The position numbers were made by a program, and so were the translations under genes. A stretch of DNA of 64,000 nucleotides, from NCBI GenBank assembly GCA_963753505.1, contig CAVWCK010000002.1:205659-269658 (forward strand), in the 5' to 3' direction. This DNA comes from an uncultured Actinomycetota bacterium (GTDB taxonomy: Bacteria; Actinomycetota; Actinomycetes; Mycobacteriales; Mycobacteriaceae). This document shows, one piece after another, positions 1-64,000 of this stretch (its first letter is position 1; every line of letters begins with the position of its first letter). The notes under the pieces were generated by a model. It searched no databases. It was not told the DNA's origin and was given only the letters and a program-made list of their open reading frames with translations.

Positions 1-999
1 GTTGGCGTGGTGATCGCTGTGGCGCTGCAGGTGATAGAGGAACAGGTTGGTCACGATGTGATCGGAATTCCAGCTGTGCACCGGTGCGCAGCGCTCATAG
101 CGGCCGCTCTCGGTCTTCTGCCGCAGCAGTCCGTAGTGCTCGAGATAGTTGACGGTCTCCAGAAGCGTGAAGCCGAACACCGCAGAGATCACGATGTAGG
201 GAATGAGCGCTACACCGAAGAACGCGATCAGGATGCCGTAGAACACCACTGACATCGCCCAGGCGTTGAGCACGTCGTTGGACCAGTGCCAGGGACTCTT
301 GCCGGCGCGACGCAGACGCTGAGCCTCCAGCTCCCAGGAGGATTTCAGGCTGCCCCACACGCTGCGCGGCAGGAATTCCCAGAACGTTTCGCCGAAGCGC
401 GCCGACGCCGGGTCCTCGGGTGTTGCCACCCGCACGTGATGGCCGCGGTTGTGCTCGATGTAGAAGTGGCCGTAAAACGTCTGCGCCAGCGTGATTTTCG
501 ACAGCCACCGCTCCAGTTCGTCCTTCTTGTGACCCATTTCGTGCGCGGTGTTGATGCCCACCCCTCCGAGCACACCCACCGACAGCGCCAGCCCGATCTT
601 GGCCGGCCAGCCAAGGCCACCATCGAATCCCAGCCAGCTCAGGTCCGACGCGGTGAACAGGTAGGCGCCGAAGATGACGCTGGCGTACTGGAACGGGATG
701 TAGATGTAGGTGCAGTAGCGGTAGTACTTATCGTTCTCGAGCCGCTCCATCACCTCGTCGGGCGGATTCTGCCCGTCCGGGCCGAATCGCAGATCCAGCG
801 CCGGCAGCAGGATGTACAGCAGGATCGGCCCGATCCAGAACGGCACCGTAGCCGCGACGTGCCAGCCCCACTGATTGAACGCCCACACCAGCGGCAGCAT
901 GACGAACAGCGCCGTCGGCGCGATGAGCCCCATCAGCCACAGGTGCCGTTTTTTGTCGCGCCACTGGGCGATATCGATGTCAGACAGTTGCGTGGTCAC
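1..999 (-). CDS. alkB: Alkane 1-monooxygenase (membrane non-heme di-iron hydroxylase); 3' end runs off the window
   Basis: Translated by hand (absent from the ORF track because there is no stop in the window). GTG start at 999 after GAGGAGG. Contains the histidine boxes HEMGH, EHNRGHH, NYLEHYGL and LQRHSDHHAN. Confidence 0.97.
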   Translation of the reverse strand, partial: MTTQLSDIDIAQWRDKKRHLWLMGLIAPTALFVMLPLVWAFNQWGWHVAATVPFWIGPILLYILLPALDLRFGPDGQNPPDEVMERLENDKYYRYCTYIYIPFQYASVIFGAYLFTASDLSWLGFDGGLGWPAKIGLALSVGVLGGVGINTAHEMGHKKDELERWLSKITLAQTFYGHFYIEHNRGHHVRVATPEDPASARFGETFWEFLPRSVWGSLKSSWELEAQRLRRAGKSPWHWSNDVLNAWAMSVVFYGILIAFFGVALIPYIVISAVFGFTLLETVNYLEHYGLLRQKTESGRYERCAPVHSWNSDHIVTNLFLYHLQRHSDHHAN

Positions 1000-1040
1000 T
1001 ACATGCCTCCTCGTGTGAGTGCCATCACCTCGTTGACTTG

Positions 1041-1073
1041 ACTATAGAGCCGTTTTTGTCGTCTGTCTAGACA
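1041..1073 (-). promoter_or_regulatory. SigA-type promoter of alkB, with a 10-bp palindrome over the -35
   Basis: Minus strand reads TAGACA (1064-1069), N17, TATAGT (1041-1046). The perfect palindrome TGTCTAGACA spans 1064-1073. Confidence 0.65.
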
Positions 1074-1112
1074 CGAAGGCATGTTTTGTAAAGCGCCCCA
1101 GGGCGTGCAGTA

Positions 1113-1165
1113 GCGGTTTCGGCGCGTTTAGCGTGGCTGAGCGTGGATTAACGCGCCGAAGTCGC
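1113..1165. repeat. 53-bp REP-like imperfect palindrome, copy 1
   Basis: GCGGTTTCGGCGCGTTTAGCGTGGCTGAGCGTGGATTAACGCGCCGAAGTCGC; near-identical copies at 15667 and 53463. Confidence 0.85.
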
Positions 1166-2620
1166 AGACTCGCGCTGCGCCAGCACCGAATGCCGGCGGC
1201 CGTACGCGAAATAGATCAGCACGCCGATGGCCATCCAGATTGCAAACCGGATCCACGTCAGCCCGGTGAGGTTGAGCATCAGCCACACGCAGGCCACGAT
1301 CGACGCGATCGGCAGCAGCGGCACCCCCGGCGCCCGGAAGCCGCGTTCGAGGTCGGGGCGGGTACGGCGCAGCACGATCACCCCCGCCGAGACCAGCACG
1401 AACGCGAACAGCGTGCCGATGTTGACCATCTCCTCGAGCTTGCCGATCGGGAACACCGACGCCGTGATGGCCACCAGCACACCGACCACCACCGTGATCC
1501 GCACCGGCGTGCCGTGCGGGCCGGTCTTGGCCAGCGGCCGCGGCAGCAACCCGTCGCGGCACATCGCGAACAACACGCGGGTCTGGCCGAGCACCAGCAC
1601 GATGACGACAGTGGTCAGCCCGGCCAGCGCGCCGATCGAGATGACTTTCGCCGCCCAGTCCACGCCGTTGGCGGTGAACGCCGTCGCGAGGTTCGCCTTC
1701 TCCCCCGCATCTCGCAGTTCTGAGTACTTGACCATGCCGGACAGCACGACGGCCACGGCCACGTATAGGACCGTGACGATGGCCAGCGAGGCAAGGATGC
1801 CGCGGGACACATCGCGCTGCGGGTTCTTGGTCTCCTCGGCCGTCGTGGCAACGATGTCGAAGCCGATGAACGCGAAGAACACGATCGAGGCGCCCGCCAG
1901 CACGCCGTACCAGCCGTAATGGCTGCCTTCGGCGCCGGTCAGCAGCGAGAACAACGACTGTTCCGCGCCGGTGCCGCCCTCGCCGGCCTCGGCGGGTGGA
2001 ATGAACGGTGAGAAGTTCGAAGCCTTGATGTAGAACGCCCCGACAACGACGACCAACAGCACCACCGACACCTTGATCACCGTGATGACCAGGCTGACCC
2101 CCGCCGACAGCTTGGTGCCCCAGGCCAGGATGACGGTGACGAACGCGATGATCAGCAGCGCGCCCCAGTCGAGTGCGAAACCCCCGAAATCGGCTGTGCC
2201 GCCGCCGAATCCGAACACCGTGCCCAGGTAGCTCGACCAGCCTTTGGCCACCACCGCGGCAGCGACCGCGAATTCCAGGATCAGATCCCAGCCGATGATC
2301 CATGCGACGAATTCACCGAAGGTCGCGTAGGAGAATGTGTAGGCGCTGCCCGCGACCGGCACCGTTGAGGCGAACTCCGCGTAGCACAGCGCGGCCAGGC
2401 CACATGCCACCGCGGCGAACACGAACGAGATCGAGATCGCCGGCCCGGTGATGTTTCCCGCAGTCGATGCCGTGATCGTGAAGATGCCCGCGCCGATCAC
2501 GACCGACACGCCGAACACCGTCAAGTCCCACCAGTTCAGGTCCTTGCGTAGCCGGGTCTCAGGCTCGTCGGTGTCCGCGATCGACTGCTCTACCGATTTG
2601 GTCCGCCGGGCCGTCGCCAT
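1148..2620 (-). CDS. APC-family (cationic) amino acid permease, Rv3253c-like
   Basis: ATG 2620 after GGAGG; motifs GVSVVIGAGIF, GPAISISF, LCYAEFAS, GSAYTFSY; about 12 hydrophobic segments. Confidence 0.93.
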   Translation of the reverse strand: MATARRTKSVEQSIADTDEPETRLRKDLNWWDLTVFGVSVVIGAGIFTITASTAGNITGPAISISFVFAAVACGLAALCYAEFASTVPVAGSAYTFSYATFGEFVAWIIGWDLILEFAVAAAVVAKGWSSYLGTVFGFGGGTADFGGFALDWGALLIIAFVTVILAWGTKLSAGVSLVITVIKVSVVLLVVVVGAFYIKASNFSPFIPPAEAGEGGTGAEQSLFSLLTGAEGSHYGWYGVLAGASIVFFAFIGFDIVATTAEETKNPQRDVSRGILASLAIVTVLYVAVAVVLSGMVKYSELRDAGEKANLATAFTANGVDWAAKVISIGALAGLTTVVIVLVLGQTRVLFAMCRDGLLPRPLAKTGPHGTPVRITVVVGVLVAITASVFPIGKLEEMVNIGTLFAFVLVSAGVIVLRRTRPDLERGFRAPGVPLLPIASIVACVWLMLNLTGLTWIRFAIWMAIGVLIYFAYGRRHSVLAQRESATSAR

Positions 2621-2668
2621 GAGTCCTCCCTGGTCCCTTCTCGGCAATGAATTTAGTACTGTCCCCCC

Positions 2669-4042
2669 ATGGGGCGGACCGGAAACCACGCTGTCGTGAT
2701 CGGAGCGAGCATCGGGGGCTTGTGCGCCGCGCGCGTGCTGTCGGACTTCTACGACCGGGTGACGGTCTATGAGCGCGATGAGCTGCCCAACGGTCCCGCC
2801 AACAGGGCCGCCGTGCCCCAGGGCAGGCACGTCCACCTGTTGATGGCGCGCGGCGCGCAGGAGTTCGAAGCGCATTTCCCGGGCCTGCTCGACGACATGG
2901 TCGCCGCGGGTGTGCCGATTCTGGAGAACCGGCCGGACTGCATCCACTTCGGGGCGGCCGGCCACGTGCTGGGCACCCACCACCGGCTGCAGGACGAGTT
3001 CACGGCGTATGTGCCGAGCCGACCACAACTGGAATGGCAGATTCGACGCCGCACGACGGCGATCGACAACGTAGACGTGCTCCGCGGTGCGGTCAGCGAG
3101 CCTCGATTCGACGTCAGCCGGCAGCGGGTGACCGGCGTGGTGCTCGACTCCGGTGACGTGGTGGACGCGGACCTCATCGTCGACGCCACTGGCAGGGGTA
3201 CCCGGTTACCAGTGTGGTTGGCGCAGTGGGGATTTGAGCGTCCTCGCGAGGAGACCGTCGATGTCGGGATCGGTTATTCCACCCAACAGGTGCGCGTCCC
3301 CGACGGCCTGCTCGCGGAGAAGGTCGTGGTGGCGGGCGCCTCAAACGAGCAGCCGATCGGGCTCGGGATGCTGTTCTACGAAGACGGCAACTGGGGGGTG
3401 ACGACGTTCGGCGTGGCCAAGGTCGAGCCCCCGCAGAACTTCGCCCAGATCTGTGACGTGGCCGACAAGATCCTTCCGGCACATGTCGCCGCAGCGCTGC
3501 GTCAGGGTGAACCCCTCGGCGAGATGGCGTTTCACAAATACCCCACCAGCCGGTGGCGCCGCTACGACAAGCTCGACCGGTTCCCTTGCGGCATCATCCC
3601 GTTCGGCGACGCCGTCGTGAGCTTCAATCCGACCTACGGGCAGGGCATGACGATGACGTCACTGCAGGCGGGCCATCTGCGGCGCGCGCTTTCAGCGCCG
3701 GACGCCGACCTGTGGCGCGAATTTCACCGTGCGACCGCCAAAACGACATTTCCGGTCTGGCAGATGAACGCAATCGGGGACCTGACGCTGCATCGCGCAA
3801 GTGGACCGATGCCGCGGTGGTACGGCCCGGTCGGCCACCTGTTCGATCAGTTCCTCGGCGCCGCCGAGACCGACCCTGTTCTGGCCGAATGGTTTTTGCG
3901 ACGGTTCAGCCTGCTCGACAGCCTCTACATGGTCCCGTCGGCGCGCCTGGTCGGCCGCACCATCCGGCACAACATGCGGCTGTGGCTGGCCGAGAAACGG
4001 GGTCGTCGCACTGCCGTGCCAGCGGCCAGCTCGGTTAGCTGA
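2669..4042 (+). CDS. FAD-dependent oxidoreductase/monooxygenase, Rv3254-like
   Basis: N-terminal VVIGASIGGL Rossmann motif, DATGRG, and GDAVVSFNPTYGQGMT. Confidence 0.88.
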   Translation: MGRTGNHAVVIGASIGGLCAARVLSDFYDRVTVYERDELPNGPANRAAVPQGRHVHLLMARGAQEFEAHFPGLLDDMVAAGVPILENRPDCIHFGAAGHVLGTHHRLQDEFTAYVPSRPQLEWQIRRRTTAIDNVDVLRGAVSEPRFDVSRQRVTGVVLDSGDVVDADLIVDATGRGTRLPVWLAQWGFERPREETVDVGIGYSTQQVRVPDGLLAEKVVVAGASNEQPIGLGMLFYEDGNWGVTTFGVAKVEPPQNFAQICDVADKILPAHVAAALRQGEPLGEMAFHKYPTSRWRRYDKLDRFPCGIIPFGDAVVSFNPTYGQGMTMTSLQAGHLRRALSAPDADLWREFHRATAKTTFPVWQMNAIGDLTLHRASGPMPRWYGPVGHLFDQFLGAAETDPVLAEWFLRRFSLLDSLYMVPSARLVGRTIRHNMRLWLAEKRGRRTAVPAASSVS

Positions 4043-4058
4043 CCTCCTCCAACGGGTA
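4033..4058 (+). promoter_or_regulatory. Candidate SigF-type promoter upstream of the FadE10-like gene
   Basis: GGTTA (4033-4037), N16, GGGTA (4054-4058); same spacing and -35 as the site upstream of rsbW. Confidence 0.45.
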
Positions 4059-4078
4059 CCTATGTACCGACAGTCCGG

Positions 4079-4094
4079 GTTACTGTCGAGTAGG
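4079..4094. promoter_or_regulatory. Candidate TACT-N4-AGTA operator, site 1
   Basis: GTTACT-GTCG-AGTAGG, 22 bp before the acyl-CoA dehydrogenase ATG; related sites at 23882 and 51554. Confidence 0.55.
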
Positions 4095-4116
4095 GCCAGT
4101 TGCTAGGAGGTCTCCG

Positions 4117-6033
4117 ATGACCACGACCGGGGAAGTCAGCGAGAAACAGGCCAGGGAGGTCGCCGAGCACGCGCGCCCGGCAGACTGGCTGGCCCCCAGC
4201 TTCGGCAAGGAGCTGTTCCTCGGCCGATTGCGGTTGGACTTGGTCCATCCACACCCCAGCGGCACGCCGGAAGCCCAAGAGCGTGGCGAGGCGTTCCTCA
4301 CCAAGTTGCGGGAGTTCTGCGAGTCGCAGATCGATGCCGCGGTCATCGAACGTGATGCGCAGATCCCTGACGAGGTGATCCTCGGCCTGAAGGAACTCGG
4401 AGCGTTGGGCATGAAGATCCCAACCGAGTATGGCGGGCTGGGCCTGTCGCAGGTGTACTACAACAAGGCGCTCGCGCTGGTGTGTTCTGTCCATACCGCG
4501 CTAGGCGCATTGCTCTCCGCACACCAGTCAATTGGGGTGCCGCAGCCGATCTCGATGTTCGGTACCGAGCAGCAGAAGCAGACGTGGCTACCCCGATGTA
4601 CACGTGGAATCAGCGCTTTCCTGCTCACCGAGCCGGATGTCGGCAGTGACCCGGCCAGGATGCAAGCCACCGCGACACCGGACGGCGACGACTACGTGCT
4701 GAACGGGACCAAGCTTTGGACCACCAACGGCGTCATTGCCGACCTGTTGGTGGTGATGGCGAAGGTGCCCAAGAGCGAGGACCACCCCGGCGGGATCACC
4801 GCATTCGTGGTGGAGGCGGATAGCCCAGGCATCGTGGTGGAGAACCGTAACGCATTCATGGGGATGCGCGGCATCGAGAATGGCCTCACCCGGTTGAGCA
4901 ACGTGCGGGTGCCGGCCGAGAACCTGATCGGGCGCGAAGGTGACGGGTTGCGGATCGCGCTGTCCACACTGAATGTCGGGCGGCTGTCGCTACCCGCGGC
5001 GTGCTGCGGGACGGCGAAATGGTGTCTCAAGATTGCCAGGGAGTGGTCCCAGGAGCGCGTTCAGTGGGGCCGGCCGGTCGGTGAGCACGACGCGGTGGCC
5101 GGCAAGGTGGCGTTCATTGCGGCCACGGCCTACGGCCTGGAGGCAATGGTCGAGCTGGCCAGTGAACTCGCCGACGCCGGCCACACCGATATTCGGATCG
5201 AGGCGGCGCTGGCCAAGCTCTACGGCTCGGAGATGACCTGGCTGATCGCCGACGAACTCGTGCAGATTCGGGGCGGCCGCGGCTTCGAGACTGCCGAGTC
5301 GCTGGCCGCCCGTGGCGAGCGCGGTGTGCCCGCCGAGCAGGCGCTGCGCGACATGCGCATCAACCGGATCTTTGAAGGCTCGACCGAGATCATGCACCTG
5401 CTCATCGCACGCGAGGCGGTGGATGTGCATCTGAGCGTGGCCGGCGACGTCATCGACCCGCAGGCCGATATGCGGCGCAAAGCGCGCGCGGCGGCCAACG
5501 CCGGCCGGTTCTACGCCCGCTGGCTGCCCACCTTGCTCACCGGAAAAGGCCAATTGCCAACATCATTCGGCGAATTCGGTCCACTTGGCGCGCATCTGCG
5601 CTACGTCGAGCGGACCAGCAGGCGGCTGGCACGCAGCACGTTTTACGCGATGTCACGCTGGCAGGGCAAGCTGGAGCACAAGCAGCGGTTCCTCGGCAGG
5701 ATCGTGGATATCGGCGCCGAGCTGTTCGCGATGACGGCCGCCTGTGTGCGGGCGCAGCGTGACCGCACGGATGATTCCGCGGTCGGGCTCGCCGACGCAT
5801 TCTGCCGCCAGGCCCGGGTCCGGGCAGACCGACTGTTCGACGAACTGTGGCACAACTCTGACGCCACCGACCGGTCTCTGGCGCGCGACGTGCTCAACGG
5901 TCGCTACACGTGGCTGGAGGAAGGAATCCTCGACCCGTCGATCGAGGGGCCGTGGATTGCTCAGGACGGCGGCGCGACGAAGTCCGACGTCCACCGCGTC
6001 ATCCGTGATGTCCCCAATCGCGGCGCAGCGTGA
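4117..6033 (+). CDS. Acyl-CoA dehydrogenase, FadE10-like long form
   Basis: RBS AGGAGG; motifs SFGKELFLGR, AHQSIG, AFLLTEPDVGSDP, GTKLWTTNG, RINRIFEGSTEI. Confidence 0.92.
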   Translation: MTTTGEVSEKQAREVAEHARPADWLAPSFGKELFLGRLRLDLVHPHPSGTPEAQERGEAFLTKLREFCESQIDAAVIERDAQIPDEVILGLKELGALGMKIPTEYGGLGLSQVYYNKALALVCSVHTALGALLSAHQSIGVPQPISMFGTEQQKQTWLPRCTRGISAFLLTEPDVGSDPARMQATATPDGDDYVLNGTKLWTTNGVIADLLVVMAKVPKSEDHPGGITAFVVEADSPGIVVENRNAFMGMRGIENGLTRLSNVRVPAENLIGREGDGLRIALSTLNVGRLSLPAACCGTAKWCLKIAREWSQERVQWGRPVGEHDAVAGKVAFIAATAYGLEAMVELASELADAGHTDIRIEAALAKLYGSEMTWLIADELVQIRGGRGFETAESLAARGERGVPAEQALRDMRINRIFEGSTEIMHLLIAREAVDVHLSVAGDVIDPQADMRRKARAAANAGRFYARWLPTLLTGKGQLPTSFGEFGPLGAHLRYVERTSRRLARSTFYAMSRWQGKLEHKQRFLGRIVDIGAELFAMTAACVRAQRDRTDDSAVGLADAFCRQARVRADRLFDELWHNSDATDRSLARDVLNGRYTWLEEGILDPSIEGPWIAQDGGATKSDVHRVIRDVPNRGAA

Positions 6034-6341
6034 CGTCCCAGATCCGACCGCTGGAGGACCTGTCGTCGTACGGCATCGCGTACTGGTTGCCGCCCGGCGG
6101 CAGGGACAACGGCGTGTGGGCCGACATCTGGGTAGCGATCGCCGATCTCGAAACCGGTGACGCCGGTGAGGTTCTGGACCTGTTGGCGAAGGCCGACGTC
6201 GGTGGCTATGTCGCCATTCCCGGCGGAATCAGGGCCAGGGCGCGGGGTGCGGTGCGCTGTCGCATCTGGGTCGATGCGATGCAGTACGGCATAGCCGAGG
6301 ACGTGATGATCGGGTTCATGCGAGCTCGCCGTTGCCGGTAG
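6030..6341 (+). CDS. Hypothetical protein (103 aa)
   Basis: GTGA overlap with the upstream stop; fills the gap between two same-strand genes. Confidence 0.6.
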   Translation: MTSQIRPLEDLSSYGIAYWLPPGGRDNGVWADIWVAIADLETGDAGEVLDLLAKADVGGYVAIPGGIRARARGAVRCRIWVDAMQYGIAEDVMIGFMRARRCR

Positions 6342-6365
6342 GTTCGTGGCCATGACGGAGACGCG

Positions 6366-7304
6366 ATGAGCGCAGGTCTGTTCGGGCTCCTCGACGACGT
6401 TGCCGCCCTGGCCAGGTTGGCGGCCGCGTCGGTCGACGACATCGGTGCCGCCGCCGGGCGTGCGACGGCGAAGGCTGCTGGCGTTGTGATCGATGACACC
6501 GCGGTGACACCCCAGTATGTCCACGGCATCACCGCCGACCGCGAACTGCCGATGATCAAGCGGATCGCGCTCGGATCCCTGCGCAACAAGCTGGTTTTCA
6601 TCCTGCCCGCCGCACTGCTTCTCAGTCAGTTCGCGCCGTGGGCGGTGACGCCGATCCTGATGCTCGGCGCGACATATCTCTGCTACGAGGGGGCGGAGAA
6701 GGTACTGGGCTGGTTCCGGGGCCACGACGCCCACGCCGCACCCACCGCGGCCGTCGGCGAGGACGCCGAGAAGCAGATGACCTCCGGAGCGATCCGGACC
6801 GACTTCATCCTGTCCGCAGAGATCATGGTGATCGCGCTCAACGAGGTGGCCGATCAGTCGTTCTGGCCGCGCTTCGTCATTCTCGTCGTGGTGGCCTTCG
6901 TCATCACCGCCGCCGTGTATGGCGTGGTCGCCCTGATCGTGAAGATGGACGACATCGGATTGAGCCTCGCGCAGCGCACATCACGATTCGCGCAGAAGGT
7001 CGGCCGCGGTCTGGTCGCCGCAATGCCCAAACTGTTGTCGGCGCTGTCGACCATCGGCACCGTAGCCATGCTCTGGGTCGGCGGCCACATTCTGCTTGTC
7101 GGAACCGATGACGTCGGCTGGCACGCCCCATACGGGCTCGTCCATCACGCCGAGGAGTTCGTGCACCACGCCGTGCAGGGCGTCGGTGGCTTGCTGGCCT
7201 GGCTGCTCAACACCGCGGTATCCGCCATCGTCGGGTTGGTCGTCGGGGCGGTGGTCGTCGCAATCATGCACGTGCTGCCGTTCGGCCGGAAAGACGCTCA
7301 CTAG
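6366..7304 (+). CDS. DUF808 (YedI-like) membrane protein
   Basis: MSAGLFGLLDDVAALA, KAAGVVIDDTAVTPQYV, GAIRTDFILSAEIMVIAL. Confidence 0.9.
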   Translation: MSAGLFGLLDDVAALARLAAASVDDIGAAAGRATAKAAGVVIDDTAVTPQYVHGITADRELPMIKRIALGSLRNKLVFILPAALLLSQFAPWAVTPILMLGATYLCYEGAEKVLGWFRGHDAHAAPTAAVGEDAEKQMTSGAIRTDFILSAEIMVIALNEVADQSFWPRFVILVVVAFVITAAVYGVVALIVKMDDIGLSLAQRTSRFAQKVGRGLVAAMPKLLSALSTIGTVAMLWVGGHILLVGTDDVGWHAPYGLVHHAEEFVHHAVQGVGGLLAWLLNTAVSAIVGLVVGAVVVAIMHVLPFGRKDAH

Positions 7305-8527
7305 ATACCGACGGTGGCCCGGAACAACTTCGTCGGAGTCTGCGCCACCAACCGGATCGGCCCGTCATCGGCGGCCACCCACGCAGCCGCGCCACGTTCC
7401 AGCGTCACCGCGGTGGATTTGGCGTGCACCACCGTCGATCCCTCTGTACACAGCAGGATCTGAGGTCCGTCGTGGCGGGTCGGCGCGTCGATCTCGTGGC
7501 CCAGATTCTCGCCGTCGATGCACAGCACCGACACCGCGAACTCCGGTGCGGGCGTGCTGTAGACGAGTTCTGTTCCCTCCCTGATGATTTGGGGATGGAG
7601 GACATCCTCGGTGGCGGGCGTGAAGTCGAGCACCCGTAGCAATTCCGGCACATCGACGTGTTTAGGCGTGAGTCCGCCACGCAGCACGTTGTCGGAGTTG
7701 GCCATCACCTCGACACCCACGCCGTTCAGATACGCGTGCAGGTTTCCCGCGGGCATGTATATGGCCTCGCCAGGTTGGAGGCTGATCCTGTTCAACAGCA
7801 GTGAGGCAAGCACTCCCGCATCACCGGGGTAGCGCTCACCGAGTTCGAGCACGGTCTTGGCCTCGGGGGCGAACTTCTTCTTCCCCGACCGGATGTAGTG
7901 GATCGCACCCTCGATCACCGCGGGCACCAGCACGTCAAGGTCGGGTTGCGGGGCGGTGATCCACGTCGTGAACAGCGCGCGCAGGCCGTCGGCGTCGGCC
8001 TGACCGGACAGCAGATTGACGAACGGGTCGAGGTCACTGACCGCAAGTGCGCGCATCAGCTCGACGCTGCGCGCGGCAGGCTGGAATCCGGCCAACGCCT
8101 CGAATTGCACCAGCGCGACCAGCAATTCGGGCTTGTGGCTGCGGTCGCGGTAGTTACGGATGGGCGCCGTGACCGGGATGCCGCGCTTCTCCTCGCGCGC
8201 GAACCCCTCCATCGCCTGCTCGGCGCTCGGATGCGCCTGCAGCGACAGCGGTTCGTCGGCCGCGAGCACTTTGACCAAGAACGGTAGGCAGTCGCCGAAG
8301 CGGCCGCGGACGGCGGCGCCCAGCTGGCCTTCGGGATCGGTTTGCAGCGTGTCGAGCAGCGAGCGCTCCCCGTCATCGGTCTCCAGCCACGCCGGATCAC
8401 CCGGGTGCGCCCCGAACCAGAGCTCCGCCTCGGGATGCGCTGTGGGACTTGGCCGTCCGGTGAACTCGGCGATGGCGGTTCGCGAACCCCATGCATAGGT
8501 CCGCACCGCTCCCCGTAGCAGGTGCAC
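7301..8527 (-). CDS. manA: Mannose-6-phosphate isomerase, class I
   Basis: YAWGS, AELWFGAHP, LSLQAHPS, NYRDRSHKPEL, NSDNVLRGGLTPKHVD. Confidence 0.96.
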   Translation of the reverse strand: MHLLRGAVRTYAWGSRTAIAEFTGRPSPTAHPEAELWFGAHPGDPAWLETDDGERSLLDTLQTDPEGQLGAAVRGRFGDCLPFLVKVLAADEPLSLQAHPSAEQAMEGFAREEKRGIPVTAPIRNYRDRSHKPELLVALVQFEALAGFQPAARSVELMRALAVSDLDPFVNLLSGQADADGLRALFTTWITAPQPDLDVLVPAVIEGAIHYIRSGKKKFAPEAKTVLELGERYPGDAGVLASLLLNRISLQPGEAIYMPAGNLHAYLNGVGVEVMANSDNVLRGGLTPKHVDVPELLRVLDFTPATEDVLHPQIIREGTELVYSTPAPEFAVSVLCIDGENLGHEIDAPTRHDGPQILLCTEGSTVVHAKSTAVTLERGAAAWVAADDGPIRLVAQTPTKLFRATVGI

Positions 8528-8530
8528 TCG

Positions 8531-9595
8531 TTAACCTCGAACCAGTCGCAGGTAGGTGGCCGTCATCTCCAACCGCACAGCCATCATCGCCAGTTGTTGT
8601 TCTGGGTGCCCGCTTGCCAACGGCACCTTGACATCCGGCACATCCTCGGCGGCGATCACCTCCACATCGTCGAAGCCCTCGACGCGGGCGAGCACCACCG
8701 GCCGCACTGCGTCGGTGGCCAGGACGAACGTCCGAACTCGTGTTGGCTGTGGGCCGTCGATCTGCTCGTCGTGGAACAAGGAGTCGCCCGGCCTCGCGCC
8801 CATACCGGTGTGGAGGGCGACAAGTGCGTCGGCCAGGCCGACCGCGGCCACCGGCAGGTGCGCGATCCGCAGCAGCACGGCCGCACCGTGGCGGGCCAGC
8901 GCCAGGGTCGCCGCGGTGTCGCCCGCCAACACGACCCCGCGGCCGGACATGCGATCGGCGAGGTTCTTGGCCGGGTTGGTGAAAAGCTCACGGCCGGCGC
9001 TGTTACGCAATGCCTCCGCGTCCAGCTCGTCGGCGAGCGTGGCCAGATCCACGTGCACCGCGGAATCCACAACGTTAAGGGTGGCCATCCCAGCCCCCAG
9101 GTAATGGGCAAGACCGAAATCATCGGACACCGGCAACCGCGGGGCCAGGACTGCGGCCCGGCCTGCAGTTGCGTCGCGCAGCGGGCCTTCGGGCGGGGCG
9201 ACAACGACCACCCGCGCTCCACGCCGCACGGCGGTGGCCGCCGCCGAAACCAGTGTGGGATCGCCAGGATCATCGCCTGCCAGGACCAGCACATCCAGCG
9301 CGCCGATCCACGGCGGCGCATCGGGCGCGACGACGATTGGGGCCGCCATCGATCCCCCTAACACGGCGGCCAGCATCGACCCGGCCCTCTCAGCCGTTCC
9401 GCGGCCCGCGACCCAGATCACCGTCCGCGGCGGCTGGTCCGACCTCAGCGTGTCAAGGTCACCCTCGTCGAGCGCTGCGGCCATCGCGCGCACCTGGGCA
9501 CCGGCCATCGACGCGGCGCGCAGCAAACCGCTGTGGTCGGCCGCCAGTAAGCCTTCAACGTCATCCAGGTCGATGGTCGCATTGGTCGCGCTCAC
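8531..9595 (-). CDS. SIS-domain/TobH-like protein, Rv3256c-like
   Basis: Conserved position between pmm and manA; ELFTNPAKNLA motif; GTGA coupling to pmm. Confidence 0.8.
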   Translation of the reverse strand: MSATNATIDLDDVEGLLAADHSGLLRAASMAGAQVRAMAAALDEGDLDTLRSDQPPRTVIWVAGRGTAERAGSMLAAVLGGSMAAPIVVAPDAPPWIGALDVLVLAGDDPGDPTLVSAAATAVRRGARVVVVAPPEGPLRDATAGRAAVLAPRLPVSDDFGLAHYLGAGMATLNVVDSAVHVDLATLADELDAEALRNSAGRELFTNPAKNLADRMSGRGVVLAGDTAATLALARHGAAVLLRIAHLPVAAVGLADALVALHTGMGARPGDSLFHDEQIDGPQPTRVRTFVLATDAVRPVVLARVEGFDDVEVIAAEDVPDVKVPLASGHPEQQLAMMAVRLEMTATYLRLVRG

Positions 9596-10977
9596 ATGGC
9601 CGCCTCAGTAACCGAAGCGATCTGGTTGGCAACAACTCCCACGATTTCGTCGACTTCTTCGATAGTCCGGGCCTCGACGTTGAGCCGCAGCAACGGCTCG
9701 GTGTTGGACATCCGCACGTTGAACCAACTGCCGTGGCCGAGGTCGACGGTCACACCGTCGAGATGGTCGATCGAATGGATGCGAGTGCCGAACGACTTCA
9801 GCACGGCATCGACACATGCCTCGGCGTCGGTGACGGTGAAGTTGATCTCGCCGGAAGCTTCGTAGCGTTGGTAATCGGCCATGATGTCCGACAGCGGCCG
9901 CTCCTGTTCGCCGAGCGCAGCGAGCACGTGCAGCGCGGCCAGCATCCCGGAGTCGGCGCCCCAGAAGTCGCGGAAATAATAGTGCGCGGAGTGCTCGCCA
10001 CCGAAAATCGCTCCGGTGTCGGCCATCAACGCCTTGATGTAGGAGTGTCCGACGCGCGAGCGCACCGGCGTGCCACCCCGCTCCGCGACCAGTTCCGGTA
10101 CCGCGCGGGAGGTGATCAGGTTGTGGATCACCGTTGCGCCGATCTCTCTGTTCAGTTCCCGCGCTGCGACCAACGCGGTCACCGCGGACGGAGAAACCGG
10201 ATGCCCCTTTTCATCGACGACGAAACACCGGTCGGCGTCGCCGTCGAAGGCCAAACCGATGTCGGCGCCGGTCCGAAGAACGTAGGCCTGCAGATCGATG
10301 AGATTGGCCGAGTCCAACGGGTTGGCCTCGTGATTGGGGAACGTGCCGTCAAGTTCGAAGTACAACGGCAGCAGCGTGATTGACGGGATCGCGCCTAGCA
10401 CCGCAGGGGTGGTGTAGCCACCCATGCCGTTGCCGGCGTCTACTGCGACGCGCAGCGGGCGCAGCTTGGCCAAACTGACAAGGGACCGCAGGAACTCGCC
10501 GTAGTCGGCCAGCACGTCGCGGTCCGAAATGGTCCCGGGCGGCCCATCGAAATCCGGCACTCCGGCGATGACATCCTCGCTGATCTCGGTGAGCCCGGTG
10601 TCCTTGCCGACGGGCTTGGCTCCGGCACGGCACAGCTTGATGCCGTTGTAGGCGGCCGGGTTATGGCTGGCGGTGAACATGGCGCCAGGACAGTCGAGGC
10701 GCCCCGATGCGAAATACAGCTGATCGGTCGACGCCAGCCCGATCCGCACCACATCGAGCCCCTGCGCTCTCACTCCCTCGGCGAACGCATCCGCGAGCGA
10801 GGGCGAGCTGGCCCGCATGTCGTAGCCGATCACCACCTGCGACGCGGTGTCGCGGATCAGTCGCGCGAACGCGCCTCCGACCTCGCCGACAAACCCGTCG
10901 TCCAGCTCCTCGCCAACCAGTCCGCGGATGTCATACGCCTTGATGACGCGGTGAACAGCCGCAGCGGGCCGAGACAT
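9592..10977 (-). CDS. pmmA: Phosphomannomutase/phosphoglucomutase
   Basis: TASHNP phosphoserine loop, FDGDADR metal loop, GGEHSAH, SNTEPLLRLNVEA. Confidence 0.95.
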   Translation of the reverse strand: MSRPAAAVHRVIKAYDIRGLVGEELDDGFVGEVGGAFARLIRDTASQVVIGYDMRASSPSLADAFAEGVRAQGLDVVRIGLASTDQLYFASGRLDCPGAMFTASHNPAAYNGIKLCRAGAKPVGKDTGLTEISEDVIAGVPDFDGPPGTISDRDVLADYGEFLRSLVSLAKLRPLRVAVDAGNGMGGYTTPAVLGAIPSITLLPLYFELDGTFPNHEANPLDSANLIDLQAYVLRTGADIGLAFDGDADRCFVVDEKGHPVSPSAVTALVAARELNREIGATVIHNLITSRAVPELVAERGGTPVRSRVGHSYIKALMADTGAIFGGEHSAHYYFRDFWGADSGMLAALHVLAALGEQERPLSDIMADYQRYEASGEINFTVTDAEACVDAVLKSFGTRIHSIDHLDGVTVDLGHGSWFNVRMSNTEPLLRLNVEARTIEEVDEIVGVVANQIASVTEAAM

Positions 10978-11076
10978 AGAGCTCCTTGCGAAGGGGATCG
11001 TTGGCGCCAGCCTAACCGTCGGGCGGCGCGGAGATAGCAGCTAGGCAGCCTCTCGGCCCTAGGCTAGGCCCCCGCA

Positions 11077-11496
11077 TCAATCGGAGGGGTCTGGCAAAAC
11101 GCGCAAGTGGCCGCGCCTGCGACCGTTCGACTCGGGCCGCGGGGCGGCCGGTGCCATAAGCGCCCCGCCGTGCACACCGGTGGTCGGGTCGGAAAAGCCT
11201 GCCGCCACCCCATTGATCGGCGGCGCGCCCTCGCGTCCCTCACGCACGGCGTCGGCCAGCGCGACCAGATCGTCCTCGTCCGGGTGCGACGGCAGCGGCC
11301 CCGCGTGGCGAACCAGCTCCCAACCGCGTGGCGCAGTGATCCGGCCGGCGTGGGCCACACACAGATCCCACGAATGTGGCTCGGACACCGTGGCCAGAGG
11401 CCCGACAACGGCCGTCGAATCGGAGTAGACGAAGGTCAGCGTCGCGACCGCATAGTGGGGGCACCCGGGCCGGCAGCAGCGACGGGGAGCGTTCAC
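11077..11496 (-). CDS. DUF3499 family protein, Rv3258c-like
   Basis: Probable leaderless GTG at 11496; CCRPGC...ATLTFVYSDSTAVVGPL...HSWDLCVAH...APRGW. Confidence 0.85.
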   Translation of the reverse strand: MNAPRRCCRPGCPHYAVATLTFVYSDSTAVVGPLATVSEPHSWDLCVAHAGRITAPRGWELVRHAGPLPSHPDEDDLVALADAVREGREGAPPINGVAAGFSDPTTGVHGGALMAPAAPRPESNGRRRGHLRVLPDPSD

Positions 11497-11626
11497 GAAC
11501 CAGAGGCTATCGTGCGCAAACCGCCCAAGCCGCTGGACACGCGCAGCCGTGGGGAGCCCGATCTCCAACCGTTACTCTTCGCATGTGGCCGAGCGGAATC
11601 TTCTCCGATCACGCCGCGGCCGGGAA

Positions 11627-12049
11627 ATGCGCGGTCCGCTGCTTCCGCCGACCGTTCCGGGCTGGCGCAGCCGGGCGGAGCGGTTCGACATGGCAGTGCT
11701 CGAGGCCTATGAACCGATCGAGCGGCGATGGCAGGACCGGGTGTCGGGCCTGGACGTCGCGGTTGACGAAATACCCCGGATCTCGCCGAAGGATCCCGAT
11801 GCCGTGCAGTGGCCGCCCGAAGTGGTGGCCGATGGTCCGATCGCACTGGCCCGACTGATCCCGGCAGGGGTCGACGTCCGAGGCAACGCGACGCGGGCAC
11901 GAATTGTGTTGTTCCGCAAGCCAATTGAGCGACGAGCGAAGGACACCATCGAACTCGCCGAGCTGCTGCATGAAGTCTTGGTGGCTCAGGTAGCCACGTA
12001 CTTGGGGGTCGAACCTTCTGTCATCGACCCGACGATCGATGACGAGTGA
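11627..12049 (+). CDS. Zincin-like metallopeptidase family protein, Rv3259-like
   Basis: MRGPLLPPTVPGWRSRAERFD...IVLFRKPIERRA...LLHEVLV. Confidence 0.85.
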   Translation: MRGPLLPPTVPGWRSRAERFDMAVLEAYEPIERRWQDRVSGLDVAVDEIPRISPKDPDAVQWPPEVVADGPIALARLIPAGVDVRGNATRARIVLFRKPIERRAKDTIELAELLHEVLVAQVATYLGVEPSVIDPTIDDE

Positions 12050-12067
12050 CGCGTCCGGCTTAGATGG

Positions 12068-12089
12068 CGATGAGCGCTCGTGCGAAGAG
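12068..12089 (+). repeat. 22-bp interspersed junction motif, copy A
   Basis: CGATGAGCGCTCGTGCGAAGAG; 19/22 identical to the minus-strand motif at 24419-24440. Confidence 0.5.
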
Positions 12090-12091
12090 CG

Positions 12092-12493
12092 TCAGGCGAA
12101 GCCGCGCTTGAGCCGACGGCGCTCCCGTTCGGAAAGGCCGCCCCAGATGCCGAAGCGCTCGTCGTGCGCCAGTGCGTAGTCCAGGCACGCGTCCTTGACC
12201 TCGCAACCCAAGCAGATTCGCTTCGCTTCGCGGGTCGAGCCGCCCTTCTCGGGAAAAAACGCCTCGGGGTCGGTTTGAGCGCACAATGCGCGCTCTTGCC
12301 ATTCATCATCTTCGATAGTTGCCGGGGCAACTTCATATCTCTCGGGTTGTTCCGGCACCAAACTCAATTGAGGACGTGCCGGTGTCCCAATCGCGGTGGG
12401 TCCGGTAATGGTGTGACGGGTGTCGCCTACTGAGCCGAGTATCCGGTTGTCAAACCGGTCGTGATGACCGGAATCGACCTGCTCAAAAGCCAT
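12092..12493 (-). CDS. whiB2: WhiB-family Fe-S regulator WhiB2 (WhmD)
   Basis: ATG 12493 after GGAGG; WQERALCAQTDPEAFFPEKGGSTREAKRICLGCEVKDACL...GIWGGLSERERR. Confidence 0.96.
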   Translation of the reverse strand: MAFEQVDSGHHDRFDNRILGSVGDTRHTITGPTAIGTPARPQLSLVPEQPERYEVAPATIEDDEWQERALCAQTDPEAFFPEKGGSTREAKRICLGCEVKDACLDYALAHDERFGIWGGLSERERRRLKRGFA

Positions 12494-12593
12494 GCTCCGC
12501 CTCCTCACCTGGTCTCGTAGATCCCTGAATTCAGCCCCACTATTTTGATGTGCGGCCATCTCAATTCGAACAAGTGATCGAATCTCGGTCTGC

Positions 12594-12730
12594 GACACCG
12601 AAACCGGCCGTCCAACCAGGAAATGACACTGGTGTGATTACACACGCGTTAGCTGCCGGGGTCAAGCGCTAGAACAGAAATTCATATCATTCCGTGACAC
12701 GAATTCGGCGCGTCGTCGCCTCGGCGTGTC
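12594..12730. promoter_or_regulatory. Cluster of GACAC motifs (WhiA-type sites) in the whiB2-fbiA intergenic region
   Basis: GACAC at 12594, 12625 and 12696; GTGTC at 12726; inverted repeat GTGTG-ATTA-CACAC at 12632-12645. Confidence 0.45.
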
Positions 12731-12786
12731 TGTCACACCACCCGCGCCTGGGCAGGTTCGCGGCCGACGGCCTAGTCTCGGTCGAT

Positions 12787-13800
12787 GTGAAGGTCACGGT
12801 TCTGGTCGGCGGCGTCGGAGGCGCCCGCTTCCTGCTTGGCGTTCAACGCCTGCTCGGACTCGGCCGCTTCAGCGGCCAATCCGGCACCAGCCAACTTCCT
12901 TCGAAATCCCAACCGGATAACGAACTGACCGCGATCGTCAACGTCGGCGACGACGCCTGGATGTACGGCGTGCGGATCTGCCCGGACCTCGACACCTGCA
13001 TGTACACCCTGGGCGGAGGCATCGATCCCAAGCGTGGGTGGGGTCACCGCGATGAAACCTGGCATGCCAAAGAGGAACTCGCGGCCTACGGCGTCCAGCC
13101 GGACTGGTTCGGCCTCGGCGATCGCGATCTGGCCACCCATCTTGTCCGCAGCCAAATGCTGCGGGCCGGCTATCCGCTGTCGGCGGTGACCGAGGCGCTG
13201 TGTAATCGGTGGAACCCCGGGGTGCTGCTGCTGCCGGCCAGCGACGACCGAAGCGAAACCCATGTCGTCATCAGCGATCCGGATGACGGGGAGAAGCGGG
13301 CCATCCACTTCCAGGAGTGGTGGGTGCGCTACCGCGCGCAGGTGCCGACCCACAGCTTCGCGTATGTCGGCGCCGACAAAGCCACCGCAGGCCCCGGCGT
13401 CACCGAGGCCATCGAAAGCGCCGACGTGGTGCTGCTGGCACCGTCCAATCCGGTCGTCAGCATCGGCGCGATCCTCGCCGTTCCGGGAATCCGGGCCGCA
13501 CTTCGCTCGACGACGGCATGTGTCGTCGGCTACTCCCCCATCATCGGCGGAAAGCCGCTGCGCGGCATGGCCGACGAATGCCTGTCGGTGATCGGGGTCG
13601 CCAGCACTTCCGAAGCGGTTGGCGGCTACTACGGCCCCCGGTCCGGTGTCGGCATCCTCGACGGCTGGCTGGTGCACGAGGGCGATCGCGCCGAGATCGA
13701 CGGCGTCGAGGTGCGGTCGGTTCCACTGCTGATGACCGACCCGGCGGCGACGGCCGAAATGGTGCGCGCCGGGCTGGAACTCGCGGGGGTGAAGTCGTGA
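12787..13800 (+). CDS. fbiA: 2-phospho-L-lactate transferase (F420 biosynthesis)
   Basis: GTG start just after TAGTCT (-10); [45 protein letters not shown]. Confidence 0.96.
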
Positions 13801-15137
13801 CCGACCATGGCACCTCCGGCGCTGTCGAACTGCTTCCGGTGCCCGGGCTTCCGGAGTTCAGACCGGGCGACGACCTCGCGGCGGCACTCGCCGAGGCCGC
13901 ACCGTGGCTGCGCGACGATGACGTCGTGGTGGTCACCAGCAAGGTGGTGTCGAAGTGTGAGGGTCGCATCGTCGACGCGCCAATCGATCCAGAACAGCGG
14001 GACGCGTTGCGGCGCAAGCTGATCGACGCCGAAGCGGTTCGGGTTCTTGCCCGCAAGGGCCGCACCTTGATCACCGAGAACGCGCTGGGCCTGGTGCAGG
14101 CCGCCGCAGGAGTGGATGGCTCCAACGTCGACTCAGGGGAGTTGGCGCTGCTGCCGACCGACCCGGATGCCAGTGCCGCCGCCCTGCGCTCCGGGCTGCG
14201 CGAACGGCTCGGCGTCACCGTCGGCGTCGTCATCACCGACACCATGGGCCGGGCCTGGCGCAACGGCCAGACCGACTTCGCGATCGGGGCCGCAGGCCTG
14301 ACCGTGCTGCACGGCTACGCGGGCTCACAGGACCGTCACGGCAATGACCTGATCGTCACCGAAATCGCCGTCGCCGACGAGATCGCCGCCGCGGCCGACT
14401 TGGTCAAGGGCAAGCTGACCGATATCCCGGTGGCGGTGGTGCGTGGACTCAGCTTGTCCGACAACGGATCGAATGCGCGCACACTGCTTCGCCCCGGCGA
14501 GGAAGACCTGTTCTGGCTGGGTACCGAGGAAGCACTTGCGCTCGGCCGCAGCCAGGCCCAGCTGCTGCGGCGGTCCGTGCGCCGTTTCACTGATGAACCC
14601 GTTGCGGCCGAACTCGTCGAGGCCGCCGTCGCAGAGGCCCTCACCGCGCCCGCACCACACCACACCCGGCCGGTGCGCTTCGTGTGGATGCAGGACCCGA
14701 ACCTGCGGCTGTCGTTGCTGAACCGGATGAAGGACAACTGGCGTGCCGACCTGACGGGGGACGGACGGGCGCCCGAGGCCGTCGAGCGCCGCGTCGGCCG
14801 GGGCCAGATCCTTTACGATGCGCCAGAACTCGTCATCCCGTTCATGGTGCCCGACGGTGCGCACAGTTATCCCGATGCCGGCCGCACGGCCGCGGAGCAC
14901 ACCATGTTCACCGTGGCGGTCGGCGCCGCGGTGCAGGCCCTGCTGGTGGCGCTCGCCGTTCGCGGCGTCGGCAGCTGCTGGATCGGGTCCACCATCTTCG
15001 CCGCCGACCTGGTGCGCGACGAGCTCGCGCTGCCCGGCGACTGGGAACCGTTGGGCGCCATCGCGATCGGCTACCCCGAAGACCCCTCGGGCCCGCGTGA
15101 TCCCGCACCGACCGACGGCCTGCTGGTGCGCAAGTGA
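13797..15137 (+). CDS. fbiB: Coenzyme F420-0:L-glutamate ligase with C-terminal nitroreductase domain
   Basis: GTGA overlap; [48 protein letters not shown]. Confidence 0.96.
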
Positions 15138-15670
15138 GCCTGCACGAATCGGCTGTGGAAACGCTGACAGGTTGGCGCGCACCCGATGCCGCCCAGGACA
15201 CGCTGCGGCACGCGATGCTGGCCTTCCTCGCCGCGCGGCCCGACGGCTGCCTGCGCGAGTGTGTGCCTGGCCATGTCACCGGCTCCGCGCTCGTCCTCGA
15301 CCACACCGGCAGCCGCGCGCTGCTGACGCTTCATCCACGGTTCGGACGGTGGCTGCAACTGGGTGGGCACTGCGAAAAGACCGACGCCGACATCGTCGCC
15401 GCAGCGCTGCGCGAAGCCACCGAGGAATCCGGTATCGACGGCCTGAGAATCGACTCCGAACTGGCCGCGCTGCACGTGCACCCCGTCACCTGCTCGCTGG
15501 GTGTGCCGACGCGCCACCTCGACATGCAGTTTGTGGTGCACGCACCGCGCGACGCCGAAATCGCGGTCAGCGACGAGTCTTTGGACCTGCGCTGGTGGCC
15601 GCTGGACGAATTGCCCGCAGAATGTGACTTCGGCCTGACCCAACTTGCCGCCGCTGCAACCCGCCTGTGA
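15134..15670 (+). CDS. NUDIX hydrolase
   Basis: Nudix box [24 protein letters not shown]; GTGA-coupled to fbiB. Confidence 0.9.
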
Positions 15671-15719
15671 TTTCGGCGCGCTTACCGTCGCTGAGCGTGG
15701 GTTAGCGCGCCGAAATCGC
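15667..15719. repeat. 53-bp REP-like imperfect palindrome, copy 2
   Basis: GTGATTTCGGCGCGCTTACCGTCGCTGAGCGTGGGTTAGCGCGCCGAAATCGC between convergent genes. Confidence 0.85.
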
Positions 15720-16799
15720 TCAGACGTCGGTTGAGTAGCGGATGCCGCCGTCGGGGATGGTGACCCCGGGCCAAACCCGCGCACCGCGCAGCAGTTCACA
15801 GCGCGCGCCGATGTCGGCGCCGTCGCCGATCACGCCGTCGCGGATCAGCGCCCGCGGCCCGATGCGCGCACCGAAGCCGATGATCGAGCGCTCGATCACC
15901 GCGCCCGCCCCGACGCATGCACCGTCGAAGATCACCGCACCGTCCAGGCGGGCACCTGCGCCGATCTCCGCGCCCCGCCCGACGACCGTGCCGCCGATCA
16001 GCAGGGCGCCCGGCGCGACGGCCGCACCGTCGTGCACAAGCTTCTCGCCGCGCTGACCGCCAAGCGCCGGCGACGGCGCGATGCCGCGCACCAGGTCGGC
16101 CGAGCCGCGCACGAAGTCGTCGGGCGTCCCCATATCGCGCCAGTAGGTCGAGTCGACGTAGCCGCATACCCGAAGGCCGTCGGACAGCAGCCCGGGAAAC
16201 ACCTCTCGCTCCACCGAAAGCGCCCTGCCCTTCGGGATCCGATCGATGACCTCGCGCTTGAACGCGTAGCAGCCGGCGTTGATCTGGTCGGTCGGCGGAT
16301 CCTGCGTCTTCTCCAGAAACGCCGTTACGACCCCCTCGGAATCGGTCGGGACACAGCCGAACGCGCGAGGGTCGCCGACGCGCACCAGGTGCAGGGTGAC
16401 ATCGGCACCCCTGGTCTCGTGAGTGTCCAGCAGGGCGCGGAGGTCCGCGCCCGAGAGCACGTCGCCGTTGAACACCAGCGTGGTGTCGTGGCGCAGCTTC
16501 TCCGAGACGTTGGCGATACCACCACCGGTGCCCAGCGGCTCGTCCTCGACGACGTATTCGATCTGCAGGCCCAGCTTGGACCCGTCGCCGAACTCCGACT
16601 CGAACACGCCGGCTTTGTACGAGGTGCCAAGGACGACATGCTCGATGCCCGCATCCGCAATCCGCGAGAGCAGGTGGGTCAGAAACGGCAGCCCCGCGGT
16701 CGGCAGCATGGGCTTTGGCGCCGACAGCGTCAACGGACGCAGCCGTGTCCCCATGCCGCCGACCAGAACGACCGCGTCGACCTCAGCCGGATTCACCAC
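15720..16799 (-). CDS. manC: Mannose-1-phosphate guanylyltransferase (GDP-mannose pyrophosphorylase), Rv3264c-like
   Basis: VLVGGMGTRLRPLT...PKPMLP, EPLGTGG, YWRDMGT and C-terminal hexapeptide repeats. Also called manB in M. tuberculosis. Confidence 0.93.
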   Translation of the reverse strand: MVNPAEVDAVVLVGGMGTRLRPLTLSAPKPMLPTAGLPFLTHLLSRIADAGIEHVVLGTSYKAGVFESEFGDGSKLGLQIEYVVEDEPLGTGGGIANVSEKLRHDTTLVFNGDVLSGADLRALLDTHETRGADVTLHLVRVGDPRAFGCVPTDSEGVVTAFLEKTQDPPTDQINAGCYAFKREVIDRIPKGRALSVEREVFPGLLSDGLRVCGYVDSTYWRDMGTPDDFVRGSADLVRGIAPSPALGGQRGEKLVHDGAAVAPGALLIGGTVVGRGAEIGAGARLDGAVIFDGACVGAGAVIERSIIGFGARIGPRALIRDGVIGDGADIGARCELLRGARVWPGVTIPDGGIRYSTDV

Positions 16800-17673
16800 G
16801 CTGCCGTCCTTTCGTCTGCTTTCGCCGAGAATTTCGGACCACAAGGCCCGCGCGCGCAGCGAGGGCGGCCCTTATCGTCCACCGCAATAGCGCCTGCCAC
16901 CGCTTCGGATGCCGATCTGACAGGAAAGTGTAGGTGCTCCTGTGGTGGGCCGCCAAGTTGCGGGCGGGGTCACGACCGGTGGCGTGGCCCTTGTCGTGCA
17001 AAATCTCCGCCGACGGCACATAGATGTTCTGCCAGCCCGCGACGCCGAGGCGATCACCCAGGTCGACGTCCTCCATATACATGAAATAGCGCTCATCGAA
17101 GCCCGACACCTCATCGAACGCGGAGCGCCGCAGCAACAAGCACGATCCGGACAGCCAGCCGACCGGGCGTTCGCTGGGCTCGGTGCGCTCCTGGCGGTAT
17201 TCGGCCGTCCACGGGTTAGATTTCCAGAACGGTCCGACGACGGCGTGCATGCCGCCGCGGATCAGGCTTGGCAGGTGGCGCGCCGACGGGTACACCGAGC
17301 CGTCGGGGTCGCGGATCAATGGTCCAAGCGAGCCCGCCCGTGGCCAACGTTCGGCCGCCTCCAGCAACACGTCAATGCTGCGCGGTCCCCACTGCACGTC
17401 GGGATTGGCGACCACCACAAACTCGGACTCGGGCGTGATCTCCGCAACCGCGCGGTTGACGGCCCTGCCGTATCCCAGATTCGCGCCGGTGCGCAGGAGC
17501 CGGACATTCGGATAGCGCCCAAGCGCTTCTTCGGGCGCTCCGTCCGTCGAGCCGTTGTCGGCCATGATCACTGTCACGGGCCGCTCCGTGGCATGCGAGA
17601 GAGTCGCCAGAAACCGGTCGAGGTGTGGACCCGGTGAGTAAGTCACCGTCACCACCGTCAATTCATCGCTCAC
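16783..17673 (-). CDS. wbbL1: dTDP-Rha:alpha-GlcNAc-PP-polyprenol rhamnosyltransferase (GT2)
   Basis: DNGSTDG, NLGYG, NPDV, WLSGSCLL, YFMYMEDVDLG; adjacent to rmlD. Confidence 0.93.
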   Translation of the reverse strand: MSDELTVVTVTYSPGPHLDRFLATLSHATERPVTVIMADNGSTDGAPEEALGRYPNVRLLRTGANLGYGRAVNRAVAEITPESEFVVVANPDVQWGPRSIDVLLEAAERWPRAGSLGPLIRDPDGSVYPSARHLPSLIRGGMHAVVGPFWKSNPWTAEYRQERTEPSERPVGWLSGSCLLLRRSAFDEVSGFDERYFMYMEDVDLGDRLGVAGWQNIYVPSAEILHDKGHATGRDPARNLAAHHRSTYTFLSDRHPKRWQALLRWTIRAALAARAGLVVRNSRRKQTKGRQRGESG

Positions 17674-17695
17674 GCGAAGGAAACCAGTTCGTCAC

Positions 17696-18577
17696 TCACG
17701 GCGTAGAGGGTAACGGGCCGCGCGACGAGATCGCCGCGTTGAGCGCCTCACGCCACGGGCGCAGGGGCGTCAGGCCCGCATCAGCGGATAGTCGGCCGGA
17801 CAGCGCCGAGTATGGCGGGCGCGGCGCGGGACGCGGATGGCGGTCGCTGCCGACTGGTCGCACCCGCGCGGGATCTGCGCCGACCGCATCGAACACCGCC
17901 TGCGCCTGTTCGAATCGGCTGGCTTCGCCCGCGTTGGCGGCGTGCAACAGCGGTTCGCGGATAGCGCCATCTGCGATCTCCAGCAGTGCGCCGACCAGGT
18001 CACCGGCGTAGGTGGGCGAGCCGACCTGGTCGGCCACTACATCTACCGGTCCGTCGTCTTGGGCCAGCCTGCGCATCACGGCGGCGAAGTCGCTGCCGTC
18101 GGCGCCCTCATAAACCCAGGCCGTCCTGACGATGTGCGCCTCGGGCATCGCGGCCAGCACCGCCAGTTCGCCGGCCAGCTTGGTGTGCCCGTACACGCTC
18201 AGCGGGCCGGTTTCATCGTCGATCTCATACGGGCGGCGTCGGTCGCCATCGAAAACGCCGCTGAACACATAGTCGGTGGAGATGTGGATGAGATCCGCGC
18301 CGGCCCGGGCGCAGGCGTGCGCGATGTTCTCCGGTCCCAGCGTGTTCACGGCGTTGGCCCGTTCTTGGTCCGCTTCGGCGGCGTCGACCTTGGTGTATGC
18401 GGCGCAGTTGATCACCACGTCTCCGGCCCCAACGAACCGTTCGGCCGACGCGGCATCGGTGATGTCCCACTGCGACGACGTCAACGCGAGCACGTCGCGG
18501 CCCTGCCTGCGCGCCTCATCTGCCAACATCCGCCCGACGAGGCCACCCGCGCCGGAGATAACGATTCGGCCAGACAT
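17696..18577 (-). CDS. rmlD: dTDP-4-dehydrorhamnose reductase
   Basis: ISGAGGLVG, NCAAYTKVD.AE, HISTDYVF, YGHTKLAGE, DQVGSPT. Confidence 0.95.
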   Translation of the reverse strand: MSGRIVISGAGGLVGRMLADEARRQGRDVLALTSSQWDITDAASAERFVGAGDVVINCAAYTKVDAAEADQERANAVNTLGPENIAHACARAGADLIHISTDYVFSGVFDGDRRRPYEIDDETGPLSVYGHTKLAGELAVLAAMPEAHIVRTAWVYEGADGSDFAAVMRRLAQDDGPVDVVADQVGSPTYAGDLVGALLEIADGAIREPLLHAANAGEASRFEQAQAVFDAVGADPARVRPVGSDRHPRPAPRPPYSALSGRLSADAGLTPLRPWREALNAAISSRGPLPSTP

Positions 18578-18644
18578 GGTGACGAGTCTGGCACGCCGAC
18601 CCGCGCTACCCGGTCTGCGCCCGACTCGCAAGTAGCCTGGGCAG

Positions 18645-20120
18645 ATGCCCGCCCGCCTGTCCCGTGTCCTCGCTGTGGCGGTGGCCTTGGCCATCGTGGT
18701 CGGTACCGGCGTGGCGTGGGGCAAGATCCGGTCGTTCGAATCCGGCATCAACCACATCTCACCGATCGCGCTTGGCGAGGGCGGCGAGGACGGTGCGATC
18801 GACATCCTGCTGGTCGGCATGGACAGCCGCACCGATGCGCACGGCAACCCGCTCTCCGAAGAGGAACTGGCCACGCTGCGGGCCGGCGACGACGACGCCA
18901 CCAACACCGACACCATCATCTTGGTGCGCATCCCGAACAACGGGAAGTCCGCGACCGCGATCTCGATCCCCCGCGACTCCTACGTCGAGGCCCCAGGTGT
19001 GGGAAAGATGAAGATCAACGGCGTCTACGGGTCAGCGCATTTCGAGAAGCTGACCGAGCTGGTCGAACAAGACGGCATGGAAACGGCGCAGGCCGAACCG
19101 CAGGCCACCGAGGCCGGACGCGAGGCGCTGATCAAGACGGTCGCGAACCTGACCGGTGTCACCGTCGACCACTATGCGGAGATCGGGCTGCTTGGGTTCG
19201 CGCTGATCACCGACGCCCTCGGCGGCGTCAACGTCTGCCTGAAAGATGCTGTGTACGAACCCCTTTCGGGGGCTGACTTTCCCGCGGGCTGGCAGAAGCT
19301 GGACGGCCCGCAGGCGCTGAGCTTCGTCCGGCAGCGTCACGACCTGCCCCGCGGCGACCTAGACCGGGTCACCAGGCAGCAGGCGGTGATGGCCTCCCTC
19401 GCCCACGACGTGATCTCCAGCAAGACACTGTCCAGCCCGTCGACATTGAACCGCCTGGAGGATGCGGTCCAACGATCCGTGGTGCTGTCGGACGGTTGGG
19501 ACATCATGGATTTCGCTGAGCAGTTGCAGAAGCTGGCCGCAGGCAACGTGGCGTTCGCGACCATCCCGATCCTCGAAGAGGCCGGCTGGAGCGATGACGG
19601 CATGCAGAGCGTGGTGCGGATCGATCCTGCGCACGTCAAGGAGTGGGTGGCCGGCCTGCTCCAAGAGCAGGACCAAGGCAAGACCGAGCAATTGGCTTAT
19701 ACGCCAAGCAAAACCACCGTCGACGTGGTCAACGACACCGATATCAACGGGCTTGCCGCCGCGGTCTCCGCGGTGCTCACCAACAAGGGCTTCGCGAGCG
19801 GCAGCACCGGCAACAACGAGAACGGCCACGTCACGGGCAGCCAGGTGCAGGCCGCAAAGGCCGACGACCTTGGCGCGCAGGCGGTTTCCAAGGAGCTCGG
19901 CGGGCTACCTGTCGTCGAGAACGCATCGGTGGCGCCCGGCTCCGCGCGAGTAGTGCTTGCGGGTGACTACACCGGACCCGGTTCCGGCCTGGACGGCACC
20001 GATCCGACACTGGCCACCGTCGACCCGGCGGCCGCGGGGTCGACCGACTCGGGTGACTCCGAGCCGGCGCCGTCGCCGATCCTCACCGCGGGCTCCAACG
20101 ATCCGGAGTGCGTCAACTGA
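18645..20120 (+). CDS. LCP-family arabinogalactan-peptidoglycan ligase with LytR_C domain, Rv3267-like
   Basis: N-terminal TM; ILLVGMDSR, NTDTIILV, SIPRDSYV, FVRQRH, DLDRVTRQQ. Confidence 0.93.
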   Translation: MPARLSRVLAVAVALAIVVGTGVAWGKIRSFESGINHISPIALGEGGEDGAIDILLVGMDSRTDAHGNPLSEEELATLRAGDDDATNTDTIILVRIPNNGKSATAISIPRDSYVEAPGVGKMKINGVYGSAHFEKLTELVEQDGMETAQAEPQATEAGREALIKTVANLTGVTVDHYAEIGLLGFALITDALGGVNVCLKDAVYEPLSGADFPAGWQKLDGPQALSFVRQRHDLPRGDLDRVTRQQAVMASLAHDVISSKTLSSPSTLNRLEDAVQRSVVLSDGWDIMDFAEQLQKLAAGNVAFATIPILEEAGWSDDGMQSVVRIDPAHVKEWVAGLLQEQDQGKTEQLAYTPSKTTVDVVNDTDINGLAAAVSAVLTNKGFASGSTGNNENGHVTGSQVQAAKADDLGAQAVSKELGGLPVVENASVAPGSARVVLAGDYTGPGSGLDGTDPTLATVDPAAAGSTDSGDSEPAPSPILTAGSNDPECVN

Positions 20121-20824
20121 GCACACTCACTTCGGCGCTGCTGGATCCGTTGATGGCGGCCGACCCGGTGGGTCCACGGATCACCTACTACGACGATGCC
20201 ACCGGCGAGCGGATCGAGCTGTCCACGGTCACCCTCGCGAACTGGGCCGCCAAGACCGGCAACCTGCTGCGCGACGAATTGGGCGCCGGACTCCGCAGCC
20301 GGGTCGCAGTGCTGCTGCCCGCGCATTGGCAGACCGCGGCGGTGTTGTTCGGAATCTGGTGGATCGGCGCCGAAGTCGTTCTCGCCGATGGTGACGCCGA
20401 TGTCGCGCTGTGCACTGCCGACCGGCTGTCGGAGGCCGACGACGCTGTTGGCGTCGGCGAGATCGCGGCGCTGTCGCTGGATCCGTTCGGCAAGGCGGTG
20501 ACCGACCTGCCGATAGGCGTGACCGACTACGCGACGTCGGTACGAGTGCACGGCGACCAGATTTCACCCGAGCGCCAGCCCGGGCCTGCGCTGGACGGCA
20601 GGACGGTCGCCGATGTTCTCGCCGGCGCCCAAGCGTCTGCTGCCGCACAAGGTTTCACCGCCAATGACCGAGTTCTCTCGTCCGCGGGTTGGGACACCCC
20701 CGACGAGTTGACCGACAATCTGCTCGCGGTTTTCGCGGCCGGAGCCTCACTGGTCCAGGTGGTGAATCCGGACCCGTCCGCGCTCGAGCGGCGTCGGCAA
20801 ACCGAGAAGTGCACCAAGGGCTAG
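20108..20824 (+). CDS. TIGR03089-family protein, Rv3268-like
   Basis: PRITYYDDATGERIELS..TLANWAAKTGNLL, LPAHWQ; start uncertain by a few codons. Confidence 0.88.
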   Translation: MRQLSTLTSALLDPLMAADPVGPRITYYDDATGERIELSTVTLANWAAKTGNLLRDELGAGLRSRVAVLLPAHWQTAAVLFGIWWIGAEVVLADGDADVALCTADRLSEADDAVGVGEIAALSLDPFGKAVTDLPIGVTDYATSVRVHGDQISPERQPGPALDGRTVADVLAGAQASAAAQGFTANDRVLSSAGWDTPDELTDNLLAVFAAGASLVQVVNPDPSALERRRQTEKCTKG

Positions 20825-20889
20825 CCACTGTCTCCCGCCCACCGCCCGATCACTCGATGAATTGACCGTCGGCTCACCGTGCCGAACAG

Positions 20890-20920
20890 GGTGAGGCTCC
20901 TCACATTTCTCCTCACATTT
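20890..20920. promoter_or_regulatory. CRP-like site plus 12-bp tandem repeat upstream of the Tat glycoside hydrolase
   Basis: GGTGA-N6-TCACA at 20890-20905; CTCCTCACATTT twice at 20897-20920. Confidence 0.4.
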
Positions 20921-21136
20921 GCTGTGTCATTAGCTTCGAAGTGGTAATGCCGCCGTCTGGCGACAGTTTCGCGGAGCGTAAAAGCTCGTATCCGGAATGT
21001 GACTGGATCGACATTGAATTATTGCTTTTGCCGTCAATACTGCAGGGACGTAATTGAGATTTATGCGCACTGGGCACGGACTAAACAGCCACGAACGAAT
21101 CGGCGGCAGTTCTGCGCCATTACGAAATGGAGCGAG

Positions 21137-22666
21137 ATGCCAGGCGGATATTCACGGCGCAAAGTCTTGGCCGGAGGCGCCGCAGCGGGCTTCACCGTTG
21201 CCGCCGCAGCCGTCGCCGACAGCATTATTCCGGCCTATACGCCGCGCCCGGCTCCGAATTTCAAACTGGTGGCTCGCCCCATACCAAAAGCGGGTTTTTC
21301 TGGCGGCTCCGAGTTCGTCTACGCCGACAGCGCCGTCCAGGGGAAAATGTGCGACGTAGTAACAGCATCGAAAACTACCGGATTACGACTTGACATACCC
21401 TGGTACTTTGCGCAGCCCACTGCCACAACGTACGACTGGACATTTATCGATAATGCGGTCAACCTGGCCTACAACCGGGGCTTCTTCCTTCTCGGCGTAA
21501 TTACGAGCACTCCGCCCTGGGCCGCGGTCAGTACCGGAAACCCGTATATCCGTCCCCGGAACGCAACCGACTATGCCAACTTCTGCCGAGCGGTCGCCAC
21601 TCGCTACAACGGCAAGATCGACGCGTATGAGATATGGAATGAGCCGAATGCCCGCACCTTCTTCGCCCCCAACCCGGACCCGGTGTTCTACACGTCGATG
21701 GTCAAGGCGGCATACTCCGCGATCAAGTCGGTCAGTTCGGCGATCTCCGTGGTCGCGGGCGCGTTAGGACCGGTCCCCACGTCCGACGGTTTGATCGATG
21801 CGAATGCCTTCTTGGCCACCATGTACCAAAACGGTGTGAAGGGCTCATTTGACGCGTTCTCGTTTCACCCTTACGAGTTCACGGGGAACTTCGCCCAGGG
21901 GGCGCCTTACGACAATTCGCCGATGCGTCAGATGATGGGCATGCATGCACGGATGAAGGCGAACGGCGAAGGCACCAAGAAGATCTGGATCACCGAGTAC
22001 GGTGCTCCGACGATCGCAGAGGTCACGCAGGATAAGCAGGCCGCACTCATCTACAACTGCCTGCAGCAGTGGCAGGGAGTCTCCTATGCCGGCCCGTTTT
22101 TCATCTACACGATGTGCGACGCCAACACGATATCAGCGAACCCCGAGGACCACTTCGGCGTTGTGACGAGCACATACGGCATCAAGAAGGCGCTGTATGC
22201 CGTTCAGGCGCTTGCGAATGCGGGATTCCCGCCGACCCAGGAGTATACGATTTATCAGCAGTATCTCGATCCGGCGCTTGGCCCCGCCGTCAGCCCCGCG
22301 TATCGAATCGGTACCGGGTGGGCGGTCGAGCACGAAAACGGGACGCGATTTGTCAGCGGCCGCGGAGCCTTCAGCTCTCCTCCGGATGTCGGAACCCTCG
22401 CGCGTCGCGTCCAGCTGGTGGCGATAACCCCCTTTGCCAACGGCATGCAGGACTTTGACAAACCGGAGGGATTCCGGATTTTCAGTAAAGCCGCCACGGG
22501 AACGCGTTCCGTTGTCGGATCCATTCTGGCGGCTTGGACAGCAGATCTCGGTTTTCCTACCTCGGATCAATACACCGTCCCGAATACCATCAACCAGGCT
22601 CAAGATTTCGAACACGGACGAATCACGTGGGCGCCCGGCACCGGCGCAAAGGTCATCAGGCTCTAA
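21137..22666 (+). CDS. Tat-exported clan GH-A (GH5/GH39-like) glycoside hydrolase with C-terminal LGFP-type repeats
   Basis: ATG 21137 after GGAG; twin-arginine SRRKVL plus hydrophobic stretch; YEIWNEPN (acid/base), KKIWITEYG (nucleophile); LGPAVSPAY...EHENG and LGFPTSDQY...QDFEHGRITW. Confidence 0.85.
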   Translation: MPGGYSRRKVLAGGAAAGFTVAAAAVADSIIPAYTPRPAPNFKLVARPIPKAGFSGGSEFVYADSAVQGKMCDVVTASKTTGLRLDIPWYFAQPTATTYDWTFIDNAVNLAYNRGFFLLGVITSTPPWAAVSTGNPYIRPRNATDYANFCRAVATRYNGKIDAYEIWNEPNARTFFAPNPDPVFYTSMVKAAYSAIKSVSSAISVVAGALGPVPTSDGLIDANAFLATMYQNGVKGSFDAFSFHPYEFTGNFAQGAPYDNSPMRQMMGMHARMKANGEGTKKIWITEYGAPTIAEVTQDKQAALIYNCLQQWQGVSYAGPFFIYTMCDANTISANPEDHFGVVTSTYGIKKALYAVQALANAGFPPTQEYTIYQQYLDPALGPAVSPAYRIGTGWAVEHENGTRFVSGRGAFSSPPDVGTLARRVQLVAITPFANGMQDFDKPEGFRIFSKAATGTRSVVGSILAAWTADLGFPTSDQYTVPNTINQAQDFEHGRITWAPGTGAKVIRL

Positions 22667-22700
22667 TGCCCGGCGCCGCGAGTTCGGTGAGAGCCGGCCG

Positions 22701-23870
22701 TCAGCGCAACAGCGCGCGCGACATCACCAAACGCTGAATCTGGTTGGTGCCCTCGTAGATCTGGGTGATCTTGGCGTCGCGCATGAACCGCTCAACCGGG
22801 AAGTCGACTGTGTAGCCGTAGCCACCGAACAGCTGAACCGCGTCGGTGGTGACCTCCATCGCGACGTCAGAGGCAAAGCATTTCGACGCCGAGGCAAGGA
22901 ATCCCAGCGCCGACTCGCCACGCTCGGCCCGTGCGGCGGCGGTGTACACCATCAGCCTCGCCGCCTCCACCTTCATCGCCATATCAGCGAGCATGAACTG
23001 GACGGCTTGGAAGTCGGCGACGCGCTTGCCGAATTGCTTGCGCTCCTGGACGTATTCGATCGCGGCGTCGACCGCGCCCTGCGCGATGCCGACGGCCTGC
23101 GCGCCGATCGTCGGCCGCGTGTGATCGAGGGTTTGCAGCGCGGTCTTGAAGCCGGTGCCGGGCTCGCCGATGATGCGGTCCCCGGGGATCCGGCAGTCCT
23201 CGAAGTACAGCTCGGTCGTCGGCGATCCCTTGATGCCCATCTTGCGTTCCTTGGACCCGACCGTGAATCCCTCGTCGTCGGCGTGCACCATGAACGCCGA
23301 GATGCCGTTGGCGCCTTTGTCAGGATCCGTCACCGCCATCACCGCGTACCAGGTCGAGCGGCCTCCGTTGGAGATCCAGCATTTGGACCCGTCGAGTATC
23401 CACTTGTCGCCGTCGGCGCGAGCGCGGGTGCGCATCGCCGCCGCGTCGCTGCCGGCCTCGCGCTCTGACAGCGCGTAGGACGTCATGGCCTCGCCGGAGC
23501 CGACCGACGGCAGGATCTGCTTCTTCAACTCCTCGCCGCCCTGAAGAATCAGGCCCATCGTGCCGAGCTTGTTGCAGATCGGGATCATCGACGACGACGC
23601 GCAGACGCGCGCGACCTCCTCGATCACCATGCACGCTGCGACGGAATCGCCGCCCTGGCCGCCGTAGGACTCTGGCACGTGGATGGCGGAGAATCCCGCC
23701 GCGTTGAGCGCCTTCAACGCCTCGTCGGGGTAACGGCTCTGCTCGTCGACGTCGGCGGCGTGCGGGGCTATCTCCTTCTCACAGAGGTCCCGCAGGACCG
23801 ACCGGAGCTCGAGGTGCTCATCGGAGAGCTTGAACAAATCGAAATCGGGGTTTCCAGACCAACTGGCCAT
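22701..23870 (-). CDS. fadE25: Acyl-CoA dehydrogenase
   Basis: MASWSGNPDFDLF, SYALSEREAGSDA, GSPTTEL, RDAKITQIYEGTNQIQR; next to purE. Confidence 0.92.
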   Translation of the reverse strand: MASWSGNPDFDLFKLSDEHLELRSVLRDLCEKEIAPHAADVDEQSRYPDEALKALNAAGFSAIHVPESYGGQGGDSVAACMVIEEVARVCASSSMIPICNKLGTMGLILQGGEELKKQILPSVGSGEAMTSYALSEREAGSDAAAMRTRARADGDKWILDGSKCWISNGGRSTWYAVMAVTDPDKGANGISAFMVHADDEGFTVGSKERKMGIKGSPTTELYFEDCRIPGDRIIGEPGTGFKTALQTLDHTRPTIGAQAVGIAQGAVDAAIEYVQERKQFGKRVADFQAVQFMLADMAMKVEAARLMVYTAAARAERGESALGFLASASKCFASDVAMEVTTDAVQLFGGYGYTVDFPVERFMRDAKITQIYEGTNQIQRLVMSRALLR

Positions 23871-23881
23871 CACGACTCCTT

Positions 23882-23897
23882 GCTACTCGCCAGTAAC
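23882..23897. promoter_or_regulatory. Candidate TACT-N4-AGTA operator, site 2
   Basis: GCTACT-CGCC-AGTAAC immediately upstream of the fadE25 RBS. Confidence 0.55.
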
Positions 23898-23911
23898 CTT
23901 AGCGCGGTGGA

Positions 23912-24451
23912 CTATTCGCCGAGCAGGCGGTCCCGCAGCGCCGCATCCTTCTCGAGCACCATCGCCTCGAGGTCGCGCTGGAAGGCCTCGACTCGTTCGC
24001 GTAGCTGCGGGTCTGCGGCGGCGAGGATGCGCACGGCCAGCAGTGCGGCATTGCGTCCGCCGCCGATCGAGACGGTCGCCACCGGCACCCCCGAGGGCAT
24101 CTGCACGATCGACAGCAACGAGTCCAGCCCGTCCAGTTTGGCAAGCGGCACCGGGACACCGATCACCGGCAGCGGCGTCGCCGCGGCCACCATCCCGGGC
24201 AGGTGCGCCGCACCGCCGGCCCCGGCGATGATCACCTTGATGCCGCGGCCCGCGGCGGTGCGCGCGTAGTCCAGCATCCGCTGGGGCGTGCGATGGGCCG
24301 ACACGACACCGACCTCGAACGGGATGTCGAACTCGACCAGCGCATGCGAGGCAGCTTCCATCACCGCCCAGTCGCTGTCGCTGCCCATGATCACTCCGAC
24401 CTGGGGCGGCGCGATTTCCTCCTCGCGCAAGCGCTCATCGGCCTTGGCCAT
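23912..24451 (-). CDS. purE: N5-CAIR mutase
   Basis: [44 protein letters not shown]. Confidence 0.97.
24419..24440 (-). repeat. 22-bp interspersed junction motif, copy B (purK stop / purE N-terminus)
   Basis: CGATGAGCGCTTGCGCGAGGAG on the minus strand. Confidence 0.5.
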
Positions 24452-25742
24452 GCACGTCCCATCCGTCGGTCCATTCCGCGTGCGACAACCAGTGTGCCGC
24501 CCGTTGCGCTTGTTCACGCAGATTCGCAACGTAGGAAGTGTCGTCAGGCGATCCGCCTGCGCCGCCGAGAATGTTCACGTGGCCGACCTTGCGGCCGGGC
24601 CGCTCCCCCTTGCCGTACAGGTGGACCTTGGCCGCCGGCATGCGTGCGCACAGGTGGTGCACACGTTCGTCCATCGTCATCGTCGGCTGTCGCGCCGCGC
24701 CAAGCACATTGGCCATCACCGTCACCGGCACCGTGCGTGCGGTGTCGCCGAGCGGATAGTCCAGCACGGCACGCAGGTGCTGCTCGAACTGGCTGGTGTT
24801 GGCGCCGTCGATGGTCCAATGGCCCGAATTGTGCGGCCGCATCGCCAGCTCGTTCACCAGCAGCTTCCCGTCGACCCTTTCGAACAGCTCGACGGCGAGC
24901 ACGCCGACGACACCCAGTTCGGAGGCCACCCGCAGCGCCAATTGCGAAGCGTCCGAACCCGTTTCGCTTGCCAGGCCCGGCGCCGGCGCGATCACCTGAA
25001 CGCAGATTCCCCTCTGCTGCACGGTCTCCACCACCGGCCACGCCGCGCCTTGCCCGAACGGCGACCGCGCCACCAGCGCCGCCAGTTCCCTGCGCATTTC
25101 GACACGCTCCTCAAGCAGCACCGCAACGCCGTCGGCAAGGTAGCGCGCAACGACGTCGCGTGCCTCGATCAGGTCTGCGGTGAGACTCACCCCGCGCCCG
25201 TCGTATCCGCCGCGCACCGTCTTGACGACGATCGGGCCATCGATGCTGCGCGCGAACACGTCCACATCGTCGAGGCTCTCGACGGCAGCGAAGCGCGGCA
25301 CCGGTGCGCCAAGCGATTCCAGTCGGCGCCGCATGACCAACTTGTCCTGCGCATGTATCAGCGCATGCGGCGGCGGCGCGACCGTCGCGCCCTCGGCCAC
25401 CAGCTTCTCCAGCAGCGCGGTCGGCACATGCTCATGGTCGAACGTCACCACGGTGGCGCCATCGGCTGCGCGGCGCAGCGCGTCGAGATCGTCATGTGAG
25501 CCGATCACCACATCGGGGGTGACCTGGGCGGCCGGGTCAGCGTTGCTGACGGCCAGCACCCGCAGTGTCTGGCCGAGGGCAATGGCGGCCTGGTGCGTCA
25601 TTCTGGCCAGCTGGCCGCCGCCGATCATGGCGACCACAGGTGCTGCTACCTGGATCGCATCGCTCTCCCTGGCAAGTGAGCGGGGGTAGGTGCCGCTCGC
25701 GCGGAAGCGCCCCGAGTCCTCTGGTGACTTCGACACGCACAC
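24435..25742 (-). CDS. purK: N5-CAIR synthetase (ATP-grasp); exact start uncertain
   Basis: [52 protein letters not shown]. Confidence 0.96.
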
Positions 25743-25871
25743 ATCGTGTCATGAGCACGCAGGTGGTCCTCGTCACAATCTCACCGCGCTAATTGCCATG
25801 ACCACCGGGTATACGAATGCCTGGATTCAAGATCGGGCACGGCCCCGCCGGTTTCCGTAAACTGCCAACTT

Positions 25872-26564
25872 GTGTCCTTCACCGACGCGACGATCGCGCG
25901 CCTTCCCGGGTTTATCCGGCCGTACTTCGAACGACATCACGAACTCATCAAATTCGCGATCGTAGGCGCCACGACCTTTGTCATCGACTCGGCGGTCTTC
26001 TACACACTCAAGCTCACGGTGCTGGAGCCCAAGCCCGTCACAGCCAAAATCATCGCCGGCATCGTCGCGGTGATCGCGTCCTACATCCTCAACCGAGAAT
26101 GGAGCTTCAGGGACCGCGGAGGCCGCGAACGTCATCACGAGGCACTGCTGTTCTTTGGCTTCAGCGGCGTCGGCGTGTTGATCTGTATGGCGCCGCTGTG
26201 GTTTTCCAGCTACGTGCTGATGCTGCGCGTTCCGGAGGTCAGCCTGACGGTCGAGAACATCGCCGACTTCATCGCCGCCTACATCATCGGCAACCTACTG
26301 CAGATGGGATTCCGATTCTGGGCGTTCCGGCGCTGGGTCTTCCCCGACGAATTCGGGCGCAGCCCCGAGAAGGCCATCGAGTCCACCTTCACCGCCGGCG
26401 GTATCGCCGAGGCGATGGAGGACGCCCACGAAGCGCACGAAGCGTTCAACGTCACGCCGCTGCGGCGGCCTGCCCGGCGTCGCCGTCAGTTATCGGGCCG
26501 GGGCCGGCTGCCCGATGACCGGCTGTCGGATTCTTCGGCACCCAACGTGTCGAAGACTTCGTGA
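25872..26564 (+). CDS. GtrA-family membrane protein, Rv3277-like
   Basis: ELIKFAIVGA, YILNREWSF, FRFWAFRRWVF; four TM segments; TAAACT -10 just upstream. Confidence 0.9.
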   Translation: MSFTDATIARLPGFIRPYFERHHELIKFAIVGATTFVIDSAVFYTLKLTVLEPKPVTAKIIAGIVAVIASYILNREWSFRDRGGRERHHEALLFFGFSGVGVLICMAPLWFSSYVLMLRVPEVSLTVENIADFIAAYIIGNLLQMGFRFWAFRRWVFPDEFGRSPEKAIESTFTAGGIAEAMEDAHEAHEAFNVTPLRRPARRRRQLSGRGRLPDDRLSDSSAPNVSKTS

Positions 26565-27037
26565 TAAAGCAGTGAGTGCACGCGCTCCACGCCGGGAATG
26601 TCGTGGAATTCCAACGGATCCTGGGATGCCGATTCGATAACCAGTGTCCCGGTCCGAAGCATCCGGTCGATCAGACCGTGGCGGAACTCCACACTGTTGA
26701 TCCGGGCCAGCGGGATGTCGATGCCGGTGCGGGTCAATACGCCATGCCGGAACATCACGCGGCGGTCGGTGATGACGAAATGCGTTGTCCACCAATTGAA
26801 AAACGGCCACAACGTCAGCCAGCCGACCAGCACCAGCCAGATTGCGGCGATCACACCGGAGATCACGTTCTTGGCGGTCTGACTCCAGTCGGTCTGGTTC
26901 ACGAACCCAATGCCGAAGGCCGCGATCCCGCTGGTCACCATCAGCACAAGCACCGGTGCGATGAGCCGTTTCCAATGTGGGTGCCGGTGCAGCACCACTT
27001 GTTCGTCGACGGCCAGGACGTTTTCCGGGTATCCCAC
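26486..27037 (-). CDS. bPH_2 (bacterial PH) domain membrane protein, Rv3278c-like
   Basis: MGYPENVLA..EQVVLHRHPHWK, FVITDRRVMFRHGVL, IPLARINSV, GTLVIESA. Confidence 0.88.
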   Translation of the reverse strand: MGYPENVLAVDEQVVLHRHPHWKRLIAPVLVLMVTSGIAAFGIGFVNQTDWSQTAKNVISGVIAAIWLVLVGWLTLWPFFNWWTTHFVITDRRVMFRHGVLTRTGIDIPLARINSVEFRHGLIDRMLRTGTLVIESASQDPLEFHDIPGVERVHSLLYHEVFDTLGAEESDSRSSGSRPRPDN

Positions 27038-27046
27038 GGTGTGACT

Positions 27047-27859
27047 CTAAGGTCGGGGCCGGTGAATCGGACGTATATGAACGACGTCGCCCGCAGACAC
27101 CTCGACGATCCGGCCCTCGGATTCGATGCAGAGCCTGCCCTGGTCGTCGACCGCCCGTGCCACGCCGATGACCTCGCGGTCGCCTGGCAGCATGGCGCGC
27201 ACTCCGGCCCCGATGGTCAGGCTGCGCGCACGATAGTCGGCTGCCAACTGCTGATCCACTGCGCGCCATTGCGCGATGCGGCGACCGAGCTCGAACAGCA
27301 GTCGGCTCGCCAGTTGCTGCCGGTCCGGCGCTGCCACGCCTAAGTCGGTCAGCGATATTGCCATCGGGTCGTGGACCTCATCGGCGCGCAGCGTGACGTT
27401 CAGTCCGACTCCGACGACGATCAGCGACTTCGGTGCGGCCACCTCGGCAAGAATTCCGGCCAGCTTGCCGCCGCCGGCCAGGACGTCATTGGGCCACTTG
27501 AGGCCCGCCTCGACACCCGCCAGTCCCGCCACCGTGTCAATCACCGCCACGCCAACGGCCAGCGGCAGCCACCCCCAGTTATCGGTAGGCACCCCGGCGG
27601 CACTGACTCCGGCCGACAGCGCGATCTGAGCGCGGGGAGCCGTAGCCCAACTGCGGCCGCTGCGACCCCGGCCGGCGGTCTGGTGCTCTGCGATAAGCAC
27701 CAGCCCGTCGATATCCTCACCGTCGGCAGCGCGCGCAAGCAGGTCCGCGTTCGTGGATCCGGTTTCCTCGATCACCTCGACGTGTTGCCATGGCAGGCCA
27801 GCCACTTCCTCACGCAATGACGGCACATGAAACGGGGGGCGAAGCCCTTCAGGATCCAT
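27047..27859 (-). CDS. birA: Biotin-[acetyl-CoA carboxylase] ligase
   Basis: TGSTN, AEHQTAGRGRSGRSW, LKWPNDVL, KLAGIL, GVGLNV, VSAGDV. Confidence 0.95.
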   Translation of the reverse strand: MDPEGLRPPFHVPSLREEVAGLPWQHVEVIEETGSTNADLLARAADGEDIDGLVLIAEHQTAGRGRSGRSWATAPRAQIALSAGVSAAGVPTDNWGWLPLAVGVAVIDTVAGLAGVEAGLKWPNDVLAGGGKLAGILAEVAAPKSLIVVGVGLNVTLRADEVHDPMAISLTDLGVAAPDRQQLASRLLFELGRRIAQWRAVDQQLAADYRARSLTIGAGVRAMLPGDREVIGVARAVDDQGRLCIESEGRIVEVSAGDVVHIRPIHRPRP

Positions 27860-27948
27860 CACCGAGATTATTCCGCAGTGCCCATCCAACATGCCGGCCA
27901 CCGTGGGCGCTACGGCGGCGTCAGGCGTCCGTGACGCTTTTTGAAAAG

Positions 27949-29439
27949 TTAGTACGCGCCTGAACCGCTCAATAGCGCGCGGACTGTCTTCATCGCGATC
28001 AGCAGATCACCGATCATGGACCAGTTCTCGACGTAGGACAGGTCCAGCCGAACGGATTCCTCCCACGACAAGTCGGACCGTCCGCTGATCTGCCAGAGGC
28101 CGGTAATGCCGGGTGGCACGAGAAGGCGGCGGCGCACGTCGTCGTCATACCTGGCGACCTCGGAAGGCAACGGCGGCCGCGGGCCCACCACACTCATCTC
28201 CCTGCGTAGCACGTTGATGAACTGTGGCAGCTCGTCGATGCTGTATTTGCGCAGGAACCTGCCGACCGGGGTTACCCGTGGGTCGTTTCGGATCTTGAAC
28301 AGAACGCCACCGTCGCTTTCGTTCAAGCTCAGCAGCTGCTCACGACGCTTATCGGCGTCAATCACCATGGTCCGGAACTTGATCATCGGGAACGGCCGTC
28401 CGTCCAGCCCGATGCGCTCAGACAAGTAGAAGATCGGACCCCTGCTCGTGCATTTGATCGCGATGGCCGAAGCGATCATCAGTGGACCGGCGATCAGCAA
28501 CACGAGAGTCGCGAAGACCAGGTCGAATGCCTGCTTTTCAAAGCGCTTCGCGCCGCGGTACTGCGGCTTCTCCAGATGAATGAGTGGAAGTCCGGCCACG
28601 GGTCGCATGACGACGCGTGGGTTCGCCACGTCGACGACGCCCGGCGAGACCACCAGGTCGACGTCGAGCTTCTCCAATTCCCACGAAAGGCTGCGAATGC
28701 CCTGCGGACCAAGATGCTCTGTGGCCGTCAACGCGACGGTGTCCGCGCGTGAGGCGGCGATGGCCTCGGGGATATCGCTTTCTCCTCCGTACACCGGCAG
28801 CAGCCCCACGCCGGGGACGTCGATGCCGTCCCGCAGAGTGCCGCCTGGTGTGCACACGCCGACGACGGTGTAGCCGTAGTCGGGGTGGCGTGCCAGAGCC
28901 TGGGTGAGCGCGCGCACTGAGCGCGGTTCGCCAACGGCGAGCACAGAGATTTGGAACTCGCCGAGCTCGCGTCGCTTGGCGATGACTCGGCGCGCCACGC
29001 AACGGCCGCCGAGTAGGCAGACCATTCCGAGCGGAAGCGCCAGCGCGAGGTAACCCCTTGCGATCTCCAACTTGAAAAGCATCGACGCCATCGCCACGGC
29101 ACCGAACACCGACAGTGTGGCGGTCCAAACCCGCCGGTATTCCTCGGGTCCAGCTCCGGTGATGCGCCGCGAGCGGGTCCGGTAGATCGACAAGGCGAGC
29201 AGCCAGGTTACGGCCAGCACGACCGACACCACGGTGTAGTCGACCTTCCAATAGACAAGGTCCTTGCCGGCCTCGCCGAATCGAAGCCGCTGGGCGACTA
29301 CCACGGCAAGGATCACGACGGCGGTATCGCAGACCTGTAGCCAGCGAATGTATTGCGGTTGCCATGACGCTCGAGCGGGGGCGGATTCGCTAGCTGCACT
29401 AGGTTGCTGTCGGCTTACGTCAACTTGTGACGCTGTCAT
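27949..29439 (-). CDS. Priming polyprenyl-phosphate glycosylphosphotransferase (WcaJ/CpsE-like)
   Basis: N-terminal TMs, CoA-binding-like middle region, and Bac_transf motifs KQAFDL, KFRTM, DPRVTPVGRFLRKYSIDELPQFINVL, VVGPRP. Confidence 0.94.
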   Translation of the reverse strand: MTASQVDVSRQQPSAASESAPARASWQPQYIRWLQVCDTAVVILAVVVAQRLRFGEAGKDLVYWKVDYTVVSVVLAVTWLLALSIYRTRSRRITGAGPEEYRRVWTATLSVFGAVAMASMLFKLEIARGYLALALPLGMVCLLGGRCVARRVIAKRRELGEFQISVLAVGEPRSVRALTQALARHPDYGYTVVGVCTPGGTLRDGIDVPGVGLLPVYGGESDIPEAIAASRADTVALTATEHLGPQGIRSLSWELEKLDVDLVVSPGVVDVANPRVVMRPVAGLPLIHLEKPQYRGAKRFEKQAFDLVFATLVLLIAGPLMIASAIAIKCTSRGPIFYLSERIGLDGRPFPMIKFRTMVIDADKRREQLLSLNESDGGVLFKIRNDPRVTPVGRFLRKYSIDELPQFINVLRREMSVVGPRPPLPSEVARYDDDVRRRLLVPPGITGLWQISGRSDLSWEESVRLDLSYVENWSMIGDLLIAMKTVRALLSGSGAY

Positions 29440-29526
29440 CGATCTCCGTTCGCCAGGACCAGGGTGCAACGGGATAAATATGTCACGCGAGACGCAACTT
29501 GGCGAGTGAAGCACGAATTTTCTTTG

Positions 29527-30141
29527 CTAGCAACTCTGGCCCTGCGAGAGAGCCTTGACCATGGCGCCGTACTGATACAGATAGGTGTATTCCCATTCCG
29601 CCAGGTTGAAGCGGTACGCACGCGGTACCGCGTGCATGATTAACGCGTCTGGCGAATTCGAGAAGCATTGCGAGAAGATCATCCGGGCACGCGGAAGATG
29701 GAACCGCCAACTCACCACGATGATGGACCGCCATCCGCGTGTGTCCGCGAGTCGCCGCACCATCGAGGCCTCTCCGCGCGTGGTCTCGGCCAGCGGCCTC
29801 CCGCAAATTACTTCGACACCGGCGATGGTTTCGTTACAGGCGCGCCGCATGACGTCGTCGCTGGTCGGATAGGGGTCGGATAGCACCACTGCCTGCGCTA
29901 GTCCGCGACGGGCCAGCCCGAGTCCGTAATCTTCTCTTCCGTCATGGTCGCCTGCGAGCACCACTACGGCATCAACCCTTTTCAGCGGGTCATCGGGCGC
30001 TTCGGAGAAGACCGCGAAGCCGGTCGCACCGATCAGCACCAGGACGGCCACGACGGCGCATCCAGCTATAACCAACGCGCGCTTGCGCGGTGCGAAGCCA
30101 CGCAGAAAACGATATCTGGACACAGACATGGTCTGCGTCAT
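29527..30141 (-). CDS. YdcF/DUF218 (ElyC/SanA-like) membrane-anchored protein
   Basis: N-terminal TM; DAVVVLAG, TTRGEA, IIVVSWRFHLPRARMIF. Confidence 0.78.
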   Translation of the reverse strand: MTQTMSVSRYRFLRGFAPRKRALVIAGCAVVAVLVLIGATGFAVFSEAPDDPLKRVDAVVVLAGDHDGREDYGLGLARRGLAQAVVLSDPYPTSDDVMRRACNETIAGVEVICGRPLAETTRGEASMVRRLADTRGWRSIIVVSWRFHLPRARMIFSQCFSNSPDALIMHAVPRAYRFNLAEWEYTYLYQYGAMVKALSQGQSC

Positions 30142-30610
30142 GCTAATCGGCCACCGTCGTCCCGGCGCGTCTACCTGCAGGCCCGTGCGGGCCCTCGCCG
30201 ATATTGCTCACGCGCGATCCCGCAAATGCCGGAAGTCGACGGACGCGTCAATAAATGCGATCAGGTTGCCAGCGTGCGATGCCTCGTCATGAAAGTGCAC
30301 CCCGACCATCCGCCGTCGCCCAGCAAACGACACCGGGCGTCGAGGCCACACCGTGGCCTGCCCACTGCGGACCGAAACGCCGCGCTCTTTACGGCGCGAC
30401 TGAGCAGGGTCTATTCCGCTTGCCTTAGACAATCGCGGTAACCGCGGCCGAGATGCAACGCAGCCGCGGTCGCCGCAGCGATATTCGCTCTCTGTTGAAA
30501 GATGTGAATTCGCAGCGTGTTAGCTGGACTTCCCACAGTGGTCGCCATTTATCGACGGCGAAGCGATCGGTATGCGCCGGTACCGTTCGCTGGTCCGCAG
30601 ATGCCGGCTG

Positions 30611-31402
30611 CTAACGGCCGATCAGGCGGTGATACACCGACCGAGCAAGCTCGCTTCGACGAAGGAGTTGAACTGGTGTCCGGGGTACGCGTAACAACAC
30701 CCCCACGTCGTGACCCTGGTACACCGATGTGTGCGTCTCGACCAGCGTGCGGTCCGCGAATGCCGCCTCGACCGCGCTGCGATACTTGCTGCAGTCCTGC
30801 GGATCGGCGAACAACACCTTGTTGAATCCGATCATGAAGGGCGCCAACCGACCGCCCTGATCGAGGTATCGCAGAGTGCCGACGGCAACTCCGGGCCACT
30901 GCGGGTTGAAGACGTCATCGGCGATGACGACGCCGCCTTCCGCCAGCGTTGCTTCCGCCAACCGCATGTCGCTCAGGACGATCTGCTCGGTATGACCCCC
31001 GTCGACGCTGAATAGGCGGACCGGTGATCCAGTGAGCTCCAGAAGCGCGTCAGCAGACAGCTTGGTTGAATCGCCTTGGTGAGTGATCAGACCGTCGAGC
31101 GATGACCACCGTTGCACGTTGGAGCGGAAAATCTCCAAGTCGCCTTTACCGGAGTTATCGATGTTGAGGTCTTGATCACCGAACACGTCGATGGCAATCG
31201 AACGCTCGCCCGACCGTTGCAATAAGTCCAACGCGATGAAGAGCTTGCCGTGGTGAACACCGATCTCCGCGACGGAACCGGTCACACCGCCCGCACGCTG
31301 GGCAGAATCTACGGCCTGTAGAACATCTAAAACTTCGGGTTGGAGCCACCCCTGAACGGCCCGGTGGCCAATGAATTTATAGCGCGTGAACCCCTGCGTC
31401 AT
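30611..31402 (-). CDS. Class I SAM-dependent methyltransferase (Methyltransf_24-like)
   Basis: GSVAEIGVHHGK, QGDS, RLFSVDGGHT, GGVVIADD. Confidence 0.85.
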   Translation of the reverse strand: MTQGFTRYKFIGHRAVQGWLQPEVLDVLQAVDSAQRAGGVTGSVAEIGVHHGKLFIALDLLQRSGERSIAIDVFGDQDLNIDNSGKGDLEIFRSNVQRWSSLDGLITHQGDSTKLSADALLELTGSPVRLFSVDGGHTEQIVLSDMRLAEATLAEGGVVIADDVFNPQWPGVAVGTLRYLDQGGRLAPFMIGFNKVLFADPQDCSKYRSAVEAAFADRTLVETHTSVYQGHDVGVLLRVPRTPVQLLRRSELARSVYHRLIGR

Positions 31403-31466
31403 ACCGAAATCCTCTCAGTTACGAATTGGCGATCGAAAATGTGGCGCTGGAACAATTCCATGGGCT

Positions 31467-32720
31467 TCATCCGCGGCGCTTCATGGCGGGCCGCTCCACG
31501 AATCGGTACGTGAGCGATGCGCACACAACCGTCGCGGCTGTGACAATAACAAGCGCAATGAGAAAGCCCCACAGGTTGTCTGGAATGGGCGGTTTCAGGC
31601 GGGCAAAGACGACCAGCACCGGAAAGTGCCACAAATAGGCTGAAAGCGATACCGTGCCAATGTAGCGCAGCGGACGCCAGTCGGTTATCGACGCGACCGT
31701 GGATCGCTCCCCCCGGGCGATCGGCGCCACGATGAGCAGGATAAACGCCCCTGACCCGAAGGCGAATGCCGTCGCGACATAGCGGGGATTCAGCACAAAC
31801 AAGACCATGGAACAGGCCAAACCGAAGCCTGCGACGGTCGCAAATATCACCTGAAGCCGAAATGTCGTCATCGATTTCCACTTGCCCCGGGCCAGCGCCA
31901 CATAGAGTACGGCGGCCAGCATGCCAAACGCGAAGTTGTCCGCTATGCCCAGGAAACTGCGGGATAGCACCGCGATCCAGTTCGGGCCCCAGTAGGCTTC
32001 CAGAATTGCGTCCGGATAGTATTTGGCCTGCAATACCGCGACGGTGGTATTAGTCGCGATGCCGACGACGCATAGTATCAATGGCGGCCACATGGCCGCT
32101 TTCCACGGTTCAGCCCGTTTGTGAGCCCAGGCGAATATCGCAATGCCGATCACGGGCAATAGAAGATAAAATCCCCACTCCGTGGTGAGCGACCAGCTTG
32201 GGCTTATCCCCGTTTGAAAGGTCGCTGGAAACAGAGAGTGCGCGAGCGTCAGGTTCGCCAATAGCTTGATGGGATCCGTCATCATGCCGGTGCCGTGGTC
32301 CGTGTGACCCCATCCGGCTGTGAGCGGATTTTCGACGTAGACAGCCCGCAGGACGAAGTTCGCGACGAGAAAGATGACGAGGTACGCCGGGAAGATACGG
32401 AAGATCCGGTGCCTGAAATACGTCAAGGTGTCGGGCATCGAACCGCCCTCGCTCAGGCGCTTGACGTACGGCAGGTAGAGGAGAAAACCCGACAAAACAA
32501 AGAACAGGGTCAGCAATTGGCCGACAAAGTCGACGTGCGTTGCGGCCAGAAAGGCCGGAGTGAAGAACACGGCGACGTGCAGGGTGATCACACCAAGGCA
32601 TGACATGCCGCGGGGCCCGTCAAGCCCGGCGAGCCGCTGACGCCGTTCAGCCTTGGTGGCGACTGAGGTCTCACCAGGGCCGGGCAGTTGCGCTGGTTCA
32701 AACAACGGCCGCACCTCCAC
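31467..32720 (-). CDS. Acyltransferase family 3 (OafA-like) membrane O-acyltransferase
   Basis: RLAGLDGPRG..C..V...H, FFVLSGFLL, R.FRIFPAY, SWSLTTEWGFY, SLSAYLWH, TYRFVERP. Confidence 0.9.
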   Translation of the reverse strand: MEVRPLFEPAQLPGPGETSVATKAERRQRLAGLDGPRGMSCLGVITLHVAVFFTPAFLAATHVDFVGQLLTLFFVLSGFLLYLPYVKRLSEGGSMPDTLTYFRHRIFRIFPAYLVIFLVANFVLRAVYVENPLTAGWGHTDHGTGMMTDPIKLLANLTLAHSLFPATFQTGISPSWSLTTEWGFYLLLPVIGIAIFAWAHKRAEPWKAAMWPPLILCVVGIATNTTVAVLQAKYYPDAILEAYWGPNWIAVLSRSFLGIADNFAFGMLAAVLYVALARGKWKSMTTFRLQVIFATVAGFGLACSMVLFVLNPRYVATAFAFGSGAFILLIVAPIARGERSTVASITDWRPLRYIGTVSLSAYLWHFPVLVVFARLKPPIPDNLWGFLIALVIVTAATVVCASLTYRFVERPAMKRRG

Positions 32721-34149
32721 CGCCGGGTGTCGTCAGCGCATGTTTCGACCGGCTTACCTCGTCTGCACCGGTCTCCGCGTCCGGATAGGGCTCTGGCGGC
32801 GAAAGGGGCCCTGCGGCCAGGAACGCGATCAAGACGCTCCAGACCATCGTCAGCGGAGGGAGGGTGACCACAGGAAAATCGAGTTGCAACCCGACAAGCG
32901 CGAAACCGGTGAATATGGCGCCGATGGCACCGGATTCCCACGGTCCTCGACGGGCTTGGCGGTATGCATACACCACTCCGACGATCACTACGAGGAGGAA
33001 TGCAATTCCGGTGAAGATTCCGCCGCGGTACACCGTTAGCAACGGACTGTTAGCAACATGGTTGGTCTTGTATGCCAGGTCGTCCTGGATGAATTCCGGC
33101 CGACCCCAGCCCAGCCCGAACCACCAGCCGCCTTTCATATAGTAGAAATATTCGGCGTAACCAGCAGCGCGATCTGTGGATCCTTTATCGGCGGACGAGA
33201 ACGACGTCATGATGCGTTTGTAGATTGCTGGGACCGCCATGGCGGCTGCGGAACCGATGATTGTCGTGGCCAATATAGCGAGTCGTTTGCCGGTTGACTG
33301 GCGCTGAAATAGCAGAAACAGCAGCACCGCGACCAGAAACGAGAATATGGCGGCGCGGCTCAATGAAATGATCAGGGCGGCGGCCAGCACTGGCGTAACC
33401 ATCGCCCGCTGCCATCCGCGCAGGAGCGGAACCGATAGTGCCACTGCAACCAGCATAAAGATGCCGGCCGCGTTTGGGTCGACGTAGGTACCGGTGAGGC
33501 GAATGGCGACGGTGTCCTCAACCGTATAGAAGCGGAGGTGTGTGCCAACCGCGCCGGTTCGGCCGTAGCCGATTATCGAAAGATAATTCAGCGAATTGGC
33601 GGCCTTGTCCAGGAAGAAAATTCCAAGGGCGAAGACGGCAGCCGCCCACGCCGAAAATACGAATAGCCTGCCGAATCGGAGCAGTTCGTCACGGTCGAGT
33701 CGGAGCAGGGCGAAGACCATCGACGTTGCCAGTATCCATTTGATGAATTCGATGACGTCACGGATGCCGTGCGCAGTCATCACCAGTGAAACCACCGACG
33801 TCACCACCAACAAGCCGACGGCCAACTCCAGCACGTTGGTGCGGGTCTCGGCAATTGGATGGGTGAGCAACGCGCACCACACGGCGAACGCGAGAACCAG
33901 CAGCAACGGCTGCCCGAATCCCGGGAGTATGCCGAAGGGAAGGGCGCCGAGCACGACGGCCAGTGCGCCATAGATGAACCGCGGGTGAAGCAAGATGGCG
34001 GCGGTACCGACGATGAGGACCAGCAATGCCATCCCGAGCCGGCCGCCTCCGCCGGAGCCGAGGAGTGCACCCGCGACAAGGCAAACAACGCCGGTCGCGA
34101 TAGCGACCGCCCACCCTGATGAGGGGCGCTGACCCACCTTAGTGATCAC
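32698..34149 (-). CDS. O-antigen ligase/polymerase-family membrane protein (probable Wzy)
   Basis: About 12 TM segments; RLTGTYVDPN, SLSRAA, S...R, WWFGLGWG, HVANS; GTGA-coupled. Confidence 0.8.
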   Translation of the reverse strand: MITKVGQRPSSGWAVAIATGVVCLVAGALLGSGGGGRLGMALLVLIVGTAAILLHPRFIYGALAVVLGALPFGILPGFGQPLLLVLAFAVWCALLTHPIAETRTNVLELAVGLLVVTSVVSLVMTAHGIRDVIEFIKWILATSMVFALLRLDRDELLRFGRLFVFSAWAAAVFALGIFFLDKAANSLNYLSIIGYGRTGAVGTHLRFYTVEDTVAIRLTGTYVDPNAAGIFMLVAVALSVPLLRGWQRAMVTPVLAAALIISLSRAAIFSFLVAVLLFLLFQRQSTGKRLAILATTIIGSAAAMAVPAIYKRIMTSFSSADKGSTDRAAGYAEYFYYMKGGWWFGLGWGRPEFIQDDLAYKTNHVANSPLLTVYRGGIFTGIAFLLVVIVGVVYAYRQARRGPWESGAIGAIFTGFALVGLQLDFPVVTLPPLTMVWSVLIAFLAAGPLSPPEPYPDAETGADEVSRSKHALTTPGGGGAAVV

Positions 34150-35261
34150 CGTTTCAGCCAATCCTGCACTGCGGCATGCGGTTTGCCGGCACGCCACCGT
34201 GCCCCGTTCTTCTCATGGAGCATGTCGCCGTCCGCTGCTGCGGCGCGCTGGTCGCGCAGATAGCGGCGGCATTGTTCAATCATGCTCGACTCATCGTCGA
34301 AAACCTCGATGTCCAAAACCGAGCTCAGCGATCCGACAGCGGCCGATGTGCCGACGACGGGGAGCCCACGGCTCGCAGCGTCGAGTATCTTAACGCGCAC
34401 CCCCCCGCCCGTCGTGATCGGCGCGACCATCGCTCGACACGAGGCAAGAAGTCCCGCAAGGTCGTCGACGAATCCCAGATCGTGCGCTCCCGATGGGAGC
34501 TCTAGTGCTTTGGCGTTCGGGTCGGCGGCGCCGACTATAAGGAGTTGCGCGCCTTCGATGTCTATTGCGATGCGCGGCCACGATTTCAAGAGAGTCTCGT
34601 ACGCCTTCTGGTTCGGCGGCCATCGTCGGTCGCCAAGGAAGACAAGACGCGGGCCGGTGTTTGCCACCGCGATCCGTTCCATCGGGGGCAGCGTGATGTC
34701 GAGCCAATGCGCGCGGGTACCACCTAGACCCGCATAGAACTCCGCCTCGGAGCGGTCATATGCGCCGACGGAGTACGCGTTCCGTGCCACGCGAACTTCA
34801 TCCCGGCGGATACGCGGACCTTCGGCCAATCCGATGACGGGCCGGGTCTGCCGCCACACTGGCGCCTCGGGAACTTCGGTGCTGACCGCGAGTATCGACT
34901 CCGATTCAGGAGCGGCTGCAAAGCGCTGCGAGCGCATCACGGCTTCTGCCATGTAACTGTGGATTGCAACGAAGATGTCGGTCTCGGCCTGGTCGACCGC
35001 GTCGACGAGTTCTTCGAACGCGAACCTGGTATGTACGAGACTGCGCCGCCGGCGCAAACTGTCCACCATCAGCGAGCCTGGCCGCACAGCCGGCTTCGCC
35101 ACTCGCCGGTAGCCTCCGTGTGTGCACTGCGGTTGCTCCGAAAGGCAGATGACCCCGATATTGAATGATTCCCGGGCCAGGGACATAACGAGATTCGCTG
35201 TGGTCAAATCACCGGTCGATTGAATTCCAGGATCCTTCGACAGCAGAAAGGTGGCTTTCAC
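34146..35261 (-). CDS. Glycosyltransferase (GT-B, GT4-like)
   Basis: LVFLGDRRWPPN, APITTGGGVRVKILDAASRGLPVVGT. Confidence 0.85.
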   Translation of the reverse strand: MKATFLLSKDPGIQSTGDLTTANLVMSLARESFNIGVICLSEQPQCTHGGYRRVAKPAVRPGSLMVDSLRRRRSLVHTRFAFEELVDAVDQAETDIFVAIHSYMAEAVMRSQRFAAAPESESILAVSTEVPEAPVWRQTRPVIGLAEGPRIRRDEVRVARNAYSVGAYDRSEAEFYAGLGGTRAHWLDITLPPMERIAVANTGPRLVFLGDRRWPPNQKAYETLLKSWPRIAIDIEGAQLLIVGAADPNAKALELPSGAHDLGFVDDLAGLLASCRAMVAPITTGGGVRVKILDAASRGLPVVGTSAAVGSLSSVLDIEVFDDESSMIEQCRRYLRDQRAAAADGDMLHEKNGARWRAGKPHAAVQDWLKR

Positions 35262-36436
35262 TGCTGCCGCACTTCGCCGACGCTATCCTGGTCAAGCTTT
35301 ATCCGCTGGCGGTAAATCCCGCGGTAGTAAACCGCGATCAGGGCGAATTCGCACAATACGCTGGCGGTGGCGGCACCGTATGCGCCGAAGAAGTGAACCA
35401 CAGGAAACAGCAAAGCCAACTTCACAACCGCAGCCGCAGAAGTCGCCCGAACACGCAACGCATCACGATGTTGCTGGAAAAGAATAGCGACGAAACTGAA
35501 TTCTATCGACCTCGCGGCCACCCACAAGGACATGATCAAGCAGATGATGCCCACATTATCCGCGCCACCCCAAATCAGAATTCCGACGCCAATGGCGGCC
35601 ATCGCGGCCCCGGTCACCATCGCGACCTTGAAAAGGTCTCGCAAGAGGGGGGCCGCGTGCAGCTGACCCGCGGCCGCGCGCATATGCGCAACGAATGTGC
35701 TGGCGTATTGCTGCCCAATTGTCGAGACCGCGATTGCAGTGACCAGTGCGACCGAGTAGTAGCCGGTCACCTCGTCGCCGGCAAGAAGGCCGAGCATCAG
35801 CAAATCGCCCTGACCATAAATGGCCGCCGCCAGCGCCTCTGTCGACAAGATGAACATTTCCCGGCGACCACCGGGCCGAGCCGGCCGCCGCCCGGGTACG
35901 TACCTGAAGCAAACCACCATGATCACCGCGTAGGGCGCCACATACAGGGCGGAGGCGATGCTCAAGTGTGGATCGCTGGCGAGGAAAAGGTATGCAGCCG
36001 CCGGCGCGATGCTGGCGGGTTGGCGGATCGCGTCGAACCGTGTCGCTACGTCGGGCCGACCGGCTCGTAAGTACTGGCTCTTGAACGCGTTGAAGAGCAG
36101 CTCACCGGCGGCCACGACGATCGCGAATCCGACCACGTACCAGTCCAGGAAGCAAACCACCCCGATGATCCCGATGACGGAGCCGAAAAGCACTCGCGCG
36201 CACCGCTCACGCTCAAATCGCTCCTCATCGATCCGCAGTGACCGCACATAGAACGCGTTGTCAATCGCCGCGTTGATCGTCGCAGCAGCGGCCACGCCGA
36301 GCGCATACTTCCCGTAGTCGGCGATGCCCAGCTTCGCGATGAGCAGCGCGGTAAACCCGAGTCCGAGTAAGCGCGTGCTGTAAATCCATGTGGACGCGAT
36401 CGCGGTGCGCGCCAGATGGCTGTCGGCGATCTTCAT
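35258..36436 (-). CDS. Polysaccharide flippase (Wzx-like)
   Basis: Multi-TM; AKLGIADYGKYAL, DLLMLGLLAGDEVTGYYSVA, HFFGAYGAA; ATGA/GTGA coupling on both sides. Confidence 0.8.
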   Translation of the reverse strand: MKIADSHLARTAIASTWIYSTRLLGLGFTALLIAKLGIADYGKYALGVAAAATINAAIDNAFYVRSLRIDEERFERERCARVLFGSVIGIIGVVCFLDWYVVGFAIVVAAGELLFNAFKSQYLRAGRPDVATRFDAIRQPASIAPAAAYLFLASDPHLSIASALYVAPYAVIMVVCFRYVPGRRPARPGGRREMFILSTEALAAAIYGQGDLLMLGLLAGDEVTGYYSVALVTAIAVSTIGQQYASTFVAHMRAAAGQLHAAPLLRDLFKVAMVTGAAMAAIGVGILIWGGADNVGIICLIMSLWVAARSIEFSFVAILFQQHRDALRVRATSAAAVVKLALLFPVVHFFGAYGAATASVLCEFALIAVYYRGIYRQRIKLDQDSVGEVRQQ

Positions 36437-37527
36437 GCCGTTGATACGAGCTCGGTCCACGCCTCCAGGAGCGGTGCGGCGCAATGGGCGACGGTTCGCT
36501 CTGACTGAAGCCAGCCGATCTCGTCGGCAAGCTTGGCAAGCATTTCCTCGTCGCGGACGAGGACGTTGGCTCGTCGCGCGAGATCCTCGATGTAACCGTC
36601 GATACTCACCGCGCCGCCCTCCGCCGCGATTTCAGGCAACGCTCCGTCGAGATTGCAGAGTATCGGTGTGCCATACGCGTATGACCGGGAGATCGCGCCG
36701 GACGCCGGAAAACCACGGCCGTAGCGGCTCTTCTTGTCATACCAAACGACCAAGCACCGAATGGATTCGAAGAACGCGTCCTCGGCGGCGTCGTTGACCT
36801 CGCCGAGCACCTCGATGCCTTCGCAGGAGGGCACCGAGTCCGTGCCTCGCCCCGCGATCACGATCTGGATATCGTCGTCGAGTTGAGCACGAAGCGCATT
36901 GAGCTCTTCGAATCCCTTACCCCGGTACAGGTGGCCGAACAATCCGATCGCGAGGGGCCGCTCGGGCAGACGTTTGGAGACGGGTCTGGAAGCGATGGGG
37001 TGCCGGGTGGCCCTGGCGTCGACGTCAGGTTGCCGCAGCTGAGTCTGTCGCGCGCCGACCGATGTGAGCGTCGCGACGATCCGGTCCTTACACACGCGAC
37101 GCTGCAGCGCATTGGTGACGAAGCGAAACGGGTAATGCACGGCGTGATGCAGGAGTCGGTGACGTTTGATCAGCGACGTGTCGAACGGCCACCAAACCGG
37201 CTGGGGGGCATCGTGCACAGTTGCGGTAACCAGAATGCGGCGCGGAAGCATCGCTGCCCAGAACGGGGTGAGGGAGCCCGCGCTTTGCTCGAAGTGGACG
37301 ATCACCGGGCCGTGCTTCGCCGCCTCCCGCAAATGCGCACGGATCTTGCGGACATTGCGGACGACGTCCAGCGCCGTCTCATCGGAGCTATGTTCGACCC
37401 AGCACTCGACCACGCGCCGGAAGTGCGGCTTGACCTCCGAGACGAAATCGAGCGCGTAATCCCCGACACCGCTGTGTCCCGGCTCAGGTGACACATAGAT
37501 CAGCTGAGTCTCGCTGAGTGCAGCCAC
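36433..37527 (-). CDS. Glycosyltransferase (GT-B, GT4-like)
   Basis: SGVGDYA, TVHD, FGHLYRGKGFE, ASGAISRSYAYGTPIL. Confidence 0.82.
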   Translation of the reverse strand: MAALSETQLIYVSPEPGHSGVGDYALDFVSEVKPHFRRVVECWVEHSSDETALDVVRNVRKIRAHLREAAKHGPVIVHFEQSAGSLTPFWAAMLPRRILVTATVHDAPQPVWWPFDTSLIKRHRLLHHAVHYPFRFVTNALQRRVCKDRIVATLTSVGARQTQLRQPDVDARATRHPIASRPVSKRLPERPLAIGLFGHLYRGKGFEELNALRAQLDDDIQIVIAGRGTDSVPSCEGIEVLGEVNDAAEDAFFESIRCLVVWYDKKSRYGRGFPASGAISRSYAYGTPILCNLDGALPEIAAEGGAVSIDGYIEDLARRANVLVRDEEMLAKLADEIGWLQSERTVAHCAAPLLEAWTELVSTA

Positions 37528-37593
37528 GCACGTGCTCCTCTGTACGGGTTGAGGTGGGGTCCTACGATGCCAGCAACGACGGGCGCATCGCTG

Positions 37594-38211
37594 TCAATAG
37601 AGTAGTGGGCGGAAAATCGGCTGGTAGTCCAGAGCTGACTTCCGTTGCCCGCGCTCCTTCGCCGGAATTCCCGCGACGATGCTCATGTCGTCAACATCGT
37701 TGGTGACCAACGAGCAAGCCCCCACCACTCCGCCGACGCCGATGCTGACGTCCTTCAATACGGTTGCCCGGCTGGCCACCCAAGCATGGTGACCGATGCG
37801 CACGGGGCTGAGCTCGATACCGAAATCGTCGCTGTCGATCAGGTGCACACCTGTGATGATGTGGACGTCGGATGCGATCACCACATCGTCATCGATAACG
37901 AGCCCACCGCGCGCATCCAGTAAGCAATCAAATCCAACCGAGCAGCGATTGCCAATCTGAAGCGCGCGGATCCCCAGAACCTTCGTTCCCATCATGATTG
38001 CCGTCTGGTGCCCGATTTTCGCGCCGAAATAACGTAGGAAGGCTTGCCGAATAGTGTGGGATGGAATGTTGGTGATCAGATAATTGAATAGCCGCTCGCC
38101 TAAATGGTCGAGCCGCGTCTGGGACTCGGGGTCGATCATCGCCGTCCTCTCTGAGCTGGAATTCCTCCAGAACTCGCCATCGTCCGAAGTGTGCTGAACG
38201 TTAGCCGACAT
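37594..38211 (-). CDS. Hexapeptide-repeat (LbH) O-acetyltransferase, WcaF-like, copy 1
   Basis: FGAKIG, IGNRCSVG, LDARGGLVIDDDV.I, PVRIGHHAWV, VAGIPA; RBS GGGAG before ATG 38211. Confidence 0.87.
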   Translation of the reverse strand: MSANVQHTSDDGEFWRNSSSERTAMIDPESQTRLDHLGERLFNYLITNIPSHTIRQAFLRYFGAKIGHQTAIMMGTKVLGIRALQIGNRCSVGFDCLLDARGGLVIDDDVVIASDVHIITGVHLIDSDDFGIELSPVRIGHHAWVASRATVLKDVSIGVGGVVGACSLVTNDVDDMSIVAGIPAKERGQRKSALDYQPIFRPLLY

Positions 38212-38563
38212 CGCCCTCTCCCGGCTCCCGACGGGACTCGACGGGCCAGCCGCCGCCGTGCGCAAGCGCAACATTCGACGTTGCGGGGGCGCGAAACCGC
38301 CCGGCGGTGGCGACGCATTGTCGGTGCAGCAACGTCGTAAACCCCACTGCAGCAGTGGTCCCCGGACCATGCATCATCGACGCCTCCAACGCTTTGCTGA
38401 TCTCATGCAGTGCGATCCTTGCATACCATGTGCAGCGACGCTTCTCCGTGGTGTCTCGCTGGCCCCTGCCTGCGACCCTCGAGGTGCAGAAGCGCGTTAC
38501 CGTTACATTAGCTGTACACTGCCCGGGCGCCGCAAACACCGAATGAGCGAGTGGAGGACACTC

Positions 38564-39871
38564 TTGGATATTTTGAGCTACCTGGCGATATGGCGGAGGA
38601 GATGGCTGCTTGTCTTTTCTGGCATTTTGCTGGGAGTCGCGGGCGCGGTGGCCGTATCGGCATTGACGCAGCCCCTATATCTGGCCTCGGCGCGACTCTT
38701 TGTGACGACTACCGGCGGCGCGTCGGTCGTCGAGACCTATCAGAACAACCTCTTCGGTCAGGAACGCGTGTTGTCCTATGCGAAGTTGGCGGCGGGCCGA
38801 CAAGTGGCTCAACGCTCGATAGACGCGCTTCACATTGAAATGTCGCCGGAGCAACTGATGTCTCAGGTGAGCGCCGAGCGCGTGCCGTTGGATACTGTTT
38901 TGCTGGACATTTCCGTGCGCAATCCCAATCCGGATATGGCCAGAGACCTCGCCAACACCGTCGCGCGGCAAACAACACAACTCGTGGAAGAGCTGGAGAC
39001 CTCAGCGCGCGGCGGTATACCGGCGGCCACGGCGGTGCTGGTGGACCAGGCCGAAACACCCGCCTTCCCGTATGCGCCGAACTGGTTCCGCAACATCCTG
39101 GTCGGCTTGTTCGGAGGTCTTCTGGTGGGATTGATCGGGGCCATCGCGCGCGACAAGCTGGATCGGTCGGTGCGCTCAACGGGACAGGCGGCCGATGCGG
39201 CCGGGACCCGTTCGGTTGGATCGGTTCCTCCTCGGCCGAAGCGAGCCGCTGCCATACCGTTCGGGGCTTCCGAACCGGAACTGACCGAGGCATTTCGGAC
39301 CGTTCGGACGAATTTGCTGGCGGGCGCCAACGGAAATGCGCCCAGTGCGATCGTCGTTGCGGACGCAGACGCGAAGGCCGGCGCCGACACAGTGACTTTG
39401 GGTTTGGGCGCCGCGCTCGCCGAATCGGGGCGCTCGGTTGTCGTCATCGACGGCAATCTGCGCAATCACGGTCTTTCCCAGGCGCTCGGTCTCGGCCAGA
39501 CGCCAGGTCTGTGCGACGTGCTCGCCGGGTCTGCGTCCACTTACGAAGCGCTTGTGACCACCGCAGTCGCGGGCCTCACGGTTCTCCCGTGTGGTCATAC
39601 CGACCAAGACGCCGGGGAACTGTTGAGCAACCAAGACTTAACGGGGTTGATCAAGCAATTGCGCAGCGAGTTCGACTTCGCGTTGATCACTGGCCCACCG
39701 GTGCTCCCGTACAGTGACGTCGTGGTGATGTCGGGCTTGGCGGATGGAGTGTTGCTGGTCGCGCGGGCGGGGTCTACCTCCACGCTGGATCTGGCCGCCG
39801 CGGCCGACAAGATCCGGGTAGCGGGTGCCGAGTCGCTTGGGGTCGTGGTCACCAACGTGAAACGTGCCTAG
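38564..39871 (+). CDS. Polysaccharide co-polymerase (Wzz/CapA domain) fused to a degenerate BY-kinase domain
   Basis: TTG start after GGAGG; ILSYLAIWRRRW-TM-PLYLASARLFV...SPEQL...P.W..NIL-TM; EAFRTVRTNL; kinase motifs altered (see findings). Confidence 0.87.
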   Translation: MDILSYLAIWRRRWLLVFSGILLGVAGAVAVSALTQPLYLASARLFVTTTGGASVVETYQNNLFGQERVLSYAKLAAGRQVAQRSIDALHIEMSPEQLMSQVSAERVPLDTVLLDISVRNPNPDMARDLANTVARQTTQLVEELETSARGGIPAATAVLVDQAETPAFPYAPNWFRNILVGLFGGLLVGLIGAIARDKLDRSVRSTGQAADAAGTRSVGSVPPRPKRAAAIPFGASEPELTEAFRTVRTNLLAGANGNAPSAIVVADADAKAGADTVTLGLGAALAESGRSVVVIDGNLRNHGLSQALGLGQTPGLCDVLAGSASTYEALVTTAVAGLTVLPCGHTDQDAGELLSNQDLTGLIKQLRSEFDFALITGPPVLPYSDVVVMSGLADGVLLVARAGSTSTLDLAAAADKIRVAGAESLGVVVTNVKRA

Positions 39872-40002
39872 CATGTCGATGGCCGAGCGCCTGCACGGAC
39901 GAACCCCGAAGTTGCGATCGGCTGGGCGTGACTGAGTATCCTTTGCTGCTGATGCCAGGATCCACGGGCAGGAGCCGGAGAGGACGCGGACGTCTGCGCC
40001 CG

Positions 40003-41256
40003 ATGACATTCAGGTTGGTGACCGTCGTCGTCCTGGTGAGTGCGTTCGCGACCGCATGCCTTTCGCCACCGCCGGCTCTGCCGCATGCGCCCGTGACCGT
40101 CACGACGACCTTCCCGTCGCACCCGGCGCCCCTTCCGAACACCGCGGAGGGCTACCCGCAGCTGGGAGGAACCGAACCCGGTTCCCTCGTGAGCGTCTCC
40201 GCGTTCGACACGATCGACCCGCGGATAACCGTGACCGGTTCGACGGCCTACCGACTTCATTACATATCGACGTCCGCCGTCGGGAACGCACCCGTCGAGG
40301 TAACCGGACTGATAGTGGTTCCCGGGGGCACGGCGCCAGACGGCGGATGGCCAGTCATCGCCTTCAATCACGGCAACACCGGCATTGCGCAGGGCTGCGG
40401 ACCGTCGCTGTATGAAGACTTGCTCAACCAGTGGAGTCCGGCGGCTGTTTGGCTGCTACACGGTTACGCCGTGGTGATGGCCGACTACGAGGGCCTCGGC
40501 CTCAGTGGGCAGCACGCGTTCCTCAACTCCGCGGCACTCGGCCGCAACGTCATCGACGCGGTACGCGCCGCACGGCACGTCCGTCCGGACATCGGGTCTC
40601 GTTGGGGCGCGTTCGGCGGCTCGCTCGGTGGCCTCGCAACCTGGGCCGCCAACGAGCAGGCCTCAACGTACGGCGCCGGTCTCGACCTGGTGGGTGCGGC
40701 GGCGTGGGTGCCCGTGGCCAATGTGGCAGAACTGCCGGTCAAGGCGCGCAACCGCACACTGACGCGCGACCAGCTGCACGTGTATTTCGCGGCGGTCATG
40801 GGGCTGAAGGCAACCACACATCCGGAACTCGACTTGACGCGCTACATGCGCGGTGGGTTCTATGAAAACCGTGAGCTGCTCCTGGAGTGCACCGGTCCGC
40901 GCGTAGCGGATGCCGTGAAATTTCTCCAGAAAGCCGATCCCGGCGACCTCGTGCCCGCCGACGACGAGGCCGTCAGCCAACTATCGCAGTGGCTCGGCGA
41001 GATCGGGTTACCACAGCAGCGCACCGCCGCGCCGATGCTGGTGATCTACGGGTCCGCCGATACGCTCGTGGACCAAGCTTGGATCGAGACCGCCATCGAC
41101 AAGGCATGCGCGATGGGTGACACGATCGAGTGGGAGCTACACCCGGGCGAGGGCCACGGCGATATCGACGCGCAGAAAGCGTTCCCCTGGCTGCGCGCAC
41201 GTTTCGACGGTCAAACGGCGGTCAACAAGTGTCCCACCGGTCCGATCAAACGATGA
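40003..41256 (+). CDS. LIP-family (secretory lipase) alpha/beta-hydrolase lipoprotein 1
   Basis: Signal ending ATA-C; HGNTG, GYAVVMADYEGLG, nucleophile GGSLG, GSAD, GEGHG. Confidence 0.87.
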   Translation: MTFRLVTVVVLVSAFATACLSPPPALPHAPVTVTTTFPSHPAPLPNTAEGYPQLGGTEPGSLVSVSAFDTIDPRITVTGSTAYRLHYISTSAVGNAPVEVTGLIVVPGGTAPDGGWPVIAFNHGNTGIAQGCGPSLYEDLLNQWSPAAVWLLHGYAVVMADYEGLGLSGQHAFLNSAALGRNVIDAVRAARHVRPDIGSRWGAFGGSLGGLATWAANEQASTYGAGLDLVGAAAWVPVANVAELPVKARNRTLTRDQLHVYFAAVMGLKATTHPELDLTRYMRGGFYENRELLLECTGPRVADAVKFLQKADPGDLVPADDEAVSQLSQWLGEIGLPQQRTAAPMLVIYGSADTLVDQAWIETAIDKACAMGDTIEWELHPGEGHGDIDAQKAFPWLRARFDGQTAVNKCPTGPIKR

Positions 41257-42467
41257 CGACGCGAATGGCCCGCGGCACATTGCTGCTCGCAGTCGCGGCG
41301 ACGGGCCTGCTGGTGGCGACCCTGCCCGCATGCAGCACACAGCAACGGTCGACCAACGAGGTCGTCGATCAACAGGTCAAGGATCCGGCGGCGGTGCCAC
41401 CCGGAACGCTGCTCGAGTCGGCGCCCTTCCCGGCCGTTGATGTACGTGTCAACCGCGCGCACGCCGCGGCGACCCGGATCACTTATCGCTCGACCTCTGG
41501 CGTCGACGGCAGCGCCACGGCAGTTACGGGCGCCGTGTTCACGCCCAACACTCCACCTCCGGTGGACGGCTGGAAAGTCGTGGTCTACGGACATCCGGGG
41601 GCGGGCACCCTCGAGGAGTGCGGGCCGTCGCGCTATGCGGACCTGCTCCGTAATGGAGCCCAAATCGAGACGCTCCTACGCGAAGGCTATTTGGTCGTCA
41701 TGGCCGACTACCAGGGCTTGGGAAGCAAAGGGCCGCATCCATTTCTGGAACCGAAAACGCTCGGCTACAACCTCATCGATGCTGTCCGCGCCGCGCGTGA
41801 ACTCGAACCCCGGGCAGGAACGCGCTGGGCTGCGTTCGGTGGGGCGCTGGGCGGGGAAGCAGCGTGGGCGGCGGCCGAGTTCGCACCGGCCTACGGTCAG
41901 GGCCTCGAGATGGTAGCCGCCGTTGCGTTCAATCCGTATGCCAATCTTTCTGCGATGCCCTGGGAAGCGTTTAACCGCACACTCAATTTCGAGCAGCTGC
42001 CGCTCATGCAATACATCGTCAACGCTGTCGCTGCGCTGCACCCGGATGTGCCCATTGATGATTATCTGCATGGCTTTGTCAGGGAGCGCAACGAAGACCT
42101 GCTCCAGTGCAGCGGCGCTGGGCTCGACGCCCGAAATCAGCTGGTATTCGAGATGACACCAGACGATGTGGCACCGGTAAGCGCCGATGCCGCCGCGCGG
42201 CTGTCCGCGATCGTAGGAAGCTGGTCTCTTCCGGCATCTGCGCCGACGCCTGTGCCGATCATGGTCGTCGTGGGATCGGTGGACGGAATGGTGTGGCCCG
42301 ACTGGACCAGGGACGCCGCGCGGCGCGGGTGCGAGCAGGGCGAACAAATCGCCTGGTTACTCCGGGCGGCAGAAGGCCATGACAACATCAAGCTGCAACA
42401 GGCCCTTGGCTGGCTCGCGGACAGGTTCGCCGGGCTGCCGGTCGACGGCGGCTGCAATATCGTGTAG
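41253..42467 (+). CDS. LIP-family lipoprotein 2, nucleophile Ser replaced by Ala
   Basis: ATGA overlap; lipobox LPA-C; HPGAG, GYLVVMADYQGLG, GGALG in place of GGSxG, GSVD, AEGHD. Confidence 0.85.
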   Translation: MTTRMARGTLLLAVAATGLLVATLPACSTQQRSTNEVVDQQVKDPAAVPPGTLLESAPFPAVDVRVNRAHAAATRITYRSTSGVDGSATAVTGAVFTPNTPPPVDGWKVVVYGHPGAGTLEECGPSRYADLLRNGAQIETLLREGYLVVMADYQGLGSKGPHPFLEPKTLGYNLIDAVRAARELEPRAGTRWAAFGGALGGEAAWAAAEFAPAYGQGLEMVAAVAFNPYANLSAMPWEAFNRTLNFEQLPLMQYIVNAVAALHPDVPIDDYLHGFVRERNEDLLQCSGAGLDARNQLVFEMTPDDVAPVSADAAARLSAIVGSWSLPASAPTPVPIMVVVGSVDGMVWPDWTRDAARRGCEQGEQIAWLLRAAEGHDNIKLQQALGWLADRFAGLPVDGGCNIV

Positions 42468-42499
42468 CTAACGATTTCGACGGGGGCTGCGCGGATCGC

Positions 42500-43699
42500 A
42501 TGAGGAGCTACGTGAGAAGGCCGGTTGCGGCGTGGGTGATTGCTGTGCTGGTGCTGGCACAGCTGACGGGCTGCACGTCATCGAGATCGTCGCCTCCTGG
42601 CAATCAACCGGTCCAGGTTGCGACCGCCGACCTTTCCGGCACGGGCCCGGGCTCGCTGGTCGAGGCCAAGACGATCCCGGATATCGACAGGTCGGTCCCG
42701 TTGGGAACGGTGTCGGCACGTGTCATCTACCGGTCGACATCGGGTATCGACGGTTCCCAAACAGAGGTATCAGGAGCCGTGTTCGTTCCACCGGGACGCC
42801 CGCCAAGAGGTGGCTGGCCCGTTATCGCATATGCCCACGGCACCACCGGCGTCAACCAAGAATGCGCCCCCTCACTCTCGCCGAATCTGTTTGGCACGAT
42901 CAACGGCATCGTGGCATTCCTTCGGTTGGGCTTCGCGGTGGCGGCCACCGATTATCAAGGTCTTGGCGCGCCAGGTGCCCACCCATACCTTGAGGCGAAA
43001 ACCGCCGCTTTCAACGTGATTGATTCGGTGCGAGCCCTGCGCGCGGTGTCGCGCGATGTGTCGAAAACGTGGTCGGCGTACGGCGGCTCGCAGGGCGGCG
43101 CGGCGGCGTGGGCGGCCAACGAACAGGCGAGCACGTATGCCACCGACCTCAAGTTGATTGGCAGCGGCAGTCTGGTACCCCCTGCCGATATTTCCGACTA
43201 CGCGGCCCTGGCCGGTGCTGGCGAGATGACCAAAGACCAACAGGCGGCCTACATCGGGATCCTGACAGGACTCCAGCGAACGCGCGCCGGCTTCAACATC
43301 GATGACTACCGGCGCGGTTTGGCGCAAGAAAAGTGGGATGTCTTGTCCGCGTGCTCGGGACCGAAGGTCGACGAACGGACAAACGTCATCTACGAGCTAC
43401 CCGCGGAAGACCTGATGCCCGCTACGCCGGAGGCCCAGCAACACATGTTCGAGTTGCTCAAGGAGATGTCGCTGCCGCAGCAACGCGCCGCCGCACCGAT
43501 GCTCGTCATCTACGGCGGCCAAGACACTTTCATCCCGCCGCAAGCCACCGAGGCCGCGATCGCGCGCGCCTGCGCGATGGGCGACACGGTGCAGACCATC
43601 TTCCAGCCCGACAAGGGCCACGGTGACGTAGACGGCACCGTCTACCTCGAGTGGCTGGCCGAAAGGCTGGCCGGTCAACCGGCGCCGAACAGCTGCTGA
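42500..43699 (+). CDS. LIP-family lipoprotein 3
   Basis: Lipobox LTG-C; HGTTG, GFAVAATDYQGLG, GGSQG, GGQD, DKGHG. Confidence 0.88.
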   Translation: MRSYVRRPVAAWVIAVLVLAQLTGCTSSRSSPPGNQPVQVATADLSGTGPGSLVEAKTIPDIDRSVPLGTVSARVIYRSTSGIDGSQTEVSGAVFVPPGRPPRGGWPVIAYAHGTTGVNQECAPSLSPNLFGTINGIVAFLRLGFAVAATDYQGLGAPGAHPYLEAKTAAFNVIDSVRALRAVSRDVSKTWSAYGGSQGGAAAWAANEQASTYATDLKLIGSGSLVPPADISDYAALAGAGEMTKDQQAAYIGILTGLQRTRAGFNIDDYRRGLAQEKWDVLSACSGPKVDERTNVIYELPAEDLMPATPEAQQHMFELLKEMSLPQQRAAAPMLVIYGGQDTFIPPQATEAAIARACAMGDTVQTIFQPDKGHGDVDGTVYLEWLAERLAGQPAPNSC

Positions 43700-43700
43700 T

Positions 43701-44288
43701 TCAGTAGAACTTCGGCGCGAAGTCGGGCAGGTAGTCCAGCGACGATTTGCGGAGCCGACGAGGAACGGCCGGCACACCGGCCACGACCGTCATGGGATCG
43801 ACATCGTCGCGCACCATCGAGCAGGCACCGACCACGGCGCCCGCTCCCAGGTAGACGCCGGTCAGGATCGTAGATCGGCTCGCGATCCACACGTGGTGCC
43901 CGATGCGGATCGGCGAGTGGACCCGCCCGAAATCGTCCGAGTTCACGTCGTGGTGACCCGCGATGATCTGCACATCGCTGGCGATCACTACGGCGTCCTC
44001 GATCGTGACCTGACACCTCGCGTCCAGCAGGCAGCGCGAACCAATCGAACAATGGTCCCCGATGGTGAGCCGCTTGATTCCGTGAACCCGGGTGCCCATC
44101 ATGATCGAGGTCTTTTTTCCGATTTTTGCTCCGAAGAGCCTCAGCCAGGCGATCCGGATCCGATGTGACGGCACTCGGGTGATGAACAAGTTGTAAAGCC
44201 GTTCACCGATCTGTTCCTGGACATCGGTGGGTACCTCATCGTAGAACTGCTTCTCACGCTTAACAATTGGCTCTTTGCCAGTTGTCAC
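43701..44288 (-). CDS. Hexapeptide-repeat (LbH) O-acetyltransferase, copy 2
   Basis: GTG after GGAAGGAG; FGAKIG, IGDHCSIG, LDARC, PIRIGHHVWI, VAGVPA; clear paralogue of 37594-38211. Confidence 0.87.
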   Translation of the reverse strand: MTTGKEPIVKREKQFYDEVPTDVQEQIGERLYNLFITRVPSHRIRIAWLRLFGAKIGKKTSIMMGTRVHGIKRLTIGDHCSIGSRCLLDARCQVTIEDAVVIASDVQIIAGHHDVNSDDFGRVHSPIRIGHHVWIASRSTILTGVYLGAGAVVGACSMVRDDVDPMTVVAGVPAVPRRLRKSSLDYLPDFAPKFY

Positions 44289-44405
44289 GAAGACAGTCTC
44301 CTTCCAATTACACCGACCGACGCCGGGTTGCTGACAGACCGGGCACATTCTGCCAGGCTTTCTCGCGAGCGTTGCATCGGAGTGTCGGTGTAGGCTTTGC
44401 TCTCG

Positions 44406-45413
44406 ATGTCATCAGTCTTACATGTCGCTGCTCGCTATGGCGGTGGCATTGTGACAGCGGTCCAGCAGTATGTCGAGGCGACGCCGGACCTCAACCACAT
44501 CTTGATAAGTCGCGAAACCATGTTTTCCGTGCGGGACCGAAGCGACCTGTTCGCCGCCACGTTGCCGCTTCCCGAGGGGCGGGCCGGCGTCGGCGCGATT
44601 CGCGCGGCGATCGCCGCGCATCAGATCGACGTGGTGCACGCTCACTCCAGCCACGCGGGCGCGCTCGTTCGTCTCCGTAAAATGCCGTCGCGAGTCGTTT
44701 ACACGCCGCACGCCTTTGCCCCGCTGGCCAAGCGGGGAAGCAAAGAGTGGATGGTCGGGCAGGCGGAACGGCTGCTGGGACTTCGACCGGTGGTTATCGC
44801 CGCGGTGAGCGAGGACGAGCTCCAGCTGGCCCGCAAGTTCTCGCCCCGGTCCGAGGTGCTGCGGATTATCAACCTGCCAGACCGGTCCCTGCGACCGTCT
44901 GCTGCGCATCGACCTGAGCTCAAAGTCGTGATGGTGGGTCGCGTCCTGGCGCAAAAAGACCCGGTGTTCTACGCCCAGGTCGCTGCGCTGGCACGGAAGG
45001 CCAATCGCCCGTATGCGTTTCACTGGCTGGGCGACGGTGACCCGAAGTTGACGAGTGTGCTGAGGAATGCAGGCGTCACCGTGTCCGGATGGTTGTCACC
45101 CGAACAGCTGTACGCCGAGCACGCGGCAGCGCAGGTTCATCTGCACACGGCTCGATACGAGGGATCATGCCTCAGTGTCTTGGACGCCGCCGCGGTCGGG
45201 CTCCCGACCATTGGTCGTGCCATGCCGGGGGTGCGAGATGTCTCCTGGCTCACCATCGTTGACACCCCCGAGCAGGCATTGACGGAGCTTGACCGGTTGG
45301 CGGAACCCGCCTGGTGGTCGACGTGTTCGCAGCGGTCCCTAGCGGGGGTATCCGAGCACACCTCGGGCAATCTTCGTCGAAGGCTGTTGCGCGCGTACGG
45401 CTTAGCTGAGTGA
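44406..45413 (+). CDS. Glycosyltransferase (GT4)
   Basis: YGGGI, DVVHAHSSHAG, VVYTPH, VGRVLAQKDP, ARYEG.CLSVLDAAAVGLP. Confidence 0.88.
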   Translation: MSSVLHVAARYGGGIVTAVQQYVEATPDLNHILISRETMFSVRDRSDLFAATLPLPEGRAGVGAIRAAIAAHQIDVVHAHSSHAGALVRLRKMPSRVVYTPHAFAPLAKRGSKEWMVGQAERLLGLRPVVIAAVSEDELQLARKFSPRSEVLRIINLPDRSLRPSAAHRPELKVVMVGRVLAQKDPVFYAQVAALARKANRPYAFHWLGDGDPKLTSVLRNAGVTVSGWLSPEQLYAEHAAAQVHLHTARYEGSCLSVLDAAAVGLPTIGRAMPGVRDVSWLTIVDTPEQALTELDRLAEPAWWSTCSQRSLAGVSEHTSGNLRRRLLRAYGLAE

Positions 45414-45424
45414 CTGCGGCGGGT

Positions 45425-46465
45425 TCAGTCGCGGGCGAGCGCGGCAGCCGCGGCCTTCGGCCGCCAATCCGACGTCAGCAGCGCGCCGAAGTTTGATTCG
45501 CGGTTGTCCTGATCACCACTGTTGTTGTCGCGCACGCTGTAGATGAACGCCGGCCCGGTGTAGTCCAGCCGTGCCGCGGCCGCCAGGACGTCGACGATCT
45601 GGCGGGCCTGTTCCTCCTGGCTGACACCTTCGGCGGTGCTTGCGCTTGTCGGCGCACCGAGCTCCGTCATCCAGATCTTCTTGCCCCCGTCACCGTGAGC
45701 GACCATGACGTCATGCATTCGGGCGACGTCCGACCACCCGTTCAACGGGTCGGCTGCGAAGCCGGTTGGGAAAACATAGGGATGCATGGCCGCGGCGTCG
45801 AAGTAGCCCTTCGCGCCAGCGTCATACATCGAGGCCAGGAAAGCCGGCGGGGCCTCGGAGCCCAGCAGAGGGCTCAGGCCCGCCGCGATGACCGTGCTGT
45901 TGGGCTGGACGCTCTTGATCGCGGGATAGGCCGCCTTCAGAAGCTCCGTATAGCGCGGGGCGTTGTAAGTGGCGAAGCCGAAGAACGAGGCGAGGTTGGG
46001 TTCGTTCCAGATCTGCCAGTTCGACACGCGCGACCCGTACCTGCCGATGACAGCCTTCGCGAAATTCGCGAACGCGTCCGCATCGACGGGGGGCGCGGTG
46101 AAGTATGCGCCCGGCGCGCGGGCCCAGGGCGGAGTGAAGGCGATGTGGCCAAGCACCTTCAATCCCCTGGCGGTCGCGCCGTCGACGATCCGGTCGAACA
46201 CTGACCAATTGATTTGTCCCTGAACCGGCTCAGCCACATTCCAGTCGATCAGTACCCGCAGCCAGGAGGCGCCCGTCTGCGAGACAGCGTCGAGTTCGCG
46301 GTTGAGGTCCTGCGGGTTGAGGTACAGCATCCAGGAGCCCTCGCTGAACCCGTACCCGGCCGCCGGAGCCGCCGGCTGCGCGGAGACGCGAGGTGGATCG
46401 GGGAGCACAAGACCGGCGGCCAGAAGAACCACGCCGACGATCCCGACGGAAAGCACACGGCGCAT
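45425..46465 (-). CDS. Secreted clan GH-A (GH5/GH39-like) glycoside hydrolase
   Basis: Sec-type signal MRRVLSVGIVGVVLLAAG; WQIWNEPN, AMHPY, KKIWMTELG, ESNFGALL. Confidence 0.87.
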   Translation of the reverse strand: MRRVLSVGIVGVVLLAAGLVLPDPPRVSAQPAAPAAGYGFSEGSWMLYLNPQDLNRELDAVSQTGASWLRVLIDWNVAEPVQGQINWSVFDRIVDGATARGLKVLGHIAFTPPWARAPGAYFTAPPVDADAFANFAKAVIGRYGSRVSNWQIWNEPNLASFFGFATYNAPRYTELLKAAYPAIKSVQPNSTVIAAGLSPLLGSEAPPAFLASMYDAGAKGYFDAAAMHPYVFPTGFAADPLNGWSDVARMHDVMVAHGDGGKKIWMTELGAPTSASTAEGVSQEEQARQIVDVLAAAARLDYTGPAFIYSVRDNNSGDQDNRESNFGALLTSDWRPKAAAAALARD

Positions 46466-46917
46466 TCGCACAGCGCAGAACATACCCGAGCGCCACACCT
46501 ACGTCGTCTGCATGGCGTCCTAATCTCGAATGGCCATAGAGTCGCCAATCGCGTTGGCGTTGTTTGTCATTGACGGACACATGGGTGCTGGCAAACGCAG
46601 CCGCAACGCTACGAGCAACCACGTTGCAACTGAGGCGCAATCGCGAGCGGGGGCCGTCGACGCGGTCGTAATCGCGCTCCGGCTGCGCTGACTGATTTGC
46701 GGGCTGGCAACTGAAAGTACATACCCGCGCCTGGCCGCCCTCGGAACCGCAAACTCGTTGCAGTCGAAGGCTGTGGCACCCAGAACGTCGCTGCGGGCGG
46801 ACAGTTCCGGTCGGCCCGGCTGCGGTTTGTCGTCGGCGTCTTGGCCTCGTGGCTACCGAAGGCTCTGCTCGGGTTAGGATTTGCCAACGCAAGCATTGAC
46901 CTCTCCGAAGGGCGCAG

Positions 46918-49548
<2,631 letters not shown>

Positions 49549-49552
<4 letters not shown>

Positions 49553-50193
49553 CCCGGGTGGTGCTCGCGTCGGCCTCACCCGGCCGCCGTAAAGTATTGC
49601 GCCAGGCCGGAATCGATCCGCTCGTCATCGTCTCCGGTGTCGACGAGGACGCGGTCGTCGCGCACCTCGATCCGGAGGCCACGCCCGCGGATGTCACTAC
49701 CGCGTTGGCCGCCGCCAAGGCCGACGCGGTCGTGCACGCCCTCGTCCCGACGGTGGCCGCTGATTGTGTTGTCATCGGCTGTGATTCGATGCTGTACCGC
49801 GACGGTGTAATGCTTGGTAAGCCCGCGTCGGTAGACGCCGCACGCCTCGGCTGGCAGCAGATGGGCGGCAAGGCCGGCCGCCTCTACACCGGCCACTGCG
49901 TAATTCGCTTGCGAGACAAGGTAATTACTTATCGGGGCGCCGACTGCACCGCGACAACGGTGAGGTTCGCCATTCCGTCGCCTGCTGACCTGGACGCGTA
50001 CGTCAACAGCGGCGAGCCGACCGCGGTGGCGGGCGGCTTCACGCTCGATGGGCTCGGTGGCTGGTTCGTCGACGGCGTCGACGGTGACCCTTCGGCGGTG
50101 ATCGGCATCGGCCTGCCGTTGACCCGCAGGCTTCTCGAGGGCGCCGGGCTGTCGATATCCGCCCTGTGGGCAGGCAATCCGGTCGCTGGGTAG
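49549..50193 (+). CDS. maf: Maf family nucleotide pyrophosphatase
   Basis: [31 protein letters not shown]. Confidence 0.92.
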
Positions 50194-50202
50194 GCTCGAG
50201 AT

Positions 50203-51095
<893 letters not shown>

Positions 51096-51099
<4 letters not shown>

Positions 51100-51515
51100 C
51101 CACAATGCCGGCGTCCCTGGCCGAAGTCGTGTCGGACTTTCAGGAGGTGCAGGGGCAGGACAAGCTCTCGCTGCTGCTGGAGTTCGCCGACGAGTTGCCT
51201 CCCCTGCCCGCAGACCTCGCGCAGGACGCGATGGAGCCGGTCCCGGAATGCCAGTCGCCGTTGTTCCTGCACGTCGACGCGGAAGATCGCGAACACGTGC
51301 GGTTGTATTTCAGTGCGCCGGCAGAGGCGCCGACGACCCGCGGTTTCGCCGCCATCCTGGCAGCGGGCCTCGACAAGCAGCCGGCAGAGGACATCCTCGC
51401 CGTGCCCGACGATTTCTACTCCGATCTGGGCTTGGCGGCGCTTATCAGCCCGCTGCGCTTGCGCGGCATGTCGGCCATGCTGGCGCGCATCAAGCGGCGG
51501 CTGCGGGGCGAGTAA
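51096..51515 (+). CDS. sufE: SufE family cysteine desulfuration protein
   Basis: [32 protein letters not shown]. Confidence 0.9.
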
Positions 51516-51553
51516 ACAGCGAGCCATCGCGCCGATGTGCGCGATCTCATACA

Positions 51554-51569
51554 GCTACTCGCGAGTAGG
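51554..51569. promoter_or_regulatory. Candidate TACT-N4-AGTA operator, site 3
   Basis: GCTACT-CGCG-AGTAGG; the core CTACTCGCGAGTAG is a perfect 14-bp palindrome, about 100 bp before accA3. Confidence 0.55.
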
Positions 51570-51630
51570 TGCCACCGGCTCGACGCCTCCCCTCGAGCGC
51601 CCCTTAAACTGCGAGGCGCTACCTTCTTAA

Positions 51631-53515
<1,885 letters not shown>

Positions 53516-53517
53516 AA

Positions 53518-54213
53518 CTAGTCGGGGGTCACCAGGCTGCGCTCGGCCAGCCGCGTGCCGAAGTACGCGGCCTGCGGGTCAACGACGACGGCTTTGTCGT
53601 CGCCCCTGCGGCCCAACACGTCACGCGCCATCTGTTCGAACGAGATCTTTTCCGGCCCACCGATATTCACGACACCACCGAGCGGCTGGGCGACGGCCGC
53701 ACGGGCGACGTCGGTAGCGACCTGATCGGCGGCGACAGGTTGAATCAGCGCATCAGGCACCCGCACCTCGTCGCCGACGACCATCGAATCGGTGATGCCG
53801 TCTGTGAACTCGGCGAACTGCGTCGCCCGCACGATCGTGTAGCGCAAGCCTGATTCGGTGATGATCCTCTCCTGCACCACCTTGGCCCGCATGTAGCCGC
53901 TGTCGGGCAACCCGTCGACGCCGACGATCGACAGCGCGACATAGTGGCGGACGTCCGCCGTCTTTGCGGCGGCCACCAGGTTGGATGTCGACGTGGTGAA
54001 GAACTCCATCACTGGATCGTCTTCGAATGACGGCGAATTCACGACGTCAACGAGCGCGTCGGCGCCATTCAGCGCTTCGGCAAGGCCATCGCCTGTCAAC
54101 ACGTCGACCCCCGACCCGCGCGACGCCGCCACCACGTCGTGCCCCTCGGCGGTCAGCAGATCGACCACCTTCGTACCGATGAGACCGCTCGCGCCAATCA
54201 CTGTGATCTTCAT
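53518..54213 (-). CDS. Atypical SDR / NmrA-like NAD(P)-binding protein
   Basis: MKITVIGASGLIG, LSIVGVD, SGYMRAK, TIVRATQF. Confidence 0.88.
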   Translation of the reverse strand: MKITVIGASGLIGTKVVDLLTAEGHDVVAASRGSGVDVLTGDGLAEALNGADALVDVVNSPSFEDDPVMEFFTTSTSNLVAAAKTADVRHYVALSIVGVDGLPDSGYMRAKVVQERIITESGLRYTIVRATQFAEFTDGITDSMVVGDEVRVPDALIQPVAADQVATDVARAAVAQPLGGVVNIGGPEKISFEQMARDVLGRRGDDKAVVVDPQAAYFGTRLAERSLVTPD

Positions 54214-54229
54214 AGCTACCATCAGACGC

Positions 54230-54544
54230 GTGGAGCCCGTCGAAATCAATGCCGGTGCTTGGTATTTGCGCGCGCTGCGCGCGGACGATCGCATCGACGA
54301 CGGGCCGGCACTGGCGGAAATGGGCGAGACCGACGCAGGCTACGTCCACAAGTGTGCCGCCCAATGGGAGTCGGACACGATGTACTCGTGGGCGGTGTGC
54401 GAGCCGACGACCGGTGAGCTGCTCGCCGAGGTGACGCTGTCGCCGGCCACCGGGCTCATCGGCATGCGCGCACGACCCGGCCACGCCGAGGCCGCGCAGG
54501 CCGCAGGCGATGCCGTGCGGCGGTTCGCCGACTCCGTCGGATAG
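54230..54544 (+). CDS. Small hypothetical protein (truncated GNAT-like)
   Basis: Probable leaderless GTG 7 nt after TACCAT; VEPVEINAGAWYLRALRAD...YSWAVCEPTTGELLAEV. Confidence 0.65.
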   Translation: MEPVEINAGAWYLRALRADDRIDDGPALAEMGETDAGYVHKCAAQWESDTMYSWAVCEPTTGELLAEVTLSPATGLIGMRARPGHAEAAQAAGDAVRRFADSVG

Positions 54545-54551
54545 GCCACGA

Positions 54552-55103
54552 TCAGGTGACGTCGATGTCCTGACCCGACGCCAGGTCGGCGCAGTCGACG
54601 GCGACCACGTCGGTGCGGCCGGCGAGGAATGCCCGCGCGCCCTCGTCACCCTGCAGCCCGTCAAGCAGATCCGGCCAGTGCGTTCGCGCGATGACGACGG
54701 GATGGCCGGGCCGGTCCCCGTAGCGCGCGCGGGCCAGCCCCGACGACGACGAGCGCGCCGCGTCCAGTACTCGTCTCACCACTTCGGCGCTGACATCAGG
54801 TGTGTCTACCGCATGTAGGACGACGTAAGCGGCGTCGGTGACGTTGATGGCCGCCACACCCGTCCGGACCGACGCGCTGAGCCCCTCCTCCCAGTTGTCC
54901 GCGACCACCGCGCGCGCGGGCGCGGGCACGCCGACCAGTGCGGCACCCAACACCACGACGATGTCGTCGCACCCTCCCCCGGCCAGCGCCGTCACGCAGG
55001 CTCGCAGCCAACTGCCGTCGTTTGCAAGCACCTTAGGCATGCCGTACCGGGTGCCCGCCCCAGCGGCCAGCAGCACGCCGGCCACCGAGGAGCTTCTCGA
55101 CAT
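54552..55103 (-). CDS. MobA/MocA-like NTP transferase
   Basis: GVLLAAGAGTRYGMPK, WEEGLSAS, VDTP, GHPV, GDEGAR. Confidence 0.87.
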   Translation of the reverse strand: MSRSSSVAGVLLAAGAGTRYGMPKVLANDGSWLRACVTALAGGGCDDIVVVLGAALVGVPAPARAVVADNWEEGLSASVRTGVAAINVTDAAYVVLHAVDTPDVSAEVVRRVLDAARSSSSGLARARYGDRPGHPVVIARTHWPDLLDGLQGDEGARAFLAGRTDVVAVDCADLASGQDIDVT

Positions 55104-55369
55104 GTGAATAGTGTGACAGCTGGGGTCGATATCGTCCTGGCCTGCGGATACGTGGTGGACCGAGCGCACAAATTTCGAACCAAATCGATTGCCGAGCGGC
55201 CGCGCCTCGGCGTATGGTGCAAACAGGTTGAGTTCACAGCCAGCTGGAAGCGTCAAGCAACATGCAGGGCAGAACTCCTTCCCTGCAGCGCAGGCTTTGA
55301 GGACGCAGGGCCTATCTTTTTGACGTGAGCCACAGTACGAAATCGCGTATTCCGACTGATGGAGTCACA

Positions 55370-55813
55370 ATGTCTACCCCGCATCACGGTCCTTCGGCAT
55401 CGCCGGAGTCGCTCATCGAACCCACCGACTGCCACACGGCGCACTTCGCCACCCGATGGCTGCATCCGTCAATGGCGGTCATCACCGCGCACGGCGAACT
55501 CGACGCGGCAAATGCGCAGCCGTTTGTCGACTACGCGCTGCGCCACGCCGCCCACACCGATCGCCTGGTATTGGATCTGACCGGTGTGGAGTTCTTCGGC
55601 ACCGCGGGCTTCTCGGCCCTGCATACCCTGAACGTCCGCTGCGCCGCGGAGAAGATCCAGTGGGCCCTTGCCCCCAGCCCGGCCGTCAGCCGGCTGCTGC
55701 GCATCTGCGATCCGGATTCGGCGTTGCCGATCTGCACCAGTGTCGAGACGGCGCTTTCGGCCGTGCAGGGTGAGCCGCGCCGGCTACTGCAACTGGTCTC
55801 GAAGCCGCGCTAA
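55370..55813 (+). CDS. STAS-domain anti-anti-sigma factor 1
   Basis: RBS GGAG; ITAHGELDA, LVLDLTGVEFFGTAGF, AVSRLLRICD. Confidence 0.85.
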   Translation: MSTPHHGPSASPESLIEPTDCHTAHFATRWLHPSMAVITAHGELDAANAQPFVDYALRHAAHTDRLVLDLTGVEFFGTAGFSALHTLNVRCAAEKIQWALAPSPAVSRLLRICDPDSALPICTSVETALSAVQGEPRRLLQLVSKPR

Positions 55814-56569
55814 GGATTTCGCCAACAAGCGGGATACGTGCATCTGCGAGATGCCGACCCGCTCAGCGATCTGCGTCTGCGTCAGCGACTCGAAGAACCG
55901 CAACAGCAGCACCGTCCGCTCCCGCTCCGGCAACGCAGCGAGCAAGGGCCGCAACGCTTCCCGGTTCTCGATCTGATCCAGGCCCAAATCGACATCGCCG
56001 AGCGTGTCGGCAATCGCAGGCGCATCCTCGCTGCCGCTGCCGCCACTGTCGATTGACAGCGTGTTGTAGGAGCTGCCCGCGACCAGGCCCTCGATCACCT
56101 CGTCACGGTCCATGTCCAGTTCAGCGGCGAGCTCCGTCGCGGTGGGCGCGCGGCCGAGCCGCTGTGAGAGGTCGGCCGTGGCGGCGCCGAGCCGCAGATG
56201 CAGTTCCTTGAGCCGGCGCGGCACCTTGACCGACCAGCTGTTGTCGCGGAAGTGCCTGCGAACCTCGCCCATGATGGTTGGCACCGCGAAGGACACGAAA
56301 TCGGACCCAGCGTTGACGTCGAACCGGATCACCGCGTTGACCAGACCCACCCGGGCCACCTGCACGAGGTCGTCACGCGCCTCCCCACGTCCGTCGAACC
56401 TGCGGGCGATGTGGTCGGCCAACGGCAGGCATCGCTCCACGATCCGGTCACGCTGGCGTTGGAACTGCGCAGACGAGTCCGGCAGATCCTCAAGCTCGCG
56501 AAACATGTCAGCGACGTCCGCGTATTCAGAGTTCGGTCGTGACGAACCCTGGGTCGACGACGGCGTCAC
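55784..56569 (-). CDS. sigF: RNA polymerase sigma factor F (SigB/SigF group)
   Basis: DDLVQVARVGL..AV.RFD, FAVPTIMGEVRRHFRD, TQTQIAERVGISQMHVSRLL. Confidence 0.97.
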   Translation of the reverse strand: MTPSSTQGSSRPNSEYADVADMFRELEDLPDSSAQFQRQRDRIVERCLPLADHIARRFDGRGEARDDLVQVARVGLVNAVIRFDVNAGSDFVSFAVPTIMGEVRRHFRDNSWSVKVPRRLKELHLRLGAATADLSQRLGRAPTATELAAELDMDRDEVIEGLVAGSSYNTLSIDSGGSGSEDAPAIADTLGDVDLGLDQIENREALRPLLAALPERERTVLLLRFFESLTQTQIAERVGISQMHVSRLLAKSLARLRDQLQ

Positions 56570-57000
56570 CGCAGCGAACTCGCTCGCCTCGTCGTCATGG
56601 AGATCCCGAACACCTGCCCCTCCTCGGGGCCCTGCCCGTTTTGGAAGGTGCGCACCTCGTCGGTCAACGAGCTCAGCACGTGCCAGCTGAAGCTGCCCGG
56701 TGCCAAAATGTCCGGGCTCTTACACGTGGCGGACGCGTCGATAACCACAGCGTCGTCTCGCGGATCGATTACGAGAAGCAGTGTCGAGTCCGGAACGGCC
56801 GACCGGATCAGCCGGGTGCAGGCTTCGTCGACGGCGAGGCGCAGGTCGGCGACGGCGTCGAAATCGAGGTCCTCGAACGTGCCGACGGCGGCCACCAGGG
56901 TGCGCAGCACCGCGAGGTTCTCCAGCCTGGCAGCGACGCGGAGTTCAACCGAACGCCCCCGCCTCAGCTGCCCGTTTTCTGTATTCGCTACGTCGGCCAT
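56566..57000 (-). CDS. rsbW: Anti-sigma-F factor (RsbW/UsfX)
   Basis: ATG 57000 after GGAGG; VELRVAARLENL, DLRLAVDEACT, FSWHVL; ATGA-coupled to sigF. Confidence 0.93.
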   Translation of the reverse strand: MADVANTENGQLRRGRSVELRVAARLENLAVLRTLVAAVGTFEDLDFDAVADLRLAVDEACTRLIRSAVPDSTLLLVIDPRDDAVVIDASATCKSPDILAPGSFSWHVLSSLTDEVRTFQNGQGPEEGQVFGISMTTRRASSLR

Positions 57001-57029
57001 GTGACCTCCCGGCAATATCCTGGCGAGAC

Positions 57030-57055
57030 TACCCCAGGTCGGCTCCCAGCTAACC
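57030..57055 (-). promoter_or_regulatory. SigF-type promoter of rsbW-sigF
   Basis: Minus strand GGTTA, N16, GGGTA. Confidence 0.6.
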
Positions 57056-57121
57056 ACCGGCGCTCCGATGACCGGGCGAGGCAGACGTGTGGCAATGGTG
57101 AGGGCGGGGTAATCCCTCGTC

Positions 57122-57280
57122 ATGGAGATTGCACCACGGAATCAGGTCCACGACGCGACCGATACCGGGCCGCTGCAGCGGATACTCATCGCCACCGGCC
57201 TGGTTCTTGTCGTGCTGATCCTGGCAGCGGTGGCGATATACGCCGGCGCGTTCATCATGCTGGCGCCGATGATGCAGTGA
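57122..57280 (+). CDS. Small single-TM protein (52 aa), not in the ORF track
   Basis: MEIAPRNQVHDATDTGPLQRILIATGLVLVVLILAAVAIYAGAFIMLAPMMQ; GGGTA 10 nt upstream (CGTGT, N16, GGGTA). Confidence 0.6.
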   Translation: MEIAPRNQVHDATDTGPLQRILIATGLVLVVLILAAVAIYAGAFIMLAPMMQ

Positions 57281-57344
57281 CGCCGATGACGAAAGGATCG
57301 AGACAGCGCGCATTGATGTCCAATTCACCATGGTCCACGTGCAA

Positions 57345-57370
57345 TACCCCGCCCTGGCTACCCGTCAAAC
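57345..57370 (-). promoter_or_regulatory. Minus-strand SigF-type promoter abutting the topIB start, pointing toward rsbW-sigF
   Basis: GTTT (57367-57370), N17, GGGTA (57345-57349). Confidence 0.5.
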
Positions 57371-58387
57371 ATGCGACTACGCCGTAGCGCCGTCCGCGGT
57401 CCCGGAATACGACGGATACGGCGGGGGCGCGGGTTCTCCTATCAGAATCCAGACGGCACCCCGGTTACCGATAAGCAATCGCAGCAACGCATCAAAGACC
57501 TCGTGATTCCACCCGCGTGGAAGAGGGTGTGGATCTGCCCGTATCCGAACGGGCACATCCAGGCGATCGGTACCGACGCCGCGGGCCGCCGCCAGTACCT
57601 CTACCACCAGAGGTGGCAGGAGGAACGCAACGAGGAGAAGTTCGACCGGGTTCTCGAGATGTCCGCCGCGCTGCCCGACATGCGACGGCAGATCGCCGCA
57701 GACCTTCGGGGCCGCGGCCTGGCGCGCGATCGGGTGCTAGCGCTCGCCCTGCACCTGCTCGATCTCGGCTACTTCCGGGCGGGCAGCGAGCAATACGCCG
57801 AGGAGAACAACTCGTACGGCATCGCCACGCTGCTGTGCGAGCACGTATCGCTGCAGAAGCAGGCCGTCGAGTTCGACTATCCCGCGAAGAGCGGGGTGCG
57901 TCGCACCCTGTTGATCGACGATCCGGAGGTGGTCCGGTCCGTGCGGGCACTGCTGCGCCGCCGCGGCCGAACCGACCGACTCCTGGTGTGCCGCAACAGT
58001 TCCGGCTGGATCGACCTTCATGCCGACGACCTCAACGCGCGGTTCAAAGAGCTCGTCGGCGACGAGTACACGGTCAAGGATCTGCGCACCTGGCACGGCA
58101 CGGTGCTGGGTGCCGCGGCCTTCGTCGATGCGGACCCTCCAGTGAACAAGACCGTGATCAAACGTGTGGAGTCGGCCGTGATGAAAGAAGTGGCAGAAGA
58201 ACTCGGCAACACCCCGGCGGTGGCCCGCTCGTCGTACGTCGATCCCCGGGTGGTCGAGGGTTACGAAGCCGGGCTGACCATCGCCGCGGGAGTTCGGCGC
58301 GCCGGGCGCGTCAGAAAACCCAGCGAGCGCCAGGCCATCCTGGAGAGCAGCACAGGGCGGCTGATCCGCAAGGTGGCTAAGGGTTAG
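57371..58387 (+). CDS. DNA topoisomerase IB (bacterial, poxvirus-like)
   Basis: IPPAW..VWIC, HIQAIGTDAAGRRQYLYH, FRAG, PAKSG, KDLRTW, LGNTPAVARSSY (R, K, R, N, Y pentad). Confidence 0.94.
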   Translation: MRLRRSAVRGPGIRRIRRGRGFSYQNPDGTPVTDKQSQQRIKDLVIPPAWKRVWICPYPNGHIQAIGTDAAGRRQYLYHQRWQEERNEEKFDRVLEMSAALPDMRRQIAADLRGRGLARDRVLALALHLLDLGYFRAGSEQYAEENNSYGIATLLCEHVSLQKQAVEFDYPAKSGVRRTLLIDDPEVVRSVRALLRRRGRTDRLLVCRNSSGWIDLHADDLNARFKELVGDEYTVKDLRTWHGTVLGAAAFVDADPPVNKTVIKRVESAVMKEVAEELGNTPAVARSSYVDPRVVEGYEAGLTIAAGVRRAGRVRKPSERQAILESSTGRLIRKVAKG

Positions 58388-59585
58388 CCGGAAGCACGGT
58401 CGGCGGCCCGCCGCTGCGAACCGACATCGACTTGTCGTAGAGCCGTACAGTGTCGGCGGCGATCCGGTCCCATGTGTAGCGGACGACGGCACGGTCGCGC
58501 CCCGCGGCACCGAGGCTGCGTCGCAGGAAGGAATCTCGCAGCAGCGCGTTCATTGAGGTCGCGAGTGTTCTCGGATCGTCGGGCGCAATCAGATAGCCGG
58601 TCACATCGTGAACGACTGTGTCGACCAACGCCCCCACCGCGCTGGCAACGACGGGAACGCCGCAGGCCATCGCCTCCAGCGCAACGATGCCGGACGGATC
58701 GTAGGACGGCGTGCAGGCAACAAGGTCTGCTGACCGCAGCAGAGCCGGCATGTCGGCGATCGTCGCCGCTGGATGCAGCCGCAGTCGGTCGGCAACCCCC
58801 AAACGCTCGGCCAGACCGCGAATTGTCACGTTTCCGGACTGCGGATCGTCGTCATCCGGACCGCCGATTATGAGGAATTCAGCGTCGGGGATATACGGCA
58901 GGGCCCGAATCACTGCATCGAAACCGTTGTGCGGCAGCAGCTTCCCGACACCGACGATGCGTGACTGGCCGTCACGGGGTGCCTGCGGACCGTCGGGCGT
59001 GAATAGGTCGATGTCCACACCAGACGGAATCACTGAGGTGCCTTGGCGTGGCCGGCCCATCCGAATCAATTCGAACGCCTCGTCAGTGCTGCTGGCCGAG
59101 ACCGACGTCGCGGCTTTGGCCAACTTTGACTCCAAACTGGCCCGCACCCCATCTCTGCCCAATCCATGAAACCGCAGCACCATAGGCAGCCGAAGCTGGC
59201 GAGCCACGAGCTGGGCCACGATGCCGGACATCCAGAAATGAGCATGAATGAGATCGGGGCCGCCCCTGGTCCACGTTGCCGCCAGGTATTGCGCGAACGG
59301 GCCCATGGCGCGCAGAAGTTCAACTTCGGTGAGGCGCTTGGGCGGACCGGCTGGTACGTGGACCACGTTGTAGCCCTGCGCTGTTTCGACAGTGTCGGGC
59401 AAATCGGGATCATCACGGCGGGTATACACGGTCACCCGGTGCCCTCGGCGGGCAAGCGCAGCGGATAGCTCCGCGACATGAACGCTCTGCTCGCCCGCAC
59501 CTGCGTGAGTTAACACCGCGAGCGGGCTCGCTTGCGCCGAGACCATCGCGATATTCGCGGGCAGCTCCAATACCGGTGGGACCAC
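58377..59585 (-). CDS. Glycosyltransferase family 4 (MshA-like stress GT); start approximate
   Basis: IAMVSAQASPLA...HVAELS.ALARRGH, HAHFWMSG, GIVALEAMACGVPVVAS. The ORF-track start at 60098 is over-extended. Confidence 0.88.
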   Translation of the reverse strand: MVPPVLELPANIAMVSAQASPLAVLTHAGAGEQSVHVAELSAALARRGHRVTVYTRRDDPDLPDTVETAQGYNVVHVPAGPPKRLTEVELLRAMGPFAQYLAATWTRGGPDLIHAHFWMSGIVAQLVARQLRLPMVLRFHGLGRDGVRASLESKLAKAATSVSASSTDEAFELIRMGRPRQGTSVIPSGVDIDLFTPDGPQAPRDGQSRIVGVGKLLPHNGFDAVIRALPYIPDAEFLIIGGPDDDDPQSGNVTIRGLAERLGVADRLRLHPAATIADMPALLRSADLVACTPSYDPSGIVALEAMACGVPVVASAVGALVDTVVHDVTGYLIAPDDPRTLATSMNALLRDSFLRRSLGAAGRDRAVVRYTWDRIAADTVRLYDKSMSVRSGGPPTVLPANP

Positions 59586-59594
59586 AACACCGGA

Positions 59595-59661
59595 TACCCA
59601 AGACATCTGGCGCACAAAACGTTCGATCGCGGGCCGGTTTTCAGCGACAAAGCGCGGGGTA
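59595..59661. promoter_or_regulatory. Back-to-back divergent SigF promoters
   Basis: Minus: GTTT (59617-59620), N17, GGGTA (59595-59599). Plus: GGTTT (59636-59640), N16, GGGTA (59657-59661). Confidence 0.75.
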
Positions 59662-59671
59662 TTCCGACGCC

Positions 59672-59878
59672 GTGCAAGGCAGCGAAGATTTTCCCGACGA
59701 CGTCCCCGTCGCTGACGCCTACGAGCAACAGCGCACAACCGTCGAGCCAGTGCCCGATGAAGAGGCCTCCGCCGCACCTCCCAGTGACGTGCCGCTGGAG
59801 GCCACTGCGGCCGATTGGCAGGAGCAGCTCGAGACCGTCGAGCTGGACCCAGACGAGGACGTGCCCACCGATGACTGA
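59672..59878 (+). CDS. Small acidic hypothetical protein (68 aa)
   Basis: GTG 10 nt after the SigF -10; 22 of 68 residues D/E; its 3' end overlaps the SDR start. Confidence 0.65.
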   Translation: MQGSEDFPDDVPVADAYEQQRTTVEPVPDEEASAAPPSDVPLEATAADWQEQLETVELDPDEDVPTDD

Positions 59879-60716
59879 ACCCGACGGTGTGATCCCGTAT
59901 CCCGGGCAGACCTCGGATATGGCCGACAAGCCGCGAGACGAGATGCGCGACTATGTCGGTCGGGACTTGCTTGAGGGCAAGCGAGCGCTGATCACCGGTG
60001 GGGACTCCGGAATCGGGCGCGCCGTGGCGGTGGCCTTCGCGAAGGAGGGCGCCGATGTTGCAATCGCCTATCTGGAGGAGCACGACGACGCCGCGCACAC
60101 CGCGTCATTGGTCGAACAGGCGGGCCGGCGCTCCGCGCGGTTTCCCGGCGATCTGGCAGAACCCAAGCAATGCAGATCGATCGTTGCGCGCACCGTCGAA
60201 ACGCTCGGCGGGCTGGACATTTTGGTGAACAACGTCGCGTACCAGAACCCAACCGAGAACTTCACCGACATCGCCGATGAGCAGTGGCGCCGCACCTTCG
60301 CAGTGAACATCGACAGCTTCTTTCATGTCACAAAAGCCGCGCTCAATCACATCCCGGACGGTGGAGCGATCATCAACACGGGCTCGATCAACGGACTGCG
60401 CGGAAACAAGACGCTTATCGACTATTCGGCGACCAAGGGCGCGGTGCTGGCGTTGACCTACTCGCTGGCTCAGTCGTTGAGTGACCGCGGTATCCGCGTG
60501 AACTGTGTCGCCCCCGGTCCGGTATGGACGCCGCTGATCCCGGCAACCATGGACGCAGAAAGGGTCGAATCCTTTGGCGGCCATACACCATTCGGCCGCC
60601 CAGCCCAGCCAGACGAAATCGCGCCCTCCTACGTGTTTTTCGCCGCAGGGAAGTTGTCTTCCTATTACAGTGGCGAAGTGCTCGCTCCCGTCGGGGGTGA
60701 AACACTTCCAGGCTGA
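59871..60716 (+). CDS. General-stress SDR oxidoreductase (YdaD/YhxC-like)
   Basis: LEGKRALITGGDSGIGRAVA, LVNN, YSATK, RVNCVAPGPVWTPL, GRPAQPDEIA. Confidence 0.92.
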   Translation: MTEPDGVIPYPGQTSDMADKPRDEMRDYVGRDLLEGKRALITGGDSGIGRAVAVAFAKEGADVAIAYLEEHDDAAHTASLVEQAGRRSARFPGDLAEPKQCRSIVARTVETLGGLDILVNNVAYQNPTENFTDIADEQWRRTFAVNIDSFFHVTKAALNHIPDGGAIINTGSINGLRGNKTLIDYSATKGAVLALTYSLAQSLSDRGIRVNCVAPGPVWTPLIPATMDAERVESFGGHTPFGRPAQPDEIAPSYVFFAAGKLSSYYSGEVLAPVGGETLPG

Positions 60717-61075
60717 CGGGAGCAGCGATGGAAGAGCGAGGTGAGCGCTTGCGGCACTCGCTTCTGGGGTACGAACGCCCTGGCGCCACCGCGCCGGTGA
60801 TGCTGGCGGCGCTGCTTCGCTGGCGTCATCGGGGCACCTTCCTCGCGGCCCGGGACGACGTGGCGCGAGTGGGGTCGGACCTAGTCACGCTGCGTACTGG
60901 CTACACGCGGTATTCCGCGGTGTTGCGCAGCACAGACTGATCGCGGCGTTTAGCCAGTCCGGCCGGGGGGAAACCAAAGTATTGCGTGGGGAGATCGCCT
61001 CGTGCGGCCCGTATGGGCCCCGCGCGTAAGTAGTGGGTATCAAGACCGATCCACGCCAGTAGCGGAAAGGTAAGC

Positions 61076-61321
61076 ATGACCGAGAAGAAGAACACTGGCC
61101 CAGAAGAAGGCGTCAAGGGCGTCGTCGAGGACGTCAAGGGTAAGGCCAAGGAAGCGGTCGGCACCGTGACAGGCCGTGATGACATGGTCCGCGAGGGTAA
61201 GGCCCAGCAGGACAAGGCCGATGCCCAGCGGGACGTTGCCAAGAAGGAAGCGCAGGCCGAGTCGGCTCGCGGCGGCGCCAAGGCTGCTGAGAAACGCCAG
61301 GAGGCCGAGCAGCGGCCGTAA
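61076..61321 (+). CDS. CsbD-family stress protein
   Basis: GVKGVVEDVKGKAKEAVGTVTGRDDMVREGKAQQDKA; RBS GGAAAGG. Confidence 0.88.
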   Translation: MTEKKNTGPEEGVKGVVEDVKGKAKEAVGTVTGRDDMVREGKAQQDKADAQRDVAKKEAQAESARGGAKAAEKRQEAEQRP

Positions 61322-61332
61322 CCGTCAGGCAC

Positions 61333-61371
61333 AGAAAAGACCCAGCCGGATTTGCCGGCTGGGTCTTTTCT
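61333..61371. terminator. Bidirectional intrinsic terminator between csbD-like and usfY
   Basis: 17-bp perfect inverted repeat AGAAAAGACCCAGCCGG-ATTTG-CCGGCTGGGTCTTTTCT, with U tracts on both strands. Confidence 0.88.
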
Positions 61372-61379
61372 TGTGGGCG

Positions 61380-61688
61380 TCAACTACTGGGATGCTGTCG
61401 CTCCGCATCGGGATGCTCTGCGTACCAACGCTCTTCGACCCGGCGCACGCGCATGTGCTCTATGAGCAGCCACGCCGCGCCGATGATGAACCCGGCGCCG
61501 GCCAGTGATGCCAGCGTCAGTCCGACGTCATGGTGCTTGGTGGCGAACGCCGCAAGGCACGACACGAACAGCACCAGGGCGATGCCAATCACGATGAGCC
61601 CCGGCATTATCTTGTTGTCCTTCATCGACTCGCCGGCGTGCGGCCGCGTTGTCCTCGCGTGGTCGACGGGATCCTTCGGGCCCTTCAT
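61380..61688 (-). CDS. usfY: UsfY-like membrane protein
   Basis: DPVDHARTTRPHAGES, two TMs, EH.RVRRVEERWYAEHP; RBS GAGGAG. Confidence 0.85.
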   Translation of the reverse strand: MKGPKDPVDHARTTRPHAGESMKDNKIMPGLIVIGIALVLFVSCLAAFATKHHDVGLTLASLAGAGFIIGAAWLLIEHMRVRRVEERWYAEHPDAERQHPSS

Positions 61689-61790
61689 CGGTACTCCTCT
61701 CTCGGCATACCTAACGCCCGCCAAACTTGGGCTGATTCAACGGTAGATCTACCCGACTGCGTTGTGGGAGAAACGCCACGGAACGTGATG

Positions 61791-62417
61791 TCACTGATAC
61801 GGCGGATACTGCGCGCCACGCAGCACGCCCGCGAGACATGCAGCATTGCGGGCGGCCGCCGCGGTCGCTTTGGCCACCGCCTCGGGTACCTCGTCGAGGT
61901 CCTGGTAGTCCTTGGACTGCATCGCCTCGCCGTTCCAATAGGTGCAGCCCTGCGCTGGAATGGTGAAGCCGATGTCGTTGAGGCCCTGGAAGCAGTCGGC
62001 AACGATCTTGTGCGCGCCGTCCTCGTTGCCCACGACAGCGACGACGGCAACCTTGCCGAGCATGACCGGCCGCCCGGCGTCGTCGGTATTGGACAACTCG
62101 GCGTCAAGGCGTTCGAGAACACGTTGGGCGACGCTGGACGGGTGGCCCAGCCAGACCGGGGTGGCAAGTATGAGGATGTCGGCGTCCAGGATCCGTTGGC
62201 GGATTTTCGGCCACTCATCACCGTCGCCCATGTCGGCCTCGATGCCAGGCAGGATCGCGTAATCGACCATCCGCAGCGCATCGGTCTTAACCCCCGCATC
62301 GCGCAGCTTTTCACAGACGTGCTCGGCCATCAGCGCGCTGCTCGAGGACGCGGGGCTGCGTTTGAGACTGCACACCAGCGCCAGCGCAGAAAGGGGTCCT
62401 TCTGGATCCTCGGGCAC
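61791..62417 (-). CDS. Flavodoxin-like NAD(P)H-dependent FMN reductase family protein
   Basis: LVCSLK, ADILILATPVWLG..SS, VVGNEDGAH, YWNGEAM; GTG 11 nt after the SigF -10. Confidence 0.88.
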   Translation of the reverse strand: MPEDPEGPLSALALVCSLKRSPASSSSALMAEHVCEKLRDAGVKTDALRMVDYAILPGIEADMGDGDEWPKIRQRILDADILILATPVWLGHPSSVAQRVLERLDAELSNTDDAGRPVMLGKVAVVAVVGNEDGAHKIVADCFQGLNDIGFTIPAQGCTYWNGEAMQSKDYQDLDEVPEAVAKATAAAARNAACLAGVLRGAQYPPYQ

Positions 62418-62428
62418 GCGGGTACGGC

Positions 62429-62452
62429 TACCCGGTTGATAGCCCGTCAAAC
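62429..62452 (-). promoter_or_regulatory. SigF promoter of the flavodoxin-like gene
   Basis: GTTT (62449-62452), N15, GGGTA (62429-62433). Confidence 0.65.
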
Positions 62453-62812
62453 GATTCGCAGGTGGTGGCGGATTCCACATTTTGTGGCGGATCCGAGAAG
62501 CGAACGCCGCTGCAAGGCAGCAGCAGTCATCGCATCTCCACAGCGCACACTTCGCGACGAAATCCGCCGTTGGCTGCCAGCCCGTTGGCCGTCATGCGAT
62601 TTTCTGCGCCGCCCGACAGTGGTCAAACAGCCAGCTAGACACTCATGACCGAGATTTTCAGCATCCTGCTACGTAATTCGTACTATCCTCCATATTGGTT
62701 GAGCTCCCAGCCCGCCGGACGCGCCCAGAGCGCTTGATCAAGGTTCCCGGGCCAGCGAAGCCGTCCGACGAACCCGACCGATGCCTATGCAATACAACTT
62801 GGGGGTTGAGCG

Positions 62813-63253
62813 ATGGCCGCTGTCGGCACCACCAGGATCTTCCGCCCGGACCCTGTCTCTGCGACCGAACTGCAACGGTGTGGCAGAGCAACTTTCGCTG
62901 TGCGCCACCCGTCTTCGACCCGGGCGGCTGTGGCCGTCGTCGGCGAGATCGACGCCGTCAACGGCCGGGCGCTGGGGCGCTACGTCGAGCGGCATACCGG
63001 CATATCCCGACAACTCGTGCTGGACCTGCGCGCCGTCGACTTCTTCGGAACTCAAGCCTTCACCGCGCTGTATTACATCAGCGTGCATTGCGCCCGCAGC
63101 GATGTGGATTGGATTATCGTCGGCAGCCATCCGGTCCGGCGTCTGCTGTCAATCTGTGACCCCAGCGGTGAGTTGCCGTTTGTTGACGATCTTCCTTCGG
63201 CGCTAGTGCGACTTGATCGCCTGGCGCAGTGTCACGTCGCACCGGCGGGGTGA
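62813..63253 (+). CDS. STAS-domain anti-anti-sigma factor 2
   Basis: VAVVGEIDA, LVLDLRAVDFFGTQAF, PVRRLLSICDP; paralogue of 55370-55813. Confidence 0.82.
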   Translation: MAAVGTTRIFRPDPVSATELQRCGRATFAVRHPSSTRAAVAVVGEIDAVNGRALGRYVERHTGISRQLVLDLRAVDFFGTQAFTALYYISVHCARSDVDWIIVGSHPVRRLLSICDPSGELPFVDDLPSALVRLDRLAQCHVAPAG

Positions 63254-63333
63254 GTCGGGGAGCCTCGCGCACTCGGCTGAAGGATCGGCTGCGTTCAAGC
63301 GACGCCCTGCGGATACGCAGGCGCCGAGTCAGA

Positions 63334-63705
63334 TCATCCGCCGAACAAAGCCGGCCCAGCCAAGACCGGCATGCTCGTGGTCAGCACCAGAAGCATCATC
63401 GTGAACAGGAACCAGCCCGCGCCCTGCCATGCCCACCACGTCTCGCGGTTGCGCCACGTCTGATACGTGCGGACGAAGGCCCGCAGGCCGCCGATCAACA
63501 GGATGACCGGCGCCCCGACCGCGAGCAGGGCTCGCTGGGGCACGCCGCAGGCCGCCGTGTCGGCTGTTGCGCCGTTACATGTGCTGACCCAGGCGACGGC
63601 CACGACGAGAAAGGCCGCCCCGAGGACCGCGACCACCACGCCGAAGCGCACGGCCTCGCGGACGTTTGCCTCGTCGTGCCGCAAATCGTTGGGATTCTGA
63701 TGCAC
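63334..63705 (-). CDS. Membrane protein, Rv3289c-like
   Basis: VREAVRFGVV, STC...TAACG.PQR, RTYQTWR...WWAWQGAGWFL. Confidence 0.82.
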   Translation of the reverse strand: MHQNPNDLRHDEANVREAVRFGVVVAVLGAAFLVVAVAWVSTCNGATADTAACGVPQRALLAVGAPVILLIGGLRAFVRTYQTWRNRETWWAWQGAGWFLFTMMLLVLTTSMPVLAGPALFGG

Positions 63706-63791
63706 AGCCACCTGCCCGCACTCCCGAATTCGCTAGTAGCCGCCCGTACTGGACGAAGAGCAGAATTCCCTAGCTTGAGAGCGAATAAACG

Positions 63792-64000
63792 TCAGGAGTA
63801 GATGCGCGTATGTGCGGTCAGCAGCAATCTGTCGTACACGGCACGGGCAGGTAGCACCTCATCGTAGGAAAGCTGCAGGAAGTCCCTGGCGATCTGCTCG
63901 GCCAGCGCCCGCAATTTCGTGTTGGTCTCCTGCGAGCGCCATTTGAGGAGCTCGAACGCGGCGTCGGCGTTGATCCTGTAGATGACCATGAGCATGCCCT
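63792..64000 (-). CDS. ANTAR-domain protein, C-terminal part (gene starts beyond the window)
   Basis: GMLMVIYRINADAAFELLKWRSQETNTKLRALAEQI matches the ANTAR three-helix pattern. Confidence 0.8.
   Translation of the reverse strand, partial: GMLMVIYRINADAAFELLKWRSQETNTKLRALAEQIARDFLQLSYDEVLPARAVYDRLLLTAHTRIYS

Follow-up and report, generated by a model that had tools for sequence, protein, structure and literature searches.

The lid module of LipA, the cell-wall-degrading esterase of Xanthomonas oryzae pv. oryzae (Xoo), binds a glycoside, and members of the CalA family can act preferentially as acyltransferases rather than as hydrolases. Both enzyme types are related to LIP1, LIP2 and LIP3, three lipoproteins encoded in tandem within a 64,000-nucleotide stretch of DNA (the window) from a soil mycobacterium. 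Xoo LipA (PDB 3H2G-3H2K) is the nearest solved sequence relative of the LIPs (profile E 1e-21) and shares a common fold with LIP1 (TM 0.66-0.72); like the LIPs it belongs to the serine hydrolases, carries a lid module and works outside the cytoplasm. At the sequence level the similarity is confined to the N-terminal half of the core, and the lid and the pocket of LipA can therefore not be transferred to the LIPs. Unlike the LIPs, LipA is a single secreted enzyme of a plant pathogen which is not membrane-tethered, does not occur in arrays and has no link to a polysaccharide co-polymerase (PCP). The CalA-like lipase/acyltransferases (PF03583; PDB 2VEO, 3GUU, 9JC9) have the Pfam family and the Ser-Asp-His triad in common with the LIPs and are their top fold matches. 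Their identity to the LIPs, however, is 16-19%, and they are fungal, secreted, triglyceride-acting and without polysaccharide context.

An outside serine acyl-enzyme which decorates a glycan during export, as we propose below for the LIPs, is found in the AT3-SGNH proteins OafA/OafB and in the MBOAT plus SGNH-like systems AlgI/AlgJ/AlgX and PatA/PatB. These systems have the SGNH fold whereas the LIPs are alpha/beta-hydrolases, and they receive acetyl groups from a dedicated membrane carrier whereas LIP arrays can occur without an AT3 protein. Antigen 85 and the corynebacterial mycoloyltransferases provide a further analogy, since they are alpha/beta-hydrolases of mycolate bacteria which transfer acyl chains to extracytoplasmic sugars or proteins; they belong, however, to another family, form no lipoprotein arrays and have no link to a PCP. 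In the wza-wzb-wzc genes of the Gram-negative group 1 capsules a lipoprotein gene likewise adjoins a PCP gene in a Wzy-dependent locus, and the model of the window PCP matches full-length Wzc. Wza, however, is a beta-barrel/helical channel whereas the LIPs are hydrolases, and the window locus has no phosphatase, a dead kinase and the PCP gene in first place. According to the abstract of PMC12004946, the EcpK/EpsV PCP-2 subfamily of Myxococcus xanthus resembles the window PCP in having a BY-kinase-like domain without catalytic Lys or Tyr cluster, which works together with a PCP of a Wzx/Wzy pathway. In contrast, the window pseudokinase is fused to its PCP, the hosts are Actinomycetota, and this actinobacterial PCP is always accompanied by LIP hydrolases, of which that abstract makes no mention.

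The LIP genes lie in an island which begins with a WbaP-like gene adjoining birA (27047-27901) and ends with a methyltransferase gene ahead of accD5 (47439-49313). Its genes are (window coordinates, strand):

27949..29514 (-), WbaP-like initiating phosphoglycosyl transferase (PF02397 Bac_transf, 221 bits; homologues in most related loci)
29527..30141 (-), DUF218 protein (PF02698, 46.6 bits; recurrent in related loci)
30611..31402 (-), methyltransferase (PF13578, 47 bits)
31467..32720 (-), AT3 membrane acyltransferase (PF01757, 93.9 bits)
32698..34197 (-), Wzy-type polymerase (PF04932 Wzy_C, 36.7 bits, cut-off 31.7)
34146..35261 (-), glycosyltransferase, GT1 family (PF13692, 64.6 bits)
35258..36484 (-), probable Wzx-type flippase, multi-pass membrane protein (place in locus conserved)
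36433..37527 (-), glycosyltransferase, GT1 family, weak match (PF00534, E 8e-4, under the cut-off; conserved in related loci)
37594..38370 (-), hexapeptide-repeat acetyltransferase 1 (PF00132, 26.9 bits, cut-off 27)
38543..39871 (+), PCP fused to a tyrosine-pseudokinase domain (profile and AF2 model matches to Wzc/CapAB)
40003..41256 (+), LIP1, lipoprotein with Pro-rich linker and CalA/LipA-fold serine hydrolase domain (PF03583, 60.5 bits)
41253..42467 (+), LIP2, lipoprotein paralogue with Ala instead of the nucleophile according to the alignment columns (PF03583, 59.0 bits)
42500..43699 (+), LIP3, lipoprotein with intact triad (PF03583, 47.0 bits)
43701..44348 (-), hexapeptide-repeat acetyltransferase 2, convergent with LIP3 (PF00132, 46.9 bits; position conserved in type I loci)
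44397..45413 (+), glycosyltransferase, GT4 (PF13692, PF00534, PF13439)
45425..46498 (-), clan-A glycoside hydrolase (weak GH10, GH39 and GH1 matches; homologues in related loci)
46918..47649 (+), methyltransferase (PF08241, PF13489)

Among the components of a Wzx/Wzy-dependent pathway the phosphoglycosyl transferase (PGT), Wzy and the PCP were matched. The Wzx candidate has no Pfam match in its window copy and is proposed on its membrane character, its position and a faint match of a related-locus homologue to Polysacc_synt (E 0.059). A Wza-like outer-membrane export protein was not found among the locus genes scanned. The open reading frames and translations confirmed the plus-strand order co-polymerase, LIP1, LIP2, LIP3 given in a preliminary description of this DNA together with its gaps, which are 131 bp between PCP and LIP1, -4 bp (an ATGA overlap) between LIP1 and LIP2 and 32 bp between LIP2 and LIP3; alternative starts are present for the PCP (longest open reading frame from 38258) and for LIP1 (GTG at 39928). 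The two flanking acetyltransferases fall into one blast cluster and are paralogues, as had also been described.

The PCP has a first transmembrane helix at 38603-38668 (residues 21-42), an outside loop of about 140 amino acids and a second transmembrane helix at 39095-39148 (residues 185-202). A profile search matched CapA/CapB (4JMP, E 3e-43) and Wzc (E 2e-40), and the AF2 model matched full-length Wzc (7NHS, E 2e-26) and CapAB (TMt 0.88-0.94). The matches to the NCBIfam tyrosine-autokinase and chain-length families (E 1e-27 to 1e-29) stay below the cut-offs of those families, and the Pfam Wzz score of 24.6 is just under the cut-off of 25.5. With two transmembrane helices around an outside domain and a C-terminal BY-kinase-like P-loop domain the protein has the architecture of a PCP-2. 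Its earlier designation as a co-polymerase is thus borne out by profile and model, but the kinase domain is degenerate. The Walker A region reads ADADAKAGADT and lacks the catalytic Lys of GK[ST], and the tail, GVVVTNVKRA, contains no Tyr. A GK[ST] motif is present in none of 69 LIP-linked PCPs (type II loci read GR[ST]), and the last 25 residues contain 0 or 1 Tyr in each of the 69. Without Walker A Lys and Tyr cluster the PCP is therefore a pseudokinase and phosphorylation-independent. The other Wzc of the genome (C2:633197) is canonical (PDEGKST) and has no LIP nearby.

In the Pfam scan all three LIPs exceeded the gathering score of PF03583 (LIP), which is 23 bits, with the scores listed above; the genome contains five LIP matches, and the window trio are the weakest three. 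The catalytic triad is complete in LIP1 (Ser 40621-40623 within GGSLG, Asp 41059-41061, His 41155-41157) and in LIP3 (Ser 43088-43090 within GGSQG, Asp 43523-43525, His 43619-43621). LIP2 retains Asp and His and reads GGALG with an Ala codon (GCG, 41844-41846) in the Ser position. Because Ala replaces the nucleophilic Ser, LIP2 is not a competent serine hydrolase and is likely to be a pseudoenzyme, and the statement of the preliminary description that all three proteins are lipases has to be corrected for this copy. The HG and DYxGLG motifs and a lipobox Cys, which had been claimed for the whole trio, are present in each protein (Cys codons: LIP1, FATAC, 40057-40059; LIP2, LPAC, 41331-41333; LIP3, LTGC, 42572-42574), the Cys closing a hydrophobic signal peptide in all three and the lipobox being called by pattern and hydrophobicity of the N-terminus and not by a dedicated predictor. 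The LIP1 lipobox ATAC is atypical at position -3; orthologues of LIP1 read AGC, TGC and SAC. LIP1 is the only member of the trio which was modeled (AF2, pLDDT 87), and the predicted structure shares its fold with Candida lipase A (Foldseek, 2VEO, E 9e-21, TM 0.68) and with the Xanthomonas LipA esterase (3H2G-K). LIP3 groups with the class C/D array paralogues (support 0.966). Among the Pfam matches at E <= 0.01 there was none of LIP1-3 to the Ag85/mycoloyltransferase family, so that the comparison with Ag85 drawn earlier stands as a functional analogy and not as a family relationship.

We compared the window with 75 related loci (GTDB species) which were selected by similarity to the array LIPs. 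In 72 of them a Wzc homologue immediately precedes the first LIP in the same orientation, a proportion which owing to this selection describes the array paralogue group and not the whole LIP family; of the remaining three loci two lie on truncated contigs and one on an odd contig. The order Wzc-then-LIP was also present in 20/20 other array-bearing genomes of a 201-genome genus sample. Since the same order is found in both sets, the PCP-LIP arrangement is not due to chance. Besides the window organism the carriers comprise at least 70 species of Mycobacterium, Rhodococcus, Williamsia and Gordonia, and a Wzc>LIP>Wzz2>LIP block is intact even where it has moved with respect to the other locus genes (L080, L086, L088, L096, L097 and L102). 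The lipobox Cys codon of the first LIP follows the Wzc stop codon at a median distance of 64 nt (67 loci), and hence the two genes abut in most loci; the gap in the window is the widest among the loci. In a Rhodococcoides fascians-like strain contigs of two RNA-seq libraries cross the Wzc/LIP junction, at low depth and with DNA carry-over being possible. Co-occurrence with wzc in other genomes, set beforehand as a test, was thus observed, and the claim that the LIPs belong to the polysaccharide locus is upheld by Wzc adjacency across at least four mycolate genera and through rearrangements. The objection that LIP orthologues are generally unlinked to such genes fails for the array-type paralogues for the same reason. 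Tandem arrays adjoining Wzc were seen only in the GTDB family Mycobacteriaceae, which comprises the mycolate genera; matches in other families are single-copy, and none of the three inspected adjoins Wzc. Close single-copy relatives occupy unrelated contexts in many genera, such as a site flanked by a Na/H exchanger and a LytS/LytTR system, and the fold is therefore not polysaccharide-specific.

The arrays consist of two to six old, position-specific LIP paralogues. Ser-Asp-His is kept in 239 of 272 copies (88%) and four conserved Cys in 265 (97%), and every array has at least one intact copy; the retention of these residues and the old position-specific classes are signs of enzymes under selection. 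Dead copies are concentrated in the first position, where Ser and His are lost in about 25 loci with the gene always retained, and about a third of the relatives have an inactive first copy. A lipobox (177 copies) or an N-terminal transmembrane or signal segment (92 copies) is present in 269 of the 272 copies, in agreement with the extracytoplasmic, membrane-tethered location assumed before. Across loci the LIP genes are interleaved with Wzz2, AT3, SASA and PGT genes; a SASA carbohydrate esterase is found between LIPs in 41/54 loci, and in type II loci a LIP is often immediately preceded by an AT3 gene. In 11 of 54 complete-looking loci, however, AT3 is absent and the LIP array is present. Delivery of acyl groups by AT3, an idea of the preliminary description, is therefore not the general rule.

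A PCP directly ahead of membrane-tethered CalA/LipA-fold serine hydrolases is a pairing conserved across mycolic-acid bacteria. Our preferred explanation is that the LIP genes take an active part in a Wzx/Wzy pathway for a surface polysaccharide, with acyl transfer onto the polymer outside the cytoplasm, and we give it as a whole a probability of roughly 0.42. That the LIPs belong functionally to the polysaccharide pathway is very probable, and acyl groups, fatty or otherwise, are probably attached to the exported polymer or removed from it by the module; a transfer of acyl groups specifically onto the polymer has somewhat less than an even chance. The LIPs would face outward from the plasma membrane next to the site of PCP/Wzy polymerization, held by flexible Pro-rich tethers, and would act there on ester bonds of the growing polymer. 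An acyl-enzyme would form on the catalytic Ser, and the acyl group, coming from envelope lipids and not from AT3, would be passed to polysaccharide hydroxyls (O-acylation). The different old paralogues may serve different positions or acyl groups, and the inactive copies (LIP2 in the window; in roughly one relative in three, the first copy) may be adaptors to the PCP. CalA-type enzymes such as CpLIP2 favor acyl transfer over hydrolysis. Exopolysaccharides of Rhodococcus have been reported to contain palmitate and stearate, and no acylating genes are named in two recent surveys (PMC12298843, PMC12786566); the module is present in Rhodococcus species.

The LIPs could instead be polymer-editing esterases which remove O-acyl groups, either acetyl groups from the cytoplasmic hexapeptide transferases or groups added outside by AT3, and which tune solubility, chain release or maturation. 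That esters are edited in these pathways is shown by the interleaved SASA esterase, acetyl- and methyl-transferases are numerous in the loci, and the closest sequence relative, Xoo LipA (3H2G), is a carbohydrate-directed esterase. Mere removal, however, would not obviously require three to six old non-redundant paralogues in addition to a separate SASA esterase, and the arrays persist where AT3 is absent. We regard such editing as unlikely.

The lipase fold, the confinement of Wzc-adjoining tandem arrays to Mycobacteriaceae (as judged against three inspected loci of other families, a small comparison) and the missing Wza-like protein among the scanned locus genes would also suit enzymes which remodel envelope lipids for export. 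Local hydrolysis or transfer of mycomembrane or arabinogalactan-bound lipids would then allow the polymer to cross the mycolate layer, in a role resembling that of lytic enzymes on secretion machines or of phage LysB esterases. The anchors with their short tethers, however, put most copies at the plasma membrane and not at the mycomembrane, and the tight coupling is to the PCP and to no outer component, which makes such a role quite improbable.

A mainly structural function, in which the LIPs would functionally replace Wza by building a scaffold or a conduit upon the PCP in the periplasm and catalysis would be secondary, would account for the first copy, which is always kept despite its losses and in most loci adjoins the stop codon of Wzc, and for the inactive LIP2 of the window. 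The partner PCP is itself a pseudokinase, which suggests a scaffold-based control of the kind proposed for EcpK/EpsV in the abstract of PMC12004946. On the other hand the full triad in 88% of the copies and the intact copy in every array point to selection for catalysis, and we consider a predominantly structural function very unlikely. That the LIPs are unrelated secreted lipases, serving for instance nutrient acquisition, which merely happen to adjoin the locus is suggested by the single-copy relatives in unrelated contexts and by the 131 nt gap after the window Wzc, but can practically be dismissed in view of the Wzc adjacency across genera, the abutting genes, the position-specific orthology of the copies and their interleaving with Wzz2, AT3, SASA and PGT genes.

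We found no paper describing a PCP-LIP module, a conserved part of the pathway which has apparently not been described before. Carrying our preferred reading of acyl transfer onto the polymer further, the pseudokinase PCP and the LIP array could form a machine specific to mycolic-acid bacteria which lipidates the Wzy-made polysaccharide outside the cell with fatty or mycolic acyl chains taken from envelope lipids, so that the polymer would be anchored in the mycomembrane or partition through it. We put this forward as a speculative and rather doubtful proposal. If true, the LIPs would be a new class of CalA-fold polysaccharide acyltransferases, and the module would supply the missing genes for the fatty-acid-containing exopolysaccharides of Rhodococcus.

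The preliminary description had placed three tandem lipase lipoproteins directly behind the co-polymerase gene. These genes and the flanks of the island in which they lie are as follows.

38543-39871, plus strand: Wzc-like chain-length protein or co-polymerase (PCP; longest open reading frame from 38258)
40003-41256, plus strand: LIP1, PF03583 at 60.5 bits (Pfam threshold 23)
41253-42467, plus strand: LIP2, PF03583 at 59 bits (threshold 23)
42500-43699, plus strand: LIP3, PF03583 at 47 bits (threshold 23)
27047-27901: birA, left flank of the island
47439-49313: accD5, right flank of the island

The four plus-strand genes are consecutive, and the intervals of 131, -4 and 32 bp agree with the spacing described before (about 130 bp for the first). 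Likewise all three LIP proteins have a lipobox cysteine ending a hydrophobic N-terminal segment as well as the HG and DYxGLG motifs, and each carries four conserved cysteines. The designation as lipases is compatible with LIP1 and LIP3, in which Ser-Asp-His is intact, but not with LIP2, which has lost the nucleophile since its motif reads GGALG. In NCBIfam LIP1 and LIP2 match no family and LIP3 gives only faint matches to PHA depolymerases, far under the cut-offs. The genome of the window encodes five LIP-family proteins, LIP1 to LIP3 being the most divergent. The two canonical genes (C2:201393-202235, about 4 kb before the window, and C3:1131067-1131894) score 194 and 290 bits with PF03583, are much nearer to the family consensus and lie outside the polysaccharide island.

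Between birA and accD5 there are also genes for a WbaP-like sugar transferase, a DUF218 protein, the membrane acyltransferase AT3, Wzy, a probable Wzx, two methyltransferases, three glycosyltransferases, two hexapeptide acetyltransferases and a clan-A glycoside hydrolase. With the probable Wzx, the genes around the LIP genes would make up a complete Wzx/Wzy locus. The third-position GC content is 0.70-0.78 in the island genes (27949-47649) and 0.82 in the glycoside hydrolase gene 45425-46498, compared with 0.76-0.89 in the flanking genes. Together with the distribution of the nearest loci of the same layout over four genera at 55-66% identity this suggests that the island has been exchanged between mycolate genera. 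Just outside the island, past fadE25, purE and purK, a further glycoside hydrolase of 555 amino acids is encoded (20999-22666, plus strand; GH5/clan A matches), which has C-terminal LGFP repeats. A search of sequencing runs with the window matched only two soil metagenomes (5-9% of the words) and no RNA from the organism.

The profile of the PCP matches Staphylococcus aureus CapA/CapB (E 3e-43) and Escherichia coli Wzc (E 2e-40), and the AF2 model, which has a pLDDT of 84, agrees with full-length Wzc (7NHS, E 2e-26). Between two transmembrane helices lies an outside domain (residues 43-184, about 140 in all). The Walker A lysine (AKAGADT) and the C-terminal tyrosine cluster are both absent. 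When we counted the Walker A state by alignment, GK[ST] was absent in all 69 LIP-linked PCPs (loci L051-L125), and so was the tyrosine cluster; the LIP-linked PCP is a pseudokinase. The PCPs of the second locus layout (type II) have GR[ST] and retain Walker A' and B, whereas those of the window's layout (type I) are more degenerate. The second Wzc of the same genome (C2:633197-634486), by contrast, is a canonical BY-kinase (PDEGKST, DGDLR, SYRYSYTYY), and there is no LIP-family gene near it. In their fused kinase-like domain and their partnership with LIP proteins the PCPs differ from EcpK/EpsV of Myxococcus xanthus as these are presented in the abstract of PMC12004946.

A genus sample of 201 genomes contained 20 genomes besides the window's with tandem arrays of at least three LIP paralogues, and in all 20 the first LIP gene is preceded on the same strand, at a distance of no more than a few hundred bases, by the end of a Wzc homologue. 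We also scanned GTDB species with an alignment of the LIP proteins and obtained 75 loci from Mycobacterium/Mycolicibacterium (the genus of the window), Rhodococcus, Rhodococcoides, Williamsia and Gordonia, including R. fascians, R. kroppenstedtii, G. amarae and G. paraffinivorans. The co-occurrence with wzc, which had been proposed as a check, is borne out: a Wzc homologue lies directly 5′ of a LIP gene in 72 of the 75 loci, a proportion which describes the group of array paralogues and not the LIP family, since the loci were found through the array proteins themselves. The exceptions are two contigs ending upstream and a 17-kb contig (L099, DAITMW010000147.1) of a MAG labelled Steroidobacteraceae with one LIP gene, 44% identical to LIP1, and no other gene of the locus; probably this is a mis-binned actinobacterial contig.

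The type I order is AT3, Wzy, glycosyltransferase, Wzx, glycosyltransferase and hexapeptide acetyltransferase on the reverse strand, then Wzc and three LIP genes on the forward strand, then a reverse hexapeptide acetyltransferase gene. It occurs in Mycobacterium sp. MAG MFD12130 (62-66% identity), M. sp. ST-F2, R. kroppenstedtii, Williamsia sp. CHRR-6, Rhodococcus sp. KRD197, Mycolicibacterium sp. 018/SC-01/001 and, with two LIP genes, G. amarae. In type II, common in Mycolicibacterium and Rhodococcus, a reverse Wzy gene is followed by forward Wzc, LIP, Wzz2, LIP, AT3, LIP, SASA (carbohydrate esterase), DUF218, initiating transferase (PGT), LIP and birA. The block Wzc-LIP-Wzz2-LIP has been relocated relative to the rest of the locus and is nevertheless intact in L080, L086, L088, L096, L097 and L102. 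As genes in the relatives were called by a crude GC3-based ORF picker, their start codons are approximate.

Of 68 Wzc-LIP pairs, 67 have a lipobox in the first LIP, and from the Wzc stop codon to the codon of the lipobox cysteine there are 64 nt (median), about the length of a signal peptide, so that the two genes abut or overlap; the 185 nt of the window are the widest distance among the pairs. For an R. fascians-like strain, contigs from two true RNA-seq libraries span the Wzc/LIP junction and a 3.9-kb contig covers several array genes, which, given the low depth and the possibility of DNA carry-over, lends weak support to coupling. A scan of 37400-44600 for promoter and terminator consensus sequences gave no more matches than shuffled sequences, and none between Wzc and LIP1.

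The enzymes were surveyed with 272 LIP genes from 76 loci. Ser-Asp-His is retained in 239 and all four cysteines in 265; 177 N-termini have a lipobox, 92 a transmembrane or signal segment and three neither. In about 25 loci the copy next to Wzc is inactive (Ser to Gly, His lost), and inactive proteins are rare at other positions. In a tree rooted on the two canonical LIPs of the window's genome, class A (65 sequences) stands after Wzc, class B (73 sequences) after Wzz2 and class C/D (106 sequences) after AT3, before SASA or between PGT and birA. LIP3 joins class C/D (support 0.966), and LIP1 and LIP2 form a clade specific to type I. A recent tandem duplication of redundant lipases is ruled out, as the paralogues fall into old position-specific clades common to several genera. 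The nearest solved structures by sequence are the cell-wall-degrading esterase LipA of Xanthomonas oryzae (E 1e-21), then Legionella lpg1103 and Candida lipase A, and the model of LIP1 (pLDDT 87) matches CalA, CalA-like lipases and LipA with TM scores of 0.66-0.72. Residues 1-48 of LIP1, the signal peptide and a proline-rich stretch, are disordered in the model, which would fit a flexible tether. Computation shows the LIPs to be serine hydrolases with the CalA/LipA fold that are tethered outside the cytoplasm, selected for catalysis and with non-redundant paralogues.

LIP-profile matches at E <= 1e-100 occur in 22 of the 34 genera of the GTDB family, mostly as single copies; arrays were seen in some five or six genus codes. 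For ten single-copy orthologues (L138-L147; also L127) the gene neighbourhood is a block conserved in several genera and devoid of polysaccharide genes (e.g., L139:1872-17678); in the tree these orthologues branch together close to the base of the array LIPs. Besides the LIP the block encodes a metallo-beta-lactamase-fold protein, a P-type ATPase and a Na/H exchanger, as well as a LytS-like kinase, a LytTR regulator and two SSF (ActP-like) permeases with DUF485. The LIP fold therefore has other jobs as well, and the arrays represent a branch that has been recruited and has diversified. Class B also includes a few Mycobacterium singletons. Other families of the class gave weaker single-copy matches, with Wzc beside the LIP gene in none of three loci inspected. 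One match in another family (f52; L126, G489:C35:286468-287622; 425 bits to the array profile) has an unrelated context, and its long branch within class C/D points to a transfer out of the mycolate group. In one Mycobacterium genome (L135, G018:C7:458000-477999) purK, birA and a LIP gene are followed about 8 kb on by accD5 and the polysaccharide locus is absent; this could be what is left of an island at that site, or its precursor. We rejected a birA-adjacent LIP as ancestral housekeeping gene: the arrangement comes from this one genome and nothing follows from it, since the common orthologue resides in the block of Na/H exchanger, LytS/LytTR and ActP genes.

Of the 54 complete-looking loci, each containing the PCP by construction, 43 have AT3, 41 SASA and 48 Wzz2; wherever a PCP is present (72 loci) it adjoins a LIP. 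The earlier proposal that AT3 delivers the acyl groups therefore fails as a general rule, and AT3 as obligatory supplier is rejected in this sense (AT3 is missing from 11 and SASA from 13 complete loci). Wzz2 is a kinase-less Wzz-like protein of about 220-250 amino acids (e.g., L043:17735-18475 in G148; PF02706 21.6 bits, under the cut-off). Its place in these 48 loci is between the first and second LIP, so that such pathways contain a second PCP-type protein, and a LIP follows each of the two.

We infer that the LIPs act at the site of polymerisation on ester bonds of the polymer. The reading we prefer, with a probability of about 0.4, is that they acylate the polymer by acyl transfer, for which envelope lipids would be the donors; inactive copies would serve as adaptors to the PCP. 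As nothing outside the membrane supplies energy, acylation there would plausibly proceed through an acyl-enzyme formed from a lipid ester, and acyl transfer is a known property of the CalA family. These two points, the independence of the arrays from AT3 and the fatty acids of Rhodococcus exopolysaccharides are our reasons for committing to this reading. The exopolysaccharides of R. erythropolis PR4 and R. rhodochrous S-2 have been proven chemically to bear fatty acids. Palmitate and stearate have been reported in these exopolysaccharides, and two recent surveys do not name the genes responsible (PMC12298843, PMC12786566). Alternatively the LIPs might trim esters from the polymer, which we consider unlikely, or, with still lower probability, remodel lipids locally and so let the polymer through the mycolate layer. 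A scaffold role is less probable again.

Wzx/Wzy pathways are well known; the finishing, decoration and export of such polymers in bacteria with a mycolate outer membrane are not. To our knowledge no Wza-like exporter or periplasmic set of modifying enzymes has been described for these bacteria, nor was one found in the literature searched. Among the full texts searched, none connects lipase genes or genes of the LIP family with wzc or wzy of these bacteria, which is no proof of absence, and the words wzy, wzc, lipase and acyltransferase are all missing from a 2026 review of Rhodococcus exopolysaccharides. What seems new is a conserved, undescribed set of accessory enzymes with a fused pseudokinase PCP, and not the Wzx/Wzy pathway itself. 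In dozens of species belonging to Mycobacterium, Rhodococcus, Williamsia and Gordonia the co-polymerase, which is independent of phosphorylation, has several tethered serine hydrolases as fixed partners, and their genes are concrete knockout targets for asking how the polymers get acylated, retained or released. The module might also account for the lipid content reported for the exopolysaccharides of Rhodococcus; such polymers are important for hydrocarbon tolerance, for foaming by Gordonia and for biofilms.
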